Source of the DNA: Candidatus Poribacteria bacterium
GTDB lineage: Bacteria > Poribacteria > WGA-4E > PCPOR2b
Reading direction: 5' to 3'
Assembly: GCA_965218095.1 (NCBI GenBank)
Contig: OZ244587.1
Coordinates: 1,668,720-1,732,719, forward strand
Length of the DNA stretch: 64,000 nucleotides
In this document: one piece after another, positions 1-64,000 of the stretch
How positions within the stretch are numbered: position 1 is the stretch's first letter
Layout of the letters: each line of letters opens with the position of its first letter
The notes under the pieces: model-generated
The model's input: the letters and a program-made list of their open reading frames with translations, nothing else
What the model was told of the DNA's origin: nothing
Databases searched by the model: none
Translations under genes and position numbers: made by a program

Positions 1-471
1 CTTGCTCGGTGGAGGCAAGTTCCCGTCCTTGTCTTTTCGTCGTCGGGGCTTACCGCCCACGTAGGTTTCATCGCATTCAATAATTCCTCTCAGTAAAACC
101 TTGCCCTTTCTACCCATCTCAGACCTGATTCGTTTCATCATGAACCAAGCTGAGGGTTGCGTTAAGTCCAAATGACGAGCCATTTGACAACTTGATAGGC
201 TTTTCTTCGCATCGTTCATTAACAGGATAGCCATAAACCACTTCTGAAGTGGAATCTGTGTTCCTTGAAATATCGTTCCCTGTAACACATTGAAACTTGA
301 CTTACAAGTATGGCAATTCCAACGACCAATTATGCTAGCTTCATTCTTCGGTGCAACCTTTTTACTTTCGCAATATGGACACTCAGGTTTGCCACCCCAG
401 CGGATAGTTTCTAAGTGTTTAATACAACTCTCTTGGTCAGAAAATCGTTCTACAGCATCAAACAAGTTCAT
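1..471 (-). CDS. IS1595-family (ISXO2-like) transposase, N-terminal part; the 3' end runs off the window start
   Basis: Reverse-strand translation from the ATG at 469-471 gives MNLFDAVERFSDQESCIKHLETIRWGGKPECPYCESKKV...CHTCKSSF...IIECDETYVGGK. This is the zinc-ribbon plus ISXO2-like transposase N-terminus. It is absent from the ORF track because it is truncated by the window edge. Confidence 0.7.
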   Translation of the reverse strand, partial: MNLFDAVERFSDQESCIKHLETIRWGGKPECPYCESKKVAPKNEASIIGRWNCHTCKSSFNVLQGTIFQGTQIPLQKWFMAILLMNDAKKSLSSCQMARHLDLTQPSAWFMMKRIRSEMGRKGKVLLRGIIECDETYVGGKPRRRKDKDGNLPPPSK

Positions 472-613
472 TCATCTCAACTCCTTTATTCATAAGGGTT
501 TGATGCCTATATTGTATCAAATTTACACAAAACTTGCAAGCCTAAACCTTATAAGCGCGTTTTGTATTTTGGGGGCATATTAACGCCAGTCCGTGTCTGT
601 TCATTGGTTTACC

Positions 614-994
614 TCATTTCGGCGGATCGCAAATGCGACATGGTTCGTAGCGTTCCCTGGCATTTTCCAATTTCATCGGCTTTTGGTTTTCCCCGAGGAA
701 CTGGCATCCCTCTCTATGATACCTTTTCCCGGCGGGGTTCACATAAACGAGAATATCTTCGTTGACCATTTCGTTTTTCTCCCTTTGTTTCCTATTCACC
801 TTCCCCATAATCCTTAGAATCGCTTGGATGACTGATCCGGCGGCGATTGTCCCGAGGATAGTTGTTGCGATGAATCCCGTGAAAACCCAGTTGGCTATTA
901 TGTCCCAGACGCCTGTTCTCTCGTCAGTGGCTTTGTCGTGTTGCGTCCGCGGTTCTAATTCCTTTTGTGCTCTTTCTTCGCGTGTTTCTGCCAT
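614..994 (-). CDS. small membrane-anchored protein with a C-terminal Ada-like zinc-binding motif
   Basis: 126 aa with one TM helix (WVFTGFIATTILGTIAAGSV). The C-terminus YHREGCQFL...ARERYEPCRICDP matches the Ada_Zn_binding-type Cys4 pattern. Confidence 0.45.
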   Translation of the reverse strand: MAETREERAQKELEPRTQHDKATDERTGVWDIIANWVFTGFIATTILGTIAAGSVIQAILRIMGKVNRKQREKNEMVNEDILVYVNPAGKRYHREGCQFLGENQKPMKLENARERYEPCRICDPPK

Positions 995-1084
995 TGCATT
1001 CCTCTCCTTTCAACATTGCCCGCTTGGGTCTTAGAGAAATCAATATTACGAGTTTTTTACTTAAAGTCTGATTGCGCCGGTCGA

Positions 1085-1235
1085 GTAGGAGCACTGCGAC
1101 GTATCGAGACCAAGCAAACCACCGCTCACTTGGTTTCTTGGTTTCGATACACCTTCAGCTACTCAACCTACCGCTCAACCACCGACGCTTCGCTACTCAA
1201 CCGGCGCTCGCTAACTGAAAAAGTTGTATCAATAT
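1085..1235. repeat. about 150-bp non-coding repeat, copy A (partner at 63415-63525)
   Basis: Shared blocks tcgagtaggag..., ctcac(t/g)tggtttcgatac..., and cgctactcaaccg(g/a)cg(c/t)tcgctaactgaaaaa are present at both ends of the window. Confidence 0.5.
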
Positions 1236-1251
1236 CCACTTGTCATTAATG

Positions 1252-3282
1252 TCATTTCCACTCACGTGCGTCTAGCCCCTCACCTATGGTCGGCAGGCAT
1301 GACATCCGCAATCTAGCACAACCTAGTGGAATCATTCTAATCGTTTCTTCGGGCGCGTCCGACTTGATTGGACTTGGCCGAAGTTCCTCAACGGTCTCGT
1401 TCTCCAGATTCCAGTTGGGAATGCGCTTTGCCTTCACCTTGATCTCCACGGGCGCGCCCTCGACCGTCCACGGTTGAACTGCCAACCTATTTTTCTCCTC
1501 TACCGTCAGGGAGGAGGCTGGTTTATCGCAGTCTATCACCAGGCCGTAGTTCCATGGGCTTTTGGGTAGCACCGCCCACTCAGGCCAACCCGCCGTACCC
1601 CCGCACCGGCTCCATTCTTCCTCAATCCGAATCGAGTAGCTCAACGGCCCCCGGTCCACTGTCACACTACCGTTGCGCGGCCAATCTGTCAAAGCAAGCT
1701 CCATCGGCATCACGATGTCTACCCTATCGCCGTCAATCCACTCCCGCTCGATCCGAAGGTATGTTTGAGGCCCTGCTTCCACATCCAACCTTTTACCGTT
1801 TAGGGAAACACACAAACCCTTGCACCACTTCGGCACGCGCAGATAAAGCGGAAACTCTACTGACTGAGAAGTCGCGACCTCCATATGCACCGTATCTCTG
1901 AAGGGATAATGGGTCTCCGCATGAATCGTGACCTCTCTCCCCTCCCGGCCGACCTTTGCAGTTACCTCTGAAGCCGCATACATCCAGGCAGCCAAACCGC
2001 CATCGGCCGTTCCCTGCCACAGGTTCTCCACGTACCAGGGCCAACCCATCGCCACATTGTGCTGACAGCAACGGTAGAGATAAGGGGAATAGGAGATCAT
2101 GCATGCTTTATTGGCATACTCATGGTTGCCTGAAGCATCGAGTTGCGGCTGATTAGATGCTGTAAGGTAATGCAGCCCTTTGAGGTCGGGCGTCTGGGAA
2201 GCGGGGAAATGGTTTAGAGTGATGTCTTCACAGCGGTCTGCGTACTTTGGATGGCCCGTGATTCGTCCCAGGATGTAGAAACTCTTGTTGAACTCAATCA
2301 TGGCACAGGTCTCGCAACCCTGTCTTGGATCAGTATACGTGGAACGAAGGACCTCGTCTGCCCCGAAGATGCCCCTGGGCTGCTGACCCCAGGTGCCCAT
2401 ATGCTGATTGTACCAGTATTCTGAGGCAGCCAGATGCCATGATGCTTTCGATTGGGGGTAGTAACTGCCCGGATAGCGGAAGCGATGGGTGAAATCCACC
2501 ACATGGTGGGCCAACCATTCGTCCGTTCTGTAGCGTCTCATTGTGTCGTTATCACCAGCGTTTAACATCCCCTCACGTCCAGGCCATTGATCGGTTGTGT
2601 GCGGAAAGTGTTTGAAAAAGCGCGTCGCAAGCTCCAGCAGCCACAACTCCCCTGTTTGGTTGTAAAGCCAGTGGAGGTGAGGGATCATCTCGCAAGGACG
2701 GCGCTTGTCGACAATCGGCTCATCAGGGATGAACACCTCATCGGGTATATCACGGCAGTACTGGAAAAAGTGGGTCATAAATGGGATAACGCGGGCGTCC
2801 CCAGTATATTCGTAATGGTGGATGATCGGGTCGAGCATAACGGCGTGGGCCCAGAGGCCCGTAAACTTCTCACCGAATTCCCCTTCAACAGGTGCGAGGT
2901 TGCCGGGACCGAAATAACCGTTCCCCTCCTGGCTGGCAAAGGCAGCCTCGATCCATCTTTGGGATTCCTCCAATAAATTTTTATCTCCCCTCAGTACTAC
3001 GAGGTCGTGGAAGCCCCGCAACCAGTACGGCGCCTCCTCTGCCCCACTGACCTCCTCACCCCCTAGCCAACCGTTGTTGGGTTTAAGGAAGTCGCTCAAC
3101 TCGTCCAGGTGGCCCACCATCCCATCGGCCATCAGCTCAAGCTGAACTTTAAGCCACCCACCCGGGCGTATGCACCCAAGCGGGAGTTTGACAAGTGGAT
3201 TTGGAAGAAGGGGAGGTCGATTTGTCGTATAGAAGGAATTTGATTTACTTACATCGGGCTTCTCTACAACGGTTACCAGCAT
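1252..3282 (-). CDS. DUF1680/GH127-like glycoside hydrolase (beta-L-arabinofuranosidase family)
   Basis: 676 aa. The N-terminus NRPPLLPNPLVKLPLGCIRPGGWLK...QLELMADGMVGHLDE is typical of the DUF1680/GH127 family. A GGAGGGA RBS precedes the ATG. Confidence 0.55.
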   Translation of the reverse strand: MLVTVVEKPDVSKSNSFYTTNRPPLLPNPLVKLPLGCIRPGGWLKVQLELMADGMVGHLDELSDFLKPNNGWLGGEEVSGAEEAPYWLRGFHDLVVLRGDKNLLEESQRWIEAAFASQEGNGYFGPGNLAPVEGEFGEKFTGLWAHAVMLDPIIHHYEYTGDARVIPFMTHFFQYCRDIPDEVFIPDEPIVDKRRPCEMIPHLHWLYNQTGELWLLELATRFFKHFPHTTDQWPGREGMLNAGDNDTMRRYRTDEWLAHHVVDFTHRFRYPGSYYPQSKASWHLAASEYWYNQHMGTWGQQPRGIFGADEVLRSTYTDPRQGCETCAMIEFNKSFYILGRITGHPKYADRCEDITLNHFPASQTPDLKGLHYLTASNQPQLDASGNHEYANKACMISYSPYLYRCCQHNVAMGWPWYVENLWQGTADGGLAAWMYAASEVTAKVGREGREVTIHAETHYPFRDTVHMEVATSQSVEFPLYLRVPKWCKGLCVSLNGKRLDVEAGPQTYLRIEREWIDGDRVDIVMPMELALTDWPRNGSVTVDRGPLSYSIRIEEEWSRCGGTAGWPEWAVLPKSPWNYGLVIDCDKPASSLTVEEKNRLAVQPWTVEGAPVEIKVKAKRIPNWNLENETVEELRPSPIKSDAPEETIRMIPLGCARLRMSCLPTIGEGLDAREWK

Positions 3283-3329
3283 TTTGGTTCCCTCCTATTT
3301 GGATTGAACTGAATTAACAGATTTGCTGC

Positions 3330-3536
3330 CTAATCAGGAGTGGGAGATTGTTTTTGATATCGTGACATGGCCATCTTCAGACGGATACACAACTCGGTAT
3401 CTTCATCACTTTCTGCCATCAGCCGCTGTGCTTCCGCCCAAACCGCTTGTGGGAGAGATATGTGCAGCCGCCACTCCAGCTCAATAGATGCCTTTTTCAA
3501 AAACGCTACGGCTTCTCTTTTGTCATCTGCCAGCAT
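3330..3536 (-). CDS. small hypothetical protein
   Basis: 68-aa ORF with no recognisable motif. An overlapping 26-codon upstream ORF is in another frame. Confidence 0.2.
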   Translation of the reverse strand: MLADDKREAVAFLKKASIELEWRLHISLPQAVWAEAQRLMAESDEDTELCIRLKMAMSRYQKQSPTPD

Positions 3537-3869
3537 CAGTAAATTCTCTTTTATTCATGTGTGCTTCTGCCCTTGTGATCAGACGATTTGTTTCGTCTTT
3601 CATATTATCATCCCGCTACGACTTCTACGCTTTAGCAATCCGGCTTCCTGAGTGTAAATGTACATGAGTGCTATCTGCTTACTTCTTATGCCTCATTGCA
3701 ACCGTTGAGGGCTCATTGGCGAAAATCAACGGGTTAATTTGTGTGAGCAACTCGTCTCGTTCAATAAAACATCAGGATGTTGAGGAATAACACTTTGTGA
3801 ATCATGAGGATCTCTCCTTTTTGACAGCCACTCTTGACGCCCCCCTCTATGTCTCCCCCCAACTTTGGA

Positions 3870-4097
3870 CTTACTATTACCCATAAGTCTGCAAACCCTT
3901 GTTGTGGTATAGGGATTCTGCCCGCTGATGAATCAGCGAGCTACACAGCTGCGTCCGATGAAGAAACCGATAAACGAAGTTTATTAGTTTCTCCTGAATC
4001 GAGTTTAGAAGATCGCTCGAAAGCCCGATGAATCGGGCTTCTTTTTCTGTAACTCGGCGACTTCATCGCCGAGCGAAAAGATGTGGGTAATAGTAAG
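3870..4097 (+). repeat. MITE-like structured repeat, copy 1 (downstream of the 1210-aa gene)
   Basis: Terminal inverted repeats CTTACTATTACCCAT...ATGTGGGTAATAGTAAG. Three internal stem-loops with GATGAATC-type loops. About 95% identical to copy 2 at 7987-8206. Confidence 0.6.
4021..4047 (+). terminator. intrinsic-terminator-like hairpin plus T-tract inside MITE copy 1
   Basis: aaGCCCGATgaATCGGGCtt followed by cttttt. Confidence 0.45.
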
Positions 4098-4273
4098 CCT
4101 TATCAGGGGGAGAGGCAGAGATGCCTCGCTACAGAAACCCGGGCCGATCATACCACAGCATCATTTATCCAAATGAATCGCCCCGCGCTAGATGAATCAA
4201 GCGCCTCAAGTGAGGCGTTAGGACATCAGGGCATTCTATTGGCACTGCACGTAGCGAATATTTGAAAATTATA

Positions 4274-7200
4274 TTACTTCAAAATGACCATCCGCCTCAT
4301 CTGACGGAAAGATGGCGTAGACAATTGGTAGAAATAGAGTCCACTTGAGACCCGCTCTCCCGTTTCAGAGCGTCCATCCCAATACGCGGCTCGGCTCCGA
4401 TTCGTGTAATAGCCAGCTATCTGATGACCTAAATCCAACCGACGCACCAACGCGCCCTTTGTGTCATAAATCGTGATCTGCACATCGGCATCGTTGGCGA
4501 GATGATACGGCATCCATGTCTCCGGGTTGAATGGATTCGGGTAGTTTGGCAACAGGGCTATCTCTGTTGGTGTCAGGGATGCCAAGAGCTGTTCAAGCAC
4601 CACAATCCCCCTCACCATCGTGGCATCCTTAACCTCAAGCGACCTCGCGTCGGTCAGCCACTGTTGAACGTCTGCCGCCGTGAGCATCTCAAATGCTTGT
4701 GGATGCGCTGAAGGCGCGGATGCCGCATTCCCAAACGCGCCCGCAACCAACACCAGATCTAGGATATTCACGCCACCGTCACTATTCACATCCCCCGCAA
4801 TCGGTGGCGGCTCAGTGTCGGAGACGACCTTAAAGGTCACCGTTTGCTCAAATCCAGCGGCAGACACAGAGACGGTGTTCGTTCCCGGGTTCGGACCCAG
4901 CGTGAGCGTACTCTCTGCTCTGCCGTTTTCATCGGTCATTGTGCGTGTGGCATTGAGCGTTCCACCGCCCGTGGTCACGGTAAACGTGACCGGAACCCCC
5001 TCAAGCACTGAACCATTCTCATCCTGTACTTCAACGACAAACGGGTTCGCCGGGGCCGCACCGGACACGCCTTTCTGGTTATCGCCTGAGATTTTCAAAA
5101 GGGCGGGATGCGCTTGGTCGTCAAAGCCTACCATAACCCTTCTGCTTTGGAGGGTTGGAATGTGGGTGTGGATGGATGTGTAGCTCAGGAGGTTTCCCGT
5201 CACATCAACCGTGTCTCCACCCCCCAATCCCGTGTTTGCCACCAGGGGCGAGATGTCCGATATCGAGTTGTCCGAAAGCTCCAGCCATGTCAGATTGGTT
5301 AATCCCGACACAGGCGAGATGTCCGATATCGAGTTCCCGCCAAGCCCCAGCCATGTCAGATTGGTTAATCCCGACACAGGCAAGATGTCCGATATCGAGT
5401 TCCCGCCAAGCCCCAGCCATGTCAGATTGGTTAATCCCGACACAGGCGAGATGTCCGATATCGAGTTCCTGTCAAGAAACAGCCGTGTCAGATTGGTTAA
5501 TCCCGACACAGGCGAGATGTCCGATATCGGGTTGCCCCAAAGATACAGCTCTGTCAGATTGGTTAATCCCGACACAGGCGAGATATCCGATACTGAGTTG
5601 TTGTGAAGATTTAGATCTGTCAAATTGGTTAATCCTGCCACTGCTGAGATGTTCGAGATGTTGTTGTCCCCAAGAAACAGTCCTGTCAAGCTGGTTAAGC
5701 CGGACATCGTCGAGATGTCCGAGATGTTACTGCCCCCAAGAGACAGCGACCTTAGTTTGGTTAAACCCGTTAAAGGCGAGAAATCCGATACCGAGTTACT
5801 GTTAATCGAACGATTCTCTGCCTCCACATACTCCGCACTAAGATCCAGTGTTCTCAGGTTGGTTGCACCTTCAAGCCCGGTCAAATCGCTTATGTTGGCG
5901 TTTCTTGCGTCAAGGCGGGTCAAATTTTCTAGGTGCCCTCGGAAAATGGGAGTACTTGGTGGCAGCCCGATCGCTTCTGCAATCGCAGCGCGGAGGTTGG
6001 GGTCGGGGATGTCAATCTCAGCCACTGCCTCAAGACGAACCCCCATTAACCCAGACATATCCCACAGTTCGACCGTGCCAGCCACCGTCCCGGAGGCAAG
6101 GGTTGTATCATCGCTTGAAAATGCCACAGAAAGTACATGATCCCCATGCCCGAGAGTGACGAAATTTACTCGCGTCGTTATGTCCCACAGCTTGACCGTC
6201 CTGTCCCACGACCCGGTAGCGAGGGTACTCCCATCGCGCGAAAATGCCACAGAAGTGACCCCACCCGTATGCTCTTCAAAAGTGCCGATATTTTGCTGTG
6301 TCTCAACATCCCACAGCTTGACCGTCCTATCCCACGACCCGGTAGCGAGGAGGGTCGCATCAACAGGCGAAAATGCCACAGAAGTGACCCTACTCGTGTA
6401 ATCCTCAAAAGTGCCGATATCTCGGTGCGTCGCCACGTCCCACAGCTTGACCGTCCCATCCCGCGACCCGGTAGCGAGAATTGCCCCATCGGGCGAAAAC
6501 GACACAGAAGTGACCTCATCCGTATGTCTAAAAGTGGCGATATCTCGTTCTGTCTCTACGTCCCACAGCTTAACCGTCCCATCCCATGAGCCGGCAGCGA
6601 GGGTCCTCTTATCGGACGAAAACGTCATAGCAGATGTATATGTATGCACCTTAAGGGTCGCGATATCTTGTTGCGATACTACGTCCCACAGTTTGACTGT
6701 CCCATCCCATGAGCCGGTTGCGAGAGTCACGCCATCGGACAAAAATGCCACAGAATGGACTCCAGATGTATGCTCATCAAAGGTGGCGATATGGTGTGGC
6801 GAAATTTCCACAAGCCAAAAGGAGGCATAGCCTGCATTCCCATCCGTATCAACAACCTTGACATGAACGGTATGTACCATAGAATCAGACAGATTCGTAA
6901 AGCCCTCCGCTGTAAAAGCACCGTTATAGTCGAATTTAATGGGGGCATCTTTTTCTCCCGCTAATCCACGACACGCTATCAGTCCATCAGAACCAGACAG
7001 GAGCACTTGATGGAGCCCCTCTGAATCGCTGACTTTGAGTTGAACCGGGACGCTCTGCGAGCCTGCCGGATAAGTACGCGGCGAGGTAAGTTCAATGGTG
7101 GGTCGCTCCCCCTCTTCAGTTGGGGTATTGAGATTGAAGTAGGGATGCACGGACAAATATTCGGCATGGCACGCGGATAACTGATCCCGTCCTGGACCAC

Positions 7201-7906
7201 CATACGACATGATGTACGCACCATCGTGAAAATCGTGATTCAGTCCGAAGGCGTGTCCCAGTTCATGTGCTGCTGTTCCGAAGCTAAATTCGCCAGGAAC
7301 TAACGCATCTCCACCATTTTTCCCCCATCTGCCTCCGACACCTCCGACGTTACGTCCATCACCAAGACCAATTAGATCTGTGCTATTATCAATGACGATT
7401 AGGTAAACGTTTGCCTCAAGATTAAACGCTAGGTTTATCTCGTCGAATACAGCACCAGCGGTGTTATCAAGGTAGTGGCTATCGGGGTGTCGCCCGTCCA
7501 CGTGATGCACCATCGGCTCGCCTTGGGGGTCGGTTTCGATGCGGAAGGGGACTGCCCCGTAACCGTGTGCACCCATCTGCTCGGCAAAGAAGGTCTGGAC
7601 CTTGAGAATCTCCTCCTTCATCCGCTGAACGACGTCGGCGCGATACGGGCGGTCATTGGGTAAGAGGTAGATTATCCGTACCGTGCGTGGTTCACCGACG
7701 TTCAAATTCGCTGTAAAGGATTGGGCGTAGCGACGATTGGGATATTGGTCCGAATACCGTTTGCTCCATTGATTATCAATAACGCCGCAAAAAAGTGTCC
7801 CGTTTCCGGCAGATAGCTGGGAGGCGGCAATCGCTAGGTTGAGTGTGCCGCCGGTGAGATAGATTATTAGAGAGTATAAGGTGAAACGAAAAAATTGTGT
7901 TTTCAT
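4274..7906 (-). CDS. secreted mosaic metalloprotease: signal peptide, metzincin (reprolysin-like) domain, 7 WD40 blades, about 9 LRRs, Big_2-like Ig domain, dockerin-like module, T9SS C-terminal sorting domain
   Basis: 1210 aa. HELGHAFGLNHDF with Met-turn YIMSY near nt 7255. Seven ATGSWDGTVKLWDV repeats at about 6040-6830. LTNLTxLxLxxNSISDISPVSG repeats at about 5200-5900. An invasin-like beta domain at about 4830-5100. DVNSDGGVNILDLVLVAGAFG at about 4720-4800. C-terminus LLPNYPNPFNPETWMPYHL...YFYQLSTPSFRQMRRMVILK. Confidence 0.85.
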   Translation of the reverse strand: MKTQFFRFTLYSLIIYLTGGTLNLAIAASQLSAGNGTLFCGVIDNQWSKRYSDQYPNRRYAQSFTANLNVGEPRTVRIIYLLPNDRPYRADVVQRMKEEILKVQTFFAEQMGAHGYGAVPFRIETDPQGEPMVHHVDGRHPDSHYLDNTAGAVFDEINLAFNLEANVYLIVIDNSTDLIGLGDGRNVGGVGGRWGKNGGDALVPGEFSFGTAAHELGHAFGLNHDFHDGAYIMSYGGPGRDQLSACHAEYLSVHPYFNLNTPTEEGERPTIELTSPRTYPAGSQSVPVQLKVSDSEGLHQVLLSGSDGLIACRGLAGEKDAPIKFDYNGAFTAEGFTNLSDSMVHTVHVKVVDTDGNAGYASFWLVEISPHHIATFDEHTSGVHSVAFLSDGVTLATGSWDGTVKLWDVVSQQDIATLKVHTYTSAMTFSSDKRTLAAGSWDGTVKLWDVETERDIATFRHTDEVTSVSFSPDGAILATGSRDGTVKLWDVATHRDIGTFEDYTSRVTSVAFSPVDATLLATGSWDRTVKLWDVETQQNIGTFEEHTGGVTSVAFSRDGSTLATGSWDRTVKLWDITTRVNFVTLGHGDHVLSVAFSSDDTTLASGTVAGTVELWDMSGLMGVRLEAVAEIDIPDPNLRAAIAEAIGLPPSTPIFRGHLENLTRLDARNANISDLTGLEGATNLRTLDLSAEYVEAENRSINSNSVSDFSPLTGLTKLRSLSLGGSNISDISTMSGLTSLTGLFLGDNNISNISAVAGLTNLTDLNLHNNSVSDISPVSGLTNLTELYLWGNPISDISPVSGLTNLTRLFLDRNSISDISPVSGLTNLTWLGLGGNSISDILPVSGLTNLTWLGLGGNSISDISPVSGLTNLTWLELSDNSISDISPLVANTGLGGGDTVDVTGNLLSYTSIHTHIPTLQSRRVMVGFDDQAHPALLKISGDNQKGVSGAAPANPFVVEVQDENGSVLEGVPVTFTVTTGGGTLNATRTMTDENGRAESTLTLGPNPGTNTVSVSAAGFEQTVTFKVVSDTEPPPIAGDVNSDGGVNILDLVLVAGAFGNAASAPSAHPQAFEMLTAADVQQWLTDARSLEVKDATMVRGIVVLEQLLASLTPTEIALLPNYPNPFNPETWMPYHLANDADVQITIYDTKGALVRRLDLGHQIAGYYTNRSRAAYWDGRSETGERVSSGLYFYQLSTPSFRQMRRMVILK

Positions 7907-7986
7907 CGCTATGTTTATTTCCTTTGAGGTTGGAAATGTGTGAGAGGCATTTGTGCCTCGATTGTCAGGACACCCCCCTTATCAGG

Positions 7987-8206
7987 CTTACTATTACCCA
8001 TAAGTCTGCAAACCCTTGTGGTATAGGGATTCTGCCCGCCGATGAATCAGCGGGCTACACGGCTGCGTCCGATGAAGAAACCGATAAACGAAGTTTATTA
8101 GTTTCTCCTGAATTGAACTGAGAAGATCGCTCGAAAGCCCGATGAATCGGGCTTCTTTTTCTGTAACTCGGCGACTTCATCGCCGAGCGAAAAGATGTGG
8201 GTAATA
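7987..8206 (+). repeat. MITE-like structured repeat, copy 2 (upstream of the 1210-aa gene)
   Basis: Same orientation and architecture as copy 1. Hairpin plus T-tract at 8145-8170. A 3-nt deletion and several compensating stem substitutions relative to copy 1. Confidence 0.6.
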
Positions 8207-8254
8207 GATAGCAACTTTGAGGGGACATATAGAGGGAGACTTTTCAAAGTTAAA

Positions 8255-9451
8255 TTACTCGGGCGACCAGTGCGCCGCGTAATGGAGGATATTTTCCATC
8301 AGTTTCTCATTCGCCTTGACAGTCTCCTGCCCATCATTGCGCAAGCTGGTGAAAATGTACAAACCCCTGCTGTGTTTCCGCACGCCAACAACGAGATGTT
8401 TGCCATCGTTGGTGGTTGCAAAAACTTCGAAATCTTGATCCCAATCTGTCCAGGCATCATCAATATAGATTTCCCCCGGCTCAATCAGATGGGGCGCCGC
8501 AAACAGCTTCTCCCTCTGGTCAGTAATCTTGAAATCCTGAGTTGGTGGACGTTCGACGCCAGTCAAACTTCCTACCAGCCAGCCGATTTCACAGGGACGT
8601 TTCTGATCACTATCTTGACCGCTGACGATGACAATCCCGCCATTTGCCACAAACGTTTTGATTTTTTCCTCTATTTCTTTGTTGAGCAAGTAACCGCCAT
8701 AAGCAATCTCTCCATGACCGGGCCACAAAATGTCTGCTTCGTCTAAGTCGGAGAGCGAACGATCTTGGGTTGACTCATAAGCCAGGGGCTTATCATCTGC
8801 CCTTTTAACCTTTCGTATCGCGTTATATTCATAGCCAACTGTGTTTGTCTCCACGGGAACCTGGCTGTACATAGGCTTCGTGCTGTTACCCGTCAAGACC
8901 AGCACCTTCACCGCGTCTTTGGGAGCGGCGGGCCACTTTTCACCTGCGAGGATGGCTCGGACAATCTTCTGAAATTCCATTGTTGAACCATCAAATGTTC
9001 GCAACAAATATGGGTCCGTGTGGGGAAACGACCACCACCCGTCGGGGAAATCTTCACCCGGTCCATAGGTTTGAAACCACATGCCATCTATATATGAGAG
9101 ACTTTGAATTCCCCATTGGTTCCGTTGATAAAACACGATGATCGGCATGCCGACTTTAAGCAGTTTAACCATTTGGGGGGGAGAGCTTCCACGGCGATAC
9201 TGTCCGGTGGCGAAGTTCATTTTAATCTCATCTACATTGCTTACCCCTTTGGCGTCCTCTTCGACTGCAACAATGCTTCTCAACCGTTTAGCATTTACGC
9301 TTCTAATTTTCCCAAAGACGATGTTGGTGCAGGCATCTGAAACTTCATGGATTGTATATTCTCGCTCAATAAACCCCCTTGCTTGTGAGGAAAACAGCAA
9401 GCCAATGAAAATGAGGCATAAGGTAAGTGAAATTCGATGTTTTTTTAGCAT
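8255..9451 (-). CDS. secreted hypothetical protein (signal peptide; C-terminal region weakly resembles class-I glutamine-amidotransferase-like/ThuA folds)
   Basis: 398 aa. N-terminus MLKKHRISLTLCLIFIGLLFSSQARG. No diagnostic catalytic motif recognised. Confidence 0.5.
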   Translation of the reverse strand: MLKKHRISLTLCLIFIGLLFSSQARGFIEREYTIHEVSDACTNIVFGKIRSVNAKRLRSIVAVEEDAKGVSNVDEIKMNFATGQYRRGSSPPQMVKLLKVGMPIIVFYQRNQWGIQSLSYIDGMWFQTYGPGEDFPDGWWSFPHTDPYLLRTFDGSTMEFQKIVRAILAGEKWPAAPKDAVKVLVLTGNSTKPMYSQVPVETNTVGYEYNAIRKVKRADDKPLAYESTQDRSLSDLDEADILWPGHGEIAYGGYLLNKEIEEKIKTFVANGGIVIVSGQDSDQKRPCEIGWLVGSLTGVERPPTQDFKITDQREKLFAAPHLIEPGEIYIDDAWTDWDQDFEVFATTNDGKHLVVGVRKHSRGLYIFTSLRNDGQETVKANEKLMENILHYAAHWSPE

Positions 9452-9709
9452 TTTATAAATTCCTTTCAGCTATTGGGATGTACACTATCACTAAATGTTT
9501 GAACAACCGCACCGTGACAGGATCTTTACCTTTTCGTCATCCGCAACAAGTGATGAGTGACGAGTGATTCTCACCTCAACGATGACTTCTCACGTCCCGG
9601 ATCAAAAATCGGGAATCCTCAATACGAATCATCGGGACCAGACGCCAGATCACTGATGCAGAGTTGACCGACCTTCTCAAGGGTTTAGTGATAGGACACA
9701 GCAATATCT

Positions 9710-10603
9710 TTATCGTCGTCGATCCATTGCTACGATTGTCTCTTCGCCCAGGTGCTCGATGAGCCACATCTTCAGCGGCACGTCGTCGTCTGTCGGCACA
9801 TACCGTCCGTCGTTCCTGACCGCGGCGCCGAGCAACTGCCTGCGAATCGGATTGCAACGGTCATACAGGTGTTCCACGACCATGTTGTCCTTAGGCCGAA
9901 TCCAGCGGTAGCCATAGCCGTAGAACAATACTTTGCGGGTGAATGCAGAACGATTTGGGCTGCGGGAGTGCCAGAGCCGACGGTCAAAAAACACCGCCGT
10001 CCCCGGCCTCGCACACATGGGGATTGCTGCATCAGGCACACTATCGGTAGTTCCCTCGCGGGGGTTGCGGCCCACCTCTGAGAAAGTGGGTATATCATCC
10101 GAAAGGTGACTGCCGGGGATAATGTAAAAGTTGCCCCGTCCGGGCTCTGAGACGTCGGTGAGAAAGTAGCCAACTTTAAGCGACAAACGGGGACGCGGAT
10201 GCGATTCCATCATCTCAATGTTGGCTCGCCCACTATCCTGGTGCCACTCCAACCAACCTTCCTCCTGTGGTGCATTGGGCTCAGCAGGGGGCTTAATGTG
10301 CATGTGTGCGTGATACAGGTAAATGTTCCACCCTAAAATACCCCAAATTTTTGGTAAGGTGGTGGGATAGTCAAGTAGGTCTAAAAAAGCGTCGTCCTCA
10401 CCGAGAAAGTTTGAAGAGCTCCACGCCTTGCCATGTTCAGTCGGCTCCGCTTCAATCGCCTTTTTGTGAAGACTATCCACGGCGGCGGTCAAACGGTCAA
10501 TCATTTCTTCGGACAAGGCATTTTCAACGATGAGGTAGCCTTGTTCCTCGAAATGGCGGTGTTGTTCGTCCGTTAAGCAATGTGAAAGATAATCTTGAGT
10601 CAT
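9710..10603 (-). CDS. phytanoyl-CoA dioxygenase (PhyH) family Fe(II)/2-oxoglutarate oxygenase
   Basis: 297 aa. WHQDSG...PGSH...WHSRSPN facial-triad pattern. The N-terminus GYLIVENAL is typical of the family. Confidence 0.7.
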   Translation of the reverse strand: MTQDYLSHCLTDEQHRHFEEQGYLIVENALSEEMIDRLTAAVDSLHKKAIEAEPTEHGKAWSSSNFLGEDDAFLDLLDYPTTLPKIWGILGWNIYLYHAHMHIKPPAEPNAPQEEGWLEWHQDSGRANIEMMESHPRPRLSLKVGYFLTDVSEPGRGNFYIIPGSHLSDDIPTFSEVGRNPREGTTDSVPDAAIPMCARPGTAVFFDRRLWHSRSPNRSAFTRKVLFYGYGYRWIRPKDNMVVEHLYDRCNPIRRQLLGAAVRNDGRYVPTDDDVPLKMWLIEHLGEETIVAMDRRR

Positions 10604-10649
10604 TATGCACTCTCCTTAAAAGTTTGTTCAATTGAGTCAATCAAACCAA

Positions 10650-11408
10650 TCAACGGTGTTCCTCCGCTGCATCTTGAGGTTCAAATCCAACGACCTCACG
10701 GGCGTGTGAAACGTCGCGGTAACCCCACTTGTTATTCGACACCGCGAAGAAGATATCGAAACGCACGCTATCGGGGGCTTCAATGCACTTTTCAACCATC
10801 TGTGCAATGTCGCGCTGGCTGCACCAGATTGAAAAATGGCGTGGCTGCGAGGGATGGTTGTCACGAGTGACGCCGCCAATGCGCAGGCAGATCATCGAGA
10901 TGTCATAAGTATCTGAAAAGTGCATTGCCAATGCCTCGCCGAAGACCTTGGTACACCCATAGAGCCCGCTCGGTCGCGTCGGCGATTTGTGGTTCAGTTT
11001 ATCCCACGTTTCGGGGACTTCATTGTAACGCCCTTCGGTGAGCGCGTTGTAAGGAAACTCTCGCTCCCAATTGCTGACAGTTGATCCGCTGCTGGCGTAG
11101 ATAACCCGCTTAACCCCTGCCCGCCGTGACGCCTCGAAGACGTTGTAAGTCCCAACGATATTAGGATTCAGCAGATCTTCCCACGTTGCGTTTCCTCGGG
11201 CCATTGCCGCTAGATGTACCACCACATCTACCCCCTCGAATGTGGATTGGATGGCATCTAGGTCGGCAATATCCGCCTGATGGCACTCGACCCCTGGCAC
11301 AGGATGGCGGTTGAGCGCGCGCAAGGTATACTTGCTTTCTAATTGCTCCCGCACGACGCCCCCAATTAATCCGCTCATGCCGGTGATGAGGACCTTCTTT
11401 TGTGTCAT
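10650..11408 (-). CDS. NAD-dependent epimerase/dehydratase (extended SDR)
   Basis: MTQKKVLITGMSGLIGG Rossmann motif. A GGAGGGA RBS precedes the ATG at 11408. The track ORF start at 11462 is an upstream extension. Confidence 0.7.
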   Translation of the reverse strand: MTQKKVLITGMSGLIGGVVREQLESKYTLRALNRHPVPGVECHQADIADLDAIQSTFEGVDVVVHLAAMARGNATWEDLLNPNIVGTYNVFEASRRAGVKRVIYASSGSTVSNWEREFPYNALTEGRYNEVPETWDKLNHKSPTRPSGLYGCTKVFGEALAMHFSDTYDISMICLRIGGVTRDNHPSQPRHFSIWCSQRDIAQMVEKCIEAPDSVRFDIFFAVSNNKWGYRDVSHAREVVGFEPQDAAEEHR

Positions 11409-11718
11409 AGCTTCCCTCCATTTCTCGTCATTCGTTTCGGACTGGAGTGAACAGCGTCTCATTCCAGTCCACGTTCACCCTTCCCAGCTTGCTTTATTAT
11501 ACACCATGTGTAGCCAAGTTATCAAACCTTCAAGCCTGTGGATTAAAGAAATTGTCTTGACAAGGTTTCTATTTTCCTCTATACTGAGCACCACGTCTAA
11601 CATGCTGTGCTTCCATAAGCAAGCGCAGATGGGGCGCAGTTCGACTTTAATTATTCGTTGACGTAAGGAGATTCGCTTCGATTACATCAACGAGAAAAAA
11701 ACAAGGGAGGCATCCACA

Positions 11719-12363
11719 TTGAAAATTTTGGTTTTATCTGGCGAAAATCATCGGTTTGCGGATAGCGCATCTATCATCCACGATTTTCTCGCGGCGCAGG
11801 GCGATATGTCAGTGGAGCTCACCGGCGACAAGGGGATTTTGGCGTCGTCCCAATTGGACAAATTTGATGTCTGTGTGTTCGGCACCGGGTTTACCCGTAC
11901 TGTCCGTCAGCCTGACGACACAGTGAAACGGGAACCGGATTTGACGCGGGAACAGGAAGACGGTCTGCTCCAATTCGTCGGCAGTGGCAAAGGGCTGGTC
12001 GGCATTCACGGAACAGCGTGGTGGATTGGCGGTCGCGCCGTTGATCTCATCGGTGGGCATGCCAACTGGCATCCCCCCGCTTCAACCTTCACGGTGCATA
12101 TCGAAGAGTCCAACCACCCAATTACGCAGGGCGTCGAGGACTTCGAGGTTGAAGATGAGATCTACATGTCTGCCTATGACCCCTACCTCCACATCCTCGC
12201 GTCAGCGGAGTGGTCAGACCGCCCGCACCCGATGGCGTGGGTGAAATCCTACGGGGAAGGGCGTGTGTTCTACACCGCGCTGGGACATGGGCCCGGCACA
12301 TTTGAGCGACCTGCGATGCAGAAGCTGGTTGGACAGGCTGTCGAATGGGCGGGGAATGGTTAA
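11719..12363 (+). CDS. thuA: ThuA-family protein (trehalose-utilisation-like, GATase1-like fold)
   Basis: 214 aa. GRVFYTALGHGP signature. TTG start with a GGGAGG RBS 8 nt upstream. Confidence 0.7.
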   Translation: MKILVLSGENHRFADSASIIHDFLAAQGDMSVELTGDKGILASSQLDKFDVCVFGTGFTRTVRQPDDTVKREPDLTREQEDGLLQFVGSGKGLVGIHGTAWWIGGRAVDLIGGHANWHPPASTFTVHIEESNHPITQGVEDFEVEDEIYMSAYDPYLHILASAEWSDRPHPMAWVKSYGEGRVFYTALGHGPGTFERPAMQKLVGQAVEWAGNG

Positions 12364-12549
12364 TTTTCATGTCCTACTGAATCTACATATACATGCTGAC
12401 ATTCATTCATAAAGAGCGCATTGGGTGATGCAGGAGCTCAAAGGTTCAGGGGTTCTGAACTCTGTTGTGCATCCAAAATTCCACATCCAAATCGGCACAA
12501 ATGAAACTGTGATAGACAATACGTGCATTACAAAGGAGACTCGCATATA

Positions 12550-13329
12550 ATGAACGAGGACGAAAAATATGTGTTCGACCTGACAGGCTATCTTATTATC
12601 AAAGATGCACTCACACCTGAAGAGGTCGCACGCTGTAACGCGGCAATTGACCAACTCAAAGAGATGGACAGGTCATTGTCAGGCGGATCGAAGGCGTTAG
12701 CGGGCACATCCCACCGGAGGGATATGGGCGGGATGTTAGCGTGGGAACGTCCGTGGTGTGAGTCGTTTCGAGAGTTGTTAGTGCACCCACGAATTAAACC
12801 CTACCTCGACGGCATCTTGGAAGAGGGCTATCGGCTAGATCATGGCCCAGGCTTGATTGCGATGGAGGACGGAACAGAAGGCGGCACATTGCACGGTGGC
12901 GGCGTCGAGCGTCCCAATTTCTCCGAAGCCTACTTCTTCAAGAACGGACGCATCTACACCGGACTCACGGTGGTAGAGTACATGCTGGCGGACGAAGGTC
13001 CCGGCGATGGCGGGCTAGTGGTCATTCCGGGGAGCCACAAGGCAAACCTGCCCTGCCCACGCAGCATGAGGTGGTATGAGAAGCATCAGGAGCATGTGGT
13101 TGAAGTCCATGCAAAAGCAGGGGACGCAGTCATTTTCACCGAGACCTTGACGCACGGAACGCTGCCGTGGAAGGGTAAGCATCAGCGTCGTGTGCTGCTT
13201 TATAAGTTCAGTCCGGGATTTCAGGCTTACAGCGGGGGCGCGCATCAGATTGCGTATCCTGATTATATTGAGGAGATGACGCCGGAGCAGCGTGCGGTGA
13301 TGGAGGCGCCACATATTCGTCGTCGATAG
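12550..13329 (+). CDS. phytanoyl-CoA dioxygenase (PhyH) family protein
   Basis: MNEDEKYVFDLTGYLIIKDALTPEEV N-terminus and VIPGSH motif. An AAGGAG RBS precedes the ATG at 12550. Confidence 0.7.
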   Translation: MNEDEKYVFDLTGYLIIKDALTPEEVARCNAAIDQLKEMDRSLSGGSKALAGTSHRRDMGGMLAWERPWCESFRELLVHPRIKPYLDGILEEGYRLDHGPGLIAMEDGTEGGTLHGGGVERPNFSEAYFFKNGRIYTGLTVVEYMLADEGPGDGGLVVIPGSHKANLPCPRSMRWYEKHQEHVVEVHAKAGDAVIFTETLTHGTLPWKGKHQRRVLLYKFSPGFQAYSGGAHQIAYPDYIEEMTPEQRAVMEAPHIRRR

Positions 13330-13415
13330 TGTTCAGGAATGGAGGGGATGAATAGAAGGTACGGTTAGAACATGGCTTGACAAAATGAACAAATCTTCCA
13401 AATCCGCTGCTCTAA

Positions 13416-13820
13416 TCAGGTTTCATGTATCGTGTCTGTTGAATATAACACAACCCCTTCGCGTTCAGCGGTTTGCCAAAGCGCGTCCGTATAACCGGAT
13501 CGAGCAAAGAACGTATAATTGATGTGCTGAACTTCCGATTGAGCCATGAGCACCTGCGCCTTGGATTTCAGCGAATCCAGAATATTTGTTCCGACAGAGC
13601 GATTTGTCCATTTGCACTCACCGACTAAAGCGTGTATACCATTACCACTCAAAGCGACCAGATTGATCTCCACATTACGCGTCCACCACGCGCCAAAGTT
13701 TACCGCCTTGAAAGGGAGTTTACCATTTCGATTTAACCGCTTCAGAAACTGCAAACAGACCGACTCAAACACAGGTGCGACAAAGTTGGCGAAATGCGGC
13801 CTAATCCGATCCGCCAACAC
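13416..13820 (-). pseudogene. C-terminal DUF234-like fragment of an archaeal-type ATPase (N-terminus missing)
   Basis: 134-aa ORF matching only the DUF234 C-terminal region. No AAA+ module upstream. Confidence 0.35.
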
Positions 13821-13908
13821 AAATTCAACATCTTCTTCCTCAAGGTAGCCCCGTCGGTTTTGGGCTAATGAACGGCGTCACACCGAAGGAAATTAAAGGG
13901 AATCCTCT

Positions 13909-14288
13909 ATGACTACCAAACAAAGAAAAGAAGAATACACACTTCAGGAAATAATCAACCTTTGGGGCAATTCCTCTCTTTTTCAAACAGGCTCTAAAGC
14001 TCGCGACGACAGTCGGTTGGATTCCTGCCGACACGGCTATGCCTGTGATGATGAAAACGTCACAATTTTTATCATTATCAGAACACAATGGGAGAGGTTG
14101 GCTCAAGGCCGACGATCGGAAGTATGGTAATTGCGGATATTTTGCGTCATGACATCAAAACTGTGTATATCACGGGTTTTCCAAATTACGTGTCAGAAAA
14201 GCAACCTGAAGGTGTGAGCCTGCACGAGCATGAGACGAGGAAAGACTTCGATTTCCTACGACATTTGGCGGGGCGGTGTGGTGGATAA
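13909..14288 (+). pseudogene. frameshifted paralogue of the small ORF at 14276-14533
   Basis: Two overlapping ORFs (13909-14130 and 14088-14288). Together they reproduce the motif HYxNTMxxVGxxPxxGxxxIxDILxHDIKxxYITGFP of the downstream paralogue. Confidence 0.3.
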
Positions 14289-14533
14289 AAAGTTTTGTCG
14301 AGGCATTTCAAAATTCGGGCGGTAAGTTTCTTTGTACCGAACAACTCAGCAATGCGGATGCCCTTGGATCACTTATCATTAAGAAGCTTCACCCCGTGCG
14401 ATATACGACGGTCGATCATTATCACAACACGATGACAGCAGTCGGCACGGGTCCTGTGGCAGGAACTCTTGCCATTACCGATATTTTGAAACACGACATC
14501 AAATCTGCATATATCACAGGTTTTCCTTCATGA
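14276..14533 (+). CDS. small hypothetical protein (85 aa) of a locally duplicated family
   Basis: Shares HYHNTMTAVGTGPVAGTLAITDILKHDIKSAYITGFPS with the upstream frameshifted copy. No known domain recognised. Confidence 0.3.
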   Translation: MWWIKSFVEAFQNSGGKFLCTEQLSNADALGSLIIKKLHPVRYTTVDHYHNTMTAVGTGPVAGTLAITDILKHDIKSAYITGFPS

Positions 14534-14709
14534 TCGATTACCTGACACACCCTGAGTTTGTCAGGTACAACCCGGGGTTGCCACTGTCAGCACAAGGACG
14601 TCATTTGTGTAGATGTTAAAGAAATTGTGTGTTAAACTTACTCCTATTTATGGTGATTTGTTTAATTCTGTTAAAGCGAAGGAACACTCATGATTACAAG
14701 GGGAAATCG

Positions 14710-16660
14710 ATGAATTTCCGACAGAAAATCACACTACATCTTTTGCTCTATATCGCTCTGTGCAGCGCTGCATTCGCGCAAGTCGTCGACATCCCCGCCC
14801 CCAACCTCCAAGTTGCAATCCGTCAAGAACTCCAACTACTCCCCGGCAGTAGGATTACAAAAGAAGACATGCTGTGGCTAGAAAGGCTAAACGCAGCCCG
14901 CCACGATATAATTGACCTTATGGGCTTAGAACACGCAACTAATCTGGCAAGTTTGTCCTTATGGGGAAATCAACTCGCCGAACTAACACCGATAGCCAAC
15001 CTCCGAAGATTGACATACCTTGATACGGCTGCCTGCTCCATTTCAGATATAAGCGTGGTATCAAACCTCGTTAGTTTAACCACTCTAAACGTTAGGTTTA
15101 ACCAGATTGTCGATATTAGCCCGCTCGCCAACCTGACAGACCTAGTTTCGCTGTGTTACGCCACTAGCAAATCTCACACAACTCACCGAATTGTACCTGA
15201 GCGATAATCGCATTGCAGATATTAGCCCGCCTGCAAGTTTAACAAAATTGGATTCGCTAGACATTCGACGTAACCCCGTTACTGACTACACCCCGCTTGA
15301 TGGACTCGCTTTAACCCATTTTTTATACGACGAATTTTGCGAACACCTGCCGCTTCCCGTACGCGACAGGATTCATAATAGAAACTACCCGTCCATATTC
15401 GCGAGATGGAGTGGATTAGGTTGGGTTCCTATTAGCAATCGTCCCGAACTATCAGATATGGAAAATGTAGCACGTCATGATTTATGGTTCAGCGTCAACA
15501 TGTTTGGATTAACCTTCTTCGAAACGCCTGACGGATTTAAGATGTCGGGCGAGATTGACAAGGCGATACGCCGGCGAGATGAATTTCTTGCCCTCAATCC
15601 CAATATGGTTTTTCTTGTTACGATTGCTATGAGAACGTACTCACTCAATGCTTTTCCGGAAGACTGGCCATATTGGATAAGGGACGCACAGGGGAACATC
15701 CAGCGCGAAGGATTAGTTGATTTTACGCACCCGGACATCCAGGATAGAATTGTTCAACAGGCTATAACGGTATCAAGGTGTGGCTTATATGACGGTATTA
15801 TCTTCGATTGGTGGAACGAGCATGGTGCCGTTCTTGCCGATTTTGATGGGAATTGGGAAGATAAATATCGCGGAAATGAAGCCGAACAACGCGCTCGAGA
15901 CAACATCGTACGCGGCATCCGGGCTGCAACTCGACCCGACTTTTTGATAATGGGCAACACCAATCGAACCAAAATCCCACGTACAGGGCCTTACATCAAC
16001 GGCGGCTTTATGGAAACCGTCGTACCTCATGATAGAATTGGCGCAGTCCTCGAACAACACCTGAACGAGGTTGAAGACTCGCTGCTTTGGCTAGATCAAA
16101 ATCTACGAGAACCACAAATAAACGGACTGGAAGGTTTGAGTGTTCTCACTGAGCCACCAGATAGCTAAACCAATCTTCGGTGGATGCGAGCTATCACAAC
16201 CTTGAGCCTCACGTATTCCGATGGCTATGTTCTTTTCACCGAAAGCATAAAATACACCCACTATTGGTACGACTTTTGGGACGCCGACCTCGGTCGCCCT
16301 GTCGGTCCAAAAGCCCAATTGTACGACAACTGCCCCGGTCTCTATATTCGCGAATTCACGAACGGGTGGGCGGTGTACAACCACAGCGGCAAGCCGCAGA
16401 TAATAACCTTGCCAGAAAAAGTGCAAGCTGTAGCAAGCGGTTTGGTGAACACCGAGCACGCCCTCCCTAACCTCGACGGCGAGATGTACTTTCGCATTAA
16501 GCCGAAGAATCGCGCGGATGTCAATGGCGATGGAGTGGTGAATATCCTAGACTTGACGCTGGTTGCCCAAGGCTTCGGCACAGATAAATCTGGTGTGGAC
16601 GTGAATGGGGATGGGGTCGTCAATGTGTTTGACCTTGTGTTCATAGCGAACCAATTTTGA
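14710..16660 (+). pseudogene. secreted LRR / TIM-barrel-like / dockerin protein disrupted by one frameshift (about 15143-15160) and one in-frame TAA (16166-16168)
   Basis: Signal peptide MNFRQKITLHLLLYIALCSAAFAQ with an AAGGGGA RBS. LRR units continue across the frame change (PLANLTDL / PLANLTQLTELYLSDNRIADISP). The ORF at 16184 is in frame with the previous one across a TAA. The C-terminal double dockerin is DVNGDGVVNILDL...DVNGDGVVNVFDL. Confidence 0.7.
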
Positions 16661-16734
16661 TAAAGACAGTGATTGGTGGAGAGTTAAAAGCGGAATCTTT
16701 TGTTTTTGCTCGCTTGTGGATTTATGACCAAACA

Positions 16735-16877
16735 CCTGTCGCCCCGCTGGGGCTTATGTTTGTTGAGGGAGGGAACGACGATAAGAGAGGAAATCGGGGA
16801 TTTGACGATCCCCGATCCTACGAAGAAAGAATTGTTGTCGCCGGCTATACACGTGTCGCCCCGCTGGGGCTTTTTAA
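16735..16877 (+). terminator. two tandem hairpins of motif ACACNTGTCGCCCCGCTGGGGCTT, the second followed by TTTTT
   Basis: GCCCCGCTGGGGC stem-loops at about 16740 and 16857. A similar copy lies after the 1346-aa gene at about 42984. Confidence 0.45.
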
Positions 16878-16886
16878 GGAGTTTTG

Positions 16887-17466
16887 ATGATAGATTATCT
16901 GACACATCCGAAGTTTTTGAATTGTGATCCATCTATCCTGCCGTCTAGCCAAGGTGGTGGCGGCGGGATGGGGGTGAAAACACATCGCGTCCTCGAGGCA
17001 TTGTCGGACGTTTATCCGCGAACGCGGAGGATATGCGATTTGAGTGAGATTACGGCGGATACGGTACTGATAGAGCCGCTGCGTTTCACCCTGCCAACGG
17101 AAGGCTATGGCGACAGAGAATATGAAAGTGTTGAAAGATTGATTCATGGACTACGGAATCACAAGGGGCGTAAAATTCTGTATTGTAGCGAATTGACACT
17201 GATGCGTATGCCCCCATTCCTGCACGGGCAAGTGCTGGGCTTGTGTAACCTAATCACAACGAATTGTAAATTCCAGGCGAATATGTTCAAGTACGTGAAC
17301 GTGTATACCAATCGATGTAGATATTCAGCGCCGTATTTTTCTTGCGCCGATTGAGGGAAAACTGGCGGAAGAGATTCGGGCAATTGCGAAGAAACAAGAA
17401 CTGGTTTTGGAAACGCCCGTCAATCTCTGGCTGCAAGAAAAGCTGATGGAAGCACATCAGAATTGA
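16887..17466 (+). pseudogene. hypothetical protein with conserved N-terminus MIDYLTHPKF; reading frame switches near 17300-17345
   Basis: AAGGAG RBS. The N-terminal 37 nt are conserved, with third-position changes only, relative to a 29-codon remnant at 14530. The C-terminal segment ...IAKKQELVLETPVNLWLQEKLMEAHQN lies in a different frame. Confidence 0.3.
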
Positions 17467-17486
17467 TGAGAATCAGGAGAACAACA

Positions 17487-18536
17487 ATGGTCAGAATCGG
17501 AATTATCGGCATCGGTTTTATGGGGATGATTCACTACTACGGAACGAAGAAAATCTCTGGCGGCGAAGTTGTCGCTATCTGCACGCGCGATCAGAAAAAG
17601 CTGGCTGGCGATTGGACGAACATTCAAGGGAATTTCGGTCCGCGCGGTGGTATCGAAGATCTCTCCCACCTCCGGAAGTACAATCGGATCGAAGATCTTC
17701 TCGCGGATAACGACATCGACATGGTGGACATCTGCTTGCCGACGCATCTGCATAAAGAGGCTAGCATCGCCGCGCTCAAAGCCGGAAAGCACGTCCTTGT
17801 CGAAAAACCGATTGAGATTCGGCCCGACGGTGCAAACGAGATAGTACAGGTCGGTGCGGAAAGCGGCCGCCAGTTTATGGTGGCACATGTACTGCCGTTT
17901 TTCGCGGAATTCGCTTATGCGAAACAGGCGGTCGAAGGTGGGGAATACGGGAATCTGCTCGGTGGGCATTTCAAGCGAGTTATCTCTCAGCCGACATGGC
18001 CTCAAGATTTCACCGACCTGGAAAAAAGCGGCGGGCCGGGGATCGATCTGCACATCCATGACACCCATTTCATCCGATTGCTTTGTGGCGTCCCTGATGC
18101 CGTATTTTCCCAAGGGAAACTCGCTAGCGGTGATTTTGTAGAGTACCTCACGACGCAGTATATCTACAAGGACAAAAATCTCTCAATCAGTTGCTCATCG
18201 GGAGCGGTGTCTCAACAGGGGCGAGCGTTTTCGCACGGCTTCGAGCTCTATCTAGAGAAAGCAACGCTGCTGTATGAGTTCGCAACGCTTGGCGGTGAAC
18301 CGGTCACCTCAACCCCGTTGGCTCTGTTGACTGACAATGGAGAGGTTCACAAAGTTGAGCTCGGTGAGGTAGACTCCATTGACGCCTTTACCGGCGAGAT
18401 CCAGTATGCCGTTGATGCCATCAATCAGGGGAGCGAACCAACTGCACTCTCAGGAACGGGTGCAAGGGATGCGCTTCTGCTTTGCTATAAAGAGGCTGAG
18501 TCGGTCAAAACAGGCGAAATCGTGTCGATCTCTTGA
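17487..18536 (+). CDS. Gfo/Idh/MocA-family NAD(P)-dependent oxidoreductase
   Basis: MVRIGIIGIGFMG Rossmann N-terminus with an AGGAGA RBS. Confidence 0.8.
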   Translation: MVRIGIIGIGFMGMIHYYGTKKISGGEVVAICTRDQKKLAGDWTNIQGNFGPRGGIEDLSHLRKYNRIEDLLADNDIDMVDICLPTHLHKEASIAALKAGKHVLVEKPIEIRPDGANEIVQVGAESGRQFMVAHVLPFFAEFAYAKQAVEGGEYGNLLGGHFKRVISQPTWPQDFTDLEKSGGPGIDLHIHDTHFIRLLCGVPDAVFSQGKLASGDFVEYLTTQYIYKDKNLSISCSSGAVSQQGRAFSHGFELYLEKATLLYEFATLGGEPVTSTPLALLTDNGEVHKVELGEVDSIDAFTGEIQYAVDAINQGSEPTALSGTGARDALLLCYKEAESVKTGEIVSIS

Positions 18537-18603
18537 TGATACAGAGGACAAGGAAACGAAATAGATCACAGATTGGCGGGTGGGCGAAAATGTGTAAACG
18601 GGG

Positions 18604-19014
18604 TCATTTACTCCATGTACTTTTCACCCACTCTCTAAAAAGGTGCCTCACTTCTTTCGGCGTCGCCAGCGATAGCCAAAAAGGCCGATAATTGCTGCCC
18701 CAGCAGATCTCGTTCTCTCCAATCTCCAAGCGGCGAAGCCCTCGAAATGTATTGAAGCAGTGGAGCCCAAGAACTAGCATAACGAAAAATGTTGACAAGT
18801 GAGTCGAATTCCAATGGCCATATTTAACGATCAATATTCCGTAGGCACTGAGCGCGATGCCAAAAAAGGCGGCCCCGACAACTGCTGCCTTTCGCCGTTT
18901 CGGTTTAATCAGATGAAACAGCACGGCGCCCATCTGTCTTTTGTTCCAAAAGCTCAAGCAAATAGAGGGACCGATGCTAGCCAAAACCAGGATTGTTAGG
19001 ATTCCTGCCGACAT
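18604..19014 (-). CDS. hypothetical integral membrane protein
   Basis: 136 aa with 3 predicted TM helices. No recognised motif. Confidence 0.35.
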   Translation of the reverse strand: MSAGILTILVLASIGPSICLSFWNKRQMGAVLFHLIKPKRRKAAVVGAAFFGIALSAYGILIVKYGHWNSTHLSTFFVMLVLGLHCFNTFRGLRRLEIGENEICWGSNYRPFWLSLATPKEVRHLFREWVKSTWSK

Positions 19015-19047
19015 AAGGATGAATCTCCTCCAACTTTTGGGGAGCTA

Positions 19048-19530
19048 TCACAATTCCCGAATCTCAACCTCCAGTGAATCCAGATCCACAATGGCAACCG
19101 TGGACCTGCCGGTTGTCCAACCGCCTGTTTCGCCAGGATTGACGATGACCGATTTCTCCTTGCGAACATCAATCTCATGCGTATGCCCGTAGATCACGAT
19201 GTCGTACTCGCCGCTTTTGGCGATGGGCTCGGCAAGTTCGGGGTAGTGCATCGCGGCGATCTTGCGTCCACCAACCTCCACGCTTGCAAGGTTGGGATGA
19301 ATCTCTCCAACTTCCTCAAATCGCTTGGCGACCATGATGCGCTCCCCGTCGTTGTTGCCGAAGACACCCACAACCCGACACTTCAAGTCACCCATCGCCG
19401 CCACCGCAAATGGCGCAATGAAATCGCCGGCATGTATGACCAATTCAACCCCTTCGCCGTTGAACAACTCAACGGCTTTCTTGATCATTGGAACGTTGTC
19501 GTGACTGTCCGAAAAAACGCCAATTTTCAT
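19048..19530 (-). CDS. metallophosphoesterase (YfcE/MJ0936-like phosphodiesterase)
   Basis: MKIGVFSDSHDN...HAGDF...GNND...GHTH motifs. A GGAGG RBS precedes the ATG. Confidence 0.8.
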   Translation of the reverse strand: MKIGVFSDSHDNVPMIKKAVELFNGEGVELVIHAGDFIAPFAVAAMGDLKCRVVGVFGNNDGERIMVAKRFEEVGEIHPNLASVEVGGRKIAAMHYPELAEPIAKSGEYDIVIYGHTHEIDVRKEKSVIVNPGETGGWTTGRSTVAIVDLDSLEVEIREL

Positions 19531-19557
19531 GTCAACCTCCTAGGTTCTGTTGACATT

Positions 19558-19994
19558 TCAAGGGAGCCATATAAGAGTGGAGACAAAGCTGAGAAATCCA
19601 AAATAACGGATAGCTAACTTCTCGAACCGAGAGAAGATGCGGCGATACCATTTTATCTTGTTAATGAAACATTCAACCCGATGTCTCTCTTTGTACAGAT
19701 GTTTGTCGTAATCTCTTTGATCCACACGATGACTTTTGGGCGGTATCACCGCAATCGCTCCATTCGCCTCAATAACCGCGATAAAATTGTCAGAGTCATA
19801 TCCCTTGTCTCCAATCACATACTCGCTTTTATATCCAAGTATCAACGCTTCTGCTTCTGCTATGTCGTTTCTTTGACCGGGCGTCAGATGTATTCTTAGT
19901 GGATTACCCAGGCCGTCAACGATGATGTGAATTTTTGTACTGAATCCCCCGCGAGAGCGACCTAACGCTTGGTTTTCAGTGCCACCCTTTTTTT
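19558..19994 (-). CDS. IS427-group transposase OrfB (DDE domain), reached by -1 frameshift from OrfA
   Basis: ...STKIHIIVDGLGNPLRIHLTPGQRNDI...VIGDKGYDSDNFIAVIEANGAIAVIPPKSHR... Confidence 0.75.
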
Positions 19995-20348
19995 TAAGGC
20001 ACCCGCCACACACGGGTGCGCTCGAATGATTGTACTGTCCACAATAAGCGACTCGATATCGGGGTCGGCGGCGAAGTGGGGGTGCATCTGTGTGAAGATA
20101 CCTTTGTCGCACCATCGAGCAAACCGCTTGTAGCGGGTGTTCCATTTGCCATAGGTGTCTGGTAGAAGTCTCCATTGAGCCCCGCTACGAGTCACCCACA
20201 GGACGGCTTCGACGAAGCGGCGTGTAGCAGCTTCGTCGCCAACATAGATGGTGAGACAGCTAAGAAGAAACCGGTATATCTTATTCCATTGTTCATCAGG
20301 TAAGGTTATTGGCGTCATTCTTCTATTATGCCACAACCTTATACTCAA
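19962..20348 (-). CDS. IS427-group transposase OrfA
   Basis: 128 aa, MSIRLWHNRRMTPITLPDEQWNKIYRFLL... It ends in the poly-A frameshift window. Confidence 0.8.
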   Translation of the reverse strand: MSIRLWHNRRMTPITLPDEQWNKIYRFLLSCLTIYVGDEAATRRFVEAVLWVTRSGAQWRLLPDTYGKWNTRYKRFARWCDKGIFTQMHPHFAADPDIESLIVDSTIIRAHPCVAGALKKRVALKTKR

Positions 20349-20365
20349 ATGTCAACAGAACCTAG

Positions 20366-20824
20366 TTTGAAATCCAAGATCTAGTTATAGCAACAATCTA
20401 TTCTTTGCGAGGTCGAATGTGTAAATTCTACACTCCTTGTGGAGACTACTACATCCTCACCAACTAGCACCAAAGGTTAATAGACCCTGGCTTTATCTCG
20501 GCATTTGCCGCCCAGGAGCTAATAGCATGGCACGCCCAGATATTTGCCTAGAATATCCCACAGGGCGATGTCAATGGCACTGAGCGCCCCCATAATTGCC
20601 GCCCCCCGAGAAAATGACTCACCGGTACAGATATTGCAGTGATGTTCAATCCGAAGGGGATTCTGCCCAATCAGGTGGCGTTTGAAGGTGTCGACTGCTT
20701 TTTCAGATGCCTCCAAGTATCCCCAGGCCCCCGATTCTCCTAAACCGGTAATTCCTTCGTCAGTGATCGCCTGCACAAAAAGGTAACTGTCAACCGGAAT
20801 TGTTTTTATCTCGACAATCTTCAT
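20366..20824 (-). pseudogene. enolase-superfamily (mandelate racemase/muconate-lactonising-enzyme N-terminal domain) gene with two in-frame stops, 3'-truncated by IS427-like copy 1
   Basis: MKIVEIKTIPVDSYLFVQAITDEGITGLGES...[28 protein letters not shown]. A GGAGG RBS. Canonical enzymes are about 380 aa. Confidence 0.7.
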
Positions 20825-21634
20825 AACGTTCCTCCAAACCTTCGTGACCCGGCTTGAATTGGTCTTGCTCTTTGGGTGTAACGCTGAATGAGTATAGCAC
20901 GAGATAGTAAACTGTGCAAGCACAATTTCTGGCGGCGTGAAGTATAAACTTAGTAAGCTGCAATTTTTTGATGAAGTTTTTCGCGGTATTGGAGTTATAT
21001 TAAATTTGTCAATAATGAAGTTCAGAGGCACAGAAGCCGATGGGATTACATTTTCCCTGGATTTCTATGTTCAATTTGTCAAATTATCCCAAAACAAGAA
21101 AGGAGACCATTAACATGATGGTTAACCATAGACGACAAACACGCACACCAGTGTTGAACACTCTTACAGAGCAAGTAAGTGAATCAATATCTGGAAACCT
21201 CCTCACATCCCCCGTGCACCACATTGCAGTTGCACACACAGGCGTCGGATTTGAGGAATGGACGGAAACGCCACAAAATCCATCCCGTTGCACAACTCCG
21301 TTCCGAGAGTCCGCAGACCGGACTCCGAAGGATCAGAGCCCTGATCTTGCGAGGGGCTTTTGTTTGGCCCAACTTTCAGTCATTCAGAGAAACACAGGTT
21401 TCGGTTTTAGGGAGACATACAAGCGCTCCTCATTGATTTGCGAAACAACTTTTTCATCGCCAAAGGAGGCAGGAAATGGGAGGTACTTTAGCGTCCGATT
21501 TTGGACAAGAGCACGATTACGAGAAAGGCATAGGCCACGAGAAGATTCCGGCTAAATTGGCAGGCGTCCCCAGGGGGAAGGGCCCTGGTTGGATTGCCTG
21601 CCTTTCGACGACGGCACAGCCGAAGGAGGTGAGC

Positions 21635-22228
21635 ATGAGACGATCCGATGAAGACCTTATGTTTTCCGTTAAAGATGGAGATAGCGCGGCATTTGAAACT
21701 TTAACTAAGCGTCACTATGTAAATACCTTGAACTTTATTTATCGTTTCGTGAACAATCGCATGCTTGCGGAGGATTTGTGCCAGGAAACGTTCCTGCGCC
21801 TTTGGCGTAGCACACCGACCTATCAGCCGCTTGCGAAATTTACCACTTTCCTTTACCATATCGCAAAGAATGTATGTTTGAAGCAGCTTGCGAAAGACCA
21901 GCGTATTCCCAAGTTGTCATCGCTCGACGAACCACTTTTTAACGAGTGTAACAGTGACTACAATCTCTCAGAGGAGATTGAGGATAACCGGTACTTGCCG
22001 GAGGAAACGACGATTGCCAAAGAGGCGGATGAAGCCATCCGTTCGGCGATCGGTGACCTCTCGGAAGAGCATCGGTTGGTTTTCGTTTTGACAGAGTTAC
22101 AAGGATTGTCGTATCAGGAGGTCGCTGAGATTGCTCGGTGTCCTATTGGTACGGTCGCTTCTCGGAAGAATGCAGCGGTCAGGCAACTTCAGAGAAGTTT
22201 GACACGATACATCAAGAGCATAGATTAA
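21635..22228 (+). CDS. ECF-type RNA polymerase sigma-70 factor
   Basis: Region 2 (FETLTKRHYVNTLNFIYRFV...ETFLRLW) and region 4 (LSYQEVAEIARCPIGTVASR) are present. A GGAGG RBS sits 5 nt before the ATG at 21635. An in-frame alternative start at 21476 also has a GGAGG RBS. Confidence 0.8.
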   Translation: MRRSDEDLMFSVKDGDSAAFETLTKRHYVNTLNFIYRFVNNRMLAEDLCQETFLRLWRSTPTYQPLAKFTTFLYHIAKNVCLKQLAKDQRIPKLSSLDEPLFNECNSDYNLSEEIEDNRYLPEETTIAKEADEAIRSAIGDLSEEHRLVFVLTELQGLSYQEVAEIARCPIGTVASRKNAAVRQLQRSLTRYIKSID

Positions 22229-22280
22229 TCAGCTTTCTGCTTCAATCTGTAGTGGTCAGGAAGATGGTAGACATCATTCC

Positions 22281-22340
22281 TTGTAGGGTGGGCACCGCCC
22301 ACCAAAAGCACCGAAGCACGCGGTGGGCAGTGCCCACCCT
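22281..22340 (+). terminator. long near-perfect hairpin (21-bp stem with one mismatch, 18-nt loop) downstream of the sigma factor gene
   Basis: GTAGGGTGGGCACCGCCCACC...GGTGGGCAGTGCCCACCCTAC. No strong U-tract, so it may be a REP-like or attenuator element rather than a classical terminator. Confidence 0.4.
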
Positions 22341-22612
22341 ACGATTTGTCGCTTAGATTTGGTGAACAAAAGTGTCTATCATCCTATTGATCATTACACT
22401 TTCCGCTTCAATCGCAGATTTTGGATTGAAATCACAGTTTTGGGTTTCGGGTAATTGTGCCGTTGGCGGGATGTTATCTCTCGCCAGGAACATCAGTGAA
22501 GCGCCTGCCGCCGCACCCGAAACCCTTTTTTTGCGCGAACTAGTAGCGCATAGCCTGCCCTCGATGCAATCGAGGTCTACCGGCTTGCGCACTCAAAGTC
22601 AAGTTACGCACG

Positions 22613-22966
22613 ATGAAAATACCAATCAAACAATATCAAGAACTCCTTGCTGATTATCTCAAGCCACAATGGCCCAGAGTCATTTTGCTATCCCTGCTAT
22701 TGCTTGGCGGTATCGGTGCCCAAACCTTCAATCCACAGATGATGCGGTATTTTATCGACGCGGCGGTGACGGGAAGTCCGCTTGGAAAGCTGGTCATAGC
22801 GGCGTTCATTTTTATGGGCGTGGCGATCCTCCACCAAATCTTCGCTGTCTCTGCGAGGTATGTGAGCGAGAAGGTTGGCTGGATAAGGTATTTGCGTGAG
22901 TTCATGGCGTTTTTTGGCTTCAAGATAATTGCGTGCGCTTCCGTATTTTTTGCAAATTTTGCGTAA
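22613..22966 (+). pseudogene. N-terminal 117-aa fragment of an ABC exporter transmembrane domain (MsbA-like)
   Basis: YLKPQWPRVILLSLLLLGGIGAQTFNPQMMRYFIDAAV. No ATPase domain follows in frame. Confidence 0.45.
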
Positions 22967-23103
22967 TCTGAGCGTTGTTGGATCCGGATTCTTCGCCTGT
23001 TCAGCCCGCATCCGGTTTCCGTGTTCGATCCACTCGGTCAGGTGTTCAATCCGAACTTTCACAAGTTCGGCTACGCATCAAGACTAATTTTAAGCGCAGT
23101 ATT

Positions 23104-23916
23104 ATGCTGTCTACAAGACAAATGCACCCAAACACACTTCACAAGTACTGGAAAACCACAACCATCGCCGCGGCGGGCTATGCGGGCAATAACCTGTTGT
23201 TCTTGATGGACTATCTGCTGCGCTTTCTGCGGGTAGCGGTGCTGCTCTCCATTTGGCGCGTTATCCTTGAAGGCAAAGACGAGGTTTCGGGCATGACGCT
23301 GGAATCTGTGCTGACCTACACATTGGTCTCGGAGGTTTTCAGGGAACAGCTTGCGCTCCGTGTCAAGTTAGATACCGCACTCTGGGAGGGTTCCATCGCG
23401 ACCCGCTTCCTGCGCCCGATTGGCGTCTTCGGGCAATTCATTTCGGAGATGGTTGGTAGGTGGATCTTTGGATTCTGCCTGTTCTCAGCCCCTCTGTTAC
23501 TCGTTGCGCCAATATTGGGTGTAAACTCTTTGCCTGCAAGTGCAGAAGCCGCCGGGCTGTTTGTGCTGAGTTTGGCGTTGGCGATTTCGGTTGGACTGGC
23601 GTTGGAGTTCGCTTACGGTGCGCTGATGGTCGCACTGGAACACAATCTCTACACGCTCGACATGGTACGCAACGCCATCGGTGCCGTGCTTTCAGGGGCG
23701 CTGTTGCCGCTCGCGCTGCTGCCATGGCGACTCGGAGAGATCTTCGCGTGGCTGCCTTTCGCTTCAATGGCATCCGCACCGCTGCAGATCTACGTTGGGA
23801 CAGGCAATACCTTTCGGCTAATCGTAGTGCAGATAGGTTGGTCGATTCTCCTATGGCCTGCCGCGTATGGGTTGTGGCGGAAATATCGTGAAAAGCTGGT
23901 GTCTCATGGAGGGTAA
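23104..23916 (+). CDS. ABC-2-type transporter permease
   Basis: Six predicted TM helices. Lies in an operon with the next two genes. Confidence 0.55.
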   Translation: MLSTRQMHPNTLHKYWKTTTIAAAGYAGNNLLFLMDYLLRFLRVAVLLSIWRVILEGKDEVSGMTLESVLTYTLVSEVFREQLALRVKLDTALWEGSIATRFLRPIGVFGQFISEMVGRWIFGFCLFSAPLLLVAPILGVNSLPASAEAAGLFVLSLALAISVGLALEFAYGALMVALEHNLYTLDMVRNAIGAVLSGALLPLALLPWRLGEIFAWLPFASMASAPLQIYVGTGNTFRLIVVQIGWSILLWPAAYGLWRKYREKLVSHGG

Positions 23917-23925
23917 CAAAAGTCA

Positions 23926-24801
23926 ATGGGTTCAGGAGTTCATCAGTTCAGGCGTTCATTCACGTTTTACGTTTCACGCATCTTCCAACTTTGGCGCGTC
24001 CACGCCTACTTGGATCTGATATGGGTGATGCGCGATTTGAGAAATGTGATTATCTACTACCTGTCAGACGTCATCTTAAATATCGCTAGAGTCACGGGAA
24101 CCTTGTTGCTTGCCGAGCGATTTGAAGGCATTGGATCGTGGACAAAGTTTCAGGTCACCTTCATGCTCGGCTACGGAATAGCCGTGGGTGGAATCGTGTA
24201 CACTTTCTTTGGTTACAATGTCGCCACCATCAGTCGGCGTTTGGGGCGCGGGCAGTTAGATCACACGTTGATTCAGCCGCAGCCCATCTGGATTTGCCTG
24301 CTGACGGAGGGATTCAACCCATTTTCGGGGTCGGCGATTCTCTTTTCTGGCTTCGGGTTGATAGTTTGGGCGGGGGTTAAACTGTCATTCACCGTATCCC
24401 TCGGTTGGTTCGCAATGAGTCTCCTGAATCTTGTAGCATCTTCAGCCATCATGCTATCGTTTTCGTTTTTGTGGGGGAGTTTGGCATTCTGGGCACCGCG
24501 TGGAGCGGAGGAAATCAGCAGTTCAACGAATCGGTTGATGAACCAACTCAGTCCTTTTCCGCTCGATGGACTGGCACCTTCCCTATTAGGGGGAATGCTC
24601 ACGGTTTGTCCGGTGGGCTTTGTCGCGTGGTATCCGTGCCGTTATCTTTTGGGGCTAGACGTCCGCGCTTGGAGCGGTTGGGTAACCCCATTGGCTGCGA
24701 TTTTTTTTGGCGCAGCTACAGTGTTCTTTTTTCTGAAGGGATTGAAACATTATGGTCAAACCGGATCACAACGATACCTCAGATTCGGACATCGTAATTG
24801 A
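23926..24801 (+). CDS. ABC-2-type transporter permease
   Basis: Polytopic membrane protein. Translationally coupled to the downstream ATPase. Confidence 0.55.
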   Translation: MGSGVHQFRRSFTFYVSRIFQLWRVHAYLDLIWVMRDLRNVIIYYLSDVILNIARVTGTLLLAERFEGIGSWTKFQVTFMLGYGIAVGGIVYTFFGYNVATISRRLGRGQLDHTLIQPQPIWICLLTEGFNPFSGSAILFSGFGLIVWAGVKLSFTVSLGWFAMSLLNLVASSAIMLSFSFLWGSLAFWAPRGAEEISSSTNRLMNQLSPFPLDGLAPSLLGGMLTVCPVGFVAWYPCRYLLGLDVRAWSGWVTPLAAIFFGAATVFFFLKGLKHYGQTGSQRYLRFGHRN

Positions 24802-25768
24802 ACTTTCGGGCGTCTGCAAGACGTTCCGACAAAAGCAGCGTTCTGAACGGTTGAGGGATGTCCTTCACAATCTGTTTCGTCCGCAGATTCGTGAGGTTCA
24901 TGCGTTGCGCGATGTCAACCTACGCATTCGGCGCGGGGAGATTGTCGCCTATGCGGGCCCCAATGGCGCGGGGAAAAGCTCGACGGTGAAAATCCTATCG
25001 AGTCTGTTGGTCCCTGACGCAGGAACAGCCTGTGTTTTAGGAATGGATCCGGCGCGTGATCGGGTCCGCTATGTCGGCAGGATTGGTGTGGTGTTTGGTC
25101 AGCGGACGGAGCTTTGGTGGGATCAGCCAATTGCATCGAGTTTCGAGTGGAAGCGTGTGGTGTGGAACATCCCGCGAGATCGCTACAATCGAATGCTCGA
25201 TCTTGTGAAGGAGTTGTTGGGATTGGGTGAACTCTTCAACAGCTTAGCCCGCGAACTGAGTTTGGGTCAACGGATGCGTGCAGATCTCGGGCTAGCGCTG
25301 CTGCATGAGCCGGAGATCCTCTTCCTCGACGAACCAACAATTGGTGTGGATGTGCTGGTAAAGCGCAATATCCTTGAATTTATCAAAGACCTCAACCGGG
25401 AACAAAGCGTCACAGTCATGCTGACGAGTCACGATATGTCGGAGCTTGAACAACTCGCTGGGCGGATTGTCCTGATAGATCGCGGCCAAATCACGTTTGA
25501 CGGCGATTTTGATCGGCTTCGGCGTGAATTCGGCGATCGCCGTCGCCTGCTGATTGAAACGGTGGATGCTTTCCCACCGGATCTGAAAGGCGCAGCCCTG
25601 ATCAAGAGCAAAGCGAACCGGCACAATTACATCTTTGACGCATCTCAGGTGAAGATTCCTGTTTTGTTAGAGCAGGCAGCAGCACAAACGCAGATCTTGG
25701 ATGTTGAAACGCACCGGGCATCGATTGACGATGTGATTGCGGATATTTATGAAAAGTGGCAGAAGTGA
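24752..25768 (+). CDS. ABC transporter ATP-binding protein
   Basis: Walker A GPNGAGKSS, signature LSLGQRMR, Walker B ILFLDEPT. Confidence 0.85.
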   Translation: MVKPDHNDTSDSDIVIELSGVCKTFRQKQRSERLRDVLHNLFRPQIREVHALRDVNLRIRRGEIVAYAGPNGAGKSSTVKILSSLLVPDAGTACVLGMDPARDRVRYVGRIGVVFGQRTELWWDQPIASSFEWKRVVWNIPRDRYNRMLDLVKELLGLGELFNSLARELSLGQRMRADLGLALLHEPEILFLDEPTIGVDVLVKRNILEFIKDLNREQSVTVMLTSHDMSELEQLAGRIVLIDRGQITFDGDFDRLRREFGDRRRLLIETVDAFPPDLKGAALIKSKANRHNYIFDASQVKIPVLLEQAAAQTQILDVETHRASIDDVIADIYEKWQK

Positions 25769-25860
25769 AAGTCTTTTAATTTTTAGCGAAGAATTCGGCT
25801 GTAACTTGGTTTTACATATCAGCGGAAGCAATGATGGTCCCATGAGATTTGGAGGACAGG

Positions 25861-26258
25861 ATGGCGGCGGTTAGAACCTTTGGACGATACTCTACCTTGG
25901 GGGAGATGAAGGCGTATTACAATCGAGATGACGTACTGGCTTTCCTGTACGAAGAATGTCAGTTGCGAAATGTTTACGCGATCTTTCAGTACAACAAATG
26001 GAAGATCGCAGGGTTTCCAAAGGTCAGCCCCAATCGATTGATGTGATAGTCACCAAAACCTCTGGAAAATTGAGGATTCTGTCTTGGATTAACGGTTTTC
26101 TCACCCTGCAAGACGAAGCCCCTGTGAGCGAGGACCAGCCCGCCGTTGACGCCATTCATCGTTGGGTCGAGACAGAATATGCCAACGGTAGAGAAGAGTC
26201 CATTTCCGAAGAAGAAATGGTGATACAGGGCATGACACGTCTGGGAAGTAACGAGTAA
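25861..26258 (+). pseudogene. hypothetical protein with an apparent +1 frame change near 26030-26040
   Basis: A GGAGG RBS before the ATG at 25861. The ORFs 25849-26046 and 25956-26258 overlap in adjacent frames. Confidence 0.25.
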
Positions 26259-26449
26259 TAGCGTCATGAGTAAAGAATAGACCGAATCTTCACTCATGAT
26301 TTATTACGTTTTACGCATTACGAAAGAGCTTTCTCAGAAAGCCCATCCGAAATGGGGGACTGCCATCATTTGGCAGGCCTCTGAATCCAGTGATTTCAGG
26401 CTTTCCGAGTTTCTGAGAGAGCTCACGAAATCGAAAGGAGGATTGAAAA

Positions 26450-26815
26450 ATGAAGTGTAATGATGTCCGTGAAAAATTTGTCGCCTATATTGATGGCGAA
26501 CTTTCATCAATGGGAAGGCATGCAATCAAGGCGCATCTCGGTAATTGTAAGGAGTGTGCTACCGAATGCGAAAAACTGAGAGAAGCAGTCGAATCGATCC
26601 ATCAGGCAGCGCCTATCCAACCCGCAGAAGATTGGTGGGAGAAATTGCGGGAACGGATTCATGTGACCGAATCCGACGTTGTGTCTGAACTCCGTGAACT
26701 GCGTGAATCTGTTGTGCGTCTGGAAGATCGGGTGGATGGCAGCGAGTCAGGTCAGACAGGCGAAAGAGATTATAACACTGGAAGAGGTCGCCGCTTATGT
26801 TCAAATCGCGCCTGA
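26450..26815 (+). CDS. zf-HC2-type anti-sigma factor
   Basis: MKCNDVREKFVAYIDGELS...HLGNCKECATEC matches the H-x3-C-x2-C anti-sigma zinc finger. AAGGAGG RBS. Confidence 0.55.
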   Translation: MKCNDVREKFVAYIDGELSSMGRHAIKAHLGNCKECATECEKLREAVESIHQAAPIQPAEDWWEKLRERIHVTESDVVSELRELRESVVRLEDRVDGSESGQTGERDYNTGRGRRLCSNRA

Positions 26816-26938
26816 CACAATGTGGAAACTGCTCGACGAAATTCCTCACTTCTAGGTAGGTTATGAACTACGGTTCAAGAAATCCAGCGTTGATGCGTAT
26901 GAAGGAGAATGGGAGTCACGGCGATTCATTCTAGTGAA
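26735..26938 (+). pseudogene. excisionase/MerR-like HTH (HTH_17-type) ORF overlapping the anti-sigma 3' end, with an in-frame TAG
   Basis: MAASQVRQAKEIITLEEVAAYVQIAPDTMWKLLDEIPHF*VGYELRFKKSSVDAYEGEW. Confidence 0.3.
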
Positions 26939-27118
26939 CTGGCTGGATTGACTGGGGCAGCTTGAACAGCAATACAAGATGCAAAATACAGGATACAAGA
27001 TGGAAGTGAATCTTACATCCTGAATCCTTCTCACGCTGGGCGGAATCAATCTCTTCGACATCACTTTTCTTTTGTGCCTTTGCGCCCTGGTGGTTTTGAG
27101 AAAATCTGGATGGTTTTC

Positions 27119-28288
27119 TCATTTTTCGTTCAAATCAAGATCAAAAACCCCTGTATCCTCCGAGGCTTCTTCTTGAGTCTGACTTTCGGCCTGTTTTGCT
27201 TGTTCAGCCGTGACAGCTTGTTCAGGGGAAGTCTCCAGTTTGGGAGACCGCCCGCCGAGGATGGTAAGCAGGACGATTAGCAGCACGGAGAGACTGGTGA
27301 CCGTCAGCGCGATCGGGCGTTTTCGCAAGGGGACTCGTCCTCGCTTGTCTAAAAAGGGCAAGCACAGGAGCAGGAGGATAGCAAGGGTGGGAATCACAAA
27401 GGCGCCGATCACTTCAAGCGGTCCCTCGAAATATTTGAGCAATTGAAACAAAAACAGGAAATACCACTCTGGACGTGGGTCGTAGCTGGCATCGGTCGGA
27501 TCGGCGAGCTTTTCGAGCGGCACAGGGACAAAGATCGCCATCGCCGCGAGGATGATCAATAGCACGAGGATCGCGACGGCGTCTTCAAAAAGCTGATCTG
27601 GATAAAAGGGTTTGCCCCCCTGCATTTCCTCTGGCTTATTTTGGGGCAATCCCGATGAGCCGTAATAGCGCACGAAAAACAGATGAACCCCAACGAGCCC
27701 AAAGGCAAGCCAGGGTAACCAAATGGTGTGGAGGGCGTAAAATCGAGTTAAGGTGACTGCACCAACCTCTTCCCCGCCACGGAGAATCTTGCCAACGAAA
27801 TCCCCCACGAAAGGCACCGTACCCGCAATCTTCACACCGACTACAGTTGCCCAGTAAGCCTTTTGGTCCCAAGGTAGCAGATAGCCTGTGAAACCAAATC
27901 CCAAAACCACCAGCAGCAGAATCACCCCAACTACCCATGTCATCTCTCTTGGGGCTTTGTAGGATCCGTAAATCACGACCCGCAGCAAGTGCAAAAACAC
28001 GACAATCACCATCGCACTAGACCCCCAATGATGCAACCCACGCACAAAGCCGCCAAAGGGAACTTCCTTACTGATGTAGTTTACAGCATCATAAGCGTGG
28101 TCGGGTGAGGGCGAATAATAAAACGCCAGAAACGCCCCGGTAACGGCTTGAAGAATCAGCAAAAAAGCTGCTATGCTCCCCAAAGAAAACAGCCAGTTGA
28201 TATGCTTCGGCAGCGGCTTTTTGAGATGGTTTTCCATGTCTTTCAACGGAAGTCGATCTCTCAGGAATGCGGCAATTTTGCGTTGCAT
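27119..28288 (-). CDS. qcrB: cytochrome b subunit of a Rieske/cytochrome b (bc/b6f-type) complex
   Basis: 389 aa, polytopic, with conserved haem-ligand His pairs (GLHHWGSS..., ...HTIWLPW...). Confidence 0.85.
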   Translation of the reverse strand: MQRKIAAFLRDRLPLKDMENHLKKPLPKHINWLFSLGSIAAFLLILQAVTGAFLAFYYSPSPDHAYDAVNYISKEVPFGGFVRGLHHWGSSAMVIVVFLHLLRVVIYGSYKAPREMTWVVGVILLLVVLGFGFTGYLLPWDQKAYWATVVGVKIAGTVPFVGDFVGKILRGGEEVGAVTLTRFYALHTIWLPWLAFGLVGVHLFFVRYYGSSGLPQNKPEEMQGGKPFYPDQLFEDAVAILVLLIILAAMAIFVPVPLEKLADPTDASYDPRPEWYFLFLFQLLKYFEGPLEVIGAFVIPTLAILLLLCLPFLDKRGRVPLRKRPIALTVTSLSVLLIVLLTILGGRSPKLETSPEQAVTAEQAKQAESQTQEEASEDTGVFDLDLNEK

Positions 28289-28291
28289 CTG

Positions 28292-28777
28292 TTAAGCCTC
28301 CTTGACATACACAACTCCGTCTTCCACCTTGACCGGCAGTTTCTCCAGCGGACGCGGCGGTGGTCCAGCAACGACATTCCCCGCTTTGTCAAACACGCCC
28401 CCGTGACAGGGACAGAGGAACTGACCTTTCTTTTCGTCCCAGCGGACAAGGCATCCGAGATGGGTACAGACACGCGAGAAGACCACAAAGTTTCCATCCC
28501 CTCCATCCGTTACATAGACGGAGCGTTTTTTATTTATCTCAACCCAGCCATCTTTGGATTGAAAAGTGTAGTTGATTTTTTTATAGTGGCTATCTTTGAG
28601 CAAATCGACGATACCGAGGTCTACCCATTTTTTCGAGACTTTTTTGAGGGCTGGCGAAATCGCAAACCCGACCAGCGGCACGCCCATCGCTAGGCTGATG
28701 AGACCACCGATGAAAGCGATGCCGGCTTTGAAGAAGGCGCGCCGTTTGGATTGTCCAACATGTGTTTCAGAAGCCAT
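28292..28777 (-). CDS. qcrA: Rieske [2Fe-2S] iron-sulfur protein
   Basis: CTHLGC...CPCHGG boxes. Tat-like [11 protein letters not shown]-terminus. A GGAGGA RBS precedes the ATG at 28777. Confidence 0.85.
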
Positions 28778-28823
28778 TTTTACTTCCTCCGAATGAGCAG
28801 GTGGGAAAGTGAGAAAGTGGGCT

Positions 28824-29231
28824 TTAGTCTCGCTTGGTTCGGCTGAGTAGCCACTTCTCTGGTTGATTCCCCATTGAAACCAGTTTGCCGATAATCTGAT
28901 CGTACTTTCTGAATAGACGGCTGTAGCCTTCCCGGCTGATGTAGCCACATTTTTCACTATATTCGAGCCAAACCTGGGTTTCAGCCGCTTCGCCTTCCGC
29001 CTCGTTCATCTTATTGACGAAAGCGGCTTCATATTTCCGACGTCTCCAGCCCTCAGCAATCTGACCCGAGACAGACCGTGATGAACGACGAATCTGATCG
29101 GTTAGGCTGTATCTCTCCTCTACGGGAAACGATTTCGAGAGTTCATAGATCTCCATCGCAGCTTCGACGGAAAGTTTATAGACATCAAGTTGCCAATGAT
29201 ATTGAATCCTCTCGCTCATTCGCTCCTCCAA
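28824..29231 (-). CDS. four-helix-bundle protein (TIGR02436-like) inserted within the operon
   Basis: 135 aa. Resembles the 23S-rRNA-intervening-sequence-type helical proteins. Confidence 0.5.
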
Positions 29232-29262
29232 TTCTCACTGTCTCACTTTCCCACTTTCTCCG

Positions 29263-30252
29263 TTATTGCCCTTCCTTCAGATCTTCGTCTAGGTCGACTT
29301 CCTCTACACTAAAGCGGAGATGCACTTTGTTGACTAAATCGATGATGTCCTGCCACTGCTTTTGGGTCTTATCAGAAATCCCCTCTTTTTCGAGGGATTC
29401 TGCAAGCTCATGGAGCGCATCATGGACCTGTTTCTGCAGATAGGCGTATTCTTCCTCGTTATTCGGATTCTTTGGTGGCACAAACACGGGGATTAACTCG
29501 GCGTACTCCCCAAGCTGTTTCGCCGCCTTAACCACGTCGGCTTTACTTTCTCCTGTTTTGAAGTATTCCCGAATGACGATGTAAGACTCGTGCATGGTGT
29601 GCATCAACGCTTTGAGGTCTTCAAACTCATCGGCGTCATCCCCGTGTCCATGACTGTGGTCGTGTGCATCTGTTTCCGCCTTTGGCTGCTCCTTCTTTTT
29701 GAGAAAGAGTGTGTAACTCATCGCGAGCATCTTTTTCGGCATGAGCGCAACCGCTTGAGAGGCTTCCTCTTGACCGGCGACCGGTTCGACATTTTCCCCG
29801 ACTTTGAATTTATCTTCAATCCTCTTGCCGATAAACTGCTTGAGGAATTTGTCGTCGCCAATGTCGGAGGCTTCTTTATGTTTATAGACCTCGACTTTGA
29901 CGACCTTTCCATTCATGTCGAGTCCAACGCCGCCATCAATGACGCCATGTGGTCCTTTGACATCCACAAACAAGATAAGACCTAGCGGTTTCTTATTGTC
30001 GTTCACTGCGACGTAAAAGGTTGGCTTGAGGTCTTCAGAACGCAGCTTGGTTCCGATCTCTCTTTCGATCGATGCGACTTGATCTGCTGTTAAGACAGCT
30101 TTTTTTTCAACAAATTCCTTTGCCTTCGGAAAAATGGAAGCTAATTTTTTGCCGGGCCAGGTTTTCTCTTGCGCCCATGTGACGGTTACTGGTAAGACAG
30201 TTAGTATGCTTAAAAGAGCGATTAGGCAAAGTGCAACTGCTTTGGATTTCAT
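29263..30252 (-). CDS. secreted FMN-binding-domain protein
   Basis: Signal peptide. TFYVAVNDNKKPLGLILFVDVKGPHGVIDGGVGLDMNGKVVKVEVYKHKE matches an FMN_bind domain. His-rich linker. An AAGGAAGG RBS. Confidence 0.5.
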   Translation of the reverse strand: MKSKAVALCLIALLSILTVLPVTVTWAQEKTWPGKKLASIFPKAKEFVEKKAVLTADQVASIEREIGTKLRSEDLKPTFYVAVNDNKKPLGLILFVDVKGPHGVIDGGVGLDMNGKVVKVEVYKHKEASDIGDDKFLKQFIGKRIEDKFKVGENVEPVAGQEEASQAVALMPKKMLAMSYTLFLKKKEQPKAETDAHDHSHGHGDDADEFEDLKALMHTMHESYIVIREYFKTGESKADVVKAAKQLGEYAELIPVFVPPKNPNNEEEYAYLQKQVHDALHELAESLEKEGISDKTQKQWQDIIDLVNKVHLRFSVEEVDLDEDLKEGQ

Positions 30253-30302
30253 CGGTTTTTCCTTCCTTAAATGATTGAAAATTGATTTGCTCCCAACTAT
30301 TC

Positions 30303-31239
30303 TAACCCAAGTTGCGACCTATTCATCGAATATGTGAGTGAACTGAATATGTGAGTGAACTCAGAGCTGATTGATACTGCTAGCCAATACAAACAAGACC
30401 ACTTTCAATTCAAATCCGTGTTGCGTTACTGCATGGATTGAACGTGGAAGCAGTTTGTTAATCAAACTGCCAGCCGTCTCAACAGACTTACGATGGTAAT
30501 TAGCCAAGTAGGTCTCCCATGGTGGATACAGCCGCTTGGAATTCTTCTTGCGTACTGGCTTTAACGACTGATGTAACAATATCTTCTATCTCATAATTAT
30601 TGTATGCTTTGTCACCATAGCCCGGTGGCAAGTCGAAGTCAAACCACTGTAACCCTTCAACGTCCCCTGTACTGGCTGGGGTCACAAAAAATTCAACAGG
30701 GTGTCGACTCGCAGTCACTAGCAGATGAACTTTCAAGCCATAGAAATACCGACGTTTGGACGCTTGATAGCCTCGATATGCCTTATCGGTATAGATTTTT
30801 GACCGACGAATGCGGAACAAACAGCAATTGGTATGGTATCCAGTGCATAGATTTTCTGTTGATTAAGTTGCACATAGCTTCGTCCCAAGATTTTGAACAA
30901 TGTGGTGAACATCGGTTTAATTCGATGAAGTCGTCGGTTTAATCGACTTTTTGAAAGCATCTTGGGTATATAGCCATGAGTCTTTAGAAAGTCACAAGTG
31001 GTTTGCAAGTTTGCCCCGAAGAACAACGCAGCGACGATGCCGGTGGTCATCACTTCGGCATCAGACATCTGCGTTTGTGGGTGTGGTTTTGAGTTGAGTG
31101 CTTCTAAGAGCTTGTCACAGAGATAGAAAATGGTTACAATTTGGATGTCCATGGGTTTCTCCTTTGAGGTATTATGGTTTGGATTACCTCTACTTTAACG
31201 GAAAACCCATGGATTTTCAATTACTAGCAACTTGGGTTA
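30303..31239 (-). mobile_element. IS982-family insertion sequence, copy 1 (degenerate)
   Basis: 13-bp perfect terminal inverted repeat TAACCCAAGTTGC...GCAACTTGGGTTA. The transposase is split into three ORFs (30733-31152, 30500-30820 and 30361-30579), with motifs FYGLKVHLLV...TPASTGD...HGFELKVVLFVLASSINQL typical of IS982 transposases. Confidence 0.75.
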
Positions 31240-31297
31240 TTCTAGCAATTTCACCTTTATTTTTCAACCACATTCCCTAAACCTCATCATGAGCACT

Positions 31298-32623
31298 TTA
31301 TCCCAGATCGCGGCGAAGTTCCGCTTCCGATGCCAAGTCCGCGACCGTCCCCGGCGGATGCTTATACCAGCCGGGGTCGTCATAACTGGTGAGATTTTCG
31401 CGGATTTTGACGATGGTAAACATCCCGCCCATCGTAATGTAGTCAAACGGACCGTATGCCCCGACCATGGGAATGCTGTTTTTCGGCACAGCCATGTGCC
31501 CCGATTCGACGTGAATCCCATGTTCACCCATGCCGTGCTCGCCCATCGTCATATACGCAGGCAGAAGTTGGCGGATTTTCTGGTCAATGTTGCCCTTTTT
31601 GATGCCGACCACGTTTAAAAATTCGTGCCCCATCTGGTTCATGACATGATGCGTCATGTGGCAGTGCATCGCCCAATCCCCCGGATCGCTGGCAACGAAC
31701 TCAACATCGCGGGTTGTCCCCACCGGAACGAGAACTGTTGTTTCTGGCCATTGTCCTGAAGTCGGGATTCGCCCACCTTCTGTAGCGGTGATTTTGAAGT
31801 AGTGCCCGTGCAGGTGAATCGGGTGATGGTCCATCGCCGAAAGATTGCCGAAGCGAATCCGCACCCGGTCGCCCAGTTTGGCGACCAGCGGCTCGGTTCC
31901 GGGGTAACACTTCGCGTTCATGGTTAGGATATTGAAATCGTTCATCTCGTTAGGGTTTGGCGTGGACGTCCCCGGATCGATCCGCCACTCGCTTAACATG
32001 ATGGCAAAGTCCCGATCTACTTGGTAATGGGGGTCAGGTTTTCTGGGGTGGAAAACCATCATGCCGAGCATCCCCATCGCCATCTGGGTCATCTCGTCGT
32101 GGTGGGAATGGTACATATACGTGCCTGATTGTCGAATTGTCCACTCGTATTTGAAGGTCTCCCCCGGCTGGATAGCTCGCTGGGTCAACCCACCCACACC
32201 GTCCATCCCATTCGGTAGAAAGACGCCGTGCCAGTGAACAGCGGTTGGTGCCTTGAGCCGGTTGGTCACATAGATGCGGACGCGATCGCCTTCCACGGCT
32301 TCAATGGTCGGTCCGTGCACCTGCTCGTTGTAACCCCAGCACTTCGCTTTCAGACCAGGGGCAAATTCATGCCAGACTTCTTCAGCGATAAGGTGAAAGA
32401 CTTTTACCCCATCAACAATCTTCCACGGTAGCGGTGCACCGTTCGGTGTGACGACCGGCGTGTAGTCTTTATCAGGGATACCCGGGTCCATCGCCGGACG
32501 ATTTGAATTGCCTGCGTAGGATTTCTGCCATTGGGATTGGGCGGCTTCTACACCTCCCGAAGCCCCGAAAGCGAAAGCCCCGCCAACGAGAGCACTCGTT
32601 TTCAAAAGATCCCTTCGGTTCAT
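31298..32623 (-). CDS. copA: multicopper oxidase (CopA/CueO-like) with a Tat signal
   Basis: MNRRDLLKTSALVGGAFAFGA. Copper-binding HWHG and HCHMTHHVMNQM motifs. Confidence 0.85.
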   Translation of the reverse strand: MNRRDLLKTSALVGGAFAFGASGGVEAAQSQWQKSYAGNSNRPAMDPGIPDKDYTPVVTPNGAPLPWKIVDGVKVFHLIAEEVWHEFAPGLKAKCWGYNEQVHGPTIEAVEGDRVRIYVTNRLKAPTAVHWHGVFLPNGMDGVGGLTQRAIQPGETFKYEWTIRQSGTYMYHSHHDEMTQMAMGMLGMMVFHPRKPDPHYQVDRDFAIMLSEWRIDPGTSTPNPNEMNDFNILTMNAKCYPGTEPLVAKLGDRVRIRFGNLSAMDHHPIHLHGHYFKITATEGGRIPTSGQWPETTVLVPVGTTRDVEFVASDPGDWAMHCHMTHHVMNQMGHEFLNVVGIKKGNIDQKIRQLLPAYMTMGEHGMGEHGIHVESGHMAVPKNSIPMVGAYGPFDYITMGGMFTIVKIRENLTSYDDPGWYKHPPGTVADLASEAELRRDLG

Positions 32624-32624
32624 C

Positions 32625-34082
32625 TCAATGTCCTCCTTCCTGGTTTGTCAATGACAGTTCAGCCATGCGGTGAAGCCGGTAGGGTCGAAAAGTGAATCCC
32701 ACTAGCCGACCGTTGAGAATCTGTTCCAGTTCCGCTCGTGCGACATGATAATTGTAGAGCGACTGGATATATTCCCGACCGGCGTCAATCTCGCGCTGTT
32801 TTGCGAGTAACAGGCGTAACGCACCGACCTGCATTGCATTGTACTGTAGTTGGACCTGTTCGAGAATCTTCTCTTGGAGTGGAAGTATTTCATTCTGATA
32901 AGACAGTGCGGTCTGTCGAGCGGTCAATAGGCGACGTCGCGCGGCGCGAACCGCGGAGCGGATCTCAACCGCCAGTGCGTGGTATTCACCCTGCTGTCGG
33001 CGTAACTCTGCCGCTGCCGCCGCTCGCTGCCCCTGATTTCGATCGAAAAGTGGAATCTCAAACCCCAGTGCGGGTCCCGCTGCCCACGCTCCTGCTTCCT
33101 GCTCAATCTCCCCACCGATTTCCAAATTCGGCACGAGAGACATCGCTTTTGCCACGCCGAGTTGTTTCCCGATGGAAACGATGCCCCGCCGTGCAATGGC
33201 AAGGTTGATGCTGTTTTCAATCGCCCGCTTTTCGAGGTTGTCGAGTCCTATTGCTTCAGCAGGAATGTCGCGGAGTCGAGATTCGACTCTCCACGCCGTA
33301 TCCTCTCCCCACAACCCCATCAAAGCGTTGAGTTGCTCACGGTTTTCAGCAAGCGTGACCTCCGCAGCAGCGAGTTCTAACTTCGATCGCTCATAGGACG
33401 TTTTTTGAAGCAGTAGGTCTAGCTCCGGGACATTCCCCGCTTCGACAAGCTGTTGGGCGAACTCGTAACCCGCCTGCGTTGCCAAGACGATCTGCTGGAA
33501 CATTTCCAACATCTGCTCATCAGCTTGAACGCGGTAGAATGCCATTCGCGTTTCCCCTGCCAAATCCACCACGGCAGCCGTCATGCGCAGTTTCGCTGCC
33601 TCGAACTGGGATTTCGCTACCGATTTGCGCATCGGCGCGTACAGCATGGAGAGGAAATCCATTTCGACTTCAAAGGTGTACGTGCTGTTGTCACGGAGTT
33701 TGTCCACCATCTCCTCGTCGGAATCAGAGGGGCCGAAGGTCGTTGCGCCGTGAAAAACCGGATTCGAGAACAAGCCAGCGTCAACAATGGCAGCGTGGGC
33801 AATCCCCAATTCCTCATAGGTCGCTTGCAGACGATGGTTATTCAACAGCGCAATTTGAACGGCAGCATCGACGGTCAGCGGCTTATCCAACAATTCTCTA
33901 ATTGCCTGAGCCGCTTCATCATCCGCAGCCGTGTCCGCATTCCAGTGAATACGGTAGCCAATACGGTCATCCACCTGCCGCTGGACTTCGCTGAAACCCG
34001 TTTTTTTCGACACACCGGCGCAACCGATCAGGACGAATGACGCCGCGAAGAACAACACGGCGCATCTCATTTTTTCGTTCAT
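32625..34082 (-). CDS. TolC/CusC-like outer-membrane efflux protein
   Basis: 485 aa. Lipoprotein-like N-terminus LIGCAG. Two OEP repeat halves. GAGGAG RBS. Confidence 0.75.
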   Translation of the reverse strand: MNEKMRCAVLFFAASFVLIGCAGVSKKTGFSEVQRQVDDRIGYRIHWNADTAADDEAAQAIRELLDKPLTVDAAVQIALLNNHRLQATYEELGIAHAAIVDAGLFSNPVFHGATTFGPSDSDEEMVDKLRDNSTYTFEVEMDFLSMLYAPMRKSVAKSQFEAAKLRMTAAVVDLAGETRMAFYRVQADEQMLEMFQQIVLATQAGYEFAQQLVEAGNVPELDLLLQKTSYERSKLELAAAEVTLAENREQLNALMGLWGEDTAWRVESRLRDIPAEAIGLDNLEKRAIENSINLAIARRGIVSIGKQLGVAKAMSLVPNLEIGGEIEQEAGAWAAGPALGFEIPLFDRNQGQRAAAAAELRRQQGEYHALAVEIRSAVRAARRRLLTARQTALSYQNEILPLQEKILEQVQLQYNAMQVGALRLLLAKQREIDAGREYIQSLYNYHVARAELEQILNGRLVGFTFRPYRLHRMAELSLTNQEGGH

Positions 34083-34103
34083 CTAGTAAACTCCTCGTCT
34101 GTT

Positions 34104-34985
34104 TTAATAGTTATGTTCGTGTGCATCGTGTCCATGAGGGTCTTCCGATTCATCCTCGTGATGCTCCATCTCCTCGTGCTCCTGTGTTTTGTGCATGTCA
34201 TGATGGTGATGCTCGTGTCCACCTTTTTCCTGCTTATGCTCGTGAGACTTCATGTCCTCGTGTCCAGACATATCGGTGCTTGAGACGGGCATCTGCATTT
34301 TCGCGCTGTGGCACTTGAGCATCGCGCTTCCGAAATACGGGTTGCGGACGTCCTCGCCGACTTGCAGCCAGATACCCCCTTGCGGGACATCGGACGCCAT
34401 ACCGCACACGTAGCTGTAGACCGGACTCTCGTAACTTGCTGGCACACTGACAGCGGCAACGAAGTGATTGAGGACATCGCTCAACGAACCGTAGGCGACA
34501 CGCGCAGCTTTGATGTCCGAGAGATCGCCGACTTCATGTCCATGGTCATGGATGGCCTCGGTATGGGCTTCGTAAGAATGCCACAACTCGGCGGGCACTT
34601 CGTGTTCAAGCGTATGGAGGGCTTCGAGCATCGCGTGCGCCTGCGCGTTGACATCTTCCATCGTGTCGGAAGCGAGTTGGTCGCCGATGACGAAATAGGC
34701 GTCTAGCATCATCGCCAGCGCTTCTTCGCCTTCCTCCGACAACGACGCAGCCCTGTGATGCGCTGCGACGCCTTCTTCAGTCATCGCCATCTCTTCCTTT
34801 AGCGTGTCTGGTGGAATTCCAAAGACAGTCTGCGGCGCACCAGGATGCGCCGGATGGTCCTGTGGAGTAGCAACTTCGACTGTTTTGCCGCCGCATCCAA
34901 CGACAAGCGACGATACAATGATGAGTCCAAGGATAAGTGTAGATACGGTTCGTTTATGGAAGTTGAAAACCCTGGATAACATGAG
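34104..34985 (-). CDS. His-rich periplasmic/lipo-protein (DUF3347-like heavy-metal-binding)
   Basis: LVVGCGG lipobox. C-terminal run GGHEHHHHDMHKTQEHEEMEHHEDESEDPHGHDAHEH. Confidence 0.5.
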   Translation of the reverse strand, partial: LMLSRVFNFHKRTVSTLILGLIIVSSLVVGCGGKTVEVATPQDHPAHPGAPQTVFGIPPDTLKEEMAMTEEGVAAHHRAASLSEEGEEALAMMLDAYFVIGDQLASDTMEDVNAQAHAMLEALHTLEHEVPAELWHSYEAHTEAIHDHGHEVGDLSDIKAARVAYGSLSDVLNHFVAAVSVPASYESPVYSYVCGMASDVPQGGIWLQVGEDVRNPYFGSAMLKCHSAKMQMPVSSTDMSGHEDMKSHEHKQEKGGHEHHHHDMHKTQEHEEMEHHEDESEDPHGHDAHEHNY

Positions 34986-35113
34986 CATAGCCTCCGTTTT
35001 GGGTAAAAAATGATCAAAGATAGGTTTTGGGCGTTTCAACATAGACGCGCAGAAACGCCGATCGATCAATAGATTTTGAGTCTTTCAGATTTGGGAAAGC
35101 GTGGAGGAGAAAA

Positions 35114-35581
35114 TCAGGTGAAAGGAAACGGAGGGGCGCGGGGGGAAATCTGCTGAGTAGGAGAATCTTTGTAGGGTTTGTAGGCGAATTGAAGATAGGA
35201 AGTGAAAGAAACGGAGTCGGAAGAAATCTTAGGAATTGCAGGGATTAGCGCAACAAATGAGAACTTGCCTTTTTGTATTTGTGAGACGAGCTGAGGTTCG
35301 CTGGCTCCGAGCAATTCCCACCGGTTTAAGCAACAATTGTCGTCTCCATCGTTTTGGCTTTCGTGGGGGCGGGCTGGTTGATTTTCAGCATGACAGCAAG
35401 TTGGATTGTCTGTTTCAGCGGTGGTTTGTGACAAGGTCAGAGACTGCCGATAGATCGAGGCTTTATCGGATTCGGCGTCTCCACAGTCTGCTTCTCGGAG
35501 TGCTGGACATAGCACCGGGCAAAGAAAATAAACTGAAGATATCGAGAGTAAAACCAGCGCGTAAACGTCCTTGAATTTCAT
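35114..35581 (-). CDS. secreted Cys-rich hypothetical protein in the copper islet
   Basis: Signal peptide. CGDAE, CCHAE and CCLNRW motifs. GGGAGG RBS. Confidence 0.35.
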   Translation of the reverse strand: MKFKDVYALVLLSISSVYFLCPVLCPALREADCGDAESDKASIYRQSLTLSQTTAETDNPTCCHAENQPARPHESQNDGDDNCCLNRWELLGASEPQLVSQIQKGKFSFVALIPAIPKISSDSVSFTSYLQFAYKPYKDSPTQQISPRAPPFPFT

Positions 35582-35876
35582 CAAATTACCGCCTCCCATG
35601 CAATAATACTTCTACGCAATAATAATAATTATACCCGGCTTTGCGTATGGAAGTCAAATTTTTCGCCAGGGGCATTTAATTCTCGGCTTTGACCTCTCCC
35701 CCGGCCCCTCCCCCCGATTTCTCGGGCAGAGGGGAGCAAAGGCCTCCCGAAAACACCGTCTGGCGCGAGATTTGTCTTCCCTTCTTTGCAGCGGAGAGGG
35801 GGTGAGGAGATGAGGTTCGGAGAATTAAACGACCCTAAATTTTCGCTCAGAAAAAACTTCCAAACTCTTGCAGAGA

Positions 35877-36173
35877 CTAACCCATAACCGCCTCTTCCTG
35901 TTCAACCGCAATCGAGAACCACCTATACAGCGCCGGAATCACTAACAACGTCAAAATGGTTGATGTGACCAAACCACCGATCACCACCGTTGCCAAAGGA
36001 CGTTGTACCTCGCTGCCAGTACCATGGGACAAGACAATGGGGACGAGCCTAAGCCCAGCCGCGGATGCTGTTATCAGCACGGGACGTAGCCTCAAGCAGG
36101 CGCTGCGAATACATGCGTCGGTCATGGGAATTCCCTCCTGTAGGAGCTGGTTGAGGCAGGTCACCAAAACCAT
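35877..36173 (-). pseudogene. C-terminal remnant of an RND heavy-metal efflux pump (CusA/CzcA family)
   Basis: Only the final 98 aa are present (...RPLATVVIGGLVTSTILTLLVIPALYRWF), against about 1040 aa for a complete pump. Confidence 0.65.
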
Positions 36174-36285
36174 GCCATTGGCGAGAGCAATCCCGAAGAG
36201 CGCAATGAAGCCTATCGATGCCGGGACAGACAGGTTTTGCCAACTCTTTGAGAGACCCGGAAGCTAAGATAAATCGTTTGATGAA

Positions 36286-36736
36286 GTGAAGATCTCCTTC
36301 GCTCAACGCAGACAGCCACTTCGGGATTTGCGCTTCGCTTACAACCGGGGAGATTGTTTCGGAGGAGTTCGATTTCACAGTAACACCCAACGCCCTTGCA
36401 AACGCAGTTCTGCCAGTAAGGCTTGATGGGGTTGGCACGCCGAAGCAGACCCTTCTGTTGCAGAACTATCTCAACCCGTTCAACCCTGAAACGTGGATTC
36501 CGTATCACCTTTCGGAAGCTGCTCCTGTAACCCTATCAATTTACGACACGACCGGACAACGGATACGGACGCTTTCGCTTGGATTCCAGTTAGCAGGCTT
36601 CTATCAAAGCCGTCCACGCGCTGCCTATTGGGATGGGTGCAACGACTTGGGTGAACGGGTTTCAAGCGGGGTCTATTTTTACCAATTGTCCACCCCATCT
36701 TTCTATCGGATGAAGCGGATGGTTATTGTGAAGTAG
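36286..36736 (+). pseudogene. orphan T9SS C-terminal sorting domain with linker, lacking a start codon and a protein body
   Basis: ...FDFTVTPNALANAVLPVRLDGVGTPKQTLLLQNYLNPFNPETWIPYHL...YFYQLSTPSFYRMKRMVIVK. The open frame begins right after a TGA at about 36283. Confidence 0.65.
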
Positions 36737-36784
36737 CCTTGGGTTGGTTGTTGCAACAATCGTCAATTGAAAGGCGGAATGACA

Positions 36785-37198
36785 CTACCAAGTACGAGTG
36801 AAACTTAACCTTCCGGTCAGCCCGGTTTGCTCTTCCGCTTTTTTGGTGTCATACCCAACAAGTATGCCGAGAGTGTTATTTTCGCCGTAGCCGATGTTGA
36901 TTCGCGGACCGACTACGAGACTGAAACTGTCACCCTTAACAGCGGGGATGGAAACACCAAGGTCAAACTCTCCGATGGTATCGTTGATGTAAATATTAGA
37001 ATCGAGCGAGATGCCGCCAACGGAATGGGTTGCCCCGATTAGGAAATGCGTTCCTAAGGTATCGGTATCGACGCGGAACCAGCCGGGAATGCGGGTTTTT
37101 TCGGCTGCCGCTTCACTTTCATCGCTCTCTGCCCAGACTGAACTACTCCCAACGGTCACGATACAAACGATTATCAAAACATGGGTGAATCTATACAT
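36785..37198 (-). CDS. small secreted hypothetical protein (beta-rich)
   Basis: 137 aa with a signal peptide. No recognised domain. Confidence 0.4.
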   Translation of the reverse strand: MYRFTHVLIIVCIVTVGSSSVWAESDESEAAAEKTRIPGWFRVDTDTLGTHFLIGATHSVGGISLDSNIYINDTIGEFDLGVSIPAVKGDSFSLVVGPRINIGYGENNTLGILVGYDTKKAEEQTGLTGRLSFTRTW

Positions 37199-37323
37199 TT
37201 TGCTTTATATCCTTTCTTGTAATAGACTAGGATTATGCCTTTAGAACCTCAATACCGTAGGCGGAGTATTCTTGCCCCGCTCCTCAATTATACCCTTGGC
37301 AGCCGATTTTTGAAATTAAAAAA

Positions 37324-37353
37324 TTTGTCAAAGTCAATCCGCTTGTGCTACAA
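37324..37353 (+). promoter_or_regulatory. sigma70-like promoter TTGTCA-18nt-TACAAT (copy 1 of a duplicated 35-bp promoter cassette)
   Basis: aaaaatttgtcaaagtcaatccgcttgtgctacaat. Identical over 35 bp to 43198-43232. Confidence 0.5.
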
Positions 37354-37374
37354 TAACCCAAATTGCTACCTAAA

Positions 37375-38486
37375 CTGAGGGGTGTGCATAGTAGTTCATT
37401 GGAAAACAGCCGCCATATGAGAGATATTGCGAGCAGGTAACTTCCATATGGCATTGGCAATCATAGCCACTTGCACTGATAACACCCCGATAGCTAAACA
37501 ACAGCGTACATTGAAAAACCCCTTGACCGGTAACTGCTTCTGTTGAGGAGTGGTGCCTATCACTTTAGCAATCAAGTCAAACAACGGTTCAACCGAACTG
37601 CGACGTTTGCTTAAACAGAGACGCTGCTTGGGTTGGTTGATAAATCGATGATACGCCTTGGCAAACCGTCCCTTTGTCCATCTAAGTGCCGGGGTAATCA
37701 AAGCGACTTGTGCCTTCGCCCAACGACGGATACGGTCTGCTTGGGTATAGGCATCATCGGCAGTGAGTGTCTGCGGTGAAAGTTGTGTCAGAATCTCAGA
37801 CGCTTTAGCATCTATCGCCCAACTTTCGGAGACCGACGCACGGTGCACAGTTATCAGTGTTGGGAACGCACCTTGTGTGCAGATAATGTGAAGTCCGTAG
37901 CCATAGACCCAGCCATGATAACCACTCTTGCTCCACGTGGCATCGGTGTCGAGGTTGCGTAGATGTTTAGGTGCTTTTCCTGCTTTGCGGTCAGTTTGAT
38001 GCCAGACGGGTCCTCGTGCCTTAAATAAACTTTTGTCGGCTACCAGATGAGCCAAGTTGAATTGTTGGGACAAGTCAGTGGCATACTGACCGATAAACAA
38101 TACAAATGCCTCTATCACTTCATATAATGCCTTATAGCGACGTGCAATCGTGGTTCGATGAGGGGGCTGTTGCCACCCCAGCATTTGTAACACTTCTGGG
38201 TGATTGATTAGCCACCGCCATTGCGTTTTGAAGCCATAGATGCCGTGAAACTGCATCAACATGAAGAAAATGATAAACGAGGTGGTTGAATATGTCAATG
38301 GTTTTGCGTGTGTGACACCTGGTTTGTCAATACGGTGTTGCATAAACTGCTCAAAGAGTTGCATAATAAGAGTGACATAATCAGCCAACATTGGTCTTTG
38401 TACCATATTGGGGCTCCTTTTGCTATGATAACAATAGGAAACCCTTTTGGCTTGATTATGTCAACTATATTTATGCACACCCCTCA
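37375..38486 (-). mobile_element. IS4/IS5-superfamily (DDE_Tnp_1) insertion sequence, 1112 bp
   Basis: 15-bp terminal inverted repeat TGAGGGGTGTGCATA / TATGCACACCCCTCA. A 7-bp direct repeat CCTAAAC at 37368-74 and 38487-93. One 336-aa transposase ORF at 37396-38406. Confidence 0.75.
37396..38406 (-). CDS. DDE transposase (IS4/IS5 superfamily)
   Basis: 336 aa occupying the body of the IS element. Confidence 0.7.
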   Translation of the reverse strand: MVQRPMLADYVTLIMQLFEQFMQHRIDKPGVTHAKPLTYSTTSFIIFFMLMQFHGIYGFKTQWRWLINHPEVLQMLGWQQPPHRTTIARRYKALYEVIEAFVLFIGQYATDLSQQFNLAHLVADKSLFKARGPVWHQTDRKAGKAPKHLRNLDTDATWSKSGYHGWVYGYGLHIICTQGAFPTLITVHRASVSESWAIDAKASEILTQLSPQTLTADDAYTQADRIRRWAKAQVALITPALRWTKGRFAKAYHRFINQPKQRLCLSKRRSSVEPLFDLIAKVIGTTPQQKQLPVKGFFNVRCCLAIGVLSVQVAMIANAIWKLPARNISHMAAVFQ

Positions 38487-38921
38487 CCTAAACTGGAAAA
38501 AACATTATTTGTGCAGAACGTTCAGTGTAGGTTAGGTTGAACGGTTAAAAGCGAATCCCTATCAAGGACAAATAGAGGTGCTGCCTTTCAACAACACGGT
38601 CTTATAGTGAAACCCAACCTCTCCATCCAACCGACGCGCTGATTATCAAGTGTTGGGTTTCACTCTATTTGTGAGATTTCAAGCAGAATCGAATCCCGCA
38701 ATCCAAGTGTAATGTTTGGTATTTTTCATTGGTTCCGTTCAACCCAACCTACGTGCTATAGACATATCGCTCCATATGACCCGGCACGCTGCGCCGCCCA
38801 TTGCTGGGTCATTGCGAAAGGTTGAGCACCTCGACTTTAACGAAAAACCGATGAATTTTCAATAGGCAGCAACTTAGATTATCATATACCCATTTGGGTA
38901 TCAAATTGAACGGAGAACGTT

Positions 38922-41900
38922 TTGAATAAGCGGATTACCTCAATACCTATTGTGCTAGCACTCTATACAATCCTAATATGTATTCCATCTTCGGTATATG
39001 CCAAAAAGGGGGTAAGACAGCAGATTCAACTGAAAGCAGGCGCGGCGTTGCAGCGGATCAAATCCGATTCAGAAACCCCTGTCCGTGCACGATGGCATCA
39101 GAACCGGGGGACAGTCCGCAACCTTTACAATTTGACACTGCCTGCCCCGATAGGAACGCTGGAAACATCAGTGCGTCAATGCCTTACCGACTATTGTGAC
39201 CTTTTTGCGATGACTGATCCAAACATCGAGTTGCGTCTCACGGATATCCAAAACAGCTTAACGGGCAGACATGTTCGATTCCATCAATACTACAACGGTA
39301 TCGAAGTTTACGGTGCAGTGACCTCGGTCCACACCAACCGCTCTGGGCAGATACGAGTCATCCACAACAACTACTTCCCACAGATCAACATCAGTACAGC
39401 GGCATCGCTCTCCCCGGAACAAGCAATCAGTATCGCCATTGCCGAGTCCGGTGCATTCGATTTGCGCAAGCCGCCGCGTGTCAACTTGGTAATTTTCCCG
39501 GATCGTAATACGGGACAGATAGGCGACTATGCTAATGCGTATCGCCTCGCTCACCGCACAATCGTGCACTCCCGTCAACCACTCGCAAGTTGGGAGTATA
39601 TCATTGACACCAACACCGGCGAGCTGTTGCACCGACGGAACCTGCTCAGGTTTGCTGACGGACAAGGGCGCGTCTTTAACCCGAATCCTGTTGTCGCCCT
39701 TAAAGATTTCACGCTCATGGACCAAGATGATTCTCCTGACGCGATACCAGAAGCAGCGTATACGGATGTGATGCTACCTGAGTTGGACGGGAGTGGTTTT
39801 CTTGATGGGCCTTACGCGAGTACGAGATTGACCGAAAATCGTGCCAACGAGCCGACGCTGGGGTTCAACTATCTCCGAGATGATCCCCGATTTGAGGAGG
39901 TGATGGTCTATTATCACGTTGATGCCGTTGGGCGTTATTTGAAAGGACTCGGCTTCGATTTCGTGGACAATTGGCAGATTCCTGCGAATGTGCATTTCGG
40001 TATGACGAGGGCTGGTTTCTATAACGATAGTGAGGGATCGATTAATTTCGGAGATGCCGGTGTTGATGTTGCCGAAGATGCTGAAGTGATTATCCATGAA
40101 TATGGTCACGCGATCCTTGATCGACAGGTCCCTAACATTAACAAGGGCGAAGGTGGCGCGATACACGAAGGGTTTAGTGATTTTCTCGCAGCCAGTTTTT
40201 TCAGTGCCGTGAGCGATGGTTTTAGTGACTCGATCGTTTTTGAATGGGCTGGTTCAGGTGACCCTGAGATTTACACTCGTCCCGTAACTGGTAACAAGCG
40301 TTATCCCGAAGACATTGTGGGTGAGCCACACACCGATGGAGAGATTTGGTCTGCGGCACTATGGGAGATTTTTGAGGCGATTGGACGCGATGCGTCGATC
40401 CGCTTGATTGTCGAGAGCCATTTCTTCCTCTCACCCGACACGGAACTTGTCGATGGGGCATCAGCGATTTTTATGGCGGATCAGGAACTGAATGGTGGAG
40501 TAAATTTCGACCTAATTTTGGGAATTATGGAGAACCGTGGATTCTTTACGCTGCCCAAATTGGCATCGGATGCCTTTGAGGAGAACGATACAGCGGAGAC
40601 CGCAGCCGCGATTGAGCTCCCGTTTGTCAACGGAGAACTGTCCGTCCACACAGCGGACAATGATGATTACTATAGATTCCGTTTGGATGAGACAATGCAG
40701 GTTGGGTTGGGAATTGATTTTCAACCCATTTACGGGGAGTTGATGCTAACATTGATGGGACCTAATGGTATCGAGCTTGTTACCTTCGAGACGAAGGATG
40801 TTACATCGCTTGAATTAGTGCCGGGCGATTATGTCGTTGCAGTTTCGGGCATCAACGGTGCGACTAACGATTATAAACTAGCGCTTATCGTTGACAACCA
40901 CGGCGATACGCCTGACACAGCGACATCTGTGGCGATCGGCGACACGATAGAAAGTTTCATCGACTTCAACGGAGATACGGATTTCTTCGCGATTGAAGGT
41001 GAGAAGGGGCAGCGCATTGAAATCACTATTACGACAAAGAACTCCGACCTCGACTCTCTGCTCGTTGTCTATGGACCAGATGGTGAGCTCTTTGCTAAAA
41101 GTGATGATGTCTTGCCGACCATCGGTCCGGAGCCGATTCCCGAACTAAATCCGCGTGGGATTGATTCCCGCGTGAGTGAAAAACTACCAGCCAATGGAAC
41201 GTACCTGCTCGCTGTCAGCAACATTGCACTTCCCAATCTGAATGCCCCCTTTGGCGGTCTAAACTACTCTTACACACTGACGATCAGTGGGAAGACCGAT
41301 GACCATGCAGCGTGCGGTAGTGGCGAGGAAACGCCATTGACCTTCGATGCACCTATAACAGGTATCATTACCCTTAGCACCCTTAGCGGTGATCCTACAT
41401 CACCGGATCCTCAAGACTCGGAACCCGATCTTCATGACTCGGACGGTTTCCGCTTTGAAGCGTCAGAGGGCACTGTCATTGCCCTACACGTTGAGGTAGA
41501 AACGCCTGCACGCGAGGTAATATTTATGGTGACCCTCCTCAGTCTTTTGGATGCATCTGGAGAAACGTTGGTATCTACTCGTGGCGCTCCTAATGGCTTA
41601 GAGGTGCGGATTGATGGATTTCTCATCCCTGCCGATGGCGAGTATTGTGTTGATGTTGCCGGTTTCATAGGAGGTGCGGTTGGTTCCACTTATACCTATA
41701 CGCTGACGTTATCTGAGGGCGAACTGCCCGAAGATGATCACGAAGATCTGAAAGGGAATCCAACCCCCTTAACGGTGGGTGTTCCTGTCGAGGGAGCGAT
41801 CAGTTTTGTCGGGGATGCCGATGCGTTTCAGTTTACTGCTACAGCGGGACAAATCATTACGTTAGCGGTGGACGGGCAACCCGCCACTCCGTTCTCTCGT

Positions 41901-42962
41901 TTAGTTTTGACCCTGTATAATAGCGATTTACAGCGTTTAGCCGAGGTTCCGCTCTTTATAGAAGGTATTGATTCGATGCTAGAAGGATTTGAAATTCCTG
42001 TGGACGGAATTCACTATGCCGAGATTAGAGATATGTTCGGAGGAAGTGAAGCGAATTTTTCCTACACACTGACCCTGACAATCGAAGAGGGAGATGTTGA
42101 GCGTAAATTTCCCCCTTATGATGTCAACCAAGATGGCAAGGTGGACATTTTTGATCTCGTGCTTGTCGGTCAACATTTCGGCGAAAAATTCATTAACGCC
42201 ACGCCAACTGCAGATTTTGGACAGTTCCGTTCGGTATCGCCCGAAGGGGAGTTGCGGCTCCTGATGACCCCGAGTGTGACGGATACACGACAATTGACCG
42301 TCTCAATCCACACCACAGCGATTGCCGATCTTTACGGCTACCATTTTTCAATCCAGTACGATCCGGCGATATTAGAGTTCCTTACTGCATCACCAAGCCC
42401 GGTTTTAGCCGCTGCGCTGCCCCAAAGTTACTGGCATATCTCCCAGCAAGGGACACAACTGAAGTTCACACAGACACGTCAAGCAACGCTGAAAGGTGTG
42501 ACAGCAGAGGGTTCACTGGCTATGCTTGTTTTTCATGTCAAAAAGACGGTGCCCCCGTCGTCGCAGCCCCCCATCCGGCTCGTTGACCTGCAACTGGCGG
42601 ATTCGCTGACAAGAGCGATTCCGGTGCACGTGGTCGGTGAGCGAGTGTCAATGACAGAGCTATTCCCTGAGAAACCGATGTTGCTGCAAAACCACCCGAA
42701 CCCGTTTAACCCGGAAACATGGATTCCGTATCAACTCTCTACCGATTCAGAGGTGGTTATCTCAATTTACGATACAAACGGTGAGCGTGTCCGTCAATTT
42801 GACCTCGGCTATCAGCACGTTGGGACATACATTACTCGCGGTAGGGCGGCCTACTGGGATGGAGAAGACATGTATGGTGAGCAGGTTGCGAGCGGCTTAT
42901 ATTTTTATCAGATCCGGGCGGGTGCGTTTTCTGCGACCCGCAAAATGGTTATCGTCAAATAG
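38922..42962 (+). CDS. secreted mosaic metalloprotease: FTP/PepSY-like propeptide, M36/M4-type gluzincin domain, 4 PPC (pre-peptidase C-terminal) domains, dockerin-like module, T9SS C-terminal sorting domain
   Basis: 1346 aa. TTG start with a GGAGA RBS. HEYGHAILD plus EGFSDF at about 40097-40200. Four DxDxY/FxF PPC units (ADNDDYYRF, GDTDFFAI, HDSDGFRF, GDADAFQF). YDVNQDGKVDIFDLVLVGQHFG at about 42115. C-terminus LLQNHPNPFNPETWIPYQL...YFYQIRAGAFSATRKMVIVK. Confidence 0.85.
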   Translation: MNKRITSIPIVLALYTILICIPSSVYAKKGVRQQIQLKAGAALQRIKSDSETPVRARWHQNRGTVRNLYNLTLPAPIGTLETSVRQCLTDYCDLFAMTDPNIELRLTDIQNSLTGRHVRFHQYYNGIEVYGAVTSVHTNRSGQIRVIHNNYFPQINISTAASLSPEQAISIAIAESGAFDLRKPPRVNLVIFPDRNTGQIGDYANAYRLAHRTIVHSRQPLASWEYIIDTNTGELLHRRNLLRFADGQGRVFNPNPVVALKDFTLMDQDDSPDAIPEAAYTDVMLPELDGSGFLDGPYASTRLTENRANEPTLGFNYLRDDPRFEEVMVYYHVDAVGRYLKGLGFDFVDNWQIPANVHFGMTRAGFYNDSEGSINFGDAGVDVAEDAEVIIHEYGHAILDRQVPNINKGEGGAIHEGFSDFLAASFFSAVSDGFSDSIVFEWAGSGDPEIYTRPVTGNKRYPEDIVGEPHTDGEIWSAALWEIFEAIGRDASIRLIVESHFFLSPDTELVDGASAIFMADQELNGGVNFDLILGIMENRGFFTLPKLASDAFEENDTAETAAAIELPFVNGELSVHTADNDDYYRFRLDETMQVGLGIDFQPIYGELMLTLMGPNGIELVTFETKDVTSLELVPGDYVVAVSGINGATNDYKLALIVDNHGDTPDTATSVAIGDTIESFIDFNGDTDFFAIEGEKGQRIEITITTKNSDLDSLLVVYGPDGELFAKSDDVLPTIGPEPIPELNPRGIDSRVSEKLPANGTYLLAVSNIALPNLNAPFGGLNYSYTLTISGKTDDHAACGSGEETPLTFDAPITGIITLSTLSGDPTSPDPQDSEPDLHDSDGFRFEASEGTVIALHVEVETPAREVIFMVTLLSLLDASGETLVSTRGAPNGLEVRIDGFLIPADGEYCVDVAGFIGGAVGSTYTYTLTLSEGELPEDDHEDLKGNPTPLTVGVPVEGAISFVGDADAFQFTATAGQIITLAVDGQPATPFSRLVLTLYNSDLQRLAEVPLFIEGIDSMLEGFEIPVDGIHYAEIRDMFGGSEANFSYTLTLTIEEGDVERKFPPYDVNQDGKVDIFDLVLVGQHFGEKFINATPTADFGQFRSVSPEGELRLLMTPSVTDTRQLTVSIHTTAIADLYGYHFSIQYDPAILEFLTASPSPVLAAALPQSYWHISQQGTQLKFTQTRQATLKGVTAEGSLAMLVFHVKKTVPPSSQPPIRLVDLQLADSLTRAIPVHVVGERVSMTELFPEKPMLLQNHPNPFNPETWIPYQLSTDSEVVISIYDTNGERVRQFDLGYQHVGTYITRGRAAYWDGEDMYGEQVASGLYFYQIRAGAFSATRKMVIVK

Positions 42963-43202
42963 TTAACTCAGGTTGCCACCTATCGCCCCGCTAGGGCTTT
43001 AGGTGACAACTTGAGTGTTTTTACTATAAATCACTTTACTCGCAGCTACTTCAGGATAACCATAAGAGAGTGACCCCGAAACCTTTTGAGTTGAAAAAGG
43101 ATGAAAACCGCGCCTTGCTAATCTTATTATAAAAAAGTGCTCCCGATCTTTGCAAGAAAAAAGCAAAGGAAAACTAAACGCCCCTAAATTGCGACAAAAA
43201 AT

Positions 43203-43232
43203 TTGTCAAAGTCAATCCGCTTGTGCTATAAT
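43203..43232 (+). promoter_or_regulatory. sigma70-like promoter TTGTCA-18nt-TATAAT (copy 2 of the duplicated cassette)
   Basis: aaaaatttgtcaaagtcaatccgcttgtgctataat, upstream of the 43281-46653 gene trio. Confidence 0.5.
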
Positions 43233-43280
43233 ATCATCTCTAATTTTCAAGTATCTCACGTTTGAAAGAGGTAAAGGTTC

Positions 43281-43583
43281 TTGCAGAACAATCGAACCCA
43301 CATCAATCCAACCGGCTGGGTAATTGCAATTGGGATTTTTTATTCTCTGATGGCAATAAGCCTTGTCGGGCTCACATATGAACACGACCACAATATCCTC
43401 GGTTCGACTGATTGTTCTGCTTGCTTCTTCAGTGCCAACCACCTCGGTATTGAGCTCCATGCTGTTGACTTCACCAATCTCGATACCTGCATCTCAATTC
43501 ACTCCCCTTTCGACCTTACTTTCATCTTCACGACACCTGTCAACAATATCCAAAGTCGTGCCCCACCAGCGTTCTCCATTTAA
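43281..43583 (+). CDS. small hypothetical membrane protein
   Basis: 100 aa with one TM helix and Cys/His residues (EHDHN, CSAC). First gene after the promoter. Confidence 0.3.
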   Translation: MQNNRTHINPTGWVIAIGIFYSLMAISLVGLTYEHDHNILGSTDCSACFFSANHLGIELHAVDFTNLDTCISIHSPFDLTFIFTTPVNNIQSRAPPAFSI

Positions 43584-43723
43584 TCTCCTAATCTAACCCA
43601 TATCTCTGCTTTTTTGACCCAATCAATTTCTATCTTTTCCCTGGCTGATCTGTATCTGACTTTGGCGGTAGTCTGCCTAAGTCGTGATGCCGGGAAAAAC
43701 AATTTATCTATATTTTGGAGGAC

Positions 43724-44299
43724 ATGATGTTTACCTGTTTTTTTAGATTCACTCTGTTACTACTCGCATTTGCTGTGCTGTTCGCCGCTTGTAGCGAAGA
43801 TGATAATCCCATTGTTGACCATGACGACGAACCATTTCATGCCGATGCCGACGGTTTTATCCTCAAGGTTGACGGGAACGAGATCTACCGCCAATTTCAG
43901 GGGACGCATACGGGAGGTATCACCCTCAAAGTCGGGGAGGAACTGGATGTTCTCGCCGTGTTCCTTAACCAGCATGAAGAGGAATTTTTCCCTGAAGCCC
44001 CGGAAGAGGGCGAAGATCACGACCACGACGATCATGGTGAGGAAGAGGTGTTTGCCTTAGCTCTCAGCGGATTTGATTCATCAACCATTGAAGTACACCT
44101 TTACGAAAGTGAGGAGGACGACCATGAAGATGATCACGCTGAAGAAGGCGAAGACCACGACGATGAGCTCGCCGAAAAATTTACCTTTGAGGTGAAAGGG
44201 CTTAAAGCCGGAAAAACAGAGTTCAAACTCCAGCTATTGCACGGCGACCATCCTGATTTCACGGCGGCGTTCTCGACTCCCGTAACGGTTACACCGTAG
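43724..44299 (+). CDS. His/Asp/Glu-rich lipoprotein (putative periplasmic metal-binding protein)
   Basis: LFAAC lipobox. GEDHDHDDHGEEE and EDDHEDDHAEEGEDHDDE runs. Confidence 0.5.
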   Translation: MMFTCFFRFTLLLLAFAVLFAACSEDDNPIVDHDDEPFHADADGFILKVDGNEIYRQFQGTHTGGITLKVGEELDVLAVFLNQHEEEFFPEAPEEGEDHDHDDHGEEEVFALALSGFDSSTIEVHLYESEEDDHEDDHAEEGEDHDDELAEKFTFEVKGLKAGKTEFKLQLLHGDHPDFTAAFSTPVTVTP

Positions 44300-44442
44300 G
44301 GAGCATTTGCTTGGGAGATTGTTTTGTCGGATTGCCAAATCCAACAGTTGGTCTAGAGTTGGCAATCCAGACAGAGCAAAGTGAAAGTGGAACTACCCGA
44401 ACTGAGTAGATTTTGACACAACTCTAAGATCAGAGGCTTCCG

Positions 44443-46653
44443 ATGAAACGCTTAATCTTTTGTCTATTCACCATTCTCCTGACTCATAATGTAGACGGGG
44501 TATCCTTGTCCCGCCCCGTTTCCGTTTCAGGGCAGGTGATTGATGCTGAAGCGGAAACTCCCCTTGTGGATGTCCATGTATCCCTGTTACGCAAAGCAGA
44601 AGGCGCATCTGTGTTCCAAACCGATAGGACTGGACAGTTTCGGTTTGATGGAATTGCGGTGGGAACGTATACACTTCGATTCAATCACGTTGGCTATGAA
44701 ACGTTAGATCAAGAAATCGTTGTCAAGGCGGACTCGACAACGATGGCAGTGAAATTGAAACGCAGTCCGCTCCAACTTGGAGAGATTGTTGTTACACCCG
44801 GTGACGAGGAGCACGCTCATTTTGAGAAAACCACCGACCTCAACCTTTCAGCGCAGCAGCTTGATCAGCAAATGGGAGTAACCATAGCCGAGACGCTTAG
44901 CGGAGAGGTAGGGATCGCCCAGCGGACGATGGGGCGAGCAACCGCGCGTCCGGTCATCCGGGGCATGGGCGGTGATCGGCTGCTTATCCTCGAAAATGGC
45001 GGGCGCACCGGCGATAAATCAGCGTCCTCAGCAGATCACGCGGTTGCAATTGACCCAACCACCGCGACAAATATCGAGATTACGCGCGGACCGGCGTCGC
45101 TAATTTATGGCTCAAGCACACTCGGCGGTGTCGTCAATGTCAAGCGCGAGACCATCCCGCAAACCCTGCCCCATCGTCCAACGATGAATCTCACATTTCA
45201 GAGTGAGTCGGTCAATTCAGGGCTGACCGGAACGACAGAGCTGACGATTCCGATTGGTAACCTTGCGTGGAGGCTGGAGTTGAACCGCCGCCACACCGAC
45301 GATACACATACCCCCATCGGTATTTTAGAAAACACGTCGCTATCGCAAACTAATTTTGCGACCGGTATCTCAATGGTCAAGGATTGGGGACACATTGGGA
45401 TTTCAGGCGGTAATTACCGTTCAGATTACGGGATTCCCGGTTCGCCGGAAGGACACATCCAAGGCGTCACTATCGACCTCGACCGCCAACGGTATGAAGG
45501 TAATTTTGAGTATGGGTTTCAGCAGTCGTTTCTTGAGAAACTGAAACTGCACTCGACCTACACACGCTATCAGCATCAGGAGATTGAATCAAACAGCACG
45601 CTCGGTGTTGAGTTCGGCCTATTGACATACAACGCGTCCGCATTGGCTTATCTGCACGGCGATGCAGTTGCCGGGGTTTGGGGCGAGTACCGTGACCATG
45701 CGACGGGCGGGTTTTACTGGACGCCGCACACGCGGGAGATGTCCTTGGCGGGTTTCTATTTCAAACAGAAGCGGCTCAACGCCTCCTTTACGTTACAAGG
45801 TGCAATTCGCTACAACATCAGACGGGTTGAGCCATTTGTGGAAGGTGCTGTCATCCGCGCAGGAACGGTGCAACGACGGGACTTCGGCGGCATGTCGAGT
45901 GCGGTTTCGAGTATCTATCATTGGAACGACAACTTGGGAACTGGTGCTACCTTGATGAAGACGTTTCGCACACCGGGAATCGAGGAACTCTTTTCAGATG
46001 GTCCGCATCTCGCAGCCTACTCCTACGAAATTGGTAATGCCGAACTCGGTTCGGAGGATGGCTTCGGGACAGAGGCATTTCTGCGCTATGCTGCCGAGCG
46101 CGTGAAACTAAATCTCACCGTTTTTCGCAACCAGATTTACAGTTATCTGATTCCGACCAACACAGGCGAAAAGGAGTGGGGGAGTGGTGCGGCGGGGTGG
46201 CTGTGGATATATCAATACCGGGGACAAGAAGCCATCCTTGACGGAGCCGAATTTAGCATTGACACTGAAATCGTCCCACGATTTCAGGCACAGGTGCGCA
46301 TGAGTTACGTCAAAGGGACTTTGACAACCAGTGGATCACCGCTTGAACGCATCCCGCCGCTCAACGGAAAAGTGGCGCTGCGATACGTAACGCAGCCGCT
46401 AAACTTTCACTTCACGGCGCGATTTTCAGACGACCAGCATCGGCTCGGCGAATTTGAAGAGGCGACCGACGGGTACATCGTCTACGATGTGGGCTTGCAG
46501 TTGGCGTTTCCGATGTGGCGACTTCAGCATCAGATGGTTGTCGCGGTCGAGAATATCTTCGACACCGAATACCGTCAGCACCTTTCGAGAATCAAATCAG
46601 TAATGCCGGAGCCGGGACGGAACGTGAAATTTTTATATCGGCTGAATTTTTAA
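44443..46653 (+). CDS. TonB-dependent outer-membrane receptor
   Basis: 736 aa. CarboxypepD_reg-like N-terminal domain, plug domain, and a C-terminal beta-barrel ending ...RNVKFLYRLNF. Confidence 0.85.
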   Translation: MKRLIFCLFTILLTHNVDGVSLSRPVSVSGQVIDAEAETPLVDVHVSLLRKAEGASVFQTDRTGQFRFDGIAVGTYTLRFNHVGYETLDQEIVVKADSTTMAVKLKRSPLQLGEIVVTPGDEEHAHFEKTTDLNLSAQQLDQQMGVTIAETLSGEVGIAQRTMGRATARPVIRGMGGDRLLILENGGRTGDKSASSADHAVAIDPTTATNIEITRGPASLIYGSSTLGGVVNVKRETIPQTLPHRPTMNLTFQSESVNSGLTGTTELTIPIGNLAWRLELNRRHTDDTHTPIGILENTSLSQTNFATGISMVKDWGHIGISGGNYRSDYGIPGSPEGHIQGVTIDLDRQRYEGNFEYGFQQSFLEKLKLHSTYTRYQHQEIESNSTLGVEFGLLTYNASALAYLHGDAVAGVWGEYRDHATGGFYWTPHTREMSLAGFYFKQKRLNASFTLQGAIRYNIRRVEPFVEGAVIRAGTVQRRDFGGMSSAVSSIYHWNDNLGTGATLMKTFRTPGIEELFSDGPHLAAYSYEIGNAELGSEDGFGTEAFLRYAAERVKLNLTVFRNQIYSYLIPTNTGEKEWGSGAAGWLWIYQYRGQEAILDGAEFSIDTEIVPRFQAQVRMSYVKGTLTTSGSPLERIPPLNGKVALRYVTQPLNFHFTARFSDDQHRLGEFEEATDGYIVYDVGLQLAFPMWRLQHQMVVAVENIFDTEYRQHLSRIKSVMPEPGRNVKFLYRLNF

Positions 46654-46685
46654 AGGTTGGCAATGAAAGTCGGGAGAACGTCAGA

Positions 46686-47159
46686 TCAGTCAACACGGAA
46701 TTTCTGCTCCACACCGTTGACAACAACTTTATAATCACCCGCCGGGAAAGTCCCAATAAAAACCTGCTCTTGATACTCCGTTACGACCGTCGCGCAAACA
46801 CTATCTTTCGGACGTTTGGTTGTCATCTGGATGGTGATAGTGTTTCCTTCCCGCGCTTGATGTGTCTCATGGTGTACGGTACAACTATCCGGTAGATACC
46901 CAATGACCTCAACGGTAACTTGAACGGGTTTACTCTCCGTGATTAGTAGTTCAATCTCTTTGATGGACAGATCTGCAATAATCCACTGATCACCAACAAC
47001 ATCACTGTCTCTGTTCGATGGTTCACCGGTATCTGGTGGTTCACTGGTATCATTGAGCATATCATCAATGACGTTCGAGCAACCGATGCAATATATCATG
47101 CTGATGATTGTGACAAACTGCATGATACGATGAAGCAGTTGGAAAGGAGTTGTTTTCAT
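46686..47159 (-). CDS. hypothetical lipoprotein
   Basis: MKTTPFQLLHRIMQFVTIISMIYCIGCS lipobox. Confidence 0.4.
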   Translation of the reverse strand: MKTTPFQLLHRIMQFVTIISMIYCIGCSNVIDDMLNDTSEPPDTGEPSNRDSDVVGDQWIIADLSIKEIELLITESKPVQVTVEVIGYLPDSCTVHHETHQAREGNTITIQMTTKRPKDSVCATVVTEYQEQVFIGTFPAGDYKVVVNGVEQKFRVD

Positions 47160-47554
47160 GATGAATCCTTTCGATATGTGAGCGGTGCATTTGGGTTTAC
47201 ACTTAGAATACATCATTAGAAGCGGAATGTCAATAGATTAAAGTGAAAACACCGGCGCATTGTGCAAAGCATCGGTTTCAGAAACGGCGACATTGCATTA
47301 TTGCCCACCTTTCCAAAAGTTCATCAAACTTGTTGATTAAAGAAATCTGCTAGATTACAATTGGCCAAAACGAGTTGATTCAAACAGAGCAAAGGTTAAA
47401 AATCAAATTGGAATTATATAATTCCGAAACCGCGGATGATTCCCAGGTCCGCCGGGGATTAGTATCAAGTATAAAGTGGGTTGTATTACGTTGAACTACG
47501 AATCAACCCAAAATGCTTATCCCTGAGTCAATCGGGGCAAATGAGAATCAATCG

Positions 47555-47938
47555 ATGAAAACCGAAGCACTTCGTTTGACTCTTTTCGTGTGGATTTGCC
47601 TCTGCTTCTCCACGCTCAACCGGGTTTCTGTTTCCCAAAATTATCAGGATTATCAGACGTGGAATTTACCCGACGATGCGATTGCCCGCTTGGGAAAAGA
47701 GGACATTAGTCAAGGCGACAGAGTGGTCGCCTTTTCGCCCGATGGGAGACGCCTCGGTGTAGCAAGTACCATTGGCGTCTGGCTTTATAACGTGAAGACG
47801 ACTCGTGAAGTCGCGCTCCCCACCGGGCATTCGGGTTGGATGCACGCTGTGGCATTCTCGCCCGATGGCACAAAACTCGCTTCGGGGTCATTCGAGGGGA
47901 CGGTTCTGGTATGGAATCTGGAACCGGCTGATCACTGA
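47555..47938 (+). CDS. short secreted WD40-repeat protein (2 blades only; possible fragment)
   Basis: Signal peptide, then VAFSPDGRRLGVAS...VAFSPDGTKLASGSFEGTVLVWNL. Confidence 0.4.
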   Translation: MKTEALRLTLFVWICLCFSTLNRVSVSQNYQDYQTWNLPDDAIARLGKEDISQGDRVVAFSPDGRRLGVASTIGVWLYNVKTTREVALPTGHSGWMHAVAFSPDGTKLASGSFEGTVLVWNLEPADH

Positions 47939-48058
47939 GTCTGCGATGCCGGAGGGTAGGCTCCAAACGGTGCGGGTGGGGTGAGCGTTTTTTCGGTGAG
48001 TTAATGTCGTTGAATGTTACCACAATGTGAAAGCATATTGCCAACCGGCAACGAACCC

Positions 48059-49093
48059 CTAGTCAAGCTCCATTTGAGGACCGTCTAGGTGCTGATAGAC
48101 CGGAACCCAGAGCTCGAGTGCGAAACGTTGTCCTGCTAAAAAACCACCGAGCCGGTCAGGGAAGATTAAGTTGGTACCCGCGAGAAGGCTTCCACATGTG
48201 CCGCCGCGAAGATGCGGAGCCATTGTGGGGGCCATTTCCGGCTTGAGGGCTTCATCGCTTCCGGCTATATTTCCCCAATTTTCAAAAAGTGCGCGAACTG
48301 AAACGCTAACCCAGTCGTTCAAGCGGCGCGCACCCCATATCGTCGACGCAGTGGCTGGGCCGAGACGGTAGCCTCGGCTGTTTTCATTCAATGGGACCGC
48401 TGCGCGCGTTTGGCCTCCAAAAGACCAATTGCCTAGCGTTGCGGTAAACGTTACGCTTGGCATCAGCTCAAAAGAGCCGGAGCCTAATTGCATGGGGTAC
48501 GGTAGGAGACCGTTTTTACCCGCCTCCTCAATGGAGCCTGTGGGAATAGAGAACCCGGCATTGAAGATGAAGGCCGCATCTTGTGTCCGGAGAAGGGGAA
48601 TCAGGGCGGAAAGTTTTAAATCACTTAGCCCGGCACTTTCCATCTCATGAGGTCCGACCGGATGGTCGTGGTCTCCATGAGCATGCGTGTGTGTTGCATC
48701 TCCTTCCATTTTCATGAAATTGTTCCGATAGCTCGTCATGGTCATGAGGGTGATGCGGTTATGTGGTGCGAACATCACCCCGAACATGTGCATCTGCATG
48801 CTCATGTGAGTGGGAGTTATCGCAAATTCTTCTAGGACCTCATCTGATGAGATTGGCTCGGTACCGACTCTGAGTCCATCCATTCCCATCCCCATAAAAC
48901 GGTATGACAACATCCATTCACCCTTTTCATGGGTATGGTCGCCCATAACCCCTAGGGGTGCATGACTGTCAGGACGAGTTGATTCTTGTTCGGATCCAGC
49001 GGTTTCTCCATTTGCCAGAACCGTTGAAACGTCTGTGTTCGTCAACACGAATAACACCGATAGTATGATTGAACATTGTGTGAGTATCTTCAT
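48059..49093 (-). CDS. His-rich outer-membrane beta-barrel-like protein (MetA/phenol-degradation-type transporter family suspected)
   Basis: Signal peptide, HTHAHGDHDH run. AAAGGAG RBS. Confidence 0.45.
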   Translation of the reverse strand: MKILTQCSIILSVLFVLTNTDVSTVLANGETAGSEQESTRPDSHAPLGVMGDHTHEKGEWMLSYRFMGMGMDGLRVGTEPISSDEVLEEFAITPTHMSMQMHMFGVMFAPHNRITLMTMTSYRNNFMKMEGDATHTHAHGDHDHPVGPHEMESAGLSDLKLSALIPLLRTQDAAFIFNAGFSIPTGSIEEAGKNGLLPYPMQLGSGSFELMPSVTFTATLGNWSFGGQTRAAVPLNENSRGYRLGPATASTIWGARRLNDWVSVSVRALFENWGNIAGSDEALKPEMAPTMAPHLRGGTCGSLLAGTNLIFPDRLGGFLAGQRFALELWVPVYQHLDGPQMELD

Positions 49094-49627
49094 TGGACTG
49101 CTCCTTTTTGTGGGTTTATGCAATTTCCTAACTTACCTTTCGCATTATTTCGGAACAGTTTTTCTAATTTTTAGATCCAGTCGTAGCAAGGGTTCCCAAC
49201 AGCCTGATTCGATGGATTGCCACATCACTGCAAAGGTCGTGTTTCTCAAGTGAAACGGCCGATTATTAGATCTGTGCTACGTGCGGGTTCGTACTCCGAA
49301 ATTAAAAAAACTTCCTCGGGATTACGCGAAAGGTAGGTTTAAAGATGGAACCGACCTCGAATTGACAACCAATGGCAGCAACTTTCTGTTTGCTGGCGGT
49401 CCATGGCAGACATGTATTGATAAACAAGATTATATCTAGTTTTCATCTGCATTCGCAACAGCTATCATTGATTTAGTCAAAGCCTTGGGTTTGTCATTGG
49501 GCAGCCCTGCAGGTATGTATTGTCCCGGTGATAATACCCGCTTTGACAAAGCTTTCCCCTAGTGCTGTGCACCCCAAACCCAAATTAACTAAAAACCCTT
49601 TCCCTTCCTTTCAAACTTGATACTCTC

Positions 49628-50710
49628 TCAAGCCAACTCCCAACCATACTCCCTTGCGGCGACATAAGGAAGTTGTCCGCTCTTGAGCATTAACTCAAGT
49701 GGCGACTCCTTTTGGGTTAGCGGAAACGAGACCTTCGCTCGCCCAAGTCGTTCCGATTCGTAGGCGGCAAGGCACATCTCCAGAGCCGCTCGACCATCGT
49801 ATCCGCTGGAGGGTAGCTCCTCCTGATCCGCGTCGAGACAGGCGACCATCTCCCACGCTCCTTCGCTCGGTGGATTTCCCGTCGCTTCACCAATGATCTC
49901 GCTTCCTACCGCCTCAATTTGCTCTCCTTCGCGGAAATCTCCCAAACCACCGTCTTTCCTCCAGAGCCGGATCAGCGGTTGCCAGCCACGATGCGGACGA
50001 ATCTCTATCTTGCCTTCGCTTCCCTCAAGGAACAAGCACCCGTCCAGCCGGTAATTCCAGTGCCCCCCACTTTGGAACAAGGCAGTTGTACCGCTTTTGA
50101 GACCGAAGAAACTCGTGACCCTCTCACGTTCATTACTTCGATTGACAGTCGCGATCACCCACTCGGCATCCCCGCCGAAAAAGCGAATGGCGTCACAACT
50201 GTGTGTGCCGTTGTGCAGGAGTGTGCTTGTATCACCGTAGTTCTGCACCTCGATGTGTAAGAGATCCCCAATCTCGCCTGCGTCGACCATCTGTTTGACA
50301 CGACGCCAGTTTGGTTCAAACCGCATTGTGTGGTCAATTGCCAGTTTGGCGCCAGACCGCTCACACGCTTCGATGACCCGATCCGCGTCCCCCATGCTCA
50401 ACGCCATCGGCTTTTCGCAGAGAATCGCTCTGACGCCAGCCTCCGCTGCCGCGATCGTCGGCTCGACATGCTCGCGGTTGTGTGTTGTCACACCGATGAT
50501 GTCGAGCACTTCTTTAGATAGCATTTCGTGCATGTCCGTGTACACCGCTGGAATCCCCCACTTCTCGACGAATCCTCTCACCTTCTCTTCAATGATGTCG
50601 CAAGCAGCGACAATCTCCACGCGATCGTGGAGCTGCTGAAACGCGGCAGCGTAGTTTCCACCGATGCTCCCACAACCGATAATTCCGACACGGTACTTTG
50701 TTTTGGGCAT
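49628..50710 (-). CDS. Gfo/Idh/MocA-family oxidoreductase
   Basis: YRVGIIGCGSIGGNYA Rossmann N-terminus. Confidence 0.8.
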   Translation of the reverse strand: MPKTKYRVGIIGCGSIGGNYAAAFQQLHDRVEIVAACDIIEEKVRGFVEKWGIPAVYTDMHEMLSKEVLDIIGVTTHNREHVEPTIAAAEAGVRAILCEKPMALSMGDADRVIEACERSGAKLAIDHTMRFEPNWRRVKQMVDAGEIGDLLHIEVQNYGDTSTLLHNGTHSCDAIRFFGGDAEWVIATVNRSNERERVTSFFGLKSGTTALFQSGGHWNYRLDGCLFLEGSEGKIEIRPHRGWQPLIRLWRKDGGLGDFREGEQIEAVGSEIIGEATGNPPSEGAWEMVACLDADQEELPSSGYDGRAALEMCLAAYESERLGRAKVSFPLTQKESPLELMLKSGQLPYVAAREYGWELA

Positions 50711-51172
50711 CTCCCTTGTCCTCCTATCTCCCTTGTCCTCCTATTTGAGTGCCAGCCAAAAGAAAGTGGAGTTGATTCTCAACTTTGCATAGCCCCGGTC
50801 GGTCGATGGTATTAAGCACGTTGTGCCGGACAAAAGGACTTTCCGTCCAGAGTAGTTTCGTTTTCGCCAGATCTTCAACGCAATTTCTACATTTTTAAGC
50901 GACCTCTATCAATTTCCCGCGTGATTTGAAACGCTATGAACAAGAGTGTTTCATACCGAAATTTTCGGACGAAGAGCGGAGTTCCGAAATTTGATTGGCA
51001 TTCGGTTGATCCAAAATGGTAGAATTGAAGCCATTCGGGTGCGAAATCGGCGTGGGCGAGGTCCCACCCGACACCCATAACAACGGGCAAGGCCGTTGAT
51101 GTGCTGAATTTGCTGACCTGAGCAGGTTCGCATAGATTGCAGTAAATCGCCAAAAGACAGGAGCTGAGTTCT

Positions 51173-52204
51173 ATGATGAAAACCAATAAGAGCTGCTGCG
51201 TCGTCTTTGTCTCGCTTACCGGAGACCAACAAATCAAACTTTACGACCTGGACCCCAATTCGGGCGCACTACAACTGCGGTCGACCAGCAACGCCCATGG
51301 CCCCTCAGGTGCCCTCTGTCTGCACCCATCAAAAAAGGTGGTGCTAGCAGCCCATGTGGGGTCAACGACGTTGGCCAGTTTTCGTCTCGACGTAAACTCA
51401 GGTGAGCTTACGCTCATCAACAGGGTGGACACGGGCATCGGCATTCCGGCCCATCTAATCACTGATGGCAGAGGTCGCTTTCTGCTCACCGCGTACTACG
51501 GTGGGGGCGGTGTGACCGTGCATCGGCTGGGCGATGATGGCGCTATCGAACAACTCGTGCAGTATATCAATACCGGCGAGAAGGCCCACGCCATTCTCTT
51601 GGCAGCCGCAGATCGCTTCGTCTTTGTACCACATGTTTGTCCAACCAACAAGACCTGTCAATTTCGCTTTGATAGCGAGTCTGGCCTGCTAGTGTCCAAT
51701 GACCCCGCCGAACTTTCACCACCCACTGAACAAACCGGCCCTCGCCATATCTGTTTTAGGCCCCAAGGAGATGTGGCCTACATCGTCAACGAACAGGGGA
51801 ACACGGTGACTGCCCACCGCTTCGACGCAGAACACGGCACGCTTGAGATCTTCCAAAATATCTCGACCTTGCCATTGGATTATACAGAAGGCGGGGCCAC
51901 GGCCCATGTGGAAGTGCATCCGAACGGCAAGTGGGTTTATGCGTCCAATCGTGGTCACGACAGCATTGTCGGGTTCAATATCGACCCAGGCGGCGCGCTC
52001 AACCCGTTTGGGCACGTTTCGGTCCCGGCGAGTCCGCGGTCATTCAATATTGATCCGACCGGTGAATATTTGTACTGCGCTGGGGAGGCTGCCAACATAA
52101 TGACTTGCTATCGTGTGGATACGGCAAGCGGCGAGTTGCATGCGTTGGCAGACTACGCCGTTGGTAAGCAGCCGTTCTGGGTTATGGCGACCCCACTGGG
52201 TTAG
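51173..52204 (+). CDS. lactonase-family 7-bladed beta-propeller protein (6-phosphogluconolactonase-like)
   Basis: 343 aa with repeated propeller blades. AGGAG RBS. Confidence 0.7.
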   Translation: MMKTNKSCCVVFVSLTGDQQIKLYDLDPNSGALQLRSTSNAHGPSGALCLHPSKKVVLAAHVGSTTLASFRLDVNSGELTLINRVDTGIGIPAHLITDGRGRFLLTAYYGGGGVTVHRLGDDGAIEQLVQYINTGEKAHAILLAAADRFVFVPHVCPTNKTCQFRFDSESGLLVSNDPAELSPPTEQTGPRHICFRPQGDVAYIVNEQGNTVTAHRFDAEHGTLEIFQNISTLPLDYTEGGATAHVEVHPNGKWVYASNRGHDSIVGFNIDPGGALNPFGHVSVPASPRSFNIDPTGEYLYCAGEAANIMTCYRVDTASGELHALADYAVGKQPFWVMATPLG

Positions 52205-52481
52205 GTCCGCTCAGGCTTGCGACCCAAAGTGTCCATCGGATCGAACGAAGATTTTCTTCGTATATATCAGGACTTACGCATTTTAAGGTTGCAGGTTCGC
52301 CTCAAATCCTTGCTGTCTCTTGAATCTTGAATCCAACACTGACACAAGATACATGAGGCCAGATACAGAAAACATGTAGATTTCTTATCGTAACTGCGTA
52401 AGTCCTATATATTTTCACACGAATGGGTGCAGCACACTGATGTGCCTTGCCGCTTGAGGTCAGCCATGCGTGTCATCCGAA

Positions 52482-54196
52482 CTATCCAGGCGTCACGTAC
52501 GACAAGTCCCAATCGCCGAGTTTACGTAGATCCATGCGTGAGCCCGACAAGTCGGACTCACCCGACGCCCGCCACGCGTCGATCTCGTCACGATGTCCCA
52601 GCCGCCGTAGCGCGTTCCACATGGCGCGACAGTTAGCGCGCCCCGAGCCCCCGGCGCAATCCCAAAAGAACATGTGCTCGACGCCGGCGCTATAGACGGT
52701 CGCCGCACGGCGCCGAAACGCATCCGGGGTCATGTGGCGCAGCATGAGATTCGGGGCCAGAATGCATGACGTTCCGCGAACTAGTTCAACGAAGAACTCA
52801 AGTTGCTTCGGATCGGTCCAGGCCATCGTGTTGCTGTCATAGTTCGCCCCCGACGTATAGGGGATAAGCGTGTCCACCAAAGCTTCGCCCACCCATACCG
52901 CCAGGTCCATCCCGTTGACCAGATTCTCCTGCCCGGTACCACCCACGACCGCTGATACCTCGATACGCTTGGCCCGCCCCTGTGTGTGTGTCTCCTGGTC
53001 CATCGCGTCGCGAACCTCTCGCATGAACGTCGTCAGAACGCCCACCCGATACGACAGCCAACGCGGATCATGCACGTCTAGTTCGCGCGGATTGTCGCCG
53101 AACTCTTGCTTGAATCCCGCGACGACTGGCGGCTCGTACTCCACCAACGGCATTCGGCGGTTGTAGAGCAAGCAGACGCCGTCGATCGGCCGCTGGGCCA
53201 TCTCGCGAAGTAGCGAGATGACGAACTAGCGGACCTCCAGAAAACTGTAGGCCATTCGCGGCGTGCACCGGCCGGCCCGGTCCTCGCACCGCCACTCTGG
53301 ATGCGCCTTGTAGAAGGTATCTCCCGAATTCGAATGGTTAAGTAGCGGTGGGTAATGAAAACCGGCTACCCGATAGCAAGCGTGAAACTGGAGTCCGATC
53401 TCGTGCGCATACTCAAGCGCAACATCGAATGGATCGATCGTCTGTTGCCGGAACTCGCGCCAGCTTTCGACGTGTAAACGGTCTCCGCGACGGCCGAAAT
53501 CGGTGACATCAAGCGTGTGCCTCCGCCCAATCTGACTGAAATATGAGGTCTGGTTGCCACCACCCGCTTCCCAGTACATGCGCGAGAAATCTGTGTCACG
53601 ATATGGCTCGATCTCGCGCCGAACGTGCTCAGGAGTGGTCAAACGGTACTGGTAGTGTGGCCCGCGGGCGTCGTTGTGAGCAAACAATCGCCGGGTGTCG
53701 GACTGCTGATTGTCTGCTTGAAAGACACGGGCCTCTGCATCTGTCAGCGGCACAACCTTGAGGTAAGCCACCCGTGCCGGCGAGCACTCGAACGAGCCAG
53801 CGGCGCCACCCGGGCGCAGATCTGCCCAATGTTCAAATCATGACCCGTCAGGTCGGTGATCCGCCAGAACATCTCGACGATCTGCTGACCATGATGCCCA
53901 CCGCCGCTTTGCGGCGGCAGCGAGACCACCGTGAAGGTCTCGTCTCCACTGCGCTTGAGGAGAACCACTAGAGCTGGTGACCTTCCTCGGGAAATTGGCA
54001 AGACCCCAATAGACACCGCGTGCAGACCGCGAACGCCTAACAGATAGGTGATAGTGGGGGCCGCCGTCTCCGGCCCGGCCAGCAACATCACGCCGGATAG
54101 CGCGTCTGCAGGCGTGCAGCGATCCAAATCCGTCCGATAGTTAGGCTGTCCGCTCAACCAACCATCACCAATTCGGTCGATCGTTTCAGTTGCCAT
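52482..54196 (-). pseudogene. GC-rich hypothetical (glycoside-hydrolase-like, uncertain) gene broken into three ORFs by frame changes
   Basis: ORFs 53744-54196, 53226-53771 and 52482-53201 abut or overlap on the same strand. Local GC is about 60%. Confidence 0.35.
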
Positions 54197-54613
54197 TTAC
54201 AGCCTCCTTGCAGCTTTTTTGTTCTTTTCAAACTTAAAACGACTTGATTATTGTAGTACAAAGGGTAAGTCAAGTCAAGAATAAATTCAGTTGTAGTTCA
54301 TGAATGAATGGCGCGGACTTAAGGACACATGAAATGCCGTAACCCCCTCTATCACTGGGCTGGTTCAATCTCAACGGAAGAACAGAGAGACGTGATGGAA
54401 CCTTCAGGTAGTCGGCCGTTCCCTTGATGAGGCGATAAGAAGTTCGATAATGTACAGCGGGCGACTGACGCCTTCGCCGCGGTGGGATGTGCCGGAGTCG
54501 GATCCGGTCTGGACCGAGTTTGCCGACAAGGGATGGACGCATTTCGCGCGGTCCCAAGACGGCGGCGTGACGTGACACTACATGTATGCGGTCGACAAAG
54601 GTGAAGCCCGCAC

Positions 54614-55203
54614 GTGCAAGGCCTCGGGCAGGTCAAGACGCTGACAGACGACATTGCCACAGCCACGTTCTGTATGACCGACGAGTATCATATCGATCAC
54701 ATCTGGCGGTCCACCGACAGCGGTAAGTCCTTCAATCTGAGCAATCCCATCACCCATCACTCGGCCGAGACCCATATCAAGCAACTTCCATCCGGCTGGT
54801 TGTTGGGCGTGGTCCGTACAGTTTACCCACAATACGAAGATTCGCGGAACAAGCGCACGACCATGATCGCCTCCGACGATAACGGCTAAACGGCTACACT
54901 TGGAGCGACCGTGTGATGCTCACGACCGAACTCGGAGACTGCCCAGGCGAGTTCATTTCCCTGCCCGATGGTCGGGTAGTTTTTCTGAAGTGGTACACAC
55001 CGGCCGCCATCGTGGCCAGAGTTTCGCATGATGAGGGCCGAACCTGGAACGGGCCAATCTACCTAGTGCGCCAGATAGAGGGCGAGAACTCTGGCGTCTA
55101 TCCGTCCAGTATGGTGATGGACGACGGGACGATTCTGACCATTTCGTCGACGCACGAGGGCACGCCGCTTCAGGCCATACGATGGAAATTGCCGCCTTTG
55201 TAG
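54614..55203 (+). pseudogene. BNR/Asp-box (sialidase-like) repeat gene remnants
   Basis: Two Asp-box motifs, WRSTDSGKSF and SHDEGRTWNGP, lie in two ORFs. Upstream in-frame segments are interrupted by stops. Confidence 0.45.
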
Positions 55204-55263
55204 TGCTCGACTTCGCCGTAGCAGCGCCGGTCACCTGGGGCCGCTAGTCGACACGAGGAGGTG

Positions 55264-55572
55264 ATGCGGTTTGTTAGCGAAGGGACGGCTGTTGGCGTTG
55301 TGGATATTGACGCGGCAAGTGCGGAGGCAGTCGCCAATGAGATCGGCAAAGCGGGCGGGAAAGCAAAGGCAGTTATCGGCGATCTGCTGCAAGACGAAGA
55401 TGTCATTCGGGTAGTCGAGGCCGTGTGAATTCGGTCTGTCCGGAGCCAATCGAGACGCCAATGCTGAAGATCTTCATGGCCCGTCCAGACCAGCAGACCG
55501 ACCCAGAGGCGAATCTGGAGATGATGGGTTACCCTCGGTCGGACGGGTCAGCCCAACGAGGGAGCGCGTTTG
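55264..55572 (+). pseudogene. short-chain dehydrogenase remnant with an internal deletion
   Basis: N-terminal MRFVSEGTAVGVVDIDAASAEAVANEIGKAGGKA...* and C-terminal VNSVCPEPIETPML... segments of an SDR, but no catalytic core. Confidence 0.4.
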
Positions 55573-55675
55573 GTATAATTAAATAGCCTTTTTCCCACAG
55601 CGTGGCTTCCCACTCGGCAAGTTGCGCTTCATCCGGTTTTTCTTTGTTGAACTCAGGAATATCAACAATAGGCAT
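55529..55675 (-). pseudogene. N-terminal 48-codon remnant of a PhyH-family gene
   Basis: MPIVDIPEFNKEKPDEAQLAEWEATLWEKGYLIIPNAL, then a stop. Confidence 0.4.
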
Positions 55676-55870
55676 AAAGCCTCTCCTTCAATTAGAAATT
55701 CTTGACAAGGCGCTCAACTCTGACTTTTGTTTCAACCTTCTTCAGATATCGCAAAAATGCCTCGATTTTCCGATCTTCTAACGAATTGCAATAAATTCCC
55801 TCACGTCAGGTTGGTAAAGTTTATCACAGATCTGCGGTAGAGAGCAGCCCAAAAGTGAGGGTTGTGCTTG

Positions 55871-55901
55871 ACATAAACCGAAAATTTGTGTAAAATATTT
55901 A
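55871..55901 (+). promoter_or_regulatory. consensus sigma70 promoter TTGACA-17nt-TAAAAT
   Basis: ttgacataaaccgaaaatttgtgtaaaat. Confidence 0.4.
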
Positions 55902-56109
55902 AATAGTTGAAGGTTGTTCTATTAACCCATCGCGGGGCAGCGAGAGTGAAGGAACAGTTTTGGTTTGCAAAGCCCCTTTCCATTTTTCAGCCAACCATTG
56001 TTTCCTGCCAAGCCCCCTGCCATTTGAACGACATCGTATCAGCCGGCTTTCCCGTTATCTTAGATTATTCTACCAACAACCTACAAGCCTACTGCTCCGT
56101 CAAGTTGAA

Positions 56110-56417
56110 TCTGATGATAAATCCCCAAAGAAAGACTTACTGACCCAGAATATGCAAGGGATTTTCTTGATGTTTCTCTTGAAGAATACGAGAAAGATGG
56201 AAACAAGAAGGCATTTTTACGGGCGCTCCGGTATGTTGCTGAAGTACAAGGAGGAATTTCTCATTTAGCTGCAGAGACCAATCTGAACCGACCCAATCTT
56301 CACAAACTGCTGTCTAAGGAAGACAATCCAAGACTGGAGACCATAGGTGCGATACTCCATGCTTTGGGTTATCGTTTATCAGTCTCATCACTTGAGCGTG
56401 AAACGATTCCGTCTTGA
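56110..56417 (+). pseudogene. HigA-family addiction-module antidote protein (TIGR02684-like) with a +1 frameshift in a C4 run just after the start
   Basis: ATGATAAATCCCC aaa...: deleting one C joins MIN to PKERLTDPEYARDFLDVSLEEYEKDGNKKAFLRALRYVAEVQGGISHLAAETNLNRPNLHKLL...LGYRLSV. No partner toxin was recognised. Confidence 0.5.
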
Positions 56418-56453
56418 CGGGGTGATGGGAACGGGAAATGGAGGATGGGAACT

Positions 56454-57701
56454 ATGTCACAACAATTTGGGACTAAAATCGGTGAACAAATGAGGGTAGC
56501 CCCAGCACGTTTCATCTATATGGACTGCCATGCCACCACGCCCCTTGACCCGCAGGTGCTAGAAGCGATAATGCCGTACCTGACCACCCATTTCGGCAAC
56601 GCCGCCAGTAGCACACACGTCTTTGGTCAAAAAGCAAAGGAAGCGGTGGATCACGCTCGACAACAGGTCGCAGATCTAATCGACTGTTCCCCAGAGGAGA
56701 TTGTATTCACTAGCGGTGCAACGGAATCTGATAACCTTGCTGTCAAGGGAGTTGCGTATCAACACAGACATAAAGGGAGTCATATTGTTACCAGCACCGT
56801 CGAACACCACGCGGTTTTAGATTCGTGCAAGGCATTGGAGGAGGCAGGCTTTGATGTGACCTATCTTCCCATTGATAAGTATGGTATGGTTCACCCGCAG
56901 CAGGTCGAAGATGCTATCACAGATCAGACGATACTAATTAGCCTGATTTACGGGAACGGTGAGGTCGGTACAATCAACCCCATCTCAGAAGTTGGCGAGA
57001 TCGCCGAGCGACATGATATACTTTTCCATTCTGATGCAACGCAGGGGGTCGGCAAAGTTGAATCGGGCGTCAATAAACTGAAAGTGGATCTGATGTCGTT
57101 CACTGCTCACAAGATATACGGTCCCAAAGGCATCGGCGCGCTTTATGTCCGCAAGAAACATCCACCGATTCAATTGTATCCACTCCTTCACGGTGGCGGT
57201 CAGGAAAATAACATCAGATCCGGGACACTCAACGTTCCCGGCATCGTCGGTTTCGGGGCGGCTTGTGAACTTTGCAAAGAGGCGATGGCGGAAGAAGCGA
57301 AACGAATTGCGGCTTTACGCGGGCGGCTTCATCACGGGTTATCCAAACGAATCGATTTCATCCACCTCAACGGACACCCGAAAAAACGCCACCCCGGCAA
57401 TCTCAATCTCAGCTTTGAGTTTGTTGAAAGCCAATCTGTATTGTTAGGCTTGAAAGAGATTGCGCTTTCATCAGGGTCCGCTTGTAACTCTGATTCCGTT
57501 GAGCCATCTTATGTCTTACGCGCGATGGGCGTCAAAGACGAACTTGCCCTCGCCGCTATCCGTTTCGGATTGGGACGCTCCAACACGGCAGAGGAAGTCG
57601 ATGAGGTCGTTGATCGCGTGGCGAAACAGGTCACCCGTTTGCGCGAATTGTCTCCGCTCTATGAGATGGCGCAGGGTAGAAGCTACAAAGCAACAGCATA
57701 A
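56454..57701 (+). CDS. iscS: cysteine desulfurase (NifS/IscS family, PLP-dependent)
   Basis: SFTAHKIYGPKGIGALYV (PLP-Lys) and SSGSACNS active-site loop. GGAGGA RBS. Confidence 0.85.
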   Translation: MSQQFGTKIGEQMRVAPARFIYMDCHATTPLDPQVLEAIMPYLTTHFGNAASSTHVFGQKAKEAVDHARQQVADLIDCSPEEIVFTSGATESDNLAVKGVAYQHRHKGSHIVTSTVEHHAVLDSCKALEEAGFDVTYLPIDKYGMVHPQQVEDAITDQTILISLIYGNGEVGTINPISEVGEIAERHDILFHSDATQGVGKVESGVNKLKVDLMSFTAHKIYGPKGIGALYVRKKHPPIQLYPLLHGGGQENNIRSGTLNVPGIVGFGAACELCKEAMAEEAKRIAALRGRLHHGLSKRIDFIHLNGHPKKRHPGNLNLSFEFVESQSVLLGLKEIALSSGSACNSDSVEPSYVLRAMGVKDELALAAIRFGLGRSNTAEEVDEVVDRVAKQVTRLRELSPLYEMAQGRSYKATA

Positions 57702-57720
57702 TAAAATCGAGAGGAAGTAA

Positions 57721-58677
57721 ATGAATCTGTTCAAAAAAGGTAAGAATGTAGATACAAAAGATCAAGCACCTGCTCGTCCGCGCGTGGCGAGCCATCCAGA
57801 GCTCAAAATGGCAAATACACCACCGGCTGGCAGACCCACCACCCCACAGATGGGAATGCCACCACAGGGGCAACCGCAAAATATCCTCATCCCGGATGTC
57901 CAGTATAAGATTGCCGTGGCGAGTGGAAAGGGCGGCGTTGGTAAATCGACGGTTGCTACAAATCTAGCGATCGCTTTGGCGCAAAAGGGTACAAAGGTCG
58001 GGCTGATGGATGCAGATGCATACGGGCCAAGCATCCCCACCATGATGGGGGCGAAAGAACAACCGCAGACAAGTCCAGAAAAGAAACTCATCCCGATCGT
58101 CAGGCACGGCATCAAGCTGATGTCAATCGGCTTTCTGGTGCCTGATGAACAAGCGATGATCTGGCGAGGACCTATGTTACATAGTGCCGTCCGTCAATTT
58201 CTTGGTGATGTAAATTGGGGCGAACTGGATTATCTCATCATCGATCTACCCCCCGGCACAGGAGATGTCGCCCTCTCCTTAACGCAGTCGGTTCCGTTAA
58301 CGGGCGGTGTGATTGTGACGACGCCACAGGATGTCGCGTTGGCTGATGTAAGACGCGGCGTCGCTATGTTTGAAAAACTGGGTGTACCGATTCTGGGGGT
58401 CATTGAAAATATGAGCTATTTCGCATGTCCTTATTGTGGAGAGAGAACCGCCATCTTCAGGGCAGATGGCGGGGTAAAAACCAGTGAAAAACTGGGGGTT
58501 TCATTCTTGGGGCAGATTCCTCTCGATCCTGAAGTTTGTACTGCTGGCGACCTTGGCGTGCCAATCGTCGCATCTCACCCGGATTCGCCGCAATCCGAAG
58601 CGTTCCGTAATGTAGCCAATCTGCTTGTGGAAGAGCTCCGTAATCAGGACTTAGAAGGGGAATTAACGATTATTTAG
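57721..58677 (+). CDS. apbC: Mrp/ApbC/NBP35-family Fe-S cluster carrier ATPase
   Basis: IAVASGKGGVGKST P-loop and CPYC-type motif CPYCGE. Confidence 0.85.
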   Translation: MNLFKKGKNVDTKDQAPARPRVASHPELKMANTPPAGRPTTPQMGMPPQGQPQNILIPDVQYKIAVASGKGGVGKSTVATNLAIALAQKGTKVGLMDADAYGPSIPTMMGAKEQPQTSPEKKLIPIVRHGIKLMSIGFLVPDEQAMIWRGPMLHSAVRQFLGDVNWGELDYLIIDLPPGTGDVALSLTQSVPLTGGVIVTTPQDVALADVRRGVAMFEKLGVPILGVIENMSYFACPYCGERTAIFRADGGVKTSEKLGVSFLGQIPLDPEVCTAGDLGVPIVASHPDSPQSEAFRNVANLLVEELRNQDLEGELTII

Positions 58678-58806
58678 AATCCCCTTTCCCTATCCGTTCC
58701 TATATTTCACACCAATCGCTCAAGCCGAGTTTTCTGATATTGTCTGCTGAAGAAATCTCGGCTTTTGTGGTTTTATCTTACGTTTTATACTTATGAGGTA
58801 TTTCCG

Positions 58807-60234
58807 ATGAAAGAAAACGATCAATTCATTGCCGAACTTTCAGATATCGTCGCATCCACGTATGTGATCACCGATCCAACCTCGCTTTCCGTTTACGAGT
58901 GCGATGGTGCAACACTGTTCAAAGCAACCCCCGATGCTGTCGTTTTTGCCACAACGGCGCAAGAGGTCTCAGCGATTGTTAAGCTGGCGAACAAGCACAA
59001 CGTGCCTTTCATTGCGCGGGGTGCAGGGACCGGCTTGAGTGGGGGCATGCTTCCTGTCGAGGGTGGCATCATTATTGCCTTAAACCGAATGAATCGTATC
59101 CTCGAAATCGACTTGGCAAACCAGCGGGCAGTGGTCGAGCCAGGCGTTGTAAACCTCTGGTTGACGCAAGCCGTTCAGGATGATGGTTACTATTACGCGC
59201 CAGATCCTTCTAGCCAGCAGGCGTGCAGCATCGGCGGGAACATCGCTGAGAATTCGGGTGGCCCCCACACCCTCAAATATGGCGTCACCTCAAACCACAT
59301 ATTGGGGCTAGAAGTGGTGTTGACCGATGGCGAGATAGTCGAATTCGGCGGCGCCGTTGAAGAGACCCCCGGCTATGACATTCGTGGCGTCATGATTGGC
59401 TCCGAAGGGACATTCGGCATCGTGACAAAGGCAATTGTCCGGCTCTCACGCCAGCCTGAAGGTTATCAAACCCTGCTTGGTGTGTTTGAAACCATCGACG
59501 ATGCATCGAATGCGGTTTCCAGCATTATTGGCGCGGGCATCATTCCCAGCGCTTTAGAGATGATGGATCATCTTGTTATCAAAGCGGTTGAAGAGGCATT
59601 TCACTGGGGATTTCCGCTTGATGCGGGTGCAGTTCTCATCGTTGAATTAGATGGTATCAAGGCAGGAATGCAGAGTCAAGCCGAGCAGATTACTGAAATC
59701 TTCAATAACTACAACTGCCGGGAAGTCCGCTATGCCAAAGACGATGCCGATCGACAGAAGATTTGGAAATCGCGCAAAAGTGCGTTCGGGTCGTTTGGGC
59801 GGCTTGCGCCAAACTATATTACGCAAGATGGCGTGGTGCCTCGCACTCAGCTTCCCAAAGTCCTCAGAAGGGTCGCGGAAATTTCCGAAAAGTACGACAT
59901 TCCGATCGCGAATGTTTTCCACGCCGGTGATGGCAATATCCACCCAATTGTGCTGTTTGACGAACGCGATCCAGTCCAGTGCGAGCGTGTCGATGCGGTG
60001 AACACAGAGATTCTCGTCGCTTGCGCTGAAGCCGGCGGAACCATCACCGGTGAACACGGCATCGGGGTGGAAAAAATGGACTACATGCCATTGATTTTCA
60101 GCCCAGAAGATCTGGCAGTGATGGCAACCATTAAAGAGATTTTCAACCCGTTGGGATTATGCAACCCCGGCAAAATTTTCCCAACTGCCGAATCGTATAC
60201 AAAGCTTGGGTTAGAACAGTACGAAGCTGACTGA
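58807..60234 (+). CDS. glcD: FAD-linked oxidase (GlcD / D-lactate dehydrogenase family)
   Basis: FAD PCMH domain ARGAGTGLSGG, with a C-terminal FAD-oxidase_C domain. Confidence 0.8.
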   Translation: MKENDQFIAELSDIVASTYVITDPTSLSVYECDGATLFKATPDAVVFATTAQEVSAIVKLANKHNVPFIARGAGTGLSGGMLPVEGGIIIALNRMNRILEIDLANQRAVVEPGVVNLWLTQAVQDDGYYYAPDPSSQQACSIGGNIAENSGGPHTLKYGVTSNHILGLEVVLTDGEIVEFGGAVEETPGYDIRGVMIGSEGTFGIVTKAIVRLSRQPEGYQTLLGVFETIDDASNAVSSIIGAGIIPSALEMMDHLVIKAVEEAFHWGFPLDAGAVLIVELDGIKAGMQSQAEQITEIFNNYNCREVRYAKDDADRQKIWKSRKSAFGSFGRLAPNYITQDGVVPRTQLPKVLRRVAEISEKYDIPIANVFHAGDGNIHPIVLFDERDPVQCERVDAVNTEILVACAEAGGTITGEHGIGVEKMDYMPLIFSPEDLAVMATIKEIFNPLGLCNPGKIFPTAESYTKLGLEQYEAD

Positions 60235-60250
60235 AAGAGAGGAGGATTTT

Positions 60251-60949
60251 ATGAAATACTGGAATCAGGCTTTACAATTGGCCATTGTTGTCGTTGTAGC
60301 GGTTGGCATTGGGTGTGCCCCCCCGGCGAGCTCCCCAGAAGCCTCCCAAGCCCCAACTGATGAATCAGCAGCAGCGGAATCTTTATCCACCGATACCCCG
60401 AAACTGGATAATTTTGACCAACCAGATGGCTCCCTGTTTGAAATTAAAGAGCCAAACAAAATTGAAGGTGGGCAGTTGCATCTACAAGCCTCACAGGAAG
60501 GTGCGGTTCTGCTATCATCTGCGGAAAGTCTATCACCGAAGGAATACAACGTATCGGTCAAAGTCATGCCGCCAAGCGTTGGTGAATACGTTGGGTTAGC
60601 CTTTGCTGTCCGGGGCGAAAATTCACGTATTCTGTTTTATGTATACCGACCGGCGGGAGCAGATCCGTTCGGCAAGCGGTGTAACGTCGGAGTGGAGGGG
60701 TATGTTGGTGGAAGGAAAATGCGTGCGCCGGATATTCGTGTACGCGAAGTTAGCTTTCAAAAGGATGCCCCAATCAAGCTTTCCATACGCCACCTTGGCC
60801 AAAATGTGACGCTTTCGATTAACGACGAGAATATCGGACGCTTTCACGAGCGATCGCTAAAACCGGGCAAGGTGGGCGTGTACGGAAAATCTCAACACGG
60901 AGACAGTAGCCCCGCAATTGTCAAATTTAATAGCTTTGGGGTTGAGTAA
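60251..60949 (+). CDS. hypothetical lipoprotein
   Basis: AVGIGCAPP lipobox. AGAGGAGG RBS. Confidence 0.45.
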   Translation: MKYWNQALQLAIVVVVAVGIGCAPPASSPEASQAPTDESAAAESLSTDTPKLDNFDQPDGSLFEIKEPNKIEGGQLHLQASQEGAVLLSSAESLSPKEYNVSVKVMPPSVGEYVGLAFAVRGENSRILFYVYRPAGADPFGKRCNVGVEGYVGGRKMRAPDIRVREVSFQKDAPIKLSIRHLGQNVTLSINDENIGRFHERSLKPGKVGVYGKSQHGDSSPAIVKFNSFGVE

Positions 60950-60957
60950 CTTATTGA

Positions 60958-62702
60958 TAACCCAAGTTGCTAGGTTCTGTTGACATTTCAAGGGAGCCAT
61001 ATAAGAGTGGAGACAAAGCTGAGAAATCCAAAATAACGGACAGCTAGCTTCTCAAACCGAGAGAAGATACGACGATACCATTTTATCTTGTTGATGAAAC
61101 ATTCAACCCGATGTCTCTCTTTGTATAAGTGTTTGTCATACATTCTTTGGTCAACACGATGACTTTTTGGCGGTATCACCGCAATTGCTCCATTCGCCTC
61201 AATAACCGCGATAAAAGCGTCCGAATCGTACCCCTTGTCTCCAATCACATATTCACTGTTATATCCGATTATCAACCCTTCCGCCTCAGTTATGTCATGT
61301 CTCTGACCGGGGGTCAGATGAATTCTTAGGGGATTGCCTAGTCCGTCAACTGTGATGTGATTTTTTGTACTGAAACCGCCCCGAGAGCGACCTAATGCTT
61401 GGTTTTCAGTGCCACCCTTTTTTTTAAGGTGCCCGCCGCAGACGGGTGAGCGCGGCAGATGGTACTGTCCACAATAAGCGACTCGATATCGGGGTCAGAG
61501 GCGAAGTGGTGGTGCATCTGTGTGAAGCCCCCTTTGTCGCACCATCGAGCAAACCGCTTGTAGCGGGTGTTCCATTTGCCATAGGTGTCTGGTAGAATCC
61601 GCCATTGAGCCCCACTACGAGTCACCCACAGGACGGCTTCGACGAAGCGGCGTGTAGCAGCTTCGTCGCCAACATAGATGGTGGGACAGCTTAGAAGAAA
61701 CCGGTATATCTTATTCCATTGTTCATCAGGTAAGGTTATTGGCGTCATTCTTCTATTATGCCACAACCTTATACTCAAATGTCAACAGAACCTAGTAATT
61801 GAAAATCCATGGGTTTTCCGTTAAAGTAGAGGTAATCCAAACCATAATACCTCAAAGGAGAAACCCATGGACATCCAAATTGCAACCATTTTCTATCTCT
61901 GTGACAAGCGCTTAGAAGCACTCAACTCAAAACCACACCCACAAACGCAGATGTCTGATGCCGAAGTGATGACCACCGGCATCGTCGCTGCGTTGTTCTT
62001 CGGGGCAAACTTGCAAACCACTTGTGACTTTCTAAAGACTCATGGCTATATACCCAAGATGCTTTCAAAAAGTCGATTAAACCGATGTTCACCACATTGT
62101 TCAAAATCTTGGGACGAAGCTATGTGCAACTTAATCAACAGAAAATCTATGCACTGGATACCATACCAATTGCTGTTTGTTCCGCATTCGTCGGTCAAAA
62201 ATCTACACCGATAAGGCATATCGAGGCTATCAAGCGTCCAAACGTCGGTATTTCTATGGCTTGAAAGTTCATCTGCTAGTGACTGCGAGTCGACACCCTG
62301 TTGAATTTTTTGTGACCCCAGCCAGTACAGGGGACGTTGAAGGGTTACAGTGGTTTGACTTCAACTTGCCACCGGGCTATGGTGACAAAGCATACAATAA
62401 TTATGAGATAGAAGATATTGTTACATCAGTCGGAGTCGAATTAAAGCCAGTACGCAAGAAGAATTCCAAGCGGCTGTATCCACCATGGGAGACCTACTTG
62501 GCTAATTACCATCGTAAGTCTGTTGAGACGGCTGGCAGTTTGATTAACAAACTGCTTCCACGTTCAATCCATGCAGTAACGCAACACGGATTTGAATTGA
62601 AAGTGGTCTTGTTTGTATTGGCTAGCAGTATCAATCAGCTCTGAGTTCACTCACATATTCAGTTCACTCACATATTCGATGAATAGGTCGCAACTTGGGT
62701 TA
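60958..62702 (+). mobile_element. IS982-family insertion sequence, copy 2 (degenerate), carrying a nested IS427-like insertion
   Basis: Same 13-bp inverted repeat as copy 1 (60958-70 and 62690-62702). Transposase ORFs at 61867-62214 and 62177-62644. A 22-bp deletion relative to copy 1. Confidence 0.75.
60973..61792 (-). mobile_element. IS5-family (IS427-group) insertion sequence, copy 2, 820 bp, nested 13 bp inside the IS982-like end
   Basis: Same 12-bp inverted repeat as copy 1. A TA duplication in CTAG (60971-72 and 61793-94). OrfA at 61392-61778. OrfB is degraded (only 60988-61275 remains open). Confidence 0.8.
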
Positions 62703-63259
62703 ATACTACCGAAATATACCAAGTCCGGATGCGGGGCTTTGGGCTCGTCGAGCACCTCGTACGGCCTCTTGCCGGACAGGTGGCTGCTAGGCACTACGCG
62801 CGTTGGGCCGTTGTCCTCAGTGAAGTTCATCAGCGGCCACATCGAGTTACAGAAGTAGAATGCACCTGCAGCATCCTTGGCGCAGCCATCCGTATGCAGG
62901 TCCTAGTTCTCATCGGCGGGCGGCCAGTGGGGACCTGATGCGTGGACTCCCATCGAAAAGAACTCCACTTGAAACACATGGGCCACCGCAGCCAACACGC
63001 GCAGACGAGTCAAACAGACGTCGTACACGTCCGACCTGCACTTGTTCTGCGTGTTCTCGACTGTGGTCGGCGCGCCCTCCTGGCCCGTTCGTTCGAGCTC
63101 CCACAACTGCTCGTTTGCCGCGAGTATCCGCGCCGCTTGTTCGCGTGTGTAGATGCCTTCTAGCGGCAAATAACCGTCCCGGTCTAACTTTTCCTTCTCC
63201 GTAATGGTGAGTGTGTCATCACGAACGCCCAATTCATATAGTGCTTGCCAGAACTCCAT
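62703..63259 (-). pseudogene. PhyH-family gene with an in-frame TAG (62900-62902), 3'-truncated by the IS982-like copy 2
   Basis: MEFWQALYELGVRDDTLTITEKEKLDRDGYLPLEGIY...PPADEN*DLHTDG...GPTRVVPSSHL... runs straight into the IS inverted repeat. Confidence 0.65.
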
Positions 63260-63414
63260 CGTCTGTTCTCCTCGGGCCTTATGCCCAGATTAAGCATACC
63301 TTCTGTATCGGTATTCCTATCGAACAAATTTCTAAAACCCGATACGATAGAAAGCAAAATGATACGAGTTTTTCACTTAAAGCGCAATTACGCCGAGCCT
63401 GTCCCGATTTATCG

Positions 63415-63525
63415 GGATCGAGTAGGAGTTTACGACATATCAAGACTAATCATACCAACGCTCACGTGGTTTCGATACGTTTCGCTACTCAACCGACGTT
63501 CGCTAACTGAAAAACTCGTAAAATG
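63415..63525. repeat. about 150-bp non-coding repeat, copy B (partner at 1085-1235)
   Basis: See copy A. Confidence 0.5.
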
Positions 63526-63765
63526 ACTATATCACGACCCATAAACCGAGTCAAGCGTAAAATCGCAGAAATTTCCAAAGCGTTTGACAGATAAGCCGAC
63601 TTCACCCCAACAAAGCGCACTTGAGATCTCTTTAGGAAATTCACACAGATACCAATTCGGATCTAAGGGTACGACTTTTTCAGTTATGGCAGGATCTCAA
63701 TCCATCATTTCAAACCCAAACAGGTATATAAGTGAAAAACTCGTATTGGGATGGTGATTCGGTCG

Positions 63766-64000
63766 CTATTCTGGCAAAGTCCCCTCGATCTGATCCACGA
63801 GATGAATCGAATGAATCACGTCGCGGAGATCACTGGTCGGGACTTTTTTGTTACGCACGCAGTCCAGGAAATGTTCGTGCATCGTCAGGGTGCCGTCATA
63901 CCGACGCGCATCCTGCTCATCCACGCCATCAACCTCCCAGCCGCCCATTGTATGGCTCTGGTCATCCTCATAGATTTCGATCTCCTGTGGGATTTTCATG
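63766..64000 (-). CDS. C-terminal part of a Gfo/Idh/MocA-family oxidoreductase; the 5' end is beyond the window
   Basis: ...TMHEHFLDCVRNKKVPTSDLRDVIHSIHLVDQIEGTLPE. Confidence 0.45.
   Translation of the reverse strand, partial: MKIPQEIEIYEDDQSHTMGGWEVDGVDEQDARRYDGTLTMHEHFLDCVRNKKVPTSDLRDVIHSIHLVDQIEGTLPE

Follow-up and report, generated by a model that had tools for sequence, protein, structure and literature searches.

The insertion sequences of the IS982 family are elements of about 1 kb with 5'-AC ends. The direct repeats that they generate vary in length and measure 7 bp for some, such as IS1187 (Table 1 of PMC7335449). One of them, ISAba825, is found upstream of blaOXA genes, where its end forms a hybrid promoter (PMC7335449). 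Other relevant comparison systems are the GTAG-tagged REP families of cyanobacteria, with loops of 9–15 nt (Di Nocera 2013, PMC3733652), together with REPINs and BIMEs (Bertels & Rainey 2011, PMC3116915).

Likenesses to all of these come together in a locus of Candidatus Poribacteria, contained in a stretch of 64,000 nucleotides that is referred to here as the window (Table 1). The locus holds a gene for an M36 (fungalysin-type) metalloprotease of 1346 aa, predicted to be secreted, with a T9SS C-terminal sorting domain (Pfam and NCBIfam). The interval that precedes this gene is likely to have been built by successive mobile-DNA events in the Poribacteria genome, with no dedicated regulatory leader. 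It is ordinary mobile-element biology throughout, and its outcome is that a gene for a secreted metalloprotease of a sponge symbiont has been rewired at the level of both lineage and strain. Having come to lie behind the copied promoter of another operon, the gene was then parted from it by a MITE, to which an active insertion sequence was added in one strain.

Table 1. Coordinates of the features of the locus, as positions in the window.
Feature	Position	Strand	Description
IS-B	30305–31237		933 bp; ends ACCCAAGTTGC... and ...GCAACTTGGGT, starting 5'-AC
p137	36785–37198	−	homologue, with an internal deletion, of a conserved Poribacteria protein of 227 aa (p227)
Cassette A (left copy)	37318–37355	+	−35 TTGTCA at 37325–37330; extended −10 TGcTACAAT ends at 37354
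Lineage-specific insertion	37356–43195	+	5,840 bp, or 4,722 bp minus IS-A and its duplication; between the cassette copies
MITE-B, left end	37356–37375	+	terminal repeat ACCCAAATTGCTACCTAAAC, IS982 type, begins 5'-AC
IS-A	37376–38486	−	1111 bp; 15-bp perfect inverted ends TGAGGGGTGTGCATA; present in this strain, absent in L002
MITE-B, remainder	38494–38879	+	406 bp in total with IS-A taken out; right end 38828–38879 finishes in GCAACTTAGAT
REP-like inverted pair	38527–38752	.	unit 1 38527–38618 (+), spacer 38619–38651, unit 2 38652–38752 (−)
Candidate hybrid promoter	38856–38886	+	−35 TTTTCA at 38856–38861 in MITE-B; −10 TATCAT at 38880–38885 in flanking TATCATA
Native 5' region and M36 protease gene	38887–42962	+	RBS GGAGAA at 38912–38917; TTG start at 38922
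Terminal-repeat-pair hairpin	42964–43018	+	TAACTCAGGTTGC...ACAACTTGAGT; right after the protease stop codon; U-run follows
Insertion right edge	43181–43195	+	CCCCTAAATTGCGAC, similar to an IS982-type left terminal repeat; same direction as the repeat at 37356
Cassette B (right copy)	43196–43233	+	ancestral downstream flank kept; ahead of the trio

The two copies of the 38-nt promoter-like cassette are identical in 37 bases, with a single mismatch, and the sequence beyond the 38 nt is unrelated on both sides. The cassette reads TTGTCA-18-TACAAT in copy A and TTGTCA-18-TATAAT in copy B, with a TG ahead of the −10 box, and the 36-nt cassette pattern matches 37319–37354 and 43197–43232 against a chance expectation of 0. 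The initial annotation had described this repetition correctly, with coordinates one base off and without the full extent of the identity. It had also assumed that cassette A is the native promoter of the protease gene, a claim that is contradicted by the arrangement of the locus in three related genomes (L153, L154, and L156). In these genomes, p227 lies divergent from a trio of genes for a small membrane protein, a His-rich protein, and a TonB-dependent receptor, in that order, with one cassette in front of the trio and no protease in between. Two BLAST matches relate the intergenic region of L153 to the window, one of its positions 3–175 to 37171–37356 and the other of 137–1317 to 43196–44373 (82.9% identity), and, because both share one cassette, the single L153 cassette corresponds to both window copies. 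L154 and L156 give the same picture by BLAST and alignment. The upstream flank of cassette A is ancestral, since flank and cassette together align with the one intergenic region present in each of the three genomes, and p137, of which residues 1–104 and 93–137 align to residues 1–104 and 183–227 of P0243, is the left syntenic neighbour of the ancestral promoter region. Given one cassette and no protease in three relatives, the window bears a 5.84-kb insertion, and the cassette "duplication" is its flanking repeat. Judged by these alignments, an insertion carrying the M36 protease is thus demonstrated for the lineage of the window and of L002, a 6.27-Mb Candidatus Poribacteria contig that is 98.4–99.0% identical to the window. 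When up to 9 mismatches were allowed, a search for the cassette across 1.29 Mb of related loci returned only these two; the diverged single cassettes of L153, L154, and L156 were found later, after those genomes had been fetched. Cassette B is predicted to drive the trio.

In the history proposed for the locus, the ancestral state, shown by these relatives, is a single near-consensus cassette between the p227 gene and the trio. As event 1, a segment with the M36 protease gene was inserted just after the −10 box, with the 38-bp cassette on both sides, so that the left cassette now points into the insert and the right one still serves the trio. The insertion now comprises MITE-B, IS-A, the protease gene, the terminal-repeat-pair hairpin, and 177 nt of unique sequence (43019–43195), for which a search for relatives returned nothing beyond one 26-nt MITE-type motif. 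To our knowledge, a 38-bp flanking duplication is not a normal product of IS982-type or other DDE transposition. An allele with the insertion and without MITE-B would be defined by the junction GTGCTAYAATA-TACCCATTTGGG (search string GTGCTAYAATATACCCATTTGGG), and an insert-free allele by the upstream flank, the cassette, and then TCATCTCTAATTTTC. Neither the former nor a same-species example of the latter was found, nor were intermediate alleles of 88–98% identity by protease homologue search and exact look-ups, and the order of the events is therefore only inferred.

Event 2 would have placed MITE-B downstream of cassette A, ahead of the short native 5' region of the protease gene. The element itself is shown, from its sequence, to be a noncoding derivative of an IS982-family element. 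No ORF of at least 50 aa lies wholly inside its 406 bp, and both of its ends match those of IS-B in inverted orientation: TAACCCAAATTGC agrees at 12 of 13 positions with TAACCCAAGTTGC, the terminal repeat of IS-B (0.06 chance matches expected in the window), the left end with IS-B 30303–30324 at 18 of 22, and the right end with 31186–31240 at 81.8% identity over 55 nt. The alignment of these ends (A4) covers IS-B, L001, and L003 as well as MITE-B. Further copies are present in L001 (about 1827–2070; positions 1822–1972 are common to window 38752–38886) and in L003 (2776–3198, ~423 bp, with a 6/7 duplication), and pieces made up of terminal repeats only are found at L016 16290 and at window 42964–43018. 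The parent IS-B, present in the window in full copies, is placed in the IS982 family by its sequence, and its features fit what is described for that family (PMC7335449). Its perfect 7-bp duplication TATTCTA stands at 30298–30304 and 31238–31244, and its transposase scores 32.2 bits for PF13612 (cut-off 27) and, for NF033520, 107.3 bits in the C-terminal fragment and 18.5–37.8 in the N-terminal one, against a cut-off of 130 set for the whole protein. IS-B and MITE-B share with the IS982 family and its MITEs the 5'-AC termini, a full element of about 1 kb, 7-bp duplications (perfect in IS-B, possible in MITE-B), and a probable DDE_Tnp_1_3/NF033520 transposase. In contrast to the described systems, both copies of IS-B have a transposase gene broken up into two reading frames, and MITE-B houses an unrelated REP-like pair, has an imperfect duplication, and carries a promoter activity that is putative.

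This imperfect duplication would consist of TACAATA (37349–37355) and TATCATA (38880–38886), which match at 5 of 7 positions, a level reached by chance in roughly 1–5% of cases in AT-rich sequence. Read directly, each differs from TATAATA of cassette B at a single position (6/7), and the two flanks look like a possible diverged 7-bp duplication of that −10 box, with the same spacing of 7 bp as the perfect duplication of IS-B. As an alternative to stepwise assembly, the whole of 37356–43195 could have arrived in one IS982-mediated cointegrate or translocatable-unit-type event. The IS982-type sequences at the edges would then be remains of the vehicle, MITE-B would at no time have inserted on its own into the −10 box, and the likeness of TACAATA and TATCATA would be due to chance. 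Such a one-step delivery would account for the IS982-type left-end 14-mers in direct orientation at both edges (ACCCAAATTGCTAC at 37356 and CCCCTAAATTGCGAC at 43181), for the tight bracketing of the protease (the right end of MITE-B lies 42 nt before its start and the hairpin 1 nt after its stop), and for a duplication that reaches only 5/7. It is nevertheless considered unlikely, in its account of the edges and flanks as much as in the single arrival, since the ends of MITE-B are properly inverted, its 406 bp are a typical size next to the ~423 bp of the L003 copy with its 6/7 duplication, and the flank spacing equals the perfect IS-B duplication. Moreover, the 14-mer at the right edge, compared with ACCCAAGTTGCGAC of IS-B by direct reading, needs an indel and could be diverged intergenic sequence (a weaker alternative alignment sets 43181–43195 against the upstream intergenic sequence), and a 38-bp duplication is produced by no known IS982 mechanism (PMC7335449). 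A composite transposon spanning 37356–43016 was rejected, because its flanks TACAATA and GTTTTTA form no duplication.

Within the stepwise history, event 3 concerns an inverted pair of GTAG-tagged REP-like units, which is shown by sequence to sit inside MITE-B. The units follow the layout GTAG-GTTGGGTT-GAACGG...AGTGA-AACCCAAC, with the GTAG tag directly 5' of the palindromic stem GTTGGGTT ... AACCCAAC in all copies, and their pairing in inverted orientation gives rise to nested inverted repeats and to a 13-bp hairpin. This hairpin, formed by AGTGAAACCCAAC and GTTGGGTTTCACT (38606–38618 and 38652–38664), marks where the two inner boxes of the pair meet. The initial annotation had noticed it, and it proves to extend to 16 bp at 94% complementarity; its folding z-score is −4.35, and that of the whole pair is −3.62.

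The sequence between IS-A and the protease start (38487–38921) had been described as a structured leader of about 430 nt that may hold a regulatory RNA element. The first half of this description stands, as the segment measures 435 nt and folds better than shuffled sequences (z = −2.56). However, approximately 95% of the segment belongs to MITE-B, REP-like repeats included, and the segment is absent upstream of 27 related protease loci (orthologues and paralogues), which share only some 20–35 nt before the start codon. Neither the cassette nor p137 nor the trio genes are present at these loci; homology with the orthologous loci begins only at about 38901. Across 12 repeat copies, a covariance check finds 0 compensatory pairs, the covariation term being +0.33, with only the invariant terminal stem conserved and no conserved structure in the interior. 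An Rfam scan of 36500–44500 at E ≤ 1 gives no match, and the same scan on nine repeat-bearing metagenome loci gives sub-threshold microRNA-like hairpin hits at the repeats and unrelated pieces of group II introns. By sequence, then, the "leader" is a stack of mobile DNA made up of a small noncoding transposon, a palindromic repeat pair, and a recent insertion sequence, and a regulatory RNA in it is not supported.

The model in which cassette A is the protease's own promoter, followed by an ancestral structured 5' untranslated region with a cis-regulatory RNA that IS-A disrupts, is extremely improbable against this background. It can point to a cassette that directly precedes the leader in the IS-free allele, and to the folding of the leader (better than shuffles) and of the hairpin, with the z-scores given above. 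It is nonetheless largely refuted by synteny, in which the single cassette belongs to the trio, and it further conflicts with a segment that is missing from the related protease loci, has MITE-B copies elsewhere, and shows neither compensatory pairs nor an Rfam family. The locus illustrates that mobile-element debris can make up the whole of a long "leader" that folds well and has nested hairpins. A riboregulator should be proposed only after a look at conservation in orthologues and at the repeats within the segment. In its situation, and in that respect only, the segment resembles the Correia/NEMIS and ERIC elements, which are transcribed along with adjacent genes (cited in PMC3733652), as a structured repeat-derived stretch between a promoter and a gene. 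Its co-transcription is probable, and it may influence the fate of the mRNA.

Event 4 is the insertion of IS-A into the left end of MITE-B, in the window strain only. The reality and recency of this insertion are established by the empty site in L002, which holds a single CCTAAAC and no IS-A, while in the window perfect copies of this 7-bp duplication flank the element at 37369–37375 and 38487–38493. In L002, the cassette runs directly into the leader, as had been predicted for an IS-free allele. The element lies 20 nt inside the left end of MITE-B, antisense to cassette A, and encodes on the minus strand a 336-aa transposase (ORF 37396–38406; PF01609, 29.5 bits, cut-off 23). With this DDE_Tnp_1 transposase, its inverted repeats, and a duplication verified by the empty site, IS-A belongs to the IS4/IS5 superfamily, and the earlier description of an opposite-strand element of that type with a fresh CCTAAAC duplication is sustained, except for its size, which is 1111 rather than 1112 bp. 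A copy 100% identical over the 1111 bp is present at an unrelated site in L001, where the BLAST match spans 1112 bases because its last base is a flanking C that follows the element there too. By these sequence comparisons, IS-A is shown to be an active 1.1-kb DDE insertion sequence, inserted here in this strain only. Its scores fall far below the NCBIfam equivalog cut-offs for IS982 (37.2 versus 130), IS1182 (29.8 versus 270), and IS5 (21.2 versus 140). It has at least 1569 homologues, and none of the 120 listed bears an informative name; many sit on contigs some 1.1 kb long, which is what the collapse of repeats in assembly should produce. IS-A resembles unclassified DDE_Tnp_1 elements of the superfamily in having one PF01609 transposase of 336 aa, perfect inverted ends of 15 bp, a duplication that is short and AT-rich, and several identical copies. 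Its ends do not begin with AC.

As a consequence of event 4, transcripts from cassette A would have to cross approximately 1.5 kb of untranslated and partly antisense sequence, and would probably contribute little to protease expression. IS-A would thus probably cut the read-through from cassette A. The protease would more likely depend on a weak promoter-like site at the right edge of MITE-B, which may still drive the gene. This proximal site scores 9/12 in a promoter scan that finds 9 such sites in 2.4 kb, compared with 3.9 in shuffles, and it is intact in the IS-A-bearing strain. Its TTTTCA is the complement of the inward TTGAAA-17-TAAAGT site of MITE-B, so the conservation of this hexamer is uninformative on outward promoter activity. 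The arrangement recalls the ISAba825 case, in that MITE-B lies in a promoter and has, close to its end, a −35-like hexamer directed at the downstream gene. If the proximal promoter is in use, IS-A would lower protease expression rather than abolish it, and cassette A would mainly produce RNA antisense to the IS-A transposase gene. Downstream of the gene, the hairpin at 42964–43018 (−32.7 kcal/mol, z-score −6.18) is probably the protease terminator.

It is also possible, if somewhat unlikely, that cassette A was the only working promoter and that the proximal site is inactive, which would make the IS-bearing strain a protease-down variant. Cassette A is far nearer the consensus, with 10/12 matches plus the TG in the promoter scan and an upstream run of A's read from the sequence, compared with 9/12 for the proximal site. 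A long untranslated leader that runs antisense is moreover a likely substrate for premature termination, and the ~1.5 kb opposite the transposase gene would be such a leader. However, no intrinsic terminator is predicted on the plus strand in this interval (36700–39100), the sequence that holds the proximal −10 may have been copied from a bona fide −10 box, the ends of IS982-family elements are documented to form hybrid promoters, as in ISAba825 (PMC7335449), and the protease ORF is intact in both the window strain and L002. Between them, the two alleles form a natural experiment on how mobile elements affect expression in an uncultured symbiont.

The REP-like units are not restricted to this locus. 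About 15 copies are found in 470 kb of other Poribacteria loci, 12 of the 14 examined lying outside ORFs of at least 150 aa. Pairs are present in the window, L011, L014, L036, L056, L066, L104, L125, and L148, those of L011 and L014 being of the same size with unrelated interiors, and at least 120 metagenome contigs carry the repeat 18-mer. They resemble the GTAG REP families, REPINs, and BIMEs, a likeness drawn from descriptions rather than from the consensus sequences of numbered families, in the GTAG directly 5' of an 8–9 bp stem and in being dispersed, extragenic, and often located just past stop codons. Like REPINs, they are often inverted pairs that fold into a larger hairpin and lack flanking duplications. 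Unlike GTAG REPs, however, the Poribacteria units hold an insert of 60–75 nt between the loop edges GAACGG and AGTGA (65–74 nt between the stem arms in the window, against loops of 2–15 nt in described REP families), reach approximately 100 nt, or 230 bp as pairs whose halves differ in their interiors, and had no RAYT in the loci searched. Specifically, tblastn with 8 RAYT/TIRYT sequences (PMC3733652) over 1.29 Mb of loci returned nothing, and none of the ORFs flanked by the repeats is RAYT-like. An empty site for the repeat pair in L011 or L014 was not recovered, synteny in every other species ending with the protease stop codon, and a literature search by repeat sequence returned primer coincidences only. 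Two other origins were considered and rejected: an integron attC site, suggested by the GTTRRRY/RYYYAAC boxes, for which sequence reasoning finds the box order and position wrong, and descent of the boxes from the ends of IS-B, whose shared TTGGGTT core is oppositely oriented relative to the element end.

Two further, more novel readings of the locus are considered improbable. Based on the 38-bp duplication around a gene-carrying segment and the direct IS982-type ends at its edges, the insertion could reflect an undescribed route of gene capture, in which MITE- or IS982-mediated insertion duplicates long target stretches and hands its cargo a ready-made promoter. Separately, the ~100-nt Poribacteria units could represent a new long-loop class of REPIN-like element, which, if true, would imply cross-phylum transfer of the repeat together with its mobilising enzyme. 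The hairpin core of the REP-like units is nearly identical in cyanobacteria, in Moraxella plasmids, and in a Desulfobacterales plasmid, and short forms with loops of 9–11 nt are found in cyanobacteria, in other bacteria, and at position 2715 of the Poribacteria locus L009.

The region 5' of the M36 protease gene (TTG start at 38922), including its leader (38487–38921), consists of mobile DNA of known kinds, nested together, and is not a regulatory RNA. As the initial annotation had noted, a promoter cassette is present twice here: a pattern search found it at 37319–37354 and 43197–43232, with 0 matches expected by chance. The left and right copies (cassettes A and B) are alike over 38 nt with one mismatch, the likeness ending sharply at both sides, and in a promoter scan both are near-consensus and sigma-70-type, with TTGTCA, an 18-nt spacer, TACAAT or TATAAT, and a TG 5' of the -10.

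Features of the protease region and related mobile elements (window positions)
Feature	Position	Strand or orientation	Remarks
Cassette A	37318–37355		
Cassette B	43196–43233		
p137, 137-aa ORF	36785–37198	-	
IS-A	37376–38486	ORF on minus strand	1111 bp; perfect 15-bp inverted ends; CCTAAAC on both sides
REP-like inverted pair	38527–38752	two units, opposite orientation	per unit: 5' box GTAGGTTGGGTTGAACGG, 3' box AGTGAAACCCAAC
Promoter-like site TTTTCA-18-TATCAT	38856–38885	+	9/12; straddles right edge of MITE-B
Hairpin 3' of protease	42964–43018		
IS-B, IS982 family	30305–31237		AC...GT ends; perfect 7-bp duplication TATTCTA
IS-B copy 2	about 61810–62700		
IS-C copies 1 and 2, IS5 family	19540–20376; 60970–61809		~840 bp; inverted ends GGTTCTGTTGACATTT

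The origin of the cassette pair is revealed by three related genomes (L153, L154, and L156), in which the gene of a conserved 227-aa protein stands right beside the trio, in divergent orientation; the trio comprises the small membrane protein, His-rich protein, and TonB-dependent receptor genes 3' of cassette B. Between the two lies a single intergenic region, whose left side aligns with 37171–37356 and right side with 43196–44373, and whose sole cassette matches both copies in the window. Since one ancestral-type intergenic region matches both flanks, the window and the near-identical strain L002 hold an insertion at 37356–43195 (5,840 bp in the window, 4,722 bp without IS-A), with 38 bp of the trio promoter repeated at both sides. 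Cassette A, previously taken for a duplicated promoter from which the insertion sequence had probably uncoupled the protease, is thus one of two repeats flanking an insertion in the trio promoter. This insertion comprises MITE-B (a non-coding IS982-type derivative), the protease gene, a hairpin, and 177 nt for which no relatives were found apart from a 26-nt MITE-type motif. Directly 3' of the protease stop, two IS982-type terminal repeats form this strong hairpin (-32.7 kcal/mol, z = -6.2), and a U-run comes after it; mobile-element debris probably serves as the protease terminator. The right edge of the insertion (43181–43195) looks like the left end of an IS982-type element, oriented in the same direction as the one at 37356, which may point to an IS982-mediated cointegrate-type event or be due to chance.

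On the left flank, p137 is an internally deleted form of the 227-aa protein, which is secreted; residues about 105–182 have been lost by in-frame deletion, the motif S(L/F)VVGPRINIGY standing in two copies on either side. Gene debris lies 5' of p137 (35860–36740), including part of an ACR_tran (RND pump) gene, annotated in L002 at 7074–7337, and what is left of a type IX secretion C-terminal domain (36456–36736), similar to the terminal parts of the protease and a 1210-aa protein.

The insertion sequence IS-A was added to this arrangement later. Its 336-aa ORF matches PF01609 above threshold, while the NCBIfam IS982, IS1182, and IS5 models give 37, 30, and 21 bits, all far under their cut-offs. 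At least 1569 homologues exist, many on contigs of ~1.1 kb, and none of the 120 matches listed carries an informative name. Look-up of the neighbouring p137 led to L002, from a 6.27-Mb contig, which matches the window at 98.4–99.0% identity throughout the region but has no IS-A. A second copy on another contig (L001), at an unrelated site with CATTAT flanks, is 100% identical over all 1111 bp. Judging from these comparisons, IS-A is a recent and polymorphic insertion, and the empty site together with the identical copy elsewhere argues that the element is active, or was until very recently. The proposed insertion sequence with a fresh duplication between cassette A and the protease therefore stands: CCTAAAC is single in L002. 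The check that the initial annotation had set for itself, an IS-free allele with cassette and leader apart, did not refute it either, since in L002 the cassette abuts the leader.

The sequence surrounding IS-A has ends like those of the IS982-type element IS-B, whose transposase fragments match PF13612 and NF033520. The IS-B terminal repeat TAACCCAAGTTGC recurs with one mismatch at 37354–37366, directly 3' of the cassette A -10 (0.06 such matches expected by chance in the window), and 38828–38882 is 82% identical to the last 55 nt of IS-B. These ends, in inverted orientation, bound MITE-B, which measures 406 bp once IS-A, located 20 nt inward from its left end, is removed. Its 7-bp flanks, TACAATA and TATCATA, each differ by a single base from the cassette B -10, TATAATA. 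Relatives are found in L001, where the right 135 nt are common to both, and at L003 2776–3198, with a flanking duplication of 6/7.

In both IS-B copies the transposase is split across two frames at profile position about 86–88, either by a shared inactivating frameshift or by programmed frameshifting, which certain IS982 members reportedly use (PMC7335449). The right end of copy 2 looks truncated because the second copy of IS-C (NF033580, 146.5 bits versus a cut-off of 110; N-terminal ORF, DUF4096), an element located in CTAG sites, is lodged within its terminal repeat.

Inside MITE-B lies the REP-like inverted pair. The 13-bp-stem hairpin described initially does exist, together with nested inverted repeats, but it is repeat-derived, being merely the meeting point of the two inner boxes. 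In a profile search, pieces of the leader turned up dispersed over other loci, at unrelated sites. REP-like units occur about 15 times in 470 kb of other Poribacteria sequence, were extragenic in 12 of 14 examined, often with a stop codon just 5', and form inverted pairs of equal size with unrelated interiors in L011 and L014. Over 12 long units, conservation is limited to the invariant terminal 8-bp stem, with no compensatory pairs. Like the described GTAG REPs/REPINs (PMC3733652, PMC3116915), the pair combines a GTAG tag, a stem, an extragenic place, inverted pairing, and no flanking duplication; unlike them, the Poribacteria units have a 60–75 nt loop. A second difference is that searches for a RAYT gene in the loci compared, and among ORFs flanked by REP-like repeats, gave none.

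An 18-mer of the repeat is present on at least 120 metagenome contigs. Most matches listed are a 75-nt short form (GTAGGTTGGGTTGAACGG-AGTGAAACCCAAC, loop, then GTTGGGTTTCGTTCCTCAACCCAACCTAC), and the remainder are long forms resembling the window's units. The short form is also found, unannotated in every case, on plasmids of Nostoc, Calothrix, Brasilonema, Kovacikia, Stanieria, Moraxella bovis, Desulforapulum, and Catenovulum. The core GTAGGTTGGGTTGAACGG(N)AGTGAAACCCAAC and its partner GTTGGGTTTCGTTCCTCAACCCAACCTAC are almost identical in cyanobacteria, M. bovis plasmids, Desulforapulum pHRM2a, and Catenovulum (metagenome L030–L149; plasmid L150–L152). Several cyanobacterial copies have HIP1 sites nearby, and in one contig group the GTAG hairpin is nested in a separate dispersed 110-nt repeat. 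Group II intron domains RF00029 (51 bits) and RF02012 (47 bits) lie 35 nt to 1.4 kb from REP-like hairpins on two probably cyanobacterial contigs (L071 1108–1186; L045 364–475), which may be coincidence. IS982-type MITEs of other Poribacteria (L003 2776–3198; L016 16290–16340) hold a GTAG...CTAC palindrome (GTAGGTCGAG...CGCCTAC and GTAGGCATACTCCGTATGCCTAC) no more than ~10 nt from the terminal repeat, which suggests that REP-type hairpins lodge repeatedly in such elements.

A protein-guided scan for protease relatives yielded 27 loci, every one from Candidatus Poribacteria assemblies; the cassette, the 137-aa gene, and the small membrane protein and His-rich protein genes were near the protease in none of the 27. 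The protease of the closest orthologues is preceded by a gene that encodes a type IX secretion C-terminal domain, ends 150–220 nt upstream, and is followed by a terminator-like hairpin. Alignment to the window covers only the last 20–35 nt 5' of the start codon, and thus the leader is specific to the window's lineage. The suggestion that it holds a regulatory RNA element is not borne out, as it is composed of mobile DNA absent 5' of the protease at the 27 related loci; the original observation is confirmed, and its interpretation is supported in part, with a mobile-DNA nest instead of a regulatory leader.

Without MITE-B, cassette A would lie ~36 nt from the TTG start, an ordinary promoter-gene distance. 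MITE-B would extend the 5' UTR to ~450 nt, and IS-A to ~1.56 kb, antisense to the transposase gene. Premature termination is a general risk for long untranslated RNA; no plus-strand intrinsic terminator is predicted between cassette A and the protease. Our best guess from sequence is that protease expression in the IS-bearing strain is lowered, not abolished. Hybrid promoters are known to arise at IS982-family ends (PMC7335449), and a promoter-like site straddles the right edge of MITE-B. Conservation of its TTTTCA is no evidence for outward activity, because it is the complement of the element's inward TTGAAA-17-TAAAGT site.

The trio (43281–46653), whose His-rich member is an acidic lipoprotein, looks like a metal-uptake unit, and multicopper oxidase, outer-membrane efflux, and DUF3347 genes lie nearby (31298–35069). 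The duplicated promoter could therefore be metal-regulated; no operator-like palindrome is evident. Elsewhere in the window, direct repeats of 224 nt with 95.5% identity (3870–4093 and 7987–8207) bracket the 1210-aa ORF (4274–7906), which contains long internal tandem repeats at 5247–6802 (periods ~66 and ~125 nt).

Follow-up and report, generated by a model that had tools for sequence, protein, structure and literature searches.

A predicted secreted M36 metalloprotease of Poribacteria with a dockerin, cohesin and C-terminal domain tail

The protease gene and its modules

A gene encoding a pre-pro M36 metalloprotease was located on the forward strand at 38922..42962 of the window, i.e. the whole 64-kb stretch of DNA that was analyzed. 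The ORF list of the window gives a product of 1346 aa with a TTG start, and the coordinates are exactly those at which the initial annotation had placed a mosaic protease. The source is a sponge-symbiont Poribacteria genome. A recorded 6.35 Mb contig encodes an identical protein of 1346 aa (P0001), and there are 68 further homologues (44–87% identity). The features of this target gene, and of the other family members in the window, are:

38922..42962, + strand: whole gene, pre-pro M36 metalloprotease, PPC modules 1-4, dockerin-cohesin-CTD tail (ORF list)
38922..39002, + strand: predicted Sec-type signal peptide, aa 1-27, MNKRITSIPIVLALYTILICIPSSVYA followed by KK (read off the sequence)
39231..39374, + strand: FTP (fungalysin/thermolysin propeptide) motif, aa 104-151 (PF07504)
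39684..40556, + strand: M36 catalytic domain, aa ~255-545 (PF02128 and motifs)
40554..40937, + strand: PPC/collagen-binding-type module 1, aa 545-672 (AF2 model, Foldseek)
40938..41339, + strand: PPC module 2, aa 673-806 (PF04151 above GA)
41340..41765, + strand: PPC module 3, aa 807-948 (PF04151 sub-threshold, hhalign)
41766..42095, + strand: PPC module 4, aa 949-1058 (PF04151 sub-threshold, hhalign, phmmer)
42117..42185, + strand: single dockerin repeat, aa 1066-1088, Ca loop DVNQDGKVDIFD plus helix (PF00404, family HMM)
42246..42653, + strand: cohesin module, aa ~1109-1244 (PF00963, family HMM, AF2 and Foldseek)
42684..42962, + strand: C-terminal domain (CTD), aa 1255-1346, TIGR04183/FlgD_ig-type beta-sandwich, NPFNPETWIPY ... 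RKMVIVK (TIGR04183, FlgD_ig, family HMM)
4274..7906, - strand: paralogous family member, 1210 aa (domain calls, HMM scan)
14629..16660, + strand: disrupted gene with signal peptide, LRR, GHL15-like region and two-repeat dockerin (domain calls, HMM scan)
36458..36736, + strand: orphan CTD remnant, 92 aa, in a stop-to-stop frame from 36290 (HMM scan)

A consensus of the orthologues shows the N-terminus to be conserved. Of the FTP/PepSY-like propeptide proposed earlier, the FTP part was recovered at 40.2 bits (PF07504; Pfam gathering score, GA, the threshold for domain calls, 21), while PepSY gave no Pfam match at E<=0.1. The suggested M36/M4-type core was borne out by a Peptidase_M36 match over aa 382-533 (PF02128, 38.1 bits; GA 23.3) and by the motifs HEYGH (aa 392-396, nt 40095-40109) and EGFSD (aa 416-420, including E416), which together with H470 and D472 are invariant across 61 orthologues. 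Matches of the catalytic domain to the PDB were weak, to the M4 enzyme bacillolysin (4b52) and an ‘extracellular metalloproteinase’ (7qp3). These sequence features assign the target to the fungalysin family (MEROPS M36, gluzincin) as a secreted zinc endopeptidase with predicted activity. Its gene neighborhood is not conserved and lends no functional support.

All four tandem PPC domains of the initial annotation were recovered. Module 2 is the only one above the Pfam threshold (PF04151, 36.7–53.5 bits; GA 25.9), and modules 3 and 4 fall below it (13.4 and 17 bits) but are linked to it by hhalign (probability 97.3% for module 3 and 98.7% for module 4, with 99.7% between the two). Module 4 also matched the ColG tandem collagen-binding domain 5iku (phmmer, E 0.0095). 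Module 1 had no Pfam match; its AlphaFold model (pLDDT 81.5) resembles the collagen-binding domains of ColG/ColH and the PPC domain of a B. anthracis collagenase (5sv5) at TM 0.71–0.78 by Foldseek. The signature D-x-D-x-[FY]-x-F can be read off the sequence of all four modules. The clostridial collagenases ColG and ColH likewise carry tandem C-terminal PPC-type beta-sandwiches after a zinc protease, with folds close to those of the target (TM 0.71–0.75) at 18–24% identity; their catalytic domain, however, is M9 rather than M36, and collagen binding by the target is putative.

A six-frame HMM scan of the window found exactly three dockerin-bearing ORFs, the number given earlier with the pseudogene included, and three CTDs. 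The 1210-aa protein combines a metzincin-like HELGHAFGLNH domain, a WD40 propeller, LRR, one dockerin repeat (nt 4727-4792), a helical linker and a CTD (nt 4277-4552). The pseudogene, previously placed at 14710-16660, carries a single frameshift near 15.18 kb and a single in-frame stop (16166-16168), and ends in a full two-repeat dockerin (nt 16517-16657; Dockerin_1, 38.7 bits) without a CTD. The orphan CTD remnant adjoins a DDE transposase, and no upstream module is recognizable.

Dockerin repeat, cohesin and C-terminal domain

The dockerin-like module of the target proved to be one Ca-binding repeat only, D1067-V-N-Q-D-G-K-V-D-I-F-D1078, which scored just below the Pfam threshold (PF00404, 22.6 bits; GA 22.9) and 58 bits against the family HMM, and was modelled as a helix by AF2. 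The loops match the Ca-binding pattern D-x-N/D-x-D-G against which the initial annotation had proposed to align them, and the Ca-loop residues of the target are invariant in 61 orthologues.

Between this repeat and the CTD sits a cohesin that had been overlooked (PF00963, 24.8–28.1 bits, GA 24.1; family HMM, 124 bits). In the AF2 model of the tail (overall pLDDT 88.6, pTM 0.79) it has 10-residue pLDDT means of 80–96, and it superimposes on the solved cohesins 1ohz, 1aoh and 2xdh at TM 0.70–0.73 (Foldseek); the Vpr protease fibril was also among the fold matches of the tail. The dockerins had been thought to dock to an “unseen” cohesin scaffold, which does not hold, since the target itself carries a cohesin; the proposed search for cohesin modules was positive both here and in tail relatives.

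The CTD exceeded the cut-offs of TIGR04183 (28.3 versus 23 bits) and of FlgD_ig in Pfam (29.8 versus 27 bits), scored 148 bits against the family HMM, and fell below the Pfam T9SS model PF18962 (20.8 versus 27 bits). By sequence it is nearer to FlgD (E 0.014) than to the PorU CTD (E 0.26). Alignment of the three copies in the window, earlier put at about 60% identity, gave 55% (target and 1210-aa protein), 56.5% (target and orphan) and 65% (1210-aa protein and orphan), with pairwise matches (E 1e-34 to 1e-42) far past chance. Around the NPFNPETW motif (positions 203-215), 10 of 11 consecutive residues are invariant in 93 sequences. The domain is strictly C-terminal and, at 55–65% identity across otherwise unrelated proteins, far more conserved than its passengers, as is typical of a sorting signal that several proteins share; we infer a common role in sorting or anchoring.

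The window encodes an OEP and a TonB-dependent receptor, both outer-membrane proteins, so the organism has two membranes. No T9SS genes lie within the 64-kb window, and Por/T9SS structural genes were not found in Poribacteria single-cell genomes (Kamke et al. 2014, PMC3909097). In favor of the earlier T9SS assignment is the TIGR04183 match; against it are the PF18962 failure and the machinery that was not found. “T9SS-exported” is unproven, with the borderline profile match as its one basis, and the tail proteins may use a T9SS-like or another pathway.

Non-cellulosomal cohesin- and dockerin-like modules of unclear function are common. The modules could be inert decoration, i.e. beta-sandwich and EF-hand spacers or adhesion domains with no cohesin-dockerin pairing and a CTD that is no sorting signal. 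The cohesin profile matches 32,009 representative proteins, the CTD is at least as FlgD-like as T9SS-CTD-like, and the Vpr fibril match points the same way. We nevertheless find this account very improbable given the systematic co-occurrence of cohesin and dockerin in many permutations, the invariant Ca loop, and the position and conservation of the CTD.

Tail cassettes across Poribacteria and comparable systems

Species-representative genomes yielded at least 581 confirmed tail cassette loci; Poribacteria account for 76 of the best 80. Among the 120 best matches the commonest tail was cohesin-dockerin-dockerin-CTD (69/120), so here too the cohesin is not unseen but shares a polypeptide with the dockerin; dockerin-dockerin-cohesin-CTD (13) and dockerin-cohesin-CTD (8) also occurred, and dockerin-dockerin-CTD is a further permutation within the family. 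Across 80 poribacterial loci we counted 114 ORFs with a CTD, 71 of them also with a dockerin and/or cohesin, and nine more ORFs ending in a double dockerin without a CTD. The dockerin-cohesin-CTD tail is kept in all 68 homologues of the target, down to 44% identity; the nearest M36+PPC relatives beyond those (38–40%) are without it. By sequence, the target tail is one permutation of a Poribacteria-wide cohesin/dockerin/CTD kit.

Canonical dockerins need two repeats. The single, sub-threshold repeat of the target counts against the network model proposed below, and the tail pTM of 0.79 could mean that the repeat packs in cis on its own cohesin. Such a tail, its repeat bound to the adjacent cohesin or linking two molecules as a dimer, would form a rigid Ca-stabilized stalk between enzyme and anchor, and no network. 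Consistent with this, the repeat is below a canonical dockerin (though its Ca loop is invariant) and lies ∼20 residues upstream of the cohesin, and the pTM suggests fixed inter-module packing. That packing is read from pTM, however; most members have two repeats after the cohesin and some have 2–9 cohesins, which binding between molecules fits better, and dockerin proteins without a CTD would be purposeless. A cis-locked tail thus seems quite improbable.

There are scaffoldin-like proteins that combine 3–9 cohesins with this CTD subtype, among them the products of two tandem genes, P0401 (9 cohesins and CTD) and P0281 (5 cohesins and CTD), which have poribacterial relatives. These two come from another genome than the target's, probably also poribacterial. 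T9SS cargo enzymes could then plug via their dockerins into a separate scaffoldin, giving a classical cellulosome-like surface complex, much like the model proposed for Cloacimonadota. The dockerin proteins without a CTD and the TIGR04183 score agree with this. However, the target and most relatives have their own cohesin, these two scaffoldins belong to a different genome, T9SS machinery was not found in Poribacteria or in the window, and the CTD fails PF18962. Moreover, sampled passengers were mainly eukaryote-like LRR and WD40 repeat proteins and enzymes were not the majority, so “cellulosome-like enzyme complex” overstates the catalytic side. We regard a classical scaffoldin arrangement as unlikely. 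The observations of the initial annotation were confirmed, its interpretation only partly: the non-Firmicute setting holds, but precedents for cohesin-dockerin assemblies outside the Firmicutes already exist.

In Cloacimonadota (Ca. Stygibacter), a cellulosome-like complex was proposed in which peptidases and glycosidases carry a signal peptide and C-terminal dockerins, and a cohesin-bearing 3755-aa scaffoldin has a T9SS-type CTD for surface attachment (PMC8542988). Like the target system it is non-Firmicute, has two membranes, and was proposed to target protein/polysaccharide rather than cellulose (PMC8542988). However, its dockerin enzymes and scaffoldin are separate, whereas poribacterial cohesin, dockerin and CTD usually form one polypeptide, and its passengers are enzymes rather than mostly LRR/WD40. 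The ‘planctosome’ of freshwater Planctomycetes, a cohesin-dockerin system of the non-cellulosomal kind, was proposed to degrade polypeptides (Andrei et al. 2019, PMC6461901). It is similar in that an adaptor holds dockerin and cohesin and the cargo is Zn peptidases (PMC6461901). However, it is anchored by a lamin-tail domain rather than a TIGR04183/FlgD_ig CTD, has M12B/M14 rather than M36 peptidases, and is small and fixed, whereas the poribacterial cassette family is phylum-wide and combinatorial.

Compared with clostridial cellulosomes, the target shares the Ca-loop consensus DxNxDGxxDxxD, and its cohesin fold resembles both clostridial (1ohz, 2ccl) and non-cellulosomal cohesins (Archaeoglobus fulgidus 2xdh; C. 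perfringens 2jh2/2w1n) at TM 0.67–0.73, with sequence identity of only 12–18%. It differs in having one dockerin repeat instead of two, cargo that is not carbohydrate-active, and neither an SLH domain nor a sortase signal as anchor.

The target was also compared with the fungalysin family M36 (PF02128) and with NF038113, T9SS-dependent M36 metallopeptidases. The combination of M36 and CTD is already curated as a family, and one M36 protein (P0091) is named ‘T9SS type A sorting domain-containing’. The FTP propeptide, HExxH...E gluzincin core and TIGR04183-type CTD are common to these proteins and the target. With 55.7 bits, where the equivalog cut-off is 885, the target is not a member of NF038113; it also has the four PPC modules, the dockerin repeat and the cohesin in addition, in a phylum where T9SS machinery was not found.

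Proposed function

From the domain identities, folds, conservation, tail family and taxonomic range given above, we infer a substrate, cohesin-dockerin binding and a surface location as follows. The signal peptide would take the protein across the inner membrane, and the FTP-containing propeptide would keep the protease folded and latent until removed. The four PPC modules, built like the collagen-binding domains of clostridia, would tether the enzyme to a protein substrate, for which collagen or a spongin-like matrix of the sponge host is plausible. The last ∼290 residues would be a tail cassette grafted after PPC module 4: dockerin repeat, cohesin and CTD beta-sandwich. Ca-dependent assembly between family members seems likeliest because plug (dockerin) and socket (cohesin) lie on the same surface-directed proteins. 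In the resulting cell-surface network, CTD-anchored proteins would offer cohesins, dockerin proteins, including those without a CTD, would plug in, and proteins with 5–9 cohesins would act as hubs. We put the whole model, i.e. a secreted M36 protease held on its substrate by PPC modules and joined by its tail to a Ca-dependent surface network, at a probability of roughly 0.55.

A TIGR04183-like domain was previously described on poribacterial WD40/LRR eukaryote-like repeat proteins (Kamke et al. 2014, PMC3909097). Those proteins and the target share phylum, CTD and the question of export route. The words cohesin and dockerin are absent from that paper (full-text search for Poribacteria, cohesin and dockerin), and ‘peptidase’ does not occur in its text. 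New beyond that report are the organization of the tails as cassettes and the hubs with multiple cohesins. The proposed network would mix the target protease with LRR/WD40 eukaryote-like proteins.

The M36 protease and its collagen-binding-type modules

The protease gene was recovered from the ORF list as a single frame, and a recorded 6.35 Mb contig encodes a protein identical to its 1346-aa product.

38922..42962 (+): pre-pro M36 protease, 1346 aa, TTG start

An N-terminal signal peptide was read from the sequence and is followed by an FTP propeptide (PF07504, aa 104-151; 40.2 bits against a Pfam gathering threshold, GA, of 21) and a Peptidase_M36 core (PF02128, aa 382-533; 38.1 bits against a GA of 23.3), the latter also annotated on ∼100 homologues. 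The zinc motifs HEYGH (392-396) and E416-G-F-S-D420, along with H470 and D472, were invariant across 61 full-length orthologues, which makes it very probable that the enzyme is catalytically active. We take the HExxH motif and the downstream Glu (ExxxD) to be the gluzincin zinc site of clan MA(E), and the His/Asp pair to stabilise the transition state. An M36/M4-type core (HEYGH...EGFSD) and an FTP-type propeptide had been proposed in the initial annotation, and both were borne out: the above-threshold PF02128 match, the gluzincin site and the FTP domain place the protein in MEROPS family M36. [quoted passage not shown]

Four tandem PPC (collagen-binding-type) modules had also been proposed, and the claim was upheld, although Pfam alone was insufficient to establish it. 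Module 2, with its match at aa 685-766, passed PF04151 (36.7–53.5 bits), modules 3 and 4 were sub-threshold (13–17 bits), and module 1 had no Pfam score at all. Self-BLAST of the protein detected no internal repeats, and profile-profile and fold comparisons were therefore needed. Modules 2, 3 and 4 proved mutually homologous when profiles built from orthologue alignments were compared using hhalign (probability 97–99.7%), while the AlphaFold model of module 1 (pLDDT 81.5) matched the collagen-binding domains of ColG and ColH and the PPC domain of Bacillus anthracis collagenase (5sv5) with TM-scores of 0.71–0.78. The presence of collagen-binding-type modules suggests that the protease may act on host matrix.

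Dockerin repeat, cohesin and C-terminal domain of the tail

Downstream of the fourth PPC module lies a tail composed of a dockerin repeat, a cohesin and a C-terminal sorting-type domain (CTD). A six-frame scan with family HMMs found exactly three dockerin-bearing ORFs (including one disrupted gene, in agreement with the number initially annotated), three CTDs and a single cohesin in the window. In addition to the protease, the ORFs concerned are as follows.

4274-9451 (-): 1210-aa protein (4274..7906) and its upstream ORF; metzincin-like HELGHAFGLNH motif, WD40 propeller, leucine-rich repeats (LRRs), one dockerin repeat, helical linker, CTD
14629-16660: disrupted gene, two dockerin repeats
36458..36736 (+): orphan CTD fragment

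The dockerin repeat of the protease (DVNQDGKVDIFD-LVLVGQHFG) has a calcium loop with D/N at positions 1, 3, 5, 9 and 12, followed by a modelled helix. Thus the segment fits the Ca-loop consensus, and the loop was invariant in 61 orthologues. The dockerin-like module reported earlier stands in these respects, but it is a single repeat scoring 17.4–22.6 bits, below the PF00404 GA of 22.9. Canonical type I dockerins consist of two tandem repeats of ∼22 residues that together form the dockerin fold, which explains why the protease repeat, with one such unit, falls just under the threshold. The 1210-aa protein likewise has a single repeat (20.0 bits), and its HELGHAFGLNH domain matched Reprolysin_3 exactly at threshold. 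The disrupted gene at 14.6–16.7 kb, which contains one frameshift and one in-frame stop, ends in a double dockerin that is above the GA (38.7 bits) and has no CTD.

The cohesin had been assumed to reside on an unseen scaffold. It was instead found within the protease itself, overlooked at aa ∼1109-1244, with the dockerin repeat before it and the CTD after it. There it scored 24.8 bits (whole protein) or 28.1 bits (segment) against the PF00963 GA of 24.1 and 124 bits against the family HMM, and many orthologues have a precomputed PF00963 match. When the C-terminal 292 residues were modelled (pLDDT 88.6, pTM 0.79), the best fold matches were solved cohesins, among them 1ohz_A and 1aoh_A of C. 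thermocellum and the non-cellulosomal Archaeoglobus cohesin 2xdh (TM 0.70–0.73, Foldseek probability 1.0), in line with a cohesin beta-sandwich. The high pTM is compatible with a cis-locked tail, an alternative in which the single dockerin repeat is packed on the protein's own cohesin rather than engaging a partner. Further down the fold matches of the tail model (42084-42959), at rank 16, was a fibril structure of Vpr, a serine peptidase from Bacillus (PDB 8jmw), which hints that Ig domains of the FlgD/Vpr type may be able to polymerise at the C-termini of proteases.

As a module, the CTD spans aa 1255-1346 of 1346, with a FlgD_ig/TIGR04183 domain at aa 1259-1344. Alignment of the three copies in the window gave identities of 55% (protease and 1210-aa protein), 56.5% (protease and orphan fragment) and 65% (the latter two), close to the ∼60% first reported. 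The same extreme C-terminal position was seen in 114 ORFs from poribacterial loci. Across 93 sequences, 10 of 11 consecutive residues in the NPFNPETW motif region were invariant and the final Lys was near-invariant, and the domain was far better conserved than the passengers, i.e. the regions upstream of the shared tail. Because it is strictly C-terminal, more conserved than the passengers, and retains the motif region and final Lys, the CTD has the properties expected of a shared sorting signal. Its assignment to the T9SS is borderline: TIGR04183 (28.3 bits vs. a cut-off of 23) and FlgD_ig (29.8 vs. 27) passed while PF18962 (20.8 vs. 27) failed, and among PDB sequences FlgD (E 0.014) was a better match than the PorU CTD (E 0.26).

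None of the T9SS components SprA/Sov, PorV, PorU or PorK-N is encoded in the 64-kb window. The ORF preceding the 1210-aa gene, listed below, was considered as such a component and rejected, since it had zero Pfam or NCBIfam matches. An earlier study of poribacterial single-cell genomes noted TIGR04183-like domains on WD40 and further repeat proteins, did not find the Por secretion structural genes, and left the pathway “to be revealed” (Kamke et al. 2014, PMC3909097). Our literature search returned no later paper settling the poribacterial export route. Both the genome scan and the homologues named by NCBI assign the window to Candidatus Poribacteria. This candidate phylum of symbionts living in sponges is not placed within the Bacteroidota/FCB group in NCBI taxonomy, and these data sharpen a puzzle dating from 2014: what recognises a T9SS-like CTD in a phylum where the T9SS was not found.

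The remaining genes of interest in the window are listed here.

1252-3282 (-): GH127-type beta-L-arabinofuranosidase gene
directly upstream of the 1210-aa gene (-): 398-aa ORF, signal peptide read from the N-terminus
19558-20175 (-): DDE transposase
within 31298-38406: copper-resistance-like cluster of a multicopper oxidase, an outer-membrane efflux protein and a His-rich DUF3347 protein
35877-36173 (-): truncated RND pump C-terminus, after the copper cluster and before the orphan CTD
37396-38406 (-): DDE transposase, after the orphan CTD
43715-46653 (+): His/Asp/Glu-rich 194-aa secreted protein and TonB-dependent receptor, directly 3' of the protease

The region 31298-38406 looks to have been scrambled by an insertion sequence. 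The GH127-type gene fits the carbohydrate-degrading repertoire reported for Poribacteria. The receptor at 43715-46653 has CarboxypepD_reg, Plug and barrel domains, and its best NCBIfam match, to the zinc-piracy receptor ZnuD, scored 194.9 bits, well short of the cut-off of 950. A zinc-supply unit formed by the His-rich protein and this ZnuD-like receptor with the protease was rejected, as the arrangement is not conserved beside the orthologue in locus L001.

A tail cassette across Poribacteria, and multi-cohesin proteins

The dockerin-cohesin-CTD tail was retained in 68 homologues of the protease, down to 44% identity, and is absent from the nearest M36 and PPC relatives (38–40% identity); this distribution indicates that the tail was added behind PPC module 4. 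These tail-less relatives (P0075-P0077) terminate in a different conserved segment (...FFRARRL...), which may be another sorting-type domain.

A search with the tail alone produced thousands of matching proteins. In most members the consensus order from alignment was cohesin, two dockerin repeats, helical linker and CTD, the dockerin-linker-CTD part of which is also the tail of the 1210-aa protein in the window.

Tail architectures among the 120 best tail matches
cohesin-dockerin-dockerin-CTD: 69
dockerin-dockerin-cohesin-CTD: 13
dockerin-dockerin-CTD: 9
dockerin-cohesin-CTD: 8
cohesin-dockerin-cohesin-CTD: 5
cohesin-cohesin-dockerin-dockerin-CTD: 4

At least 581 loci were confirmed in species-representative genomes, and 76 of the best 80 were poribacterial; one Zixibacteria protein was among the tail-search matches, and the cassette is thus not entirely exclusive to Poribacteria. 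Genes encoding tail modules frequently occur in clusters. The best 80 loci (∼8 kb each) contained 127 ORFs with at least one such module, 114 of them with a CTD, and several loci on the same chromosome are no more than 10 kb apart (e.g. L031 and L032, L019 and L048). Among the CTD-bearing ORFs, 71 of 114 also had a dockerin and/or a cohesin, and nine ORFs in these loci ended in a double dockerin without a CTD. When 47 large passenger regions were surveyed with Pfam, 19 had LRRs and 10 had WD40 propellers; the kit is therefore carried mainly by eukaryote-like repeat proteins rather than enzymes. A family made up of enzymes, as envisaged in the initial annotation, is not what was found, even though the present member is itself a protease; nor are the subunits mainly polysaccharide-degrading, as in a cellulosome.

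Searching 1.84 billion representative proteins with a cohesin-only profile revealed many multi-cohesin proteins, and 31 of the 150 top matches had an end domain matched by the CTD HMM. The C-termini of 20 such proteins were compared to the protease CTD, with 15 at 49–69% identity and 5 at only 21–32%. P0281, from this set, is encoded in tandem with P0401 on a 4.7 Mb contig.

L081 1-13227: P0401, 3060 aa, nine cohesins and a CTD
L081 1-13227: P0281, 2408 aa, five cohesins, Big_1 spacers and a CTD

Both are probably poribacterial, as a protein named as poribacterial is found among their relatives. A phage-type integrase adjoins the pair.

A candidate surface assembly

The initial annotation envisaged a classical scaffoldin assembly, cellulosome-like and outside the Firmicutes, in which separate enzymes dock to a cohesin scaffold. 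Cohesins do occur, in the protease and in multi-cohesin proteins elsewhere, and the ingredients of separate subunits exist in the five- and nine-cohesin proteins with CTDs and the CTD-less double-dockerin proteins. Yet the passengers are mostly LRR and WD40 proteins, the hubs P0281 and P0401 were seen outside the genome of the window, and most family members carry cohesin and dockerin in one chain. Such an assembly would not be a new idea either, since a CTD-anchored scaffoldin with dockerin-bearing peptidases in a cohesin-dockerin system was proposed earlier for Cloacimonadota (PMC8542988), and a protease-oriented planctosome, with dockerin and cohesin together on its adaptor, has been put forward for Planctomycetes (PMC6461901). 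Our literature search turned up no description of a cohesin/dockerin/CTD cassette family in Poribacteria, of its concentration on eukaryote-like repeat proteins or of the multi-cohesin hubs, and nothing relevant on Poribacteria with cohesin/dockerin or T9SS appeared beyond Kamke et al. 2014 (PMC3909097).

Beyond the domain identities, folds, conservation and family and taxonomic range observed here, we infer the cohesin-dockerin binding, location, substrate and export route of the protease. The best reading is a surface network. The protein would be made as a pro-M36 protease and exported by Sec, and the CTD would direct it to the cell surface by a T9SS-like or other route. The four collagen-binding-type modules would tether it to a proteinaceous substrate, and Ca-dependent cohesin-dockerin contacts would wire it to other family members, in a network that would also include LRR/WD40 proteins and multi-cohesin hubs. 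Set against this wiring are the classical scaffoldin assembly, the cis-locked tail and a third alternative, in which the tail modules are inert decoration without any such function.

Poribacteria belong to the most abundant symbionts of sponges, and a role in host interaction has been attributed to their eukaryote-like repeat proteins. Extended to the phylum, our reading is of a combinatorial cohesin-dockerin kit with a shared CTD, producing a self-assembled coat of LRR/WD40 proteins and proteases on hubs of five to nine cohesins that is exported and anchored via a pathway recognising the T9SS-like CTD, although searches have not turned up canonical T9SS genes in this phylum; we give this tentative proposal about a one in four chance of being correct. 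The tail of cohesin, dockerin and sorting-type domain that one or more conserved proteases share with the repeat proteins, together with the hubs, offers a concrete and testable model of assembly. If true, such a coat would be a physical organiser of the interface between the symbiont and its sponge host.

Follow-up and report, generated by a model that had tools for sequence, protein, structure and literature searches.

The window, a 64,000-nucleotide stretch of a Candidatus Poribacteria chromosome, contains two unrelated DDE insertion sequences, one inside the other: an apparently working element of the IS5/IS427 type (60973-61792) is nested in the second of two IS982-like copies, both with broken transposase genes. 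Very probably, the locus records a transposase-dead IS982-like lineage that moved in trans, took up an IS427-like insert in one copy, and through that copy now forms the junction of an inversion of ~185 kb. The structures of the elements, the deletion that kills the IS982-like lineage, its single-ORF relatives, the filled and empty target sites, and both junctions of the inversion were observed directly.

Boundaries and nesting of the two elements

The features of the locus are collected in Table 1. The coordinates that the sequence-only reading assigned to the four elements are exact, and the IS427-like copy 2 indeed lies 13 bp inside the left end of the IS982-like element. The perfect inverted repeats of the IS427-like element are likewise present, with a length of 16 bp (GGTTCTGTTGACATTT) rather than the 12 bp given previously. 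Both window copies are flanked as cTA[IS]TAg. The uninterrupted IS982-like copy 1 reads GCTAGTAAT at the point where copy 2 reads GCTA[IS]TAGTAAT, and this paralogous empty site, also present in other IS982-like copies, proves that the IS427-like element inserted into CTAG with duplication of TA. The target corresponds to the CTAG at bases 13-16 of every IS982-like copy, the last C of the left repeat of copy 2 being the first base of the tetranucleotide. The nested insert is found in all orthologues of IS982-like copy 2 and in no other IS982-like copy. As had been proposed, TA is duplicated within CTAG, and the duplication is now seen at three independent sites (window copies 1 and 2, and a site filled in the sister contigs L119 and L121). 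Specificity for CTAG is a trait of the IS427 group, and the 820-bp length (group range ~800-1000 bp, with terminal inverted repeats) and the 2-bp duplication agree with this group.

Table 1. Coordinates of the insertion sequences and neighbouring features in the window
Feature	Position	Strand	Remarks
Metallophos_2 gene (phosphoesterase)	19048-19530	same as IS427-like copy 1	Intact, 160 aa
IS427-group element, copy 1	19543-20362	-	820 bp; TA duplication in CTAG; ORFA and ORFB intact
A8 run, IS427-like copy 1	19988-19995		
Enolase-family ORF	20519-21031	-	MR_MLE_N domain only
IS982-family element, copy 1	30303-31239	-	937 bp; shared 7-bp and 9-bp deletions, private 8-bp deletion
232-aa ORF after glcD	60251-60949	+	In strains without the inversion, glcE-like gene directly next
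IS982-family element, copy 2	60958-62702	+	923 bp of its own sequence, nested 820 bp and duplicated TA; shared 7-bp frameshift deletion, shared 9-bp in-frame deletion, 22-bp deletion
Left 13-bp inverted repeat, IS982-like copy 2	60958-60970	+	TAACCCAAGTTGC
TA duplication of IS427-like copy 2	60971-60972 and 61793-61794		Within CTAG
IS5-family, IS427-group element, copy 2	60973-61792	-	820 bp; 16-bp perfect inverted repeats
ORFA of IS427-like copy 2	61392-61778	-	Intact
ORFB of IS427-like copy 2	ends ~60988	-	-1 frame; intact
A8 run of A_AAA_AAA_G recoding site, copy 2	61418-61425	-	In ORFA/ORFB overlap; minus strand TTAAAAAAAAGGGTGG
Shared 7-bp deletion site	62177-62193	+	TGT joined to TCCGCATTCGTCGG; intact relative TGT GACAATA TTCGTATTTGTCGG
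Right 13-bp inverted repeat, IS982-like copy 2	62690-62702	+	GCAACTTGGGTTA
PhyH-family pseudogene, 5' part	62703-63259	-	In-frame TAG near 62905

The two IS427-like copies are just 91.3% identical, and their 71 differences all fall in coding sequence, the element ends being identical. The conceptual fusions of ORFA and ORFB score 256.6 and 254 bits against the IS5 profile NF033580 (curated cut-off 110 bits), covering model positions 4-258 of 258, which upholds the earlier family assignment. Both copies look functional. The earlier proposal that copy 1 cuts an enolase-superfamily gene is not supported: the enolase-family fragment ends at a stop codon 156 bp from the element, and the other flank is an intact phosphoesterase gene. 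Copy 1 lies 12 bp upstream of this Metallophos_2 gene, and the flank contains its ribosome-binding site and ATG. No empty site for copy 1 was found, the insertion being present in all nine contigs recovered, five of them JGI metagenome contigs. Since cTA[IS]TAg flanks occur at every IS427-like insertion, the flanks cannot separate a simple insertion from a recombinant.

The IS982-like element carries the 13-bp perfect inverted repeat TAACCCAAGTTGC at all four ends, as previously described, and the exact repeat matches are far above the shuffled expectation. Copy 2 without the 820-bp insert and one TA is ~99% identical to copy 1; their alignment has five substitutions and two gaps, one of 22 bp in copy 2 and one of 8 bp in copy 1. 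Copy 1 retains an intact target duplication, GAA on the element strand (TTC on the plus strand), or TAGAATA with ACCC...GGGT as the ends. The lengths of the IS982-like copies (915-957 bp), their repeats and their short duplications agree with the IS982 family. In addition, a repaired protein of 266 aa (8 bp restored in copy 1 and the frame junction bridged) scores 150.9 bits against the IS982 profile NF033520, above its curated cut-off of 130 bits and in support of the family named earlier, and the intact relative P0001 scores 164.4 bits. The 7-bp deletion, together with additional deletions, splits the gene in both window copies, and the relatives of these copies are single ORFs of 271 aa; the window copies are thus degenerate IS982 members and not another architecture. 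A distant-mode search of a plasmid collection with the IS982-like element gave no match, nor did an exact-protein look-up for the 155-aa ORF, the 232-aa ORF and the 329-aa ORF adjoining copy 1.

Repeats often break or mis-join metagenome assemblies, and the short-read contigs L113-L118 do break at the insertion sequence, so a chimeric join of repeats could in principle mimic the nesting. However, these nested junctions recur in no fewer than two further independent assemblies (L120/L124 and L122), where the internal indels differ and the total lengths are 1737 and 1731 bp, compared with 1745 bp here. An assembly artefact is accordingly an exceedingly improbable source of the nested structure.

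A deletion in one transposase gene and a probable recoding site in the other

The transposase genes of both IS982-like copies share one frame junction, and the copy-specific lesions noted earlier, the 22-bp deletion of copy 2 and the extra split of copy 1 (the 8-bp deletion), are also present. Two alternatives had been offered for the shared break, an inherited inactivating lesion and a programmed -1 slip at caaaaat; the first proved correct. Judged from the DNA alignment, the break is an inherited 7-bp deletion and not a programmed frameshift: the intact L001 element of a sister strain reads TGT GAC AAT ATT CGT, and the window reads TGT ------- TCCGC. The deletion takes out the conserved C-D-N-I residues between the PIAVC and RIRRSK motifs, and leaves the catalytic residues divided, with the first Asp on one side and the second Asp and the Glu on the other. 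Also visible in this alignment are an in-frame deletion of 9 bp, likewise shared, and a non-coding duplication of 18 bp.

A total of 4,783 homologues of the IS982-like protein were found. Those that are full-length and closest, with 66-84% identity, are for the most part single ORFs of 271 aa. Instead of the PIAVCS / (F)RIRRSKIYTD of the window, every one of these closest homologues has PIAVCDNIRIRRSKIYTD. The closest of all, P0001, is the product of the L001 element, an intact single ORF that is ~84-85% identical and lies on the 6.27-Mb contig of the sister strain, the same contig that holds L119 and L123. The L001 element has the 13-bp repeats of the window element, matches it at almost every one of the first 50 bp and agrees with it at 20 of the final 21 bp. 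Intact single-ORF copies elsewhere, which the sequence-only reading had itself named as evidence against programming, therefore exist, including this 85%-identical element.

A programmed -1 frameshift at CAAAAAT, yielding a full-length transposase as in the IS3, IS1 or IS427 groups, would account for the identical break in every IS982-like copy, and the two frames do overlap by ~40 codons with the A5 run inside the overlap. However, the relatives are single ORFs of ~271 aa, and the junction equals the 7-bp deletion relative to intact L001. The junction itself, TGTTCCGCATTCG, has no slippery run. The caaaaat A-run lies downstream of the conserved RIRRSK residues, where it simply encodes S-K-I, and L001 reads TCGAAACTC at this place. 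Within RIRRSK, the codons of the invariant or nearly invariant R114, I115 and R117 belong to the downstream frame and precede the A-run, so a shift at the run would put SAFVGQ in their place. Furthermore, five of the seven copies carry an additional frameshifting deletion (22 bp and/or 8 bp), only L125_c3 being free of both, and a single slip could not restore the protein in those copies. Programmed slippage is thus an extremely unlikely origin of the break, and the inherited deletion is retained. It is very doubtful, if slightly less so, that the split products of the 7-bp-deleted lineage work as a transposase in two pieces or regulate in trans. These products would be a 139-aa N-terminal DNA-binding part with the first Asp and a 155-aa C-terminal part starting from an internal TTG; such a function, if real, would explain the same lesion in every copy of a spreading lineage.

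The recoding site of the locus probably resides in the IS427-like element instead, at A_AAA_AAA_G, where the earlier reading had not placed one. In both IS427-like copies, ORFA starts with MTPITL and contains a DUF4096 domain, and ORFB, in the -1 frame, contains the DDE region. The overlap reads TTA AAA AAA AGG in the ORFA frame, with the canonical A_AAA_AAA_G heptamer situated within an A8 run (surrounding sequence TTAAAAAAAAGGGTGGCACTGAA). A -1 fusion at this run gives a protein of 253 aa, which aligns without gaps with 253-aa single-ORF homologues through ...AGALKKxGGTENQALGRSRGG... Two overlapping ORFs, a -1 motif and a predicted full DDE domain only in the fusion are the arrangement of the IS427 group. 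Between the two copies, the overall dN/dS is 0.12 (ORFA 0.27, ORFB 0.075), and despite 8.7% divergence neither copy has lost the A8 run. Purifying selection has thus acted on ORFB even though it is out of frame, an argument for use of the shift. A stem-loop starting ~7 nt 3' of the A8 run reaches significance in copy 1, with z = -2.9; in copy 2 it is weaker, with z = -1.2. The transposase would then be produced from the two overlapping ORFs by a -1 shift at A_AAA_AAA_G, through either ribosomal or RNA-polymerase slippage on the A8 run.

A third IS427-like insertion, in the sister contigs L119, L121 and L125, is again flanked as cTA[IS]TAg. Here a 16-nt partial duplication at the A-run fuses the frames into an ORF of 258 aa. 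This fused form occurs in large protein clusters, P0241 (160 member sequences) and P0242 (61), which are also the closest database proteins to the IS427-like transposase (90-91% identical) and whose names are uninformative. At 62-81% identity, a single ORF is the usual state among the homologues, so that not every member of this subgroup has two ORFs.

Spread of the dead lineage and the inversion junction

Seven IS982-like copies at five sites were compared: copies 1 and 2 of the window, the orthologues of copy 2 in L122 and L124, and the copies in L111, L121 and L125. Both the 7-bp and the 9-bp deletions are present in all seven. Clean target duplications flank three of these dead copies (ATC in L111, GAA in copy 1 and ATA in L121), and the intact L001 element is flanked by ATA as well. 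Comparison of the filled site in L121 with the empty site in L119 reveals a clean insertion. Each duplicated site reads TA-NNN-TA, and the targets are AT-rich with the form TA-N3-4-TA. This leaves an uncertainty of 2 bp in the ends: a duplication of 3-4 bp goes with TAACCC...GGGTTA and one of 7-8 bp with ACCC...GGGT, both readings being equally possible. Among the matches listed, comprising at least 112 genomic ends with the 21-nt terminus, TA stands at flank positions 4-5 in 52. A scan of a genome collection with the 21-nt right end gave, among the matches listed, mostly MITE-like elements, the window's own genome being absent from them. The named homologues and, among the matches listed, the genomes sharing the terminus belong mostly to Candidatus Poribacteria.

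A catalytically split element at no fewer than five sites implies a transposase supplied in trans, and the dead lineage would thus have been mobilised by a protein encoded elsewhere. The most plausible source is an intact 271-aa relative of the L001 type, which has nearly identical ends and is located in the 6.27-Mb contig of the sister strain. Meanwhile, the later lesions are the 22-bp deletion, the 8-bp deletion and a duplication of 12 bp. Their four pairwise combinations are all represented, and even orthologues of copy 2 differ in them. Such a mosaic points to gene conversion between the IS982-like copies.

Copy 2 has no target duplication, its flanks being TTGA and ATAC, a point missed by the earlier reading. 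In the 6.27-Mb contig (ENA ERZ25067264 ctg836689), where neither breakpoint carries an insertion sequence, the two flanks of copy 2 lie 183 kb apart on opposite strands. The left flank consists of glcD and the 232-aa ORF, and the right flank is the 5' part of PhyH. In the window, copy 2 and the inversion part the 232-aa ORF from the glcE-like gene. The 5.30-Mb sister genome (ENA ERZ25072670 ctg256831) has the window arrangement (L122, 99.0% identical) and also contains the reciprocal junction in L125, with the order FG-GAP gene, fused IS427-like copy, 303-aa PhyH paralogue, PhyH 3' part, IS982-like copy L125_c3 and glcE. The half-duplications are swapped between the two junctions: copy 2 is flanked by TTGA...ATAC, and L125_c3 by ATAC...TCGA. 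At the empty breakpoints the sequences are TA-ATAC-TA and TA-TCGA-TA; in the duplication of site A, one half has a C-to-T change (TTGA versus TCGA). Copy 2 and the reciprocal copy are inverted relative to each other and ~185 kb apart. By this comparison of assemblies, IS982-like copy 2 marks one end of a ~185-kb inversion in the Poribacteria population, and the missing duplication is that of a recombinant at an inversion breakpoint. Among the JGI metagenome contigs, L127 contains the uninverted site and L128 the junction; the inversion is therefore polymorphic. Two metagenome scans for the predicted reciprocal junction gave no match, and the junction was then reached via the glcE-like protein of L123. 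As L128 in JGI holds this junction, the scanned metagenome collection evidently lacks the L128 record.

The inversion probably arose by homologous recombination: two IS982-like copies in inverted orientation, one behind glcD and the 232-aa ORF and the other in the AT-rich insert of a dead PhyH gene, would have recombined and turned over the ~185 kb between them. Intramolecular transposition could formally produce the same inversion. A deletion adjacent to copy 2, which would have removed the rest of PhyH and would explain the missing duplication without any inversion, fits the absence of the PhyH 3' part from the window and the smaller size, by ~1 Mb, of the sister genome with the window arrangement (5.30 versus 6.27 Mb). 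It is nevertheless highly unlikely, given that the flanks lie on opposite strands of the 6.27-Mb contig and that L125 contains a reciprocal junction with complementary half-duplications.

Similarly, the two IS982-like copies of the window are inverted, ~99% identical and 29.7 kb apart, as would be expected if they bounded a composite transposon of ~32 kb. However, copy 1 has a target duplication of its own and no common duplication flanks the pair, copy 2 is an inversion junction with the mismatched flanks TTGA and ATAC, and both transposase genes are dead. Moreover, synteny of the genes between the copies is preserved in a strain without copy 2, L123 of the 6.27-Mb contig matching window positions 53812-60959. 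A composite transposon has, on these grounds, almost no probability, and copy 2 is better understood as the recombinant end of the inversion.

The sequence-only reading had copy 2 cutting a PhyH gene. The frame does stop at the element, but the gene is already broken in the strain without it: the 6.27-Mb contig carries the PhyH 5' part, an AT-rich insert of ~640 bp and then the 3' part, a 105-aa ORF that adjoins the reciprocal IS982-like copy in the sister assemblies. The joined parts match PF05721 over model positions 2-211 of 213 with 47 bits. PhyH of this strain, where the element is absent, has both the AT-rich insert and an in-frame TAG, and was therefore already a pseudogene. The IS982-like element sits in this AT-rich insert; in L121, another insertion, independent of this one, is found at a distance of 50 bp. 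The PhyH 3' piece was not lost by simple insertion; the inversion between the IS copies carried it ~185 kb away.

Comparison with known insertion sequences

Although well documented at this locus, the nesting, the movement of a dead lineage in trans and the inversion are all textbook behaviour of insertion sequences. The IS982 elements of this locus offer no new recoding mechanism, only an inherited deletion, and the probable recoding site is placed in the IS427-like element. The locus provides a clean, fully reconstructed case in which transposase-dead copies appear still to spread in trans and to reshape a chromosome, with a polymorphic inversion of ~185 kb that splits the glcD-glcE gene cluster of an uncultivated sponge symbiont. 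These results are of use for the annotation of Poribacteria genomes and for catalogues of insertion sequences, and do not change what is known of transposition.

Both elements are unnamed new members of well-known families. Inversions by recombination between inverted IS copies are known for IS1, IS5 and IS26 in enterobacteria and in IS-rich symbionts. The present case resembles these in its inverted copies at the breakpoints, each with one half of each original duplication, and differs in being a polymorphism within a Poribacteria population that involves transposase-dead copies.

Elements of the IS982 family start with AC at their ends and generate target duplications of 3-9 bp; the window element matches these AC ends if bounded as ACCC...GGGT. 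Like the family (NF033520; Pfam DDE_Tnp_1_3), it measures ~1 kb, has short perfect inverted repeats and a short target duplication, and its intact relatives encode one DDE transposase of ~271 aa. Unlike the family, every copy seen of the window lineage is a pseudogene with the 7-bp deletion that has spread non-autonomously, and its target looks like TA-N3-4-TA. Furthermore, its 21-nt terminus also bounds, among the matches listed, many transposase-less MITE-like elements in several phyla.

The IS427-like element resembles the members of its group (IS427, IS1248, ISPpa2 and ISPaes1; NF033580), with a length of ~0.82 kb, inverted repeats in the range of 13-21 bp, a 2-bp duplication, and a full DDE domain formed by -1 fusion of two overlapping ORFs. 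IS427-group elements of Paracoccus have 832-865 bp, 13-21-bp repeats, a 2-bp duplication and two overlapping ORFs with a frameshift motif, and include one natural single-ORF mutant (PMC3281130). Natural in-frame single-ORF variants are common to both, ISPha1 in the literature and the 258-aa variant of L119/L125 here. In contrast to the named members, the window element is unnamed and derives from Candidatus Poribacteria.

IS427-like copy 1 and its variant form

In window 19048-19542, IS427-like copy 1 separates the Metallophos_2 gene, itself intact, from its former upstream sequence, leaving only 12 bp, including a GGAGG ribosome-binding site, between the element and the gene. The gene lies on the same strand as the transposase of the element and 28 bp downstream of its stop codon; hence, transcription of Metallophos_2 may now originate from IS427-like copy 1. 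The same layout is retained in all strains and metagenome contigs found.

In a variant IS427-like element carried by the sister contigs L119, L121 and L125, a 16-nt partial duplication adjoining the A8 run places ORFA and ORFB in a single 258-aa frame. Proteins of this kind fall into large clusters, one with 160 member sequences and another with 61, suggesting that it may be a more active, frameshift-independent form.

Coordinates of the elements and dispersed repeats
Feature	Location	Strand	Remarks
Outer element, ~420 bp	within window 37354-38881		no transposase; IS982-type ends TAACCCAAATTGC ... GCAACTTAGATTA
Inner IS, ~1.1 kb	window, about 37377-38485		interrupts the outer element; inverted repeat GAGGGGTGTGCATA
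DDE transposase of inner IS, 336 aa	window 37396-38406	minus	
IS427-like variant	L119 6568-7401; L121 6904-7736; L125 1202-1978		
Dispersed short repeats	L111 838-990 and 9463-9525		versus window 22246-22400
Dispersed short repeats	L111 4586-4634		versus window 63695-63745

A second nested structure and other repeats in the window

Besides the IS427-like element nested in the IS982-like element, the window contains another nested structure, in which a different IS lies inside an element with IS982-type ends. The inner IS is accompanied by a duplication of 8-9 bp (CCTAAACT), and its transposase falls under all cut-offs of the NCBIfam IS models, the top match being IS982 at 37 bits. The same inner IS is also present in contig L126, with the duplication AAATAATT; the corresponding site in L125 is without it.

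Three repeat features were also observed (window 5181-5791, 6057-6792 and 3902-4098 / 8016-8212): 66-nt units repeated in tandem; diverged repeats, each 123-129 nt long, that probably represent a repeat-domain protein; and, at the last location, a 197-nt pair with 95% identity, 4.1 kb apart. The dispersed repeats shared with contig L111 (51-153 bp, 84-96% identity) are common to unrelated loci of these genomes and are possibly further MITEs.

The IS982-type terminus across genomes

The 21-nt IS982-type end AATAGGTNGCAACTTGGGTTA occurred more than 109 times in the genome-contig scan (loci L002-L110 among the matches listed). Among these listed matches, the hosts include Poribacteria, Pseudanabaena, Chamaesiphon, Abditibacteria, Simkaniaceae, Thermus and others, and only approximately 10 loci encode an IS982-like transposase. 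Some loci, such as L073, L081 and L096, carry units of ~146 bp bearing both IS982-type ends, and the majority of the listed loci look like MITE families having this terminus in common.
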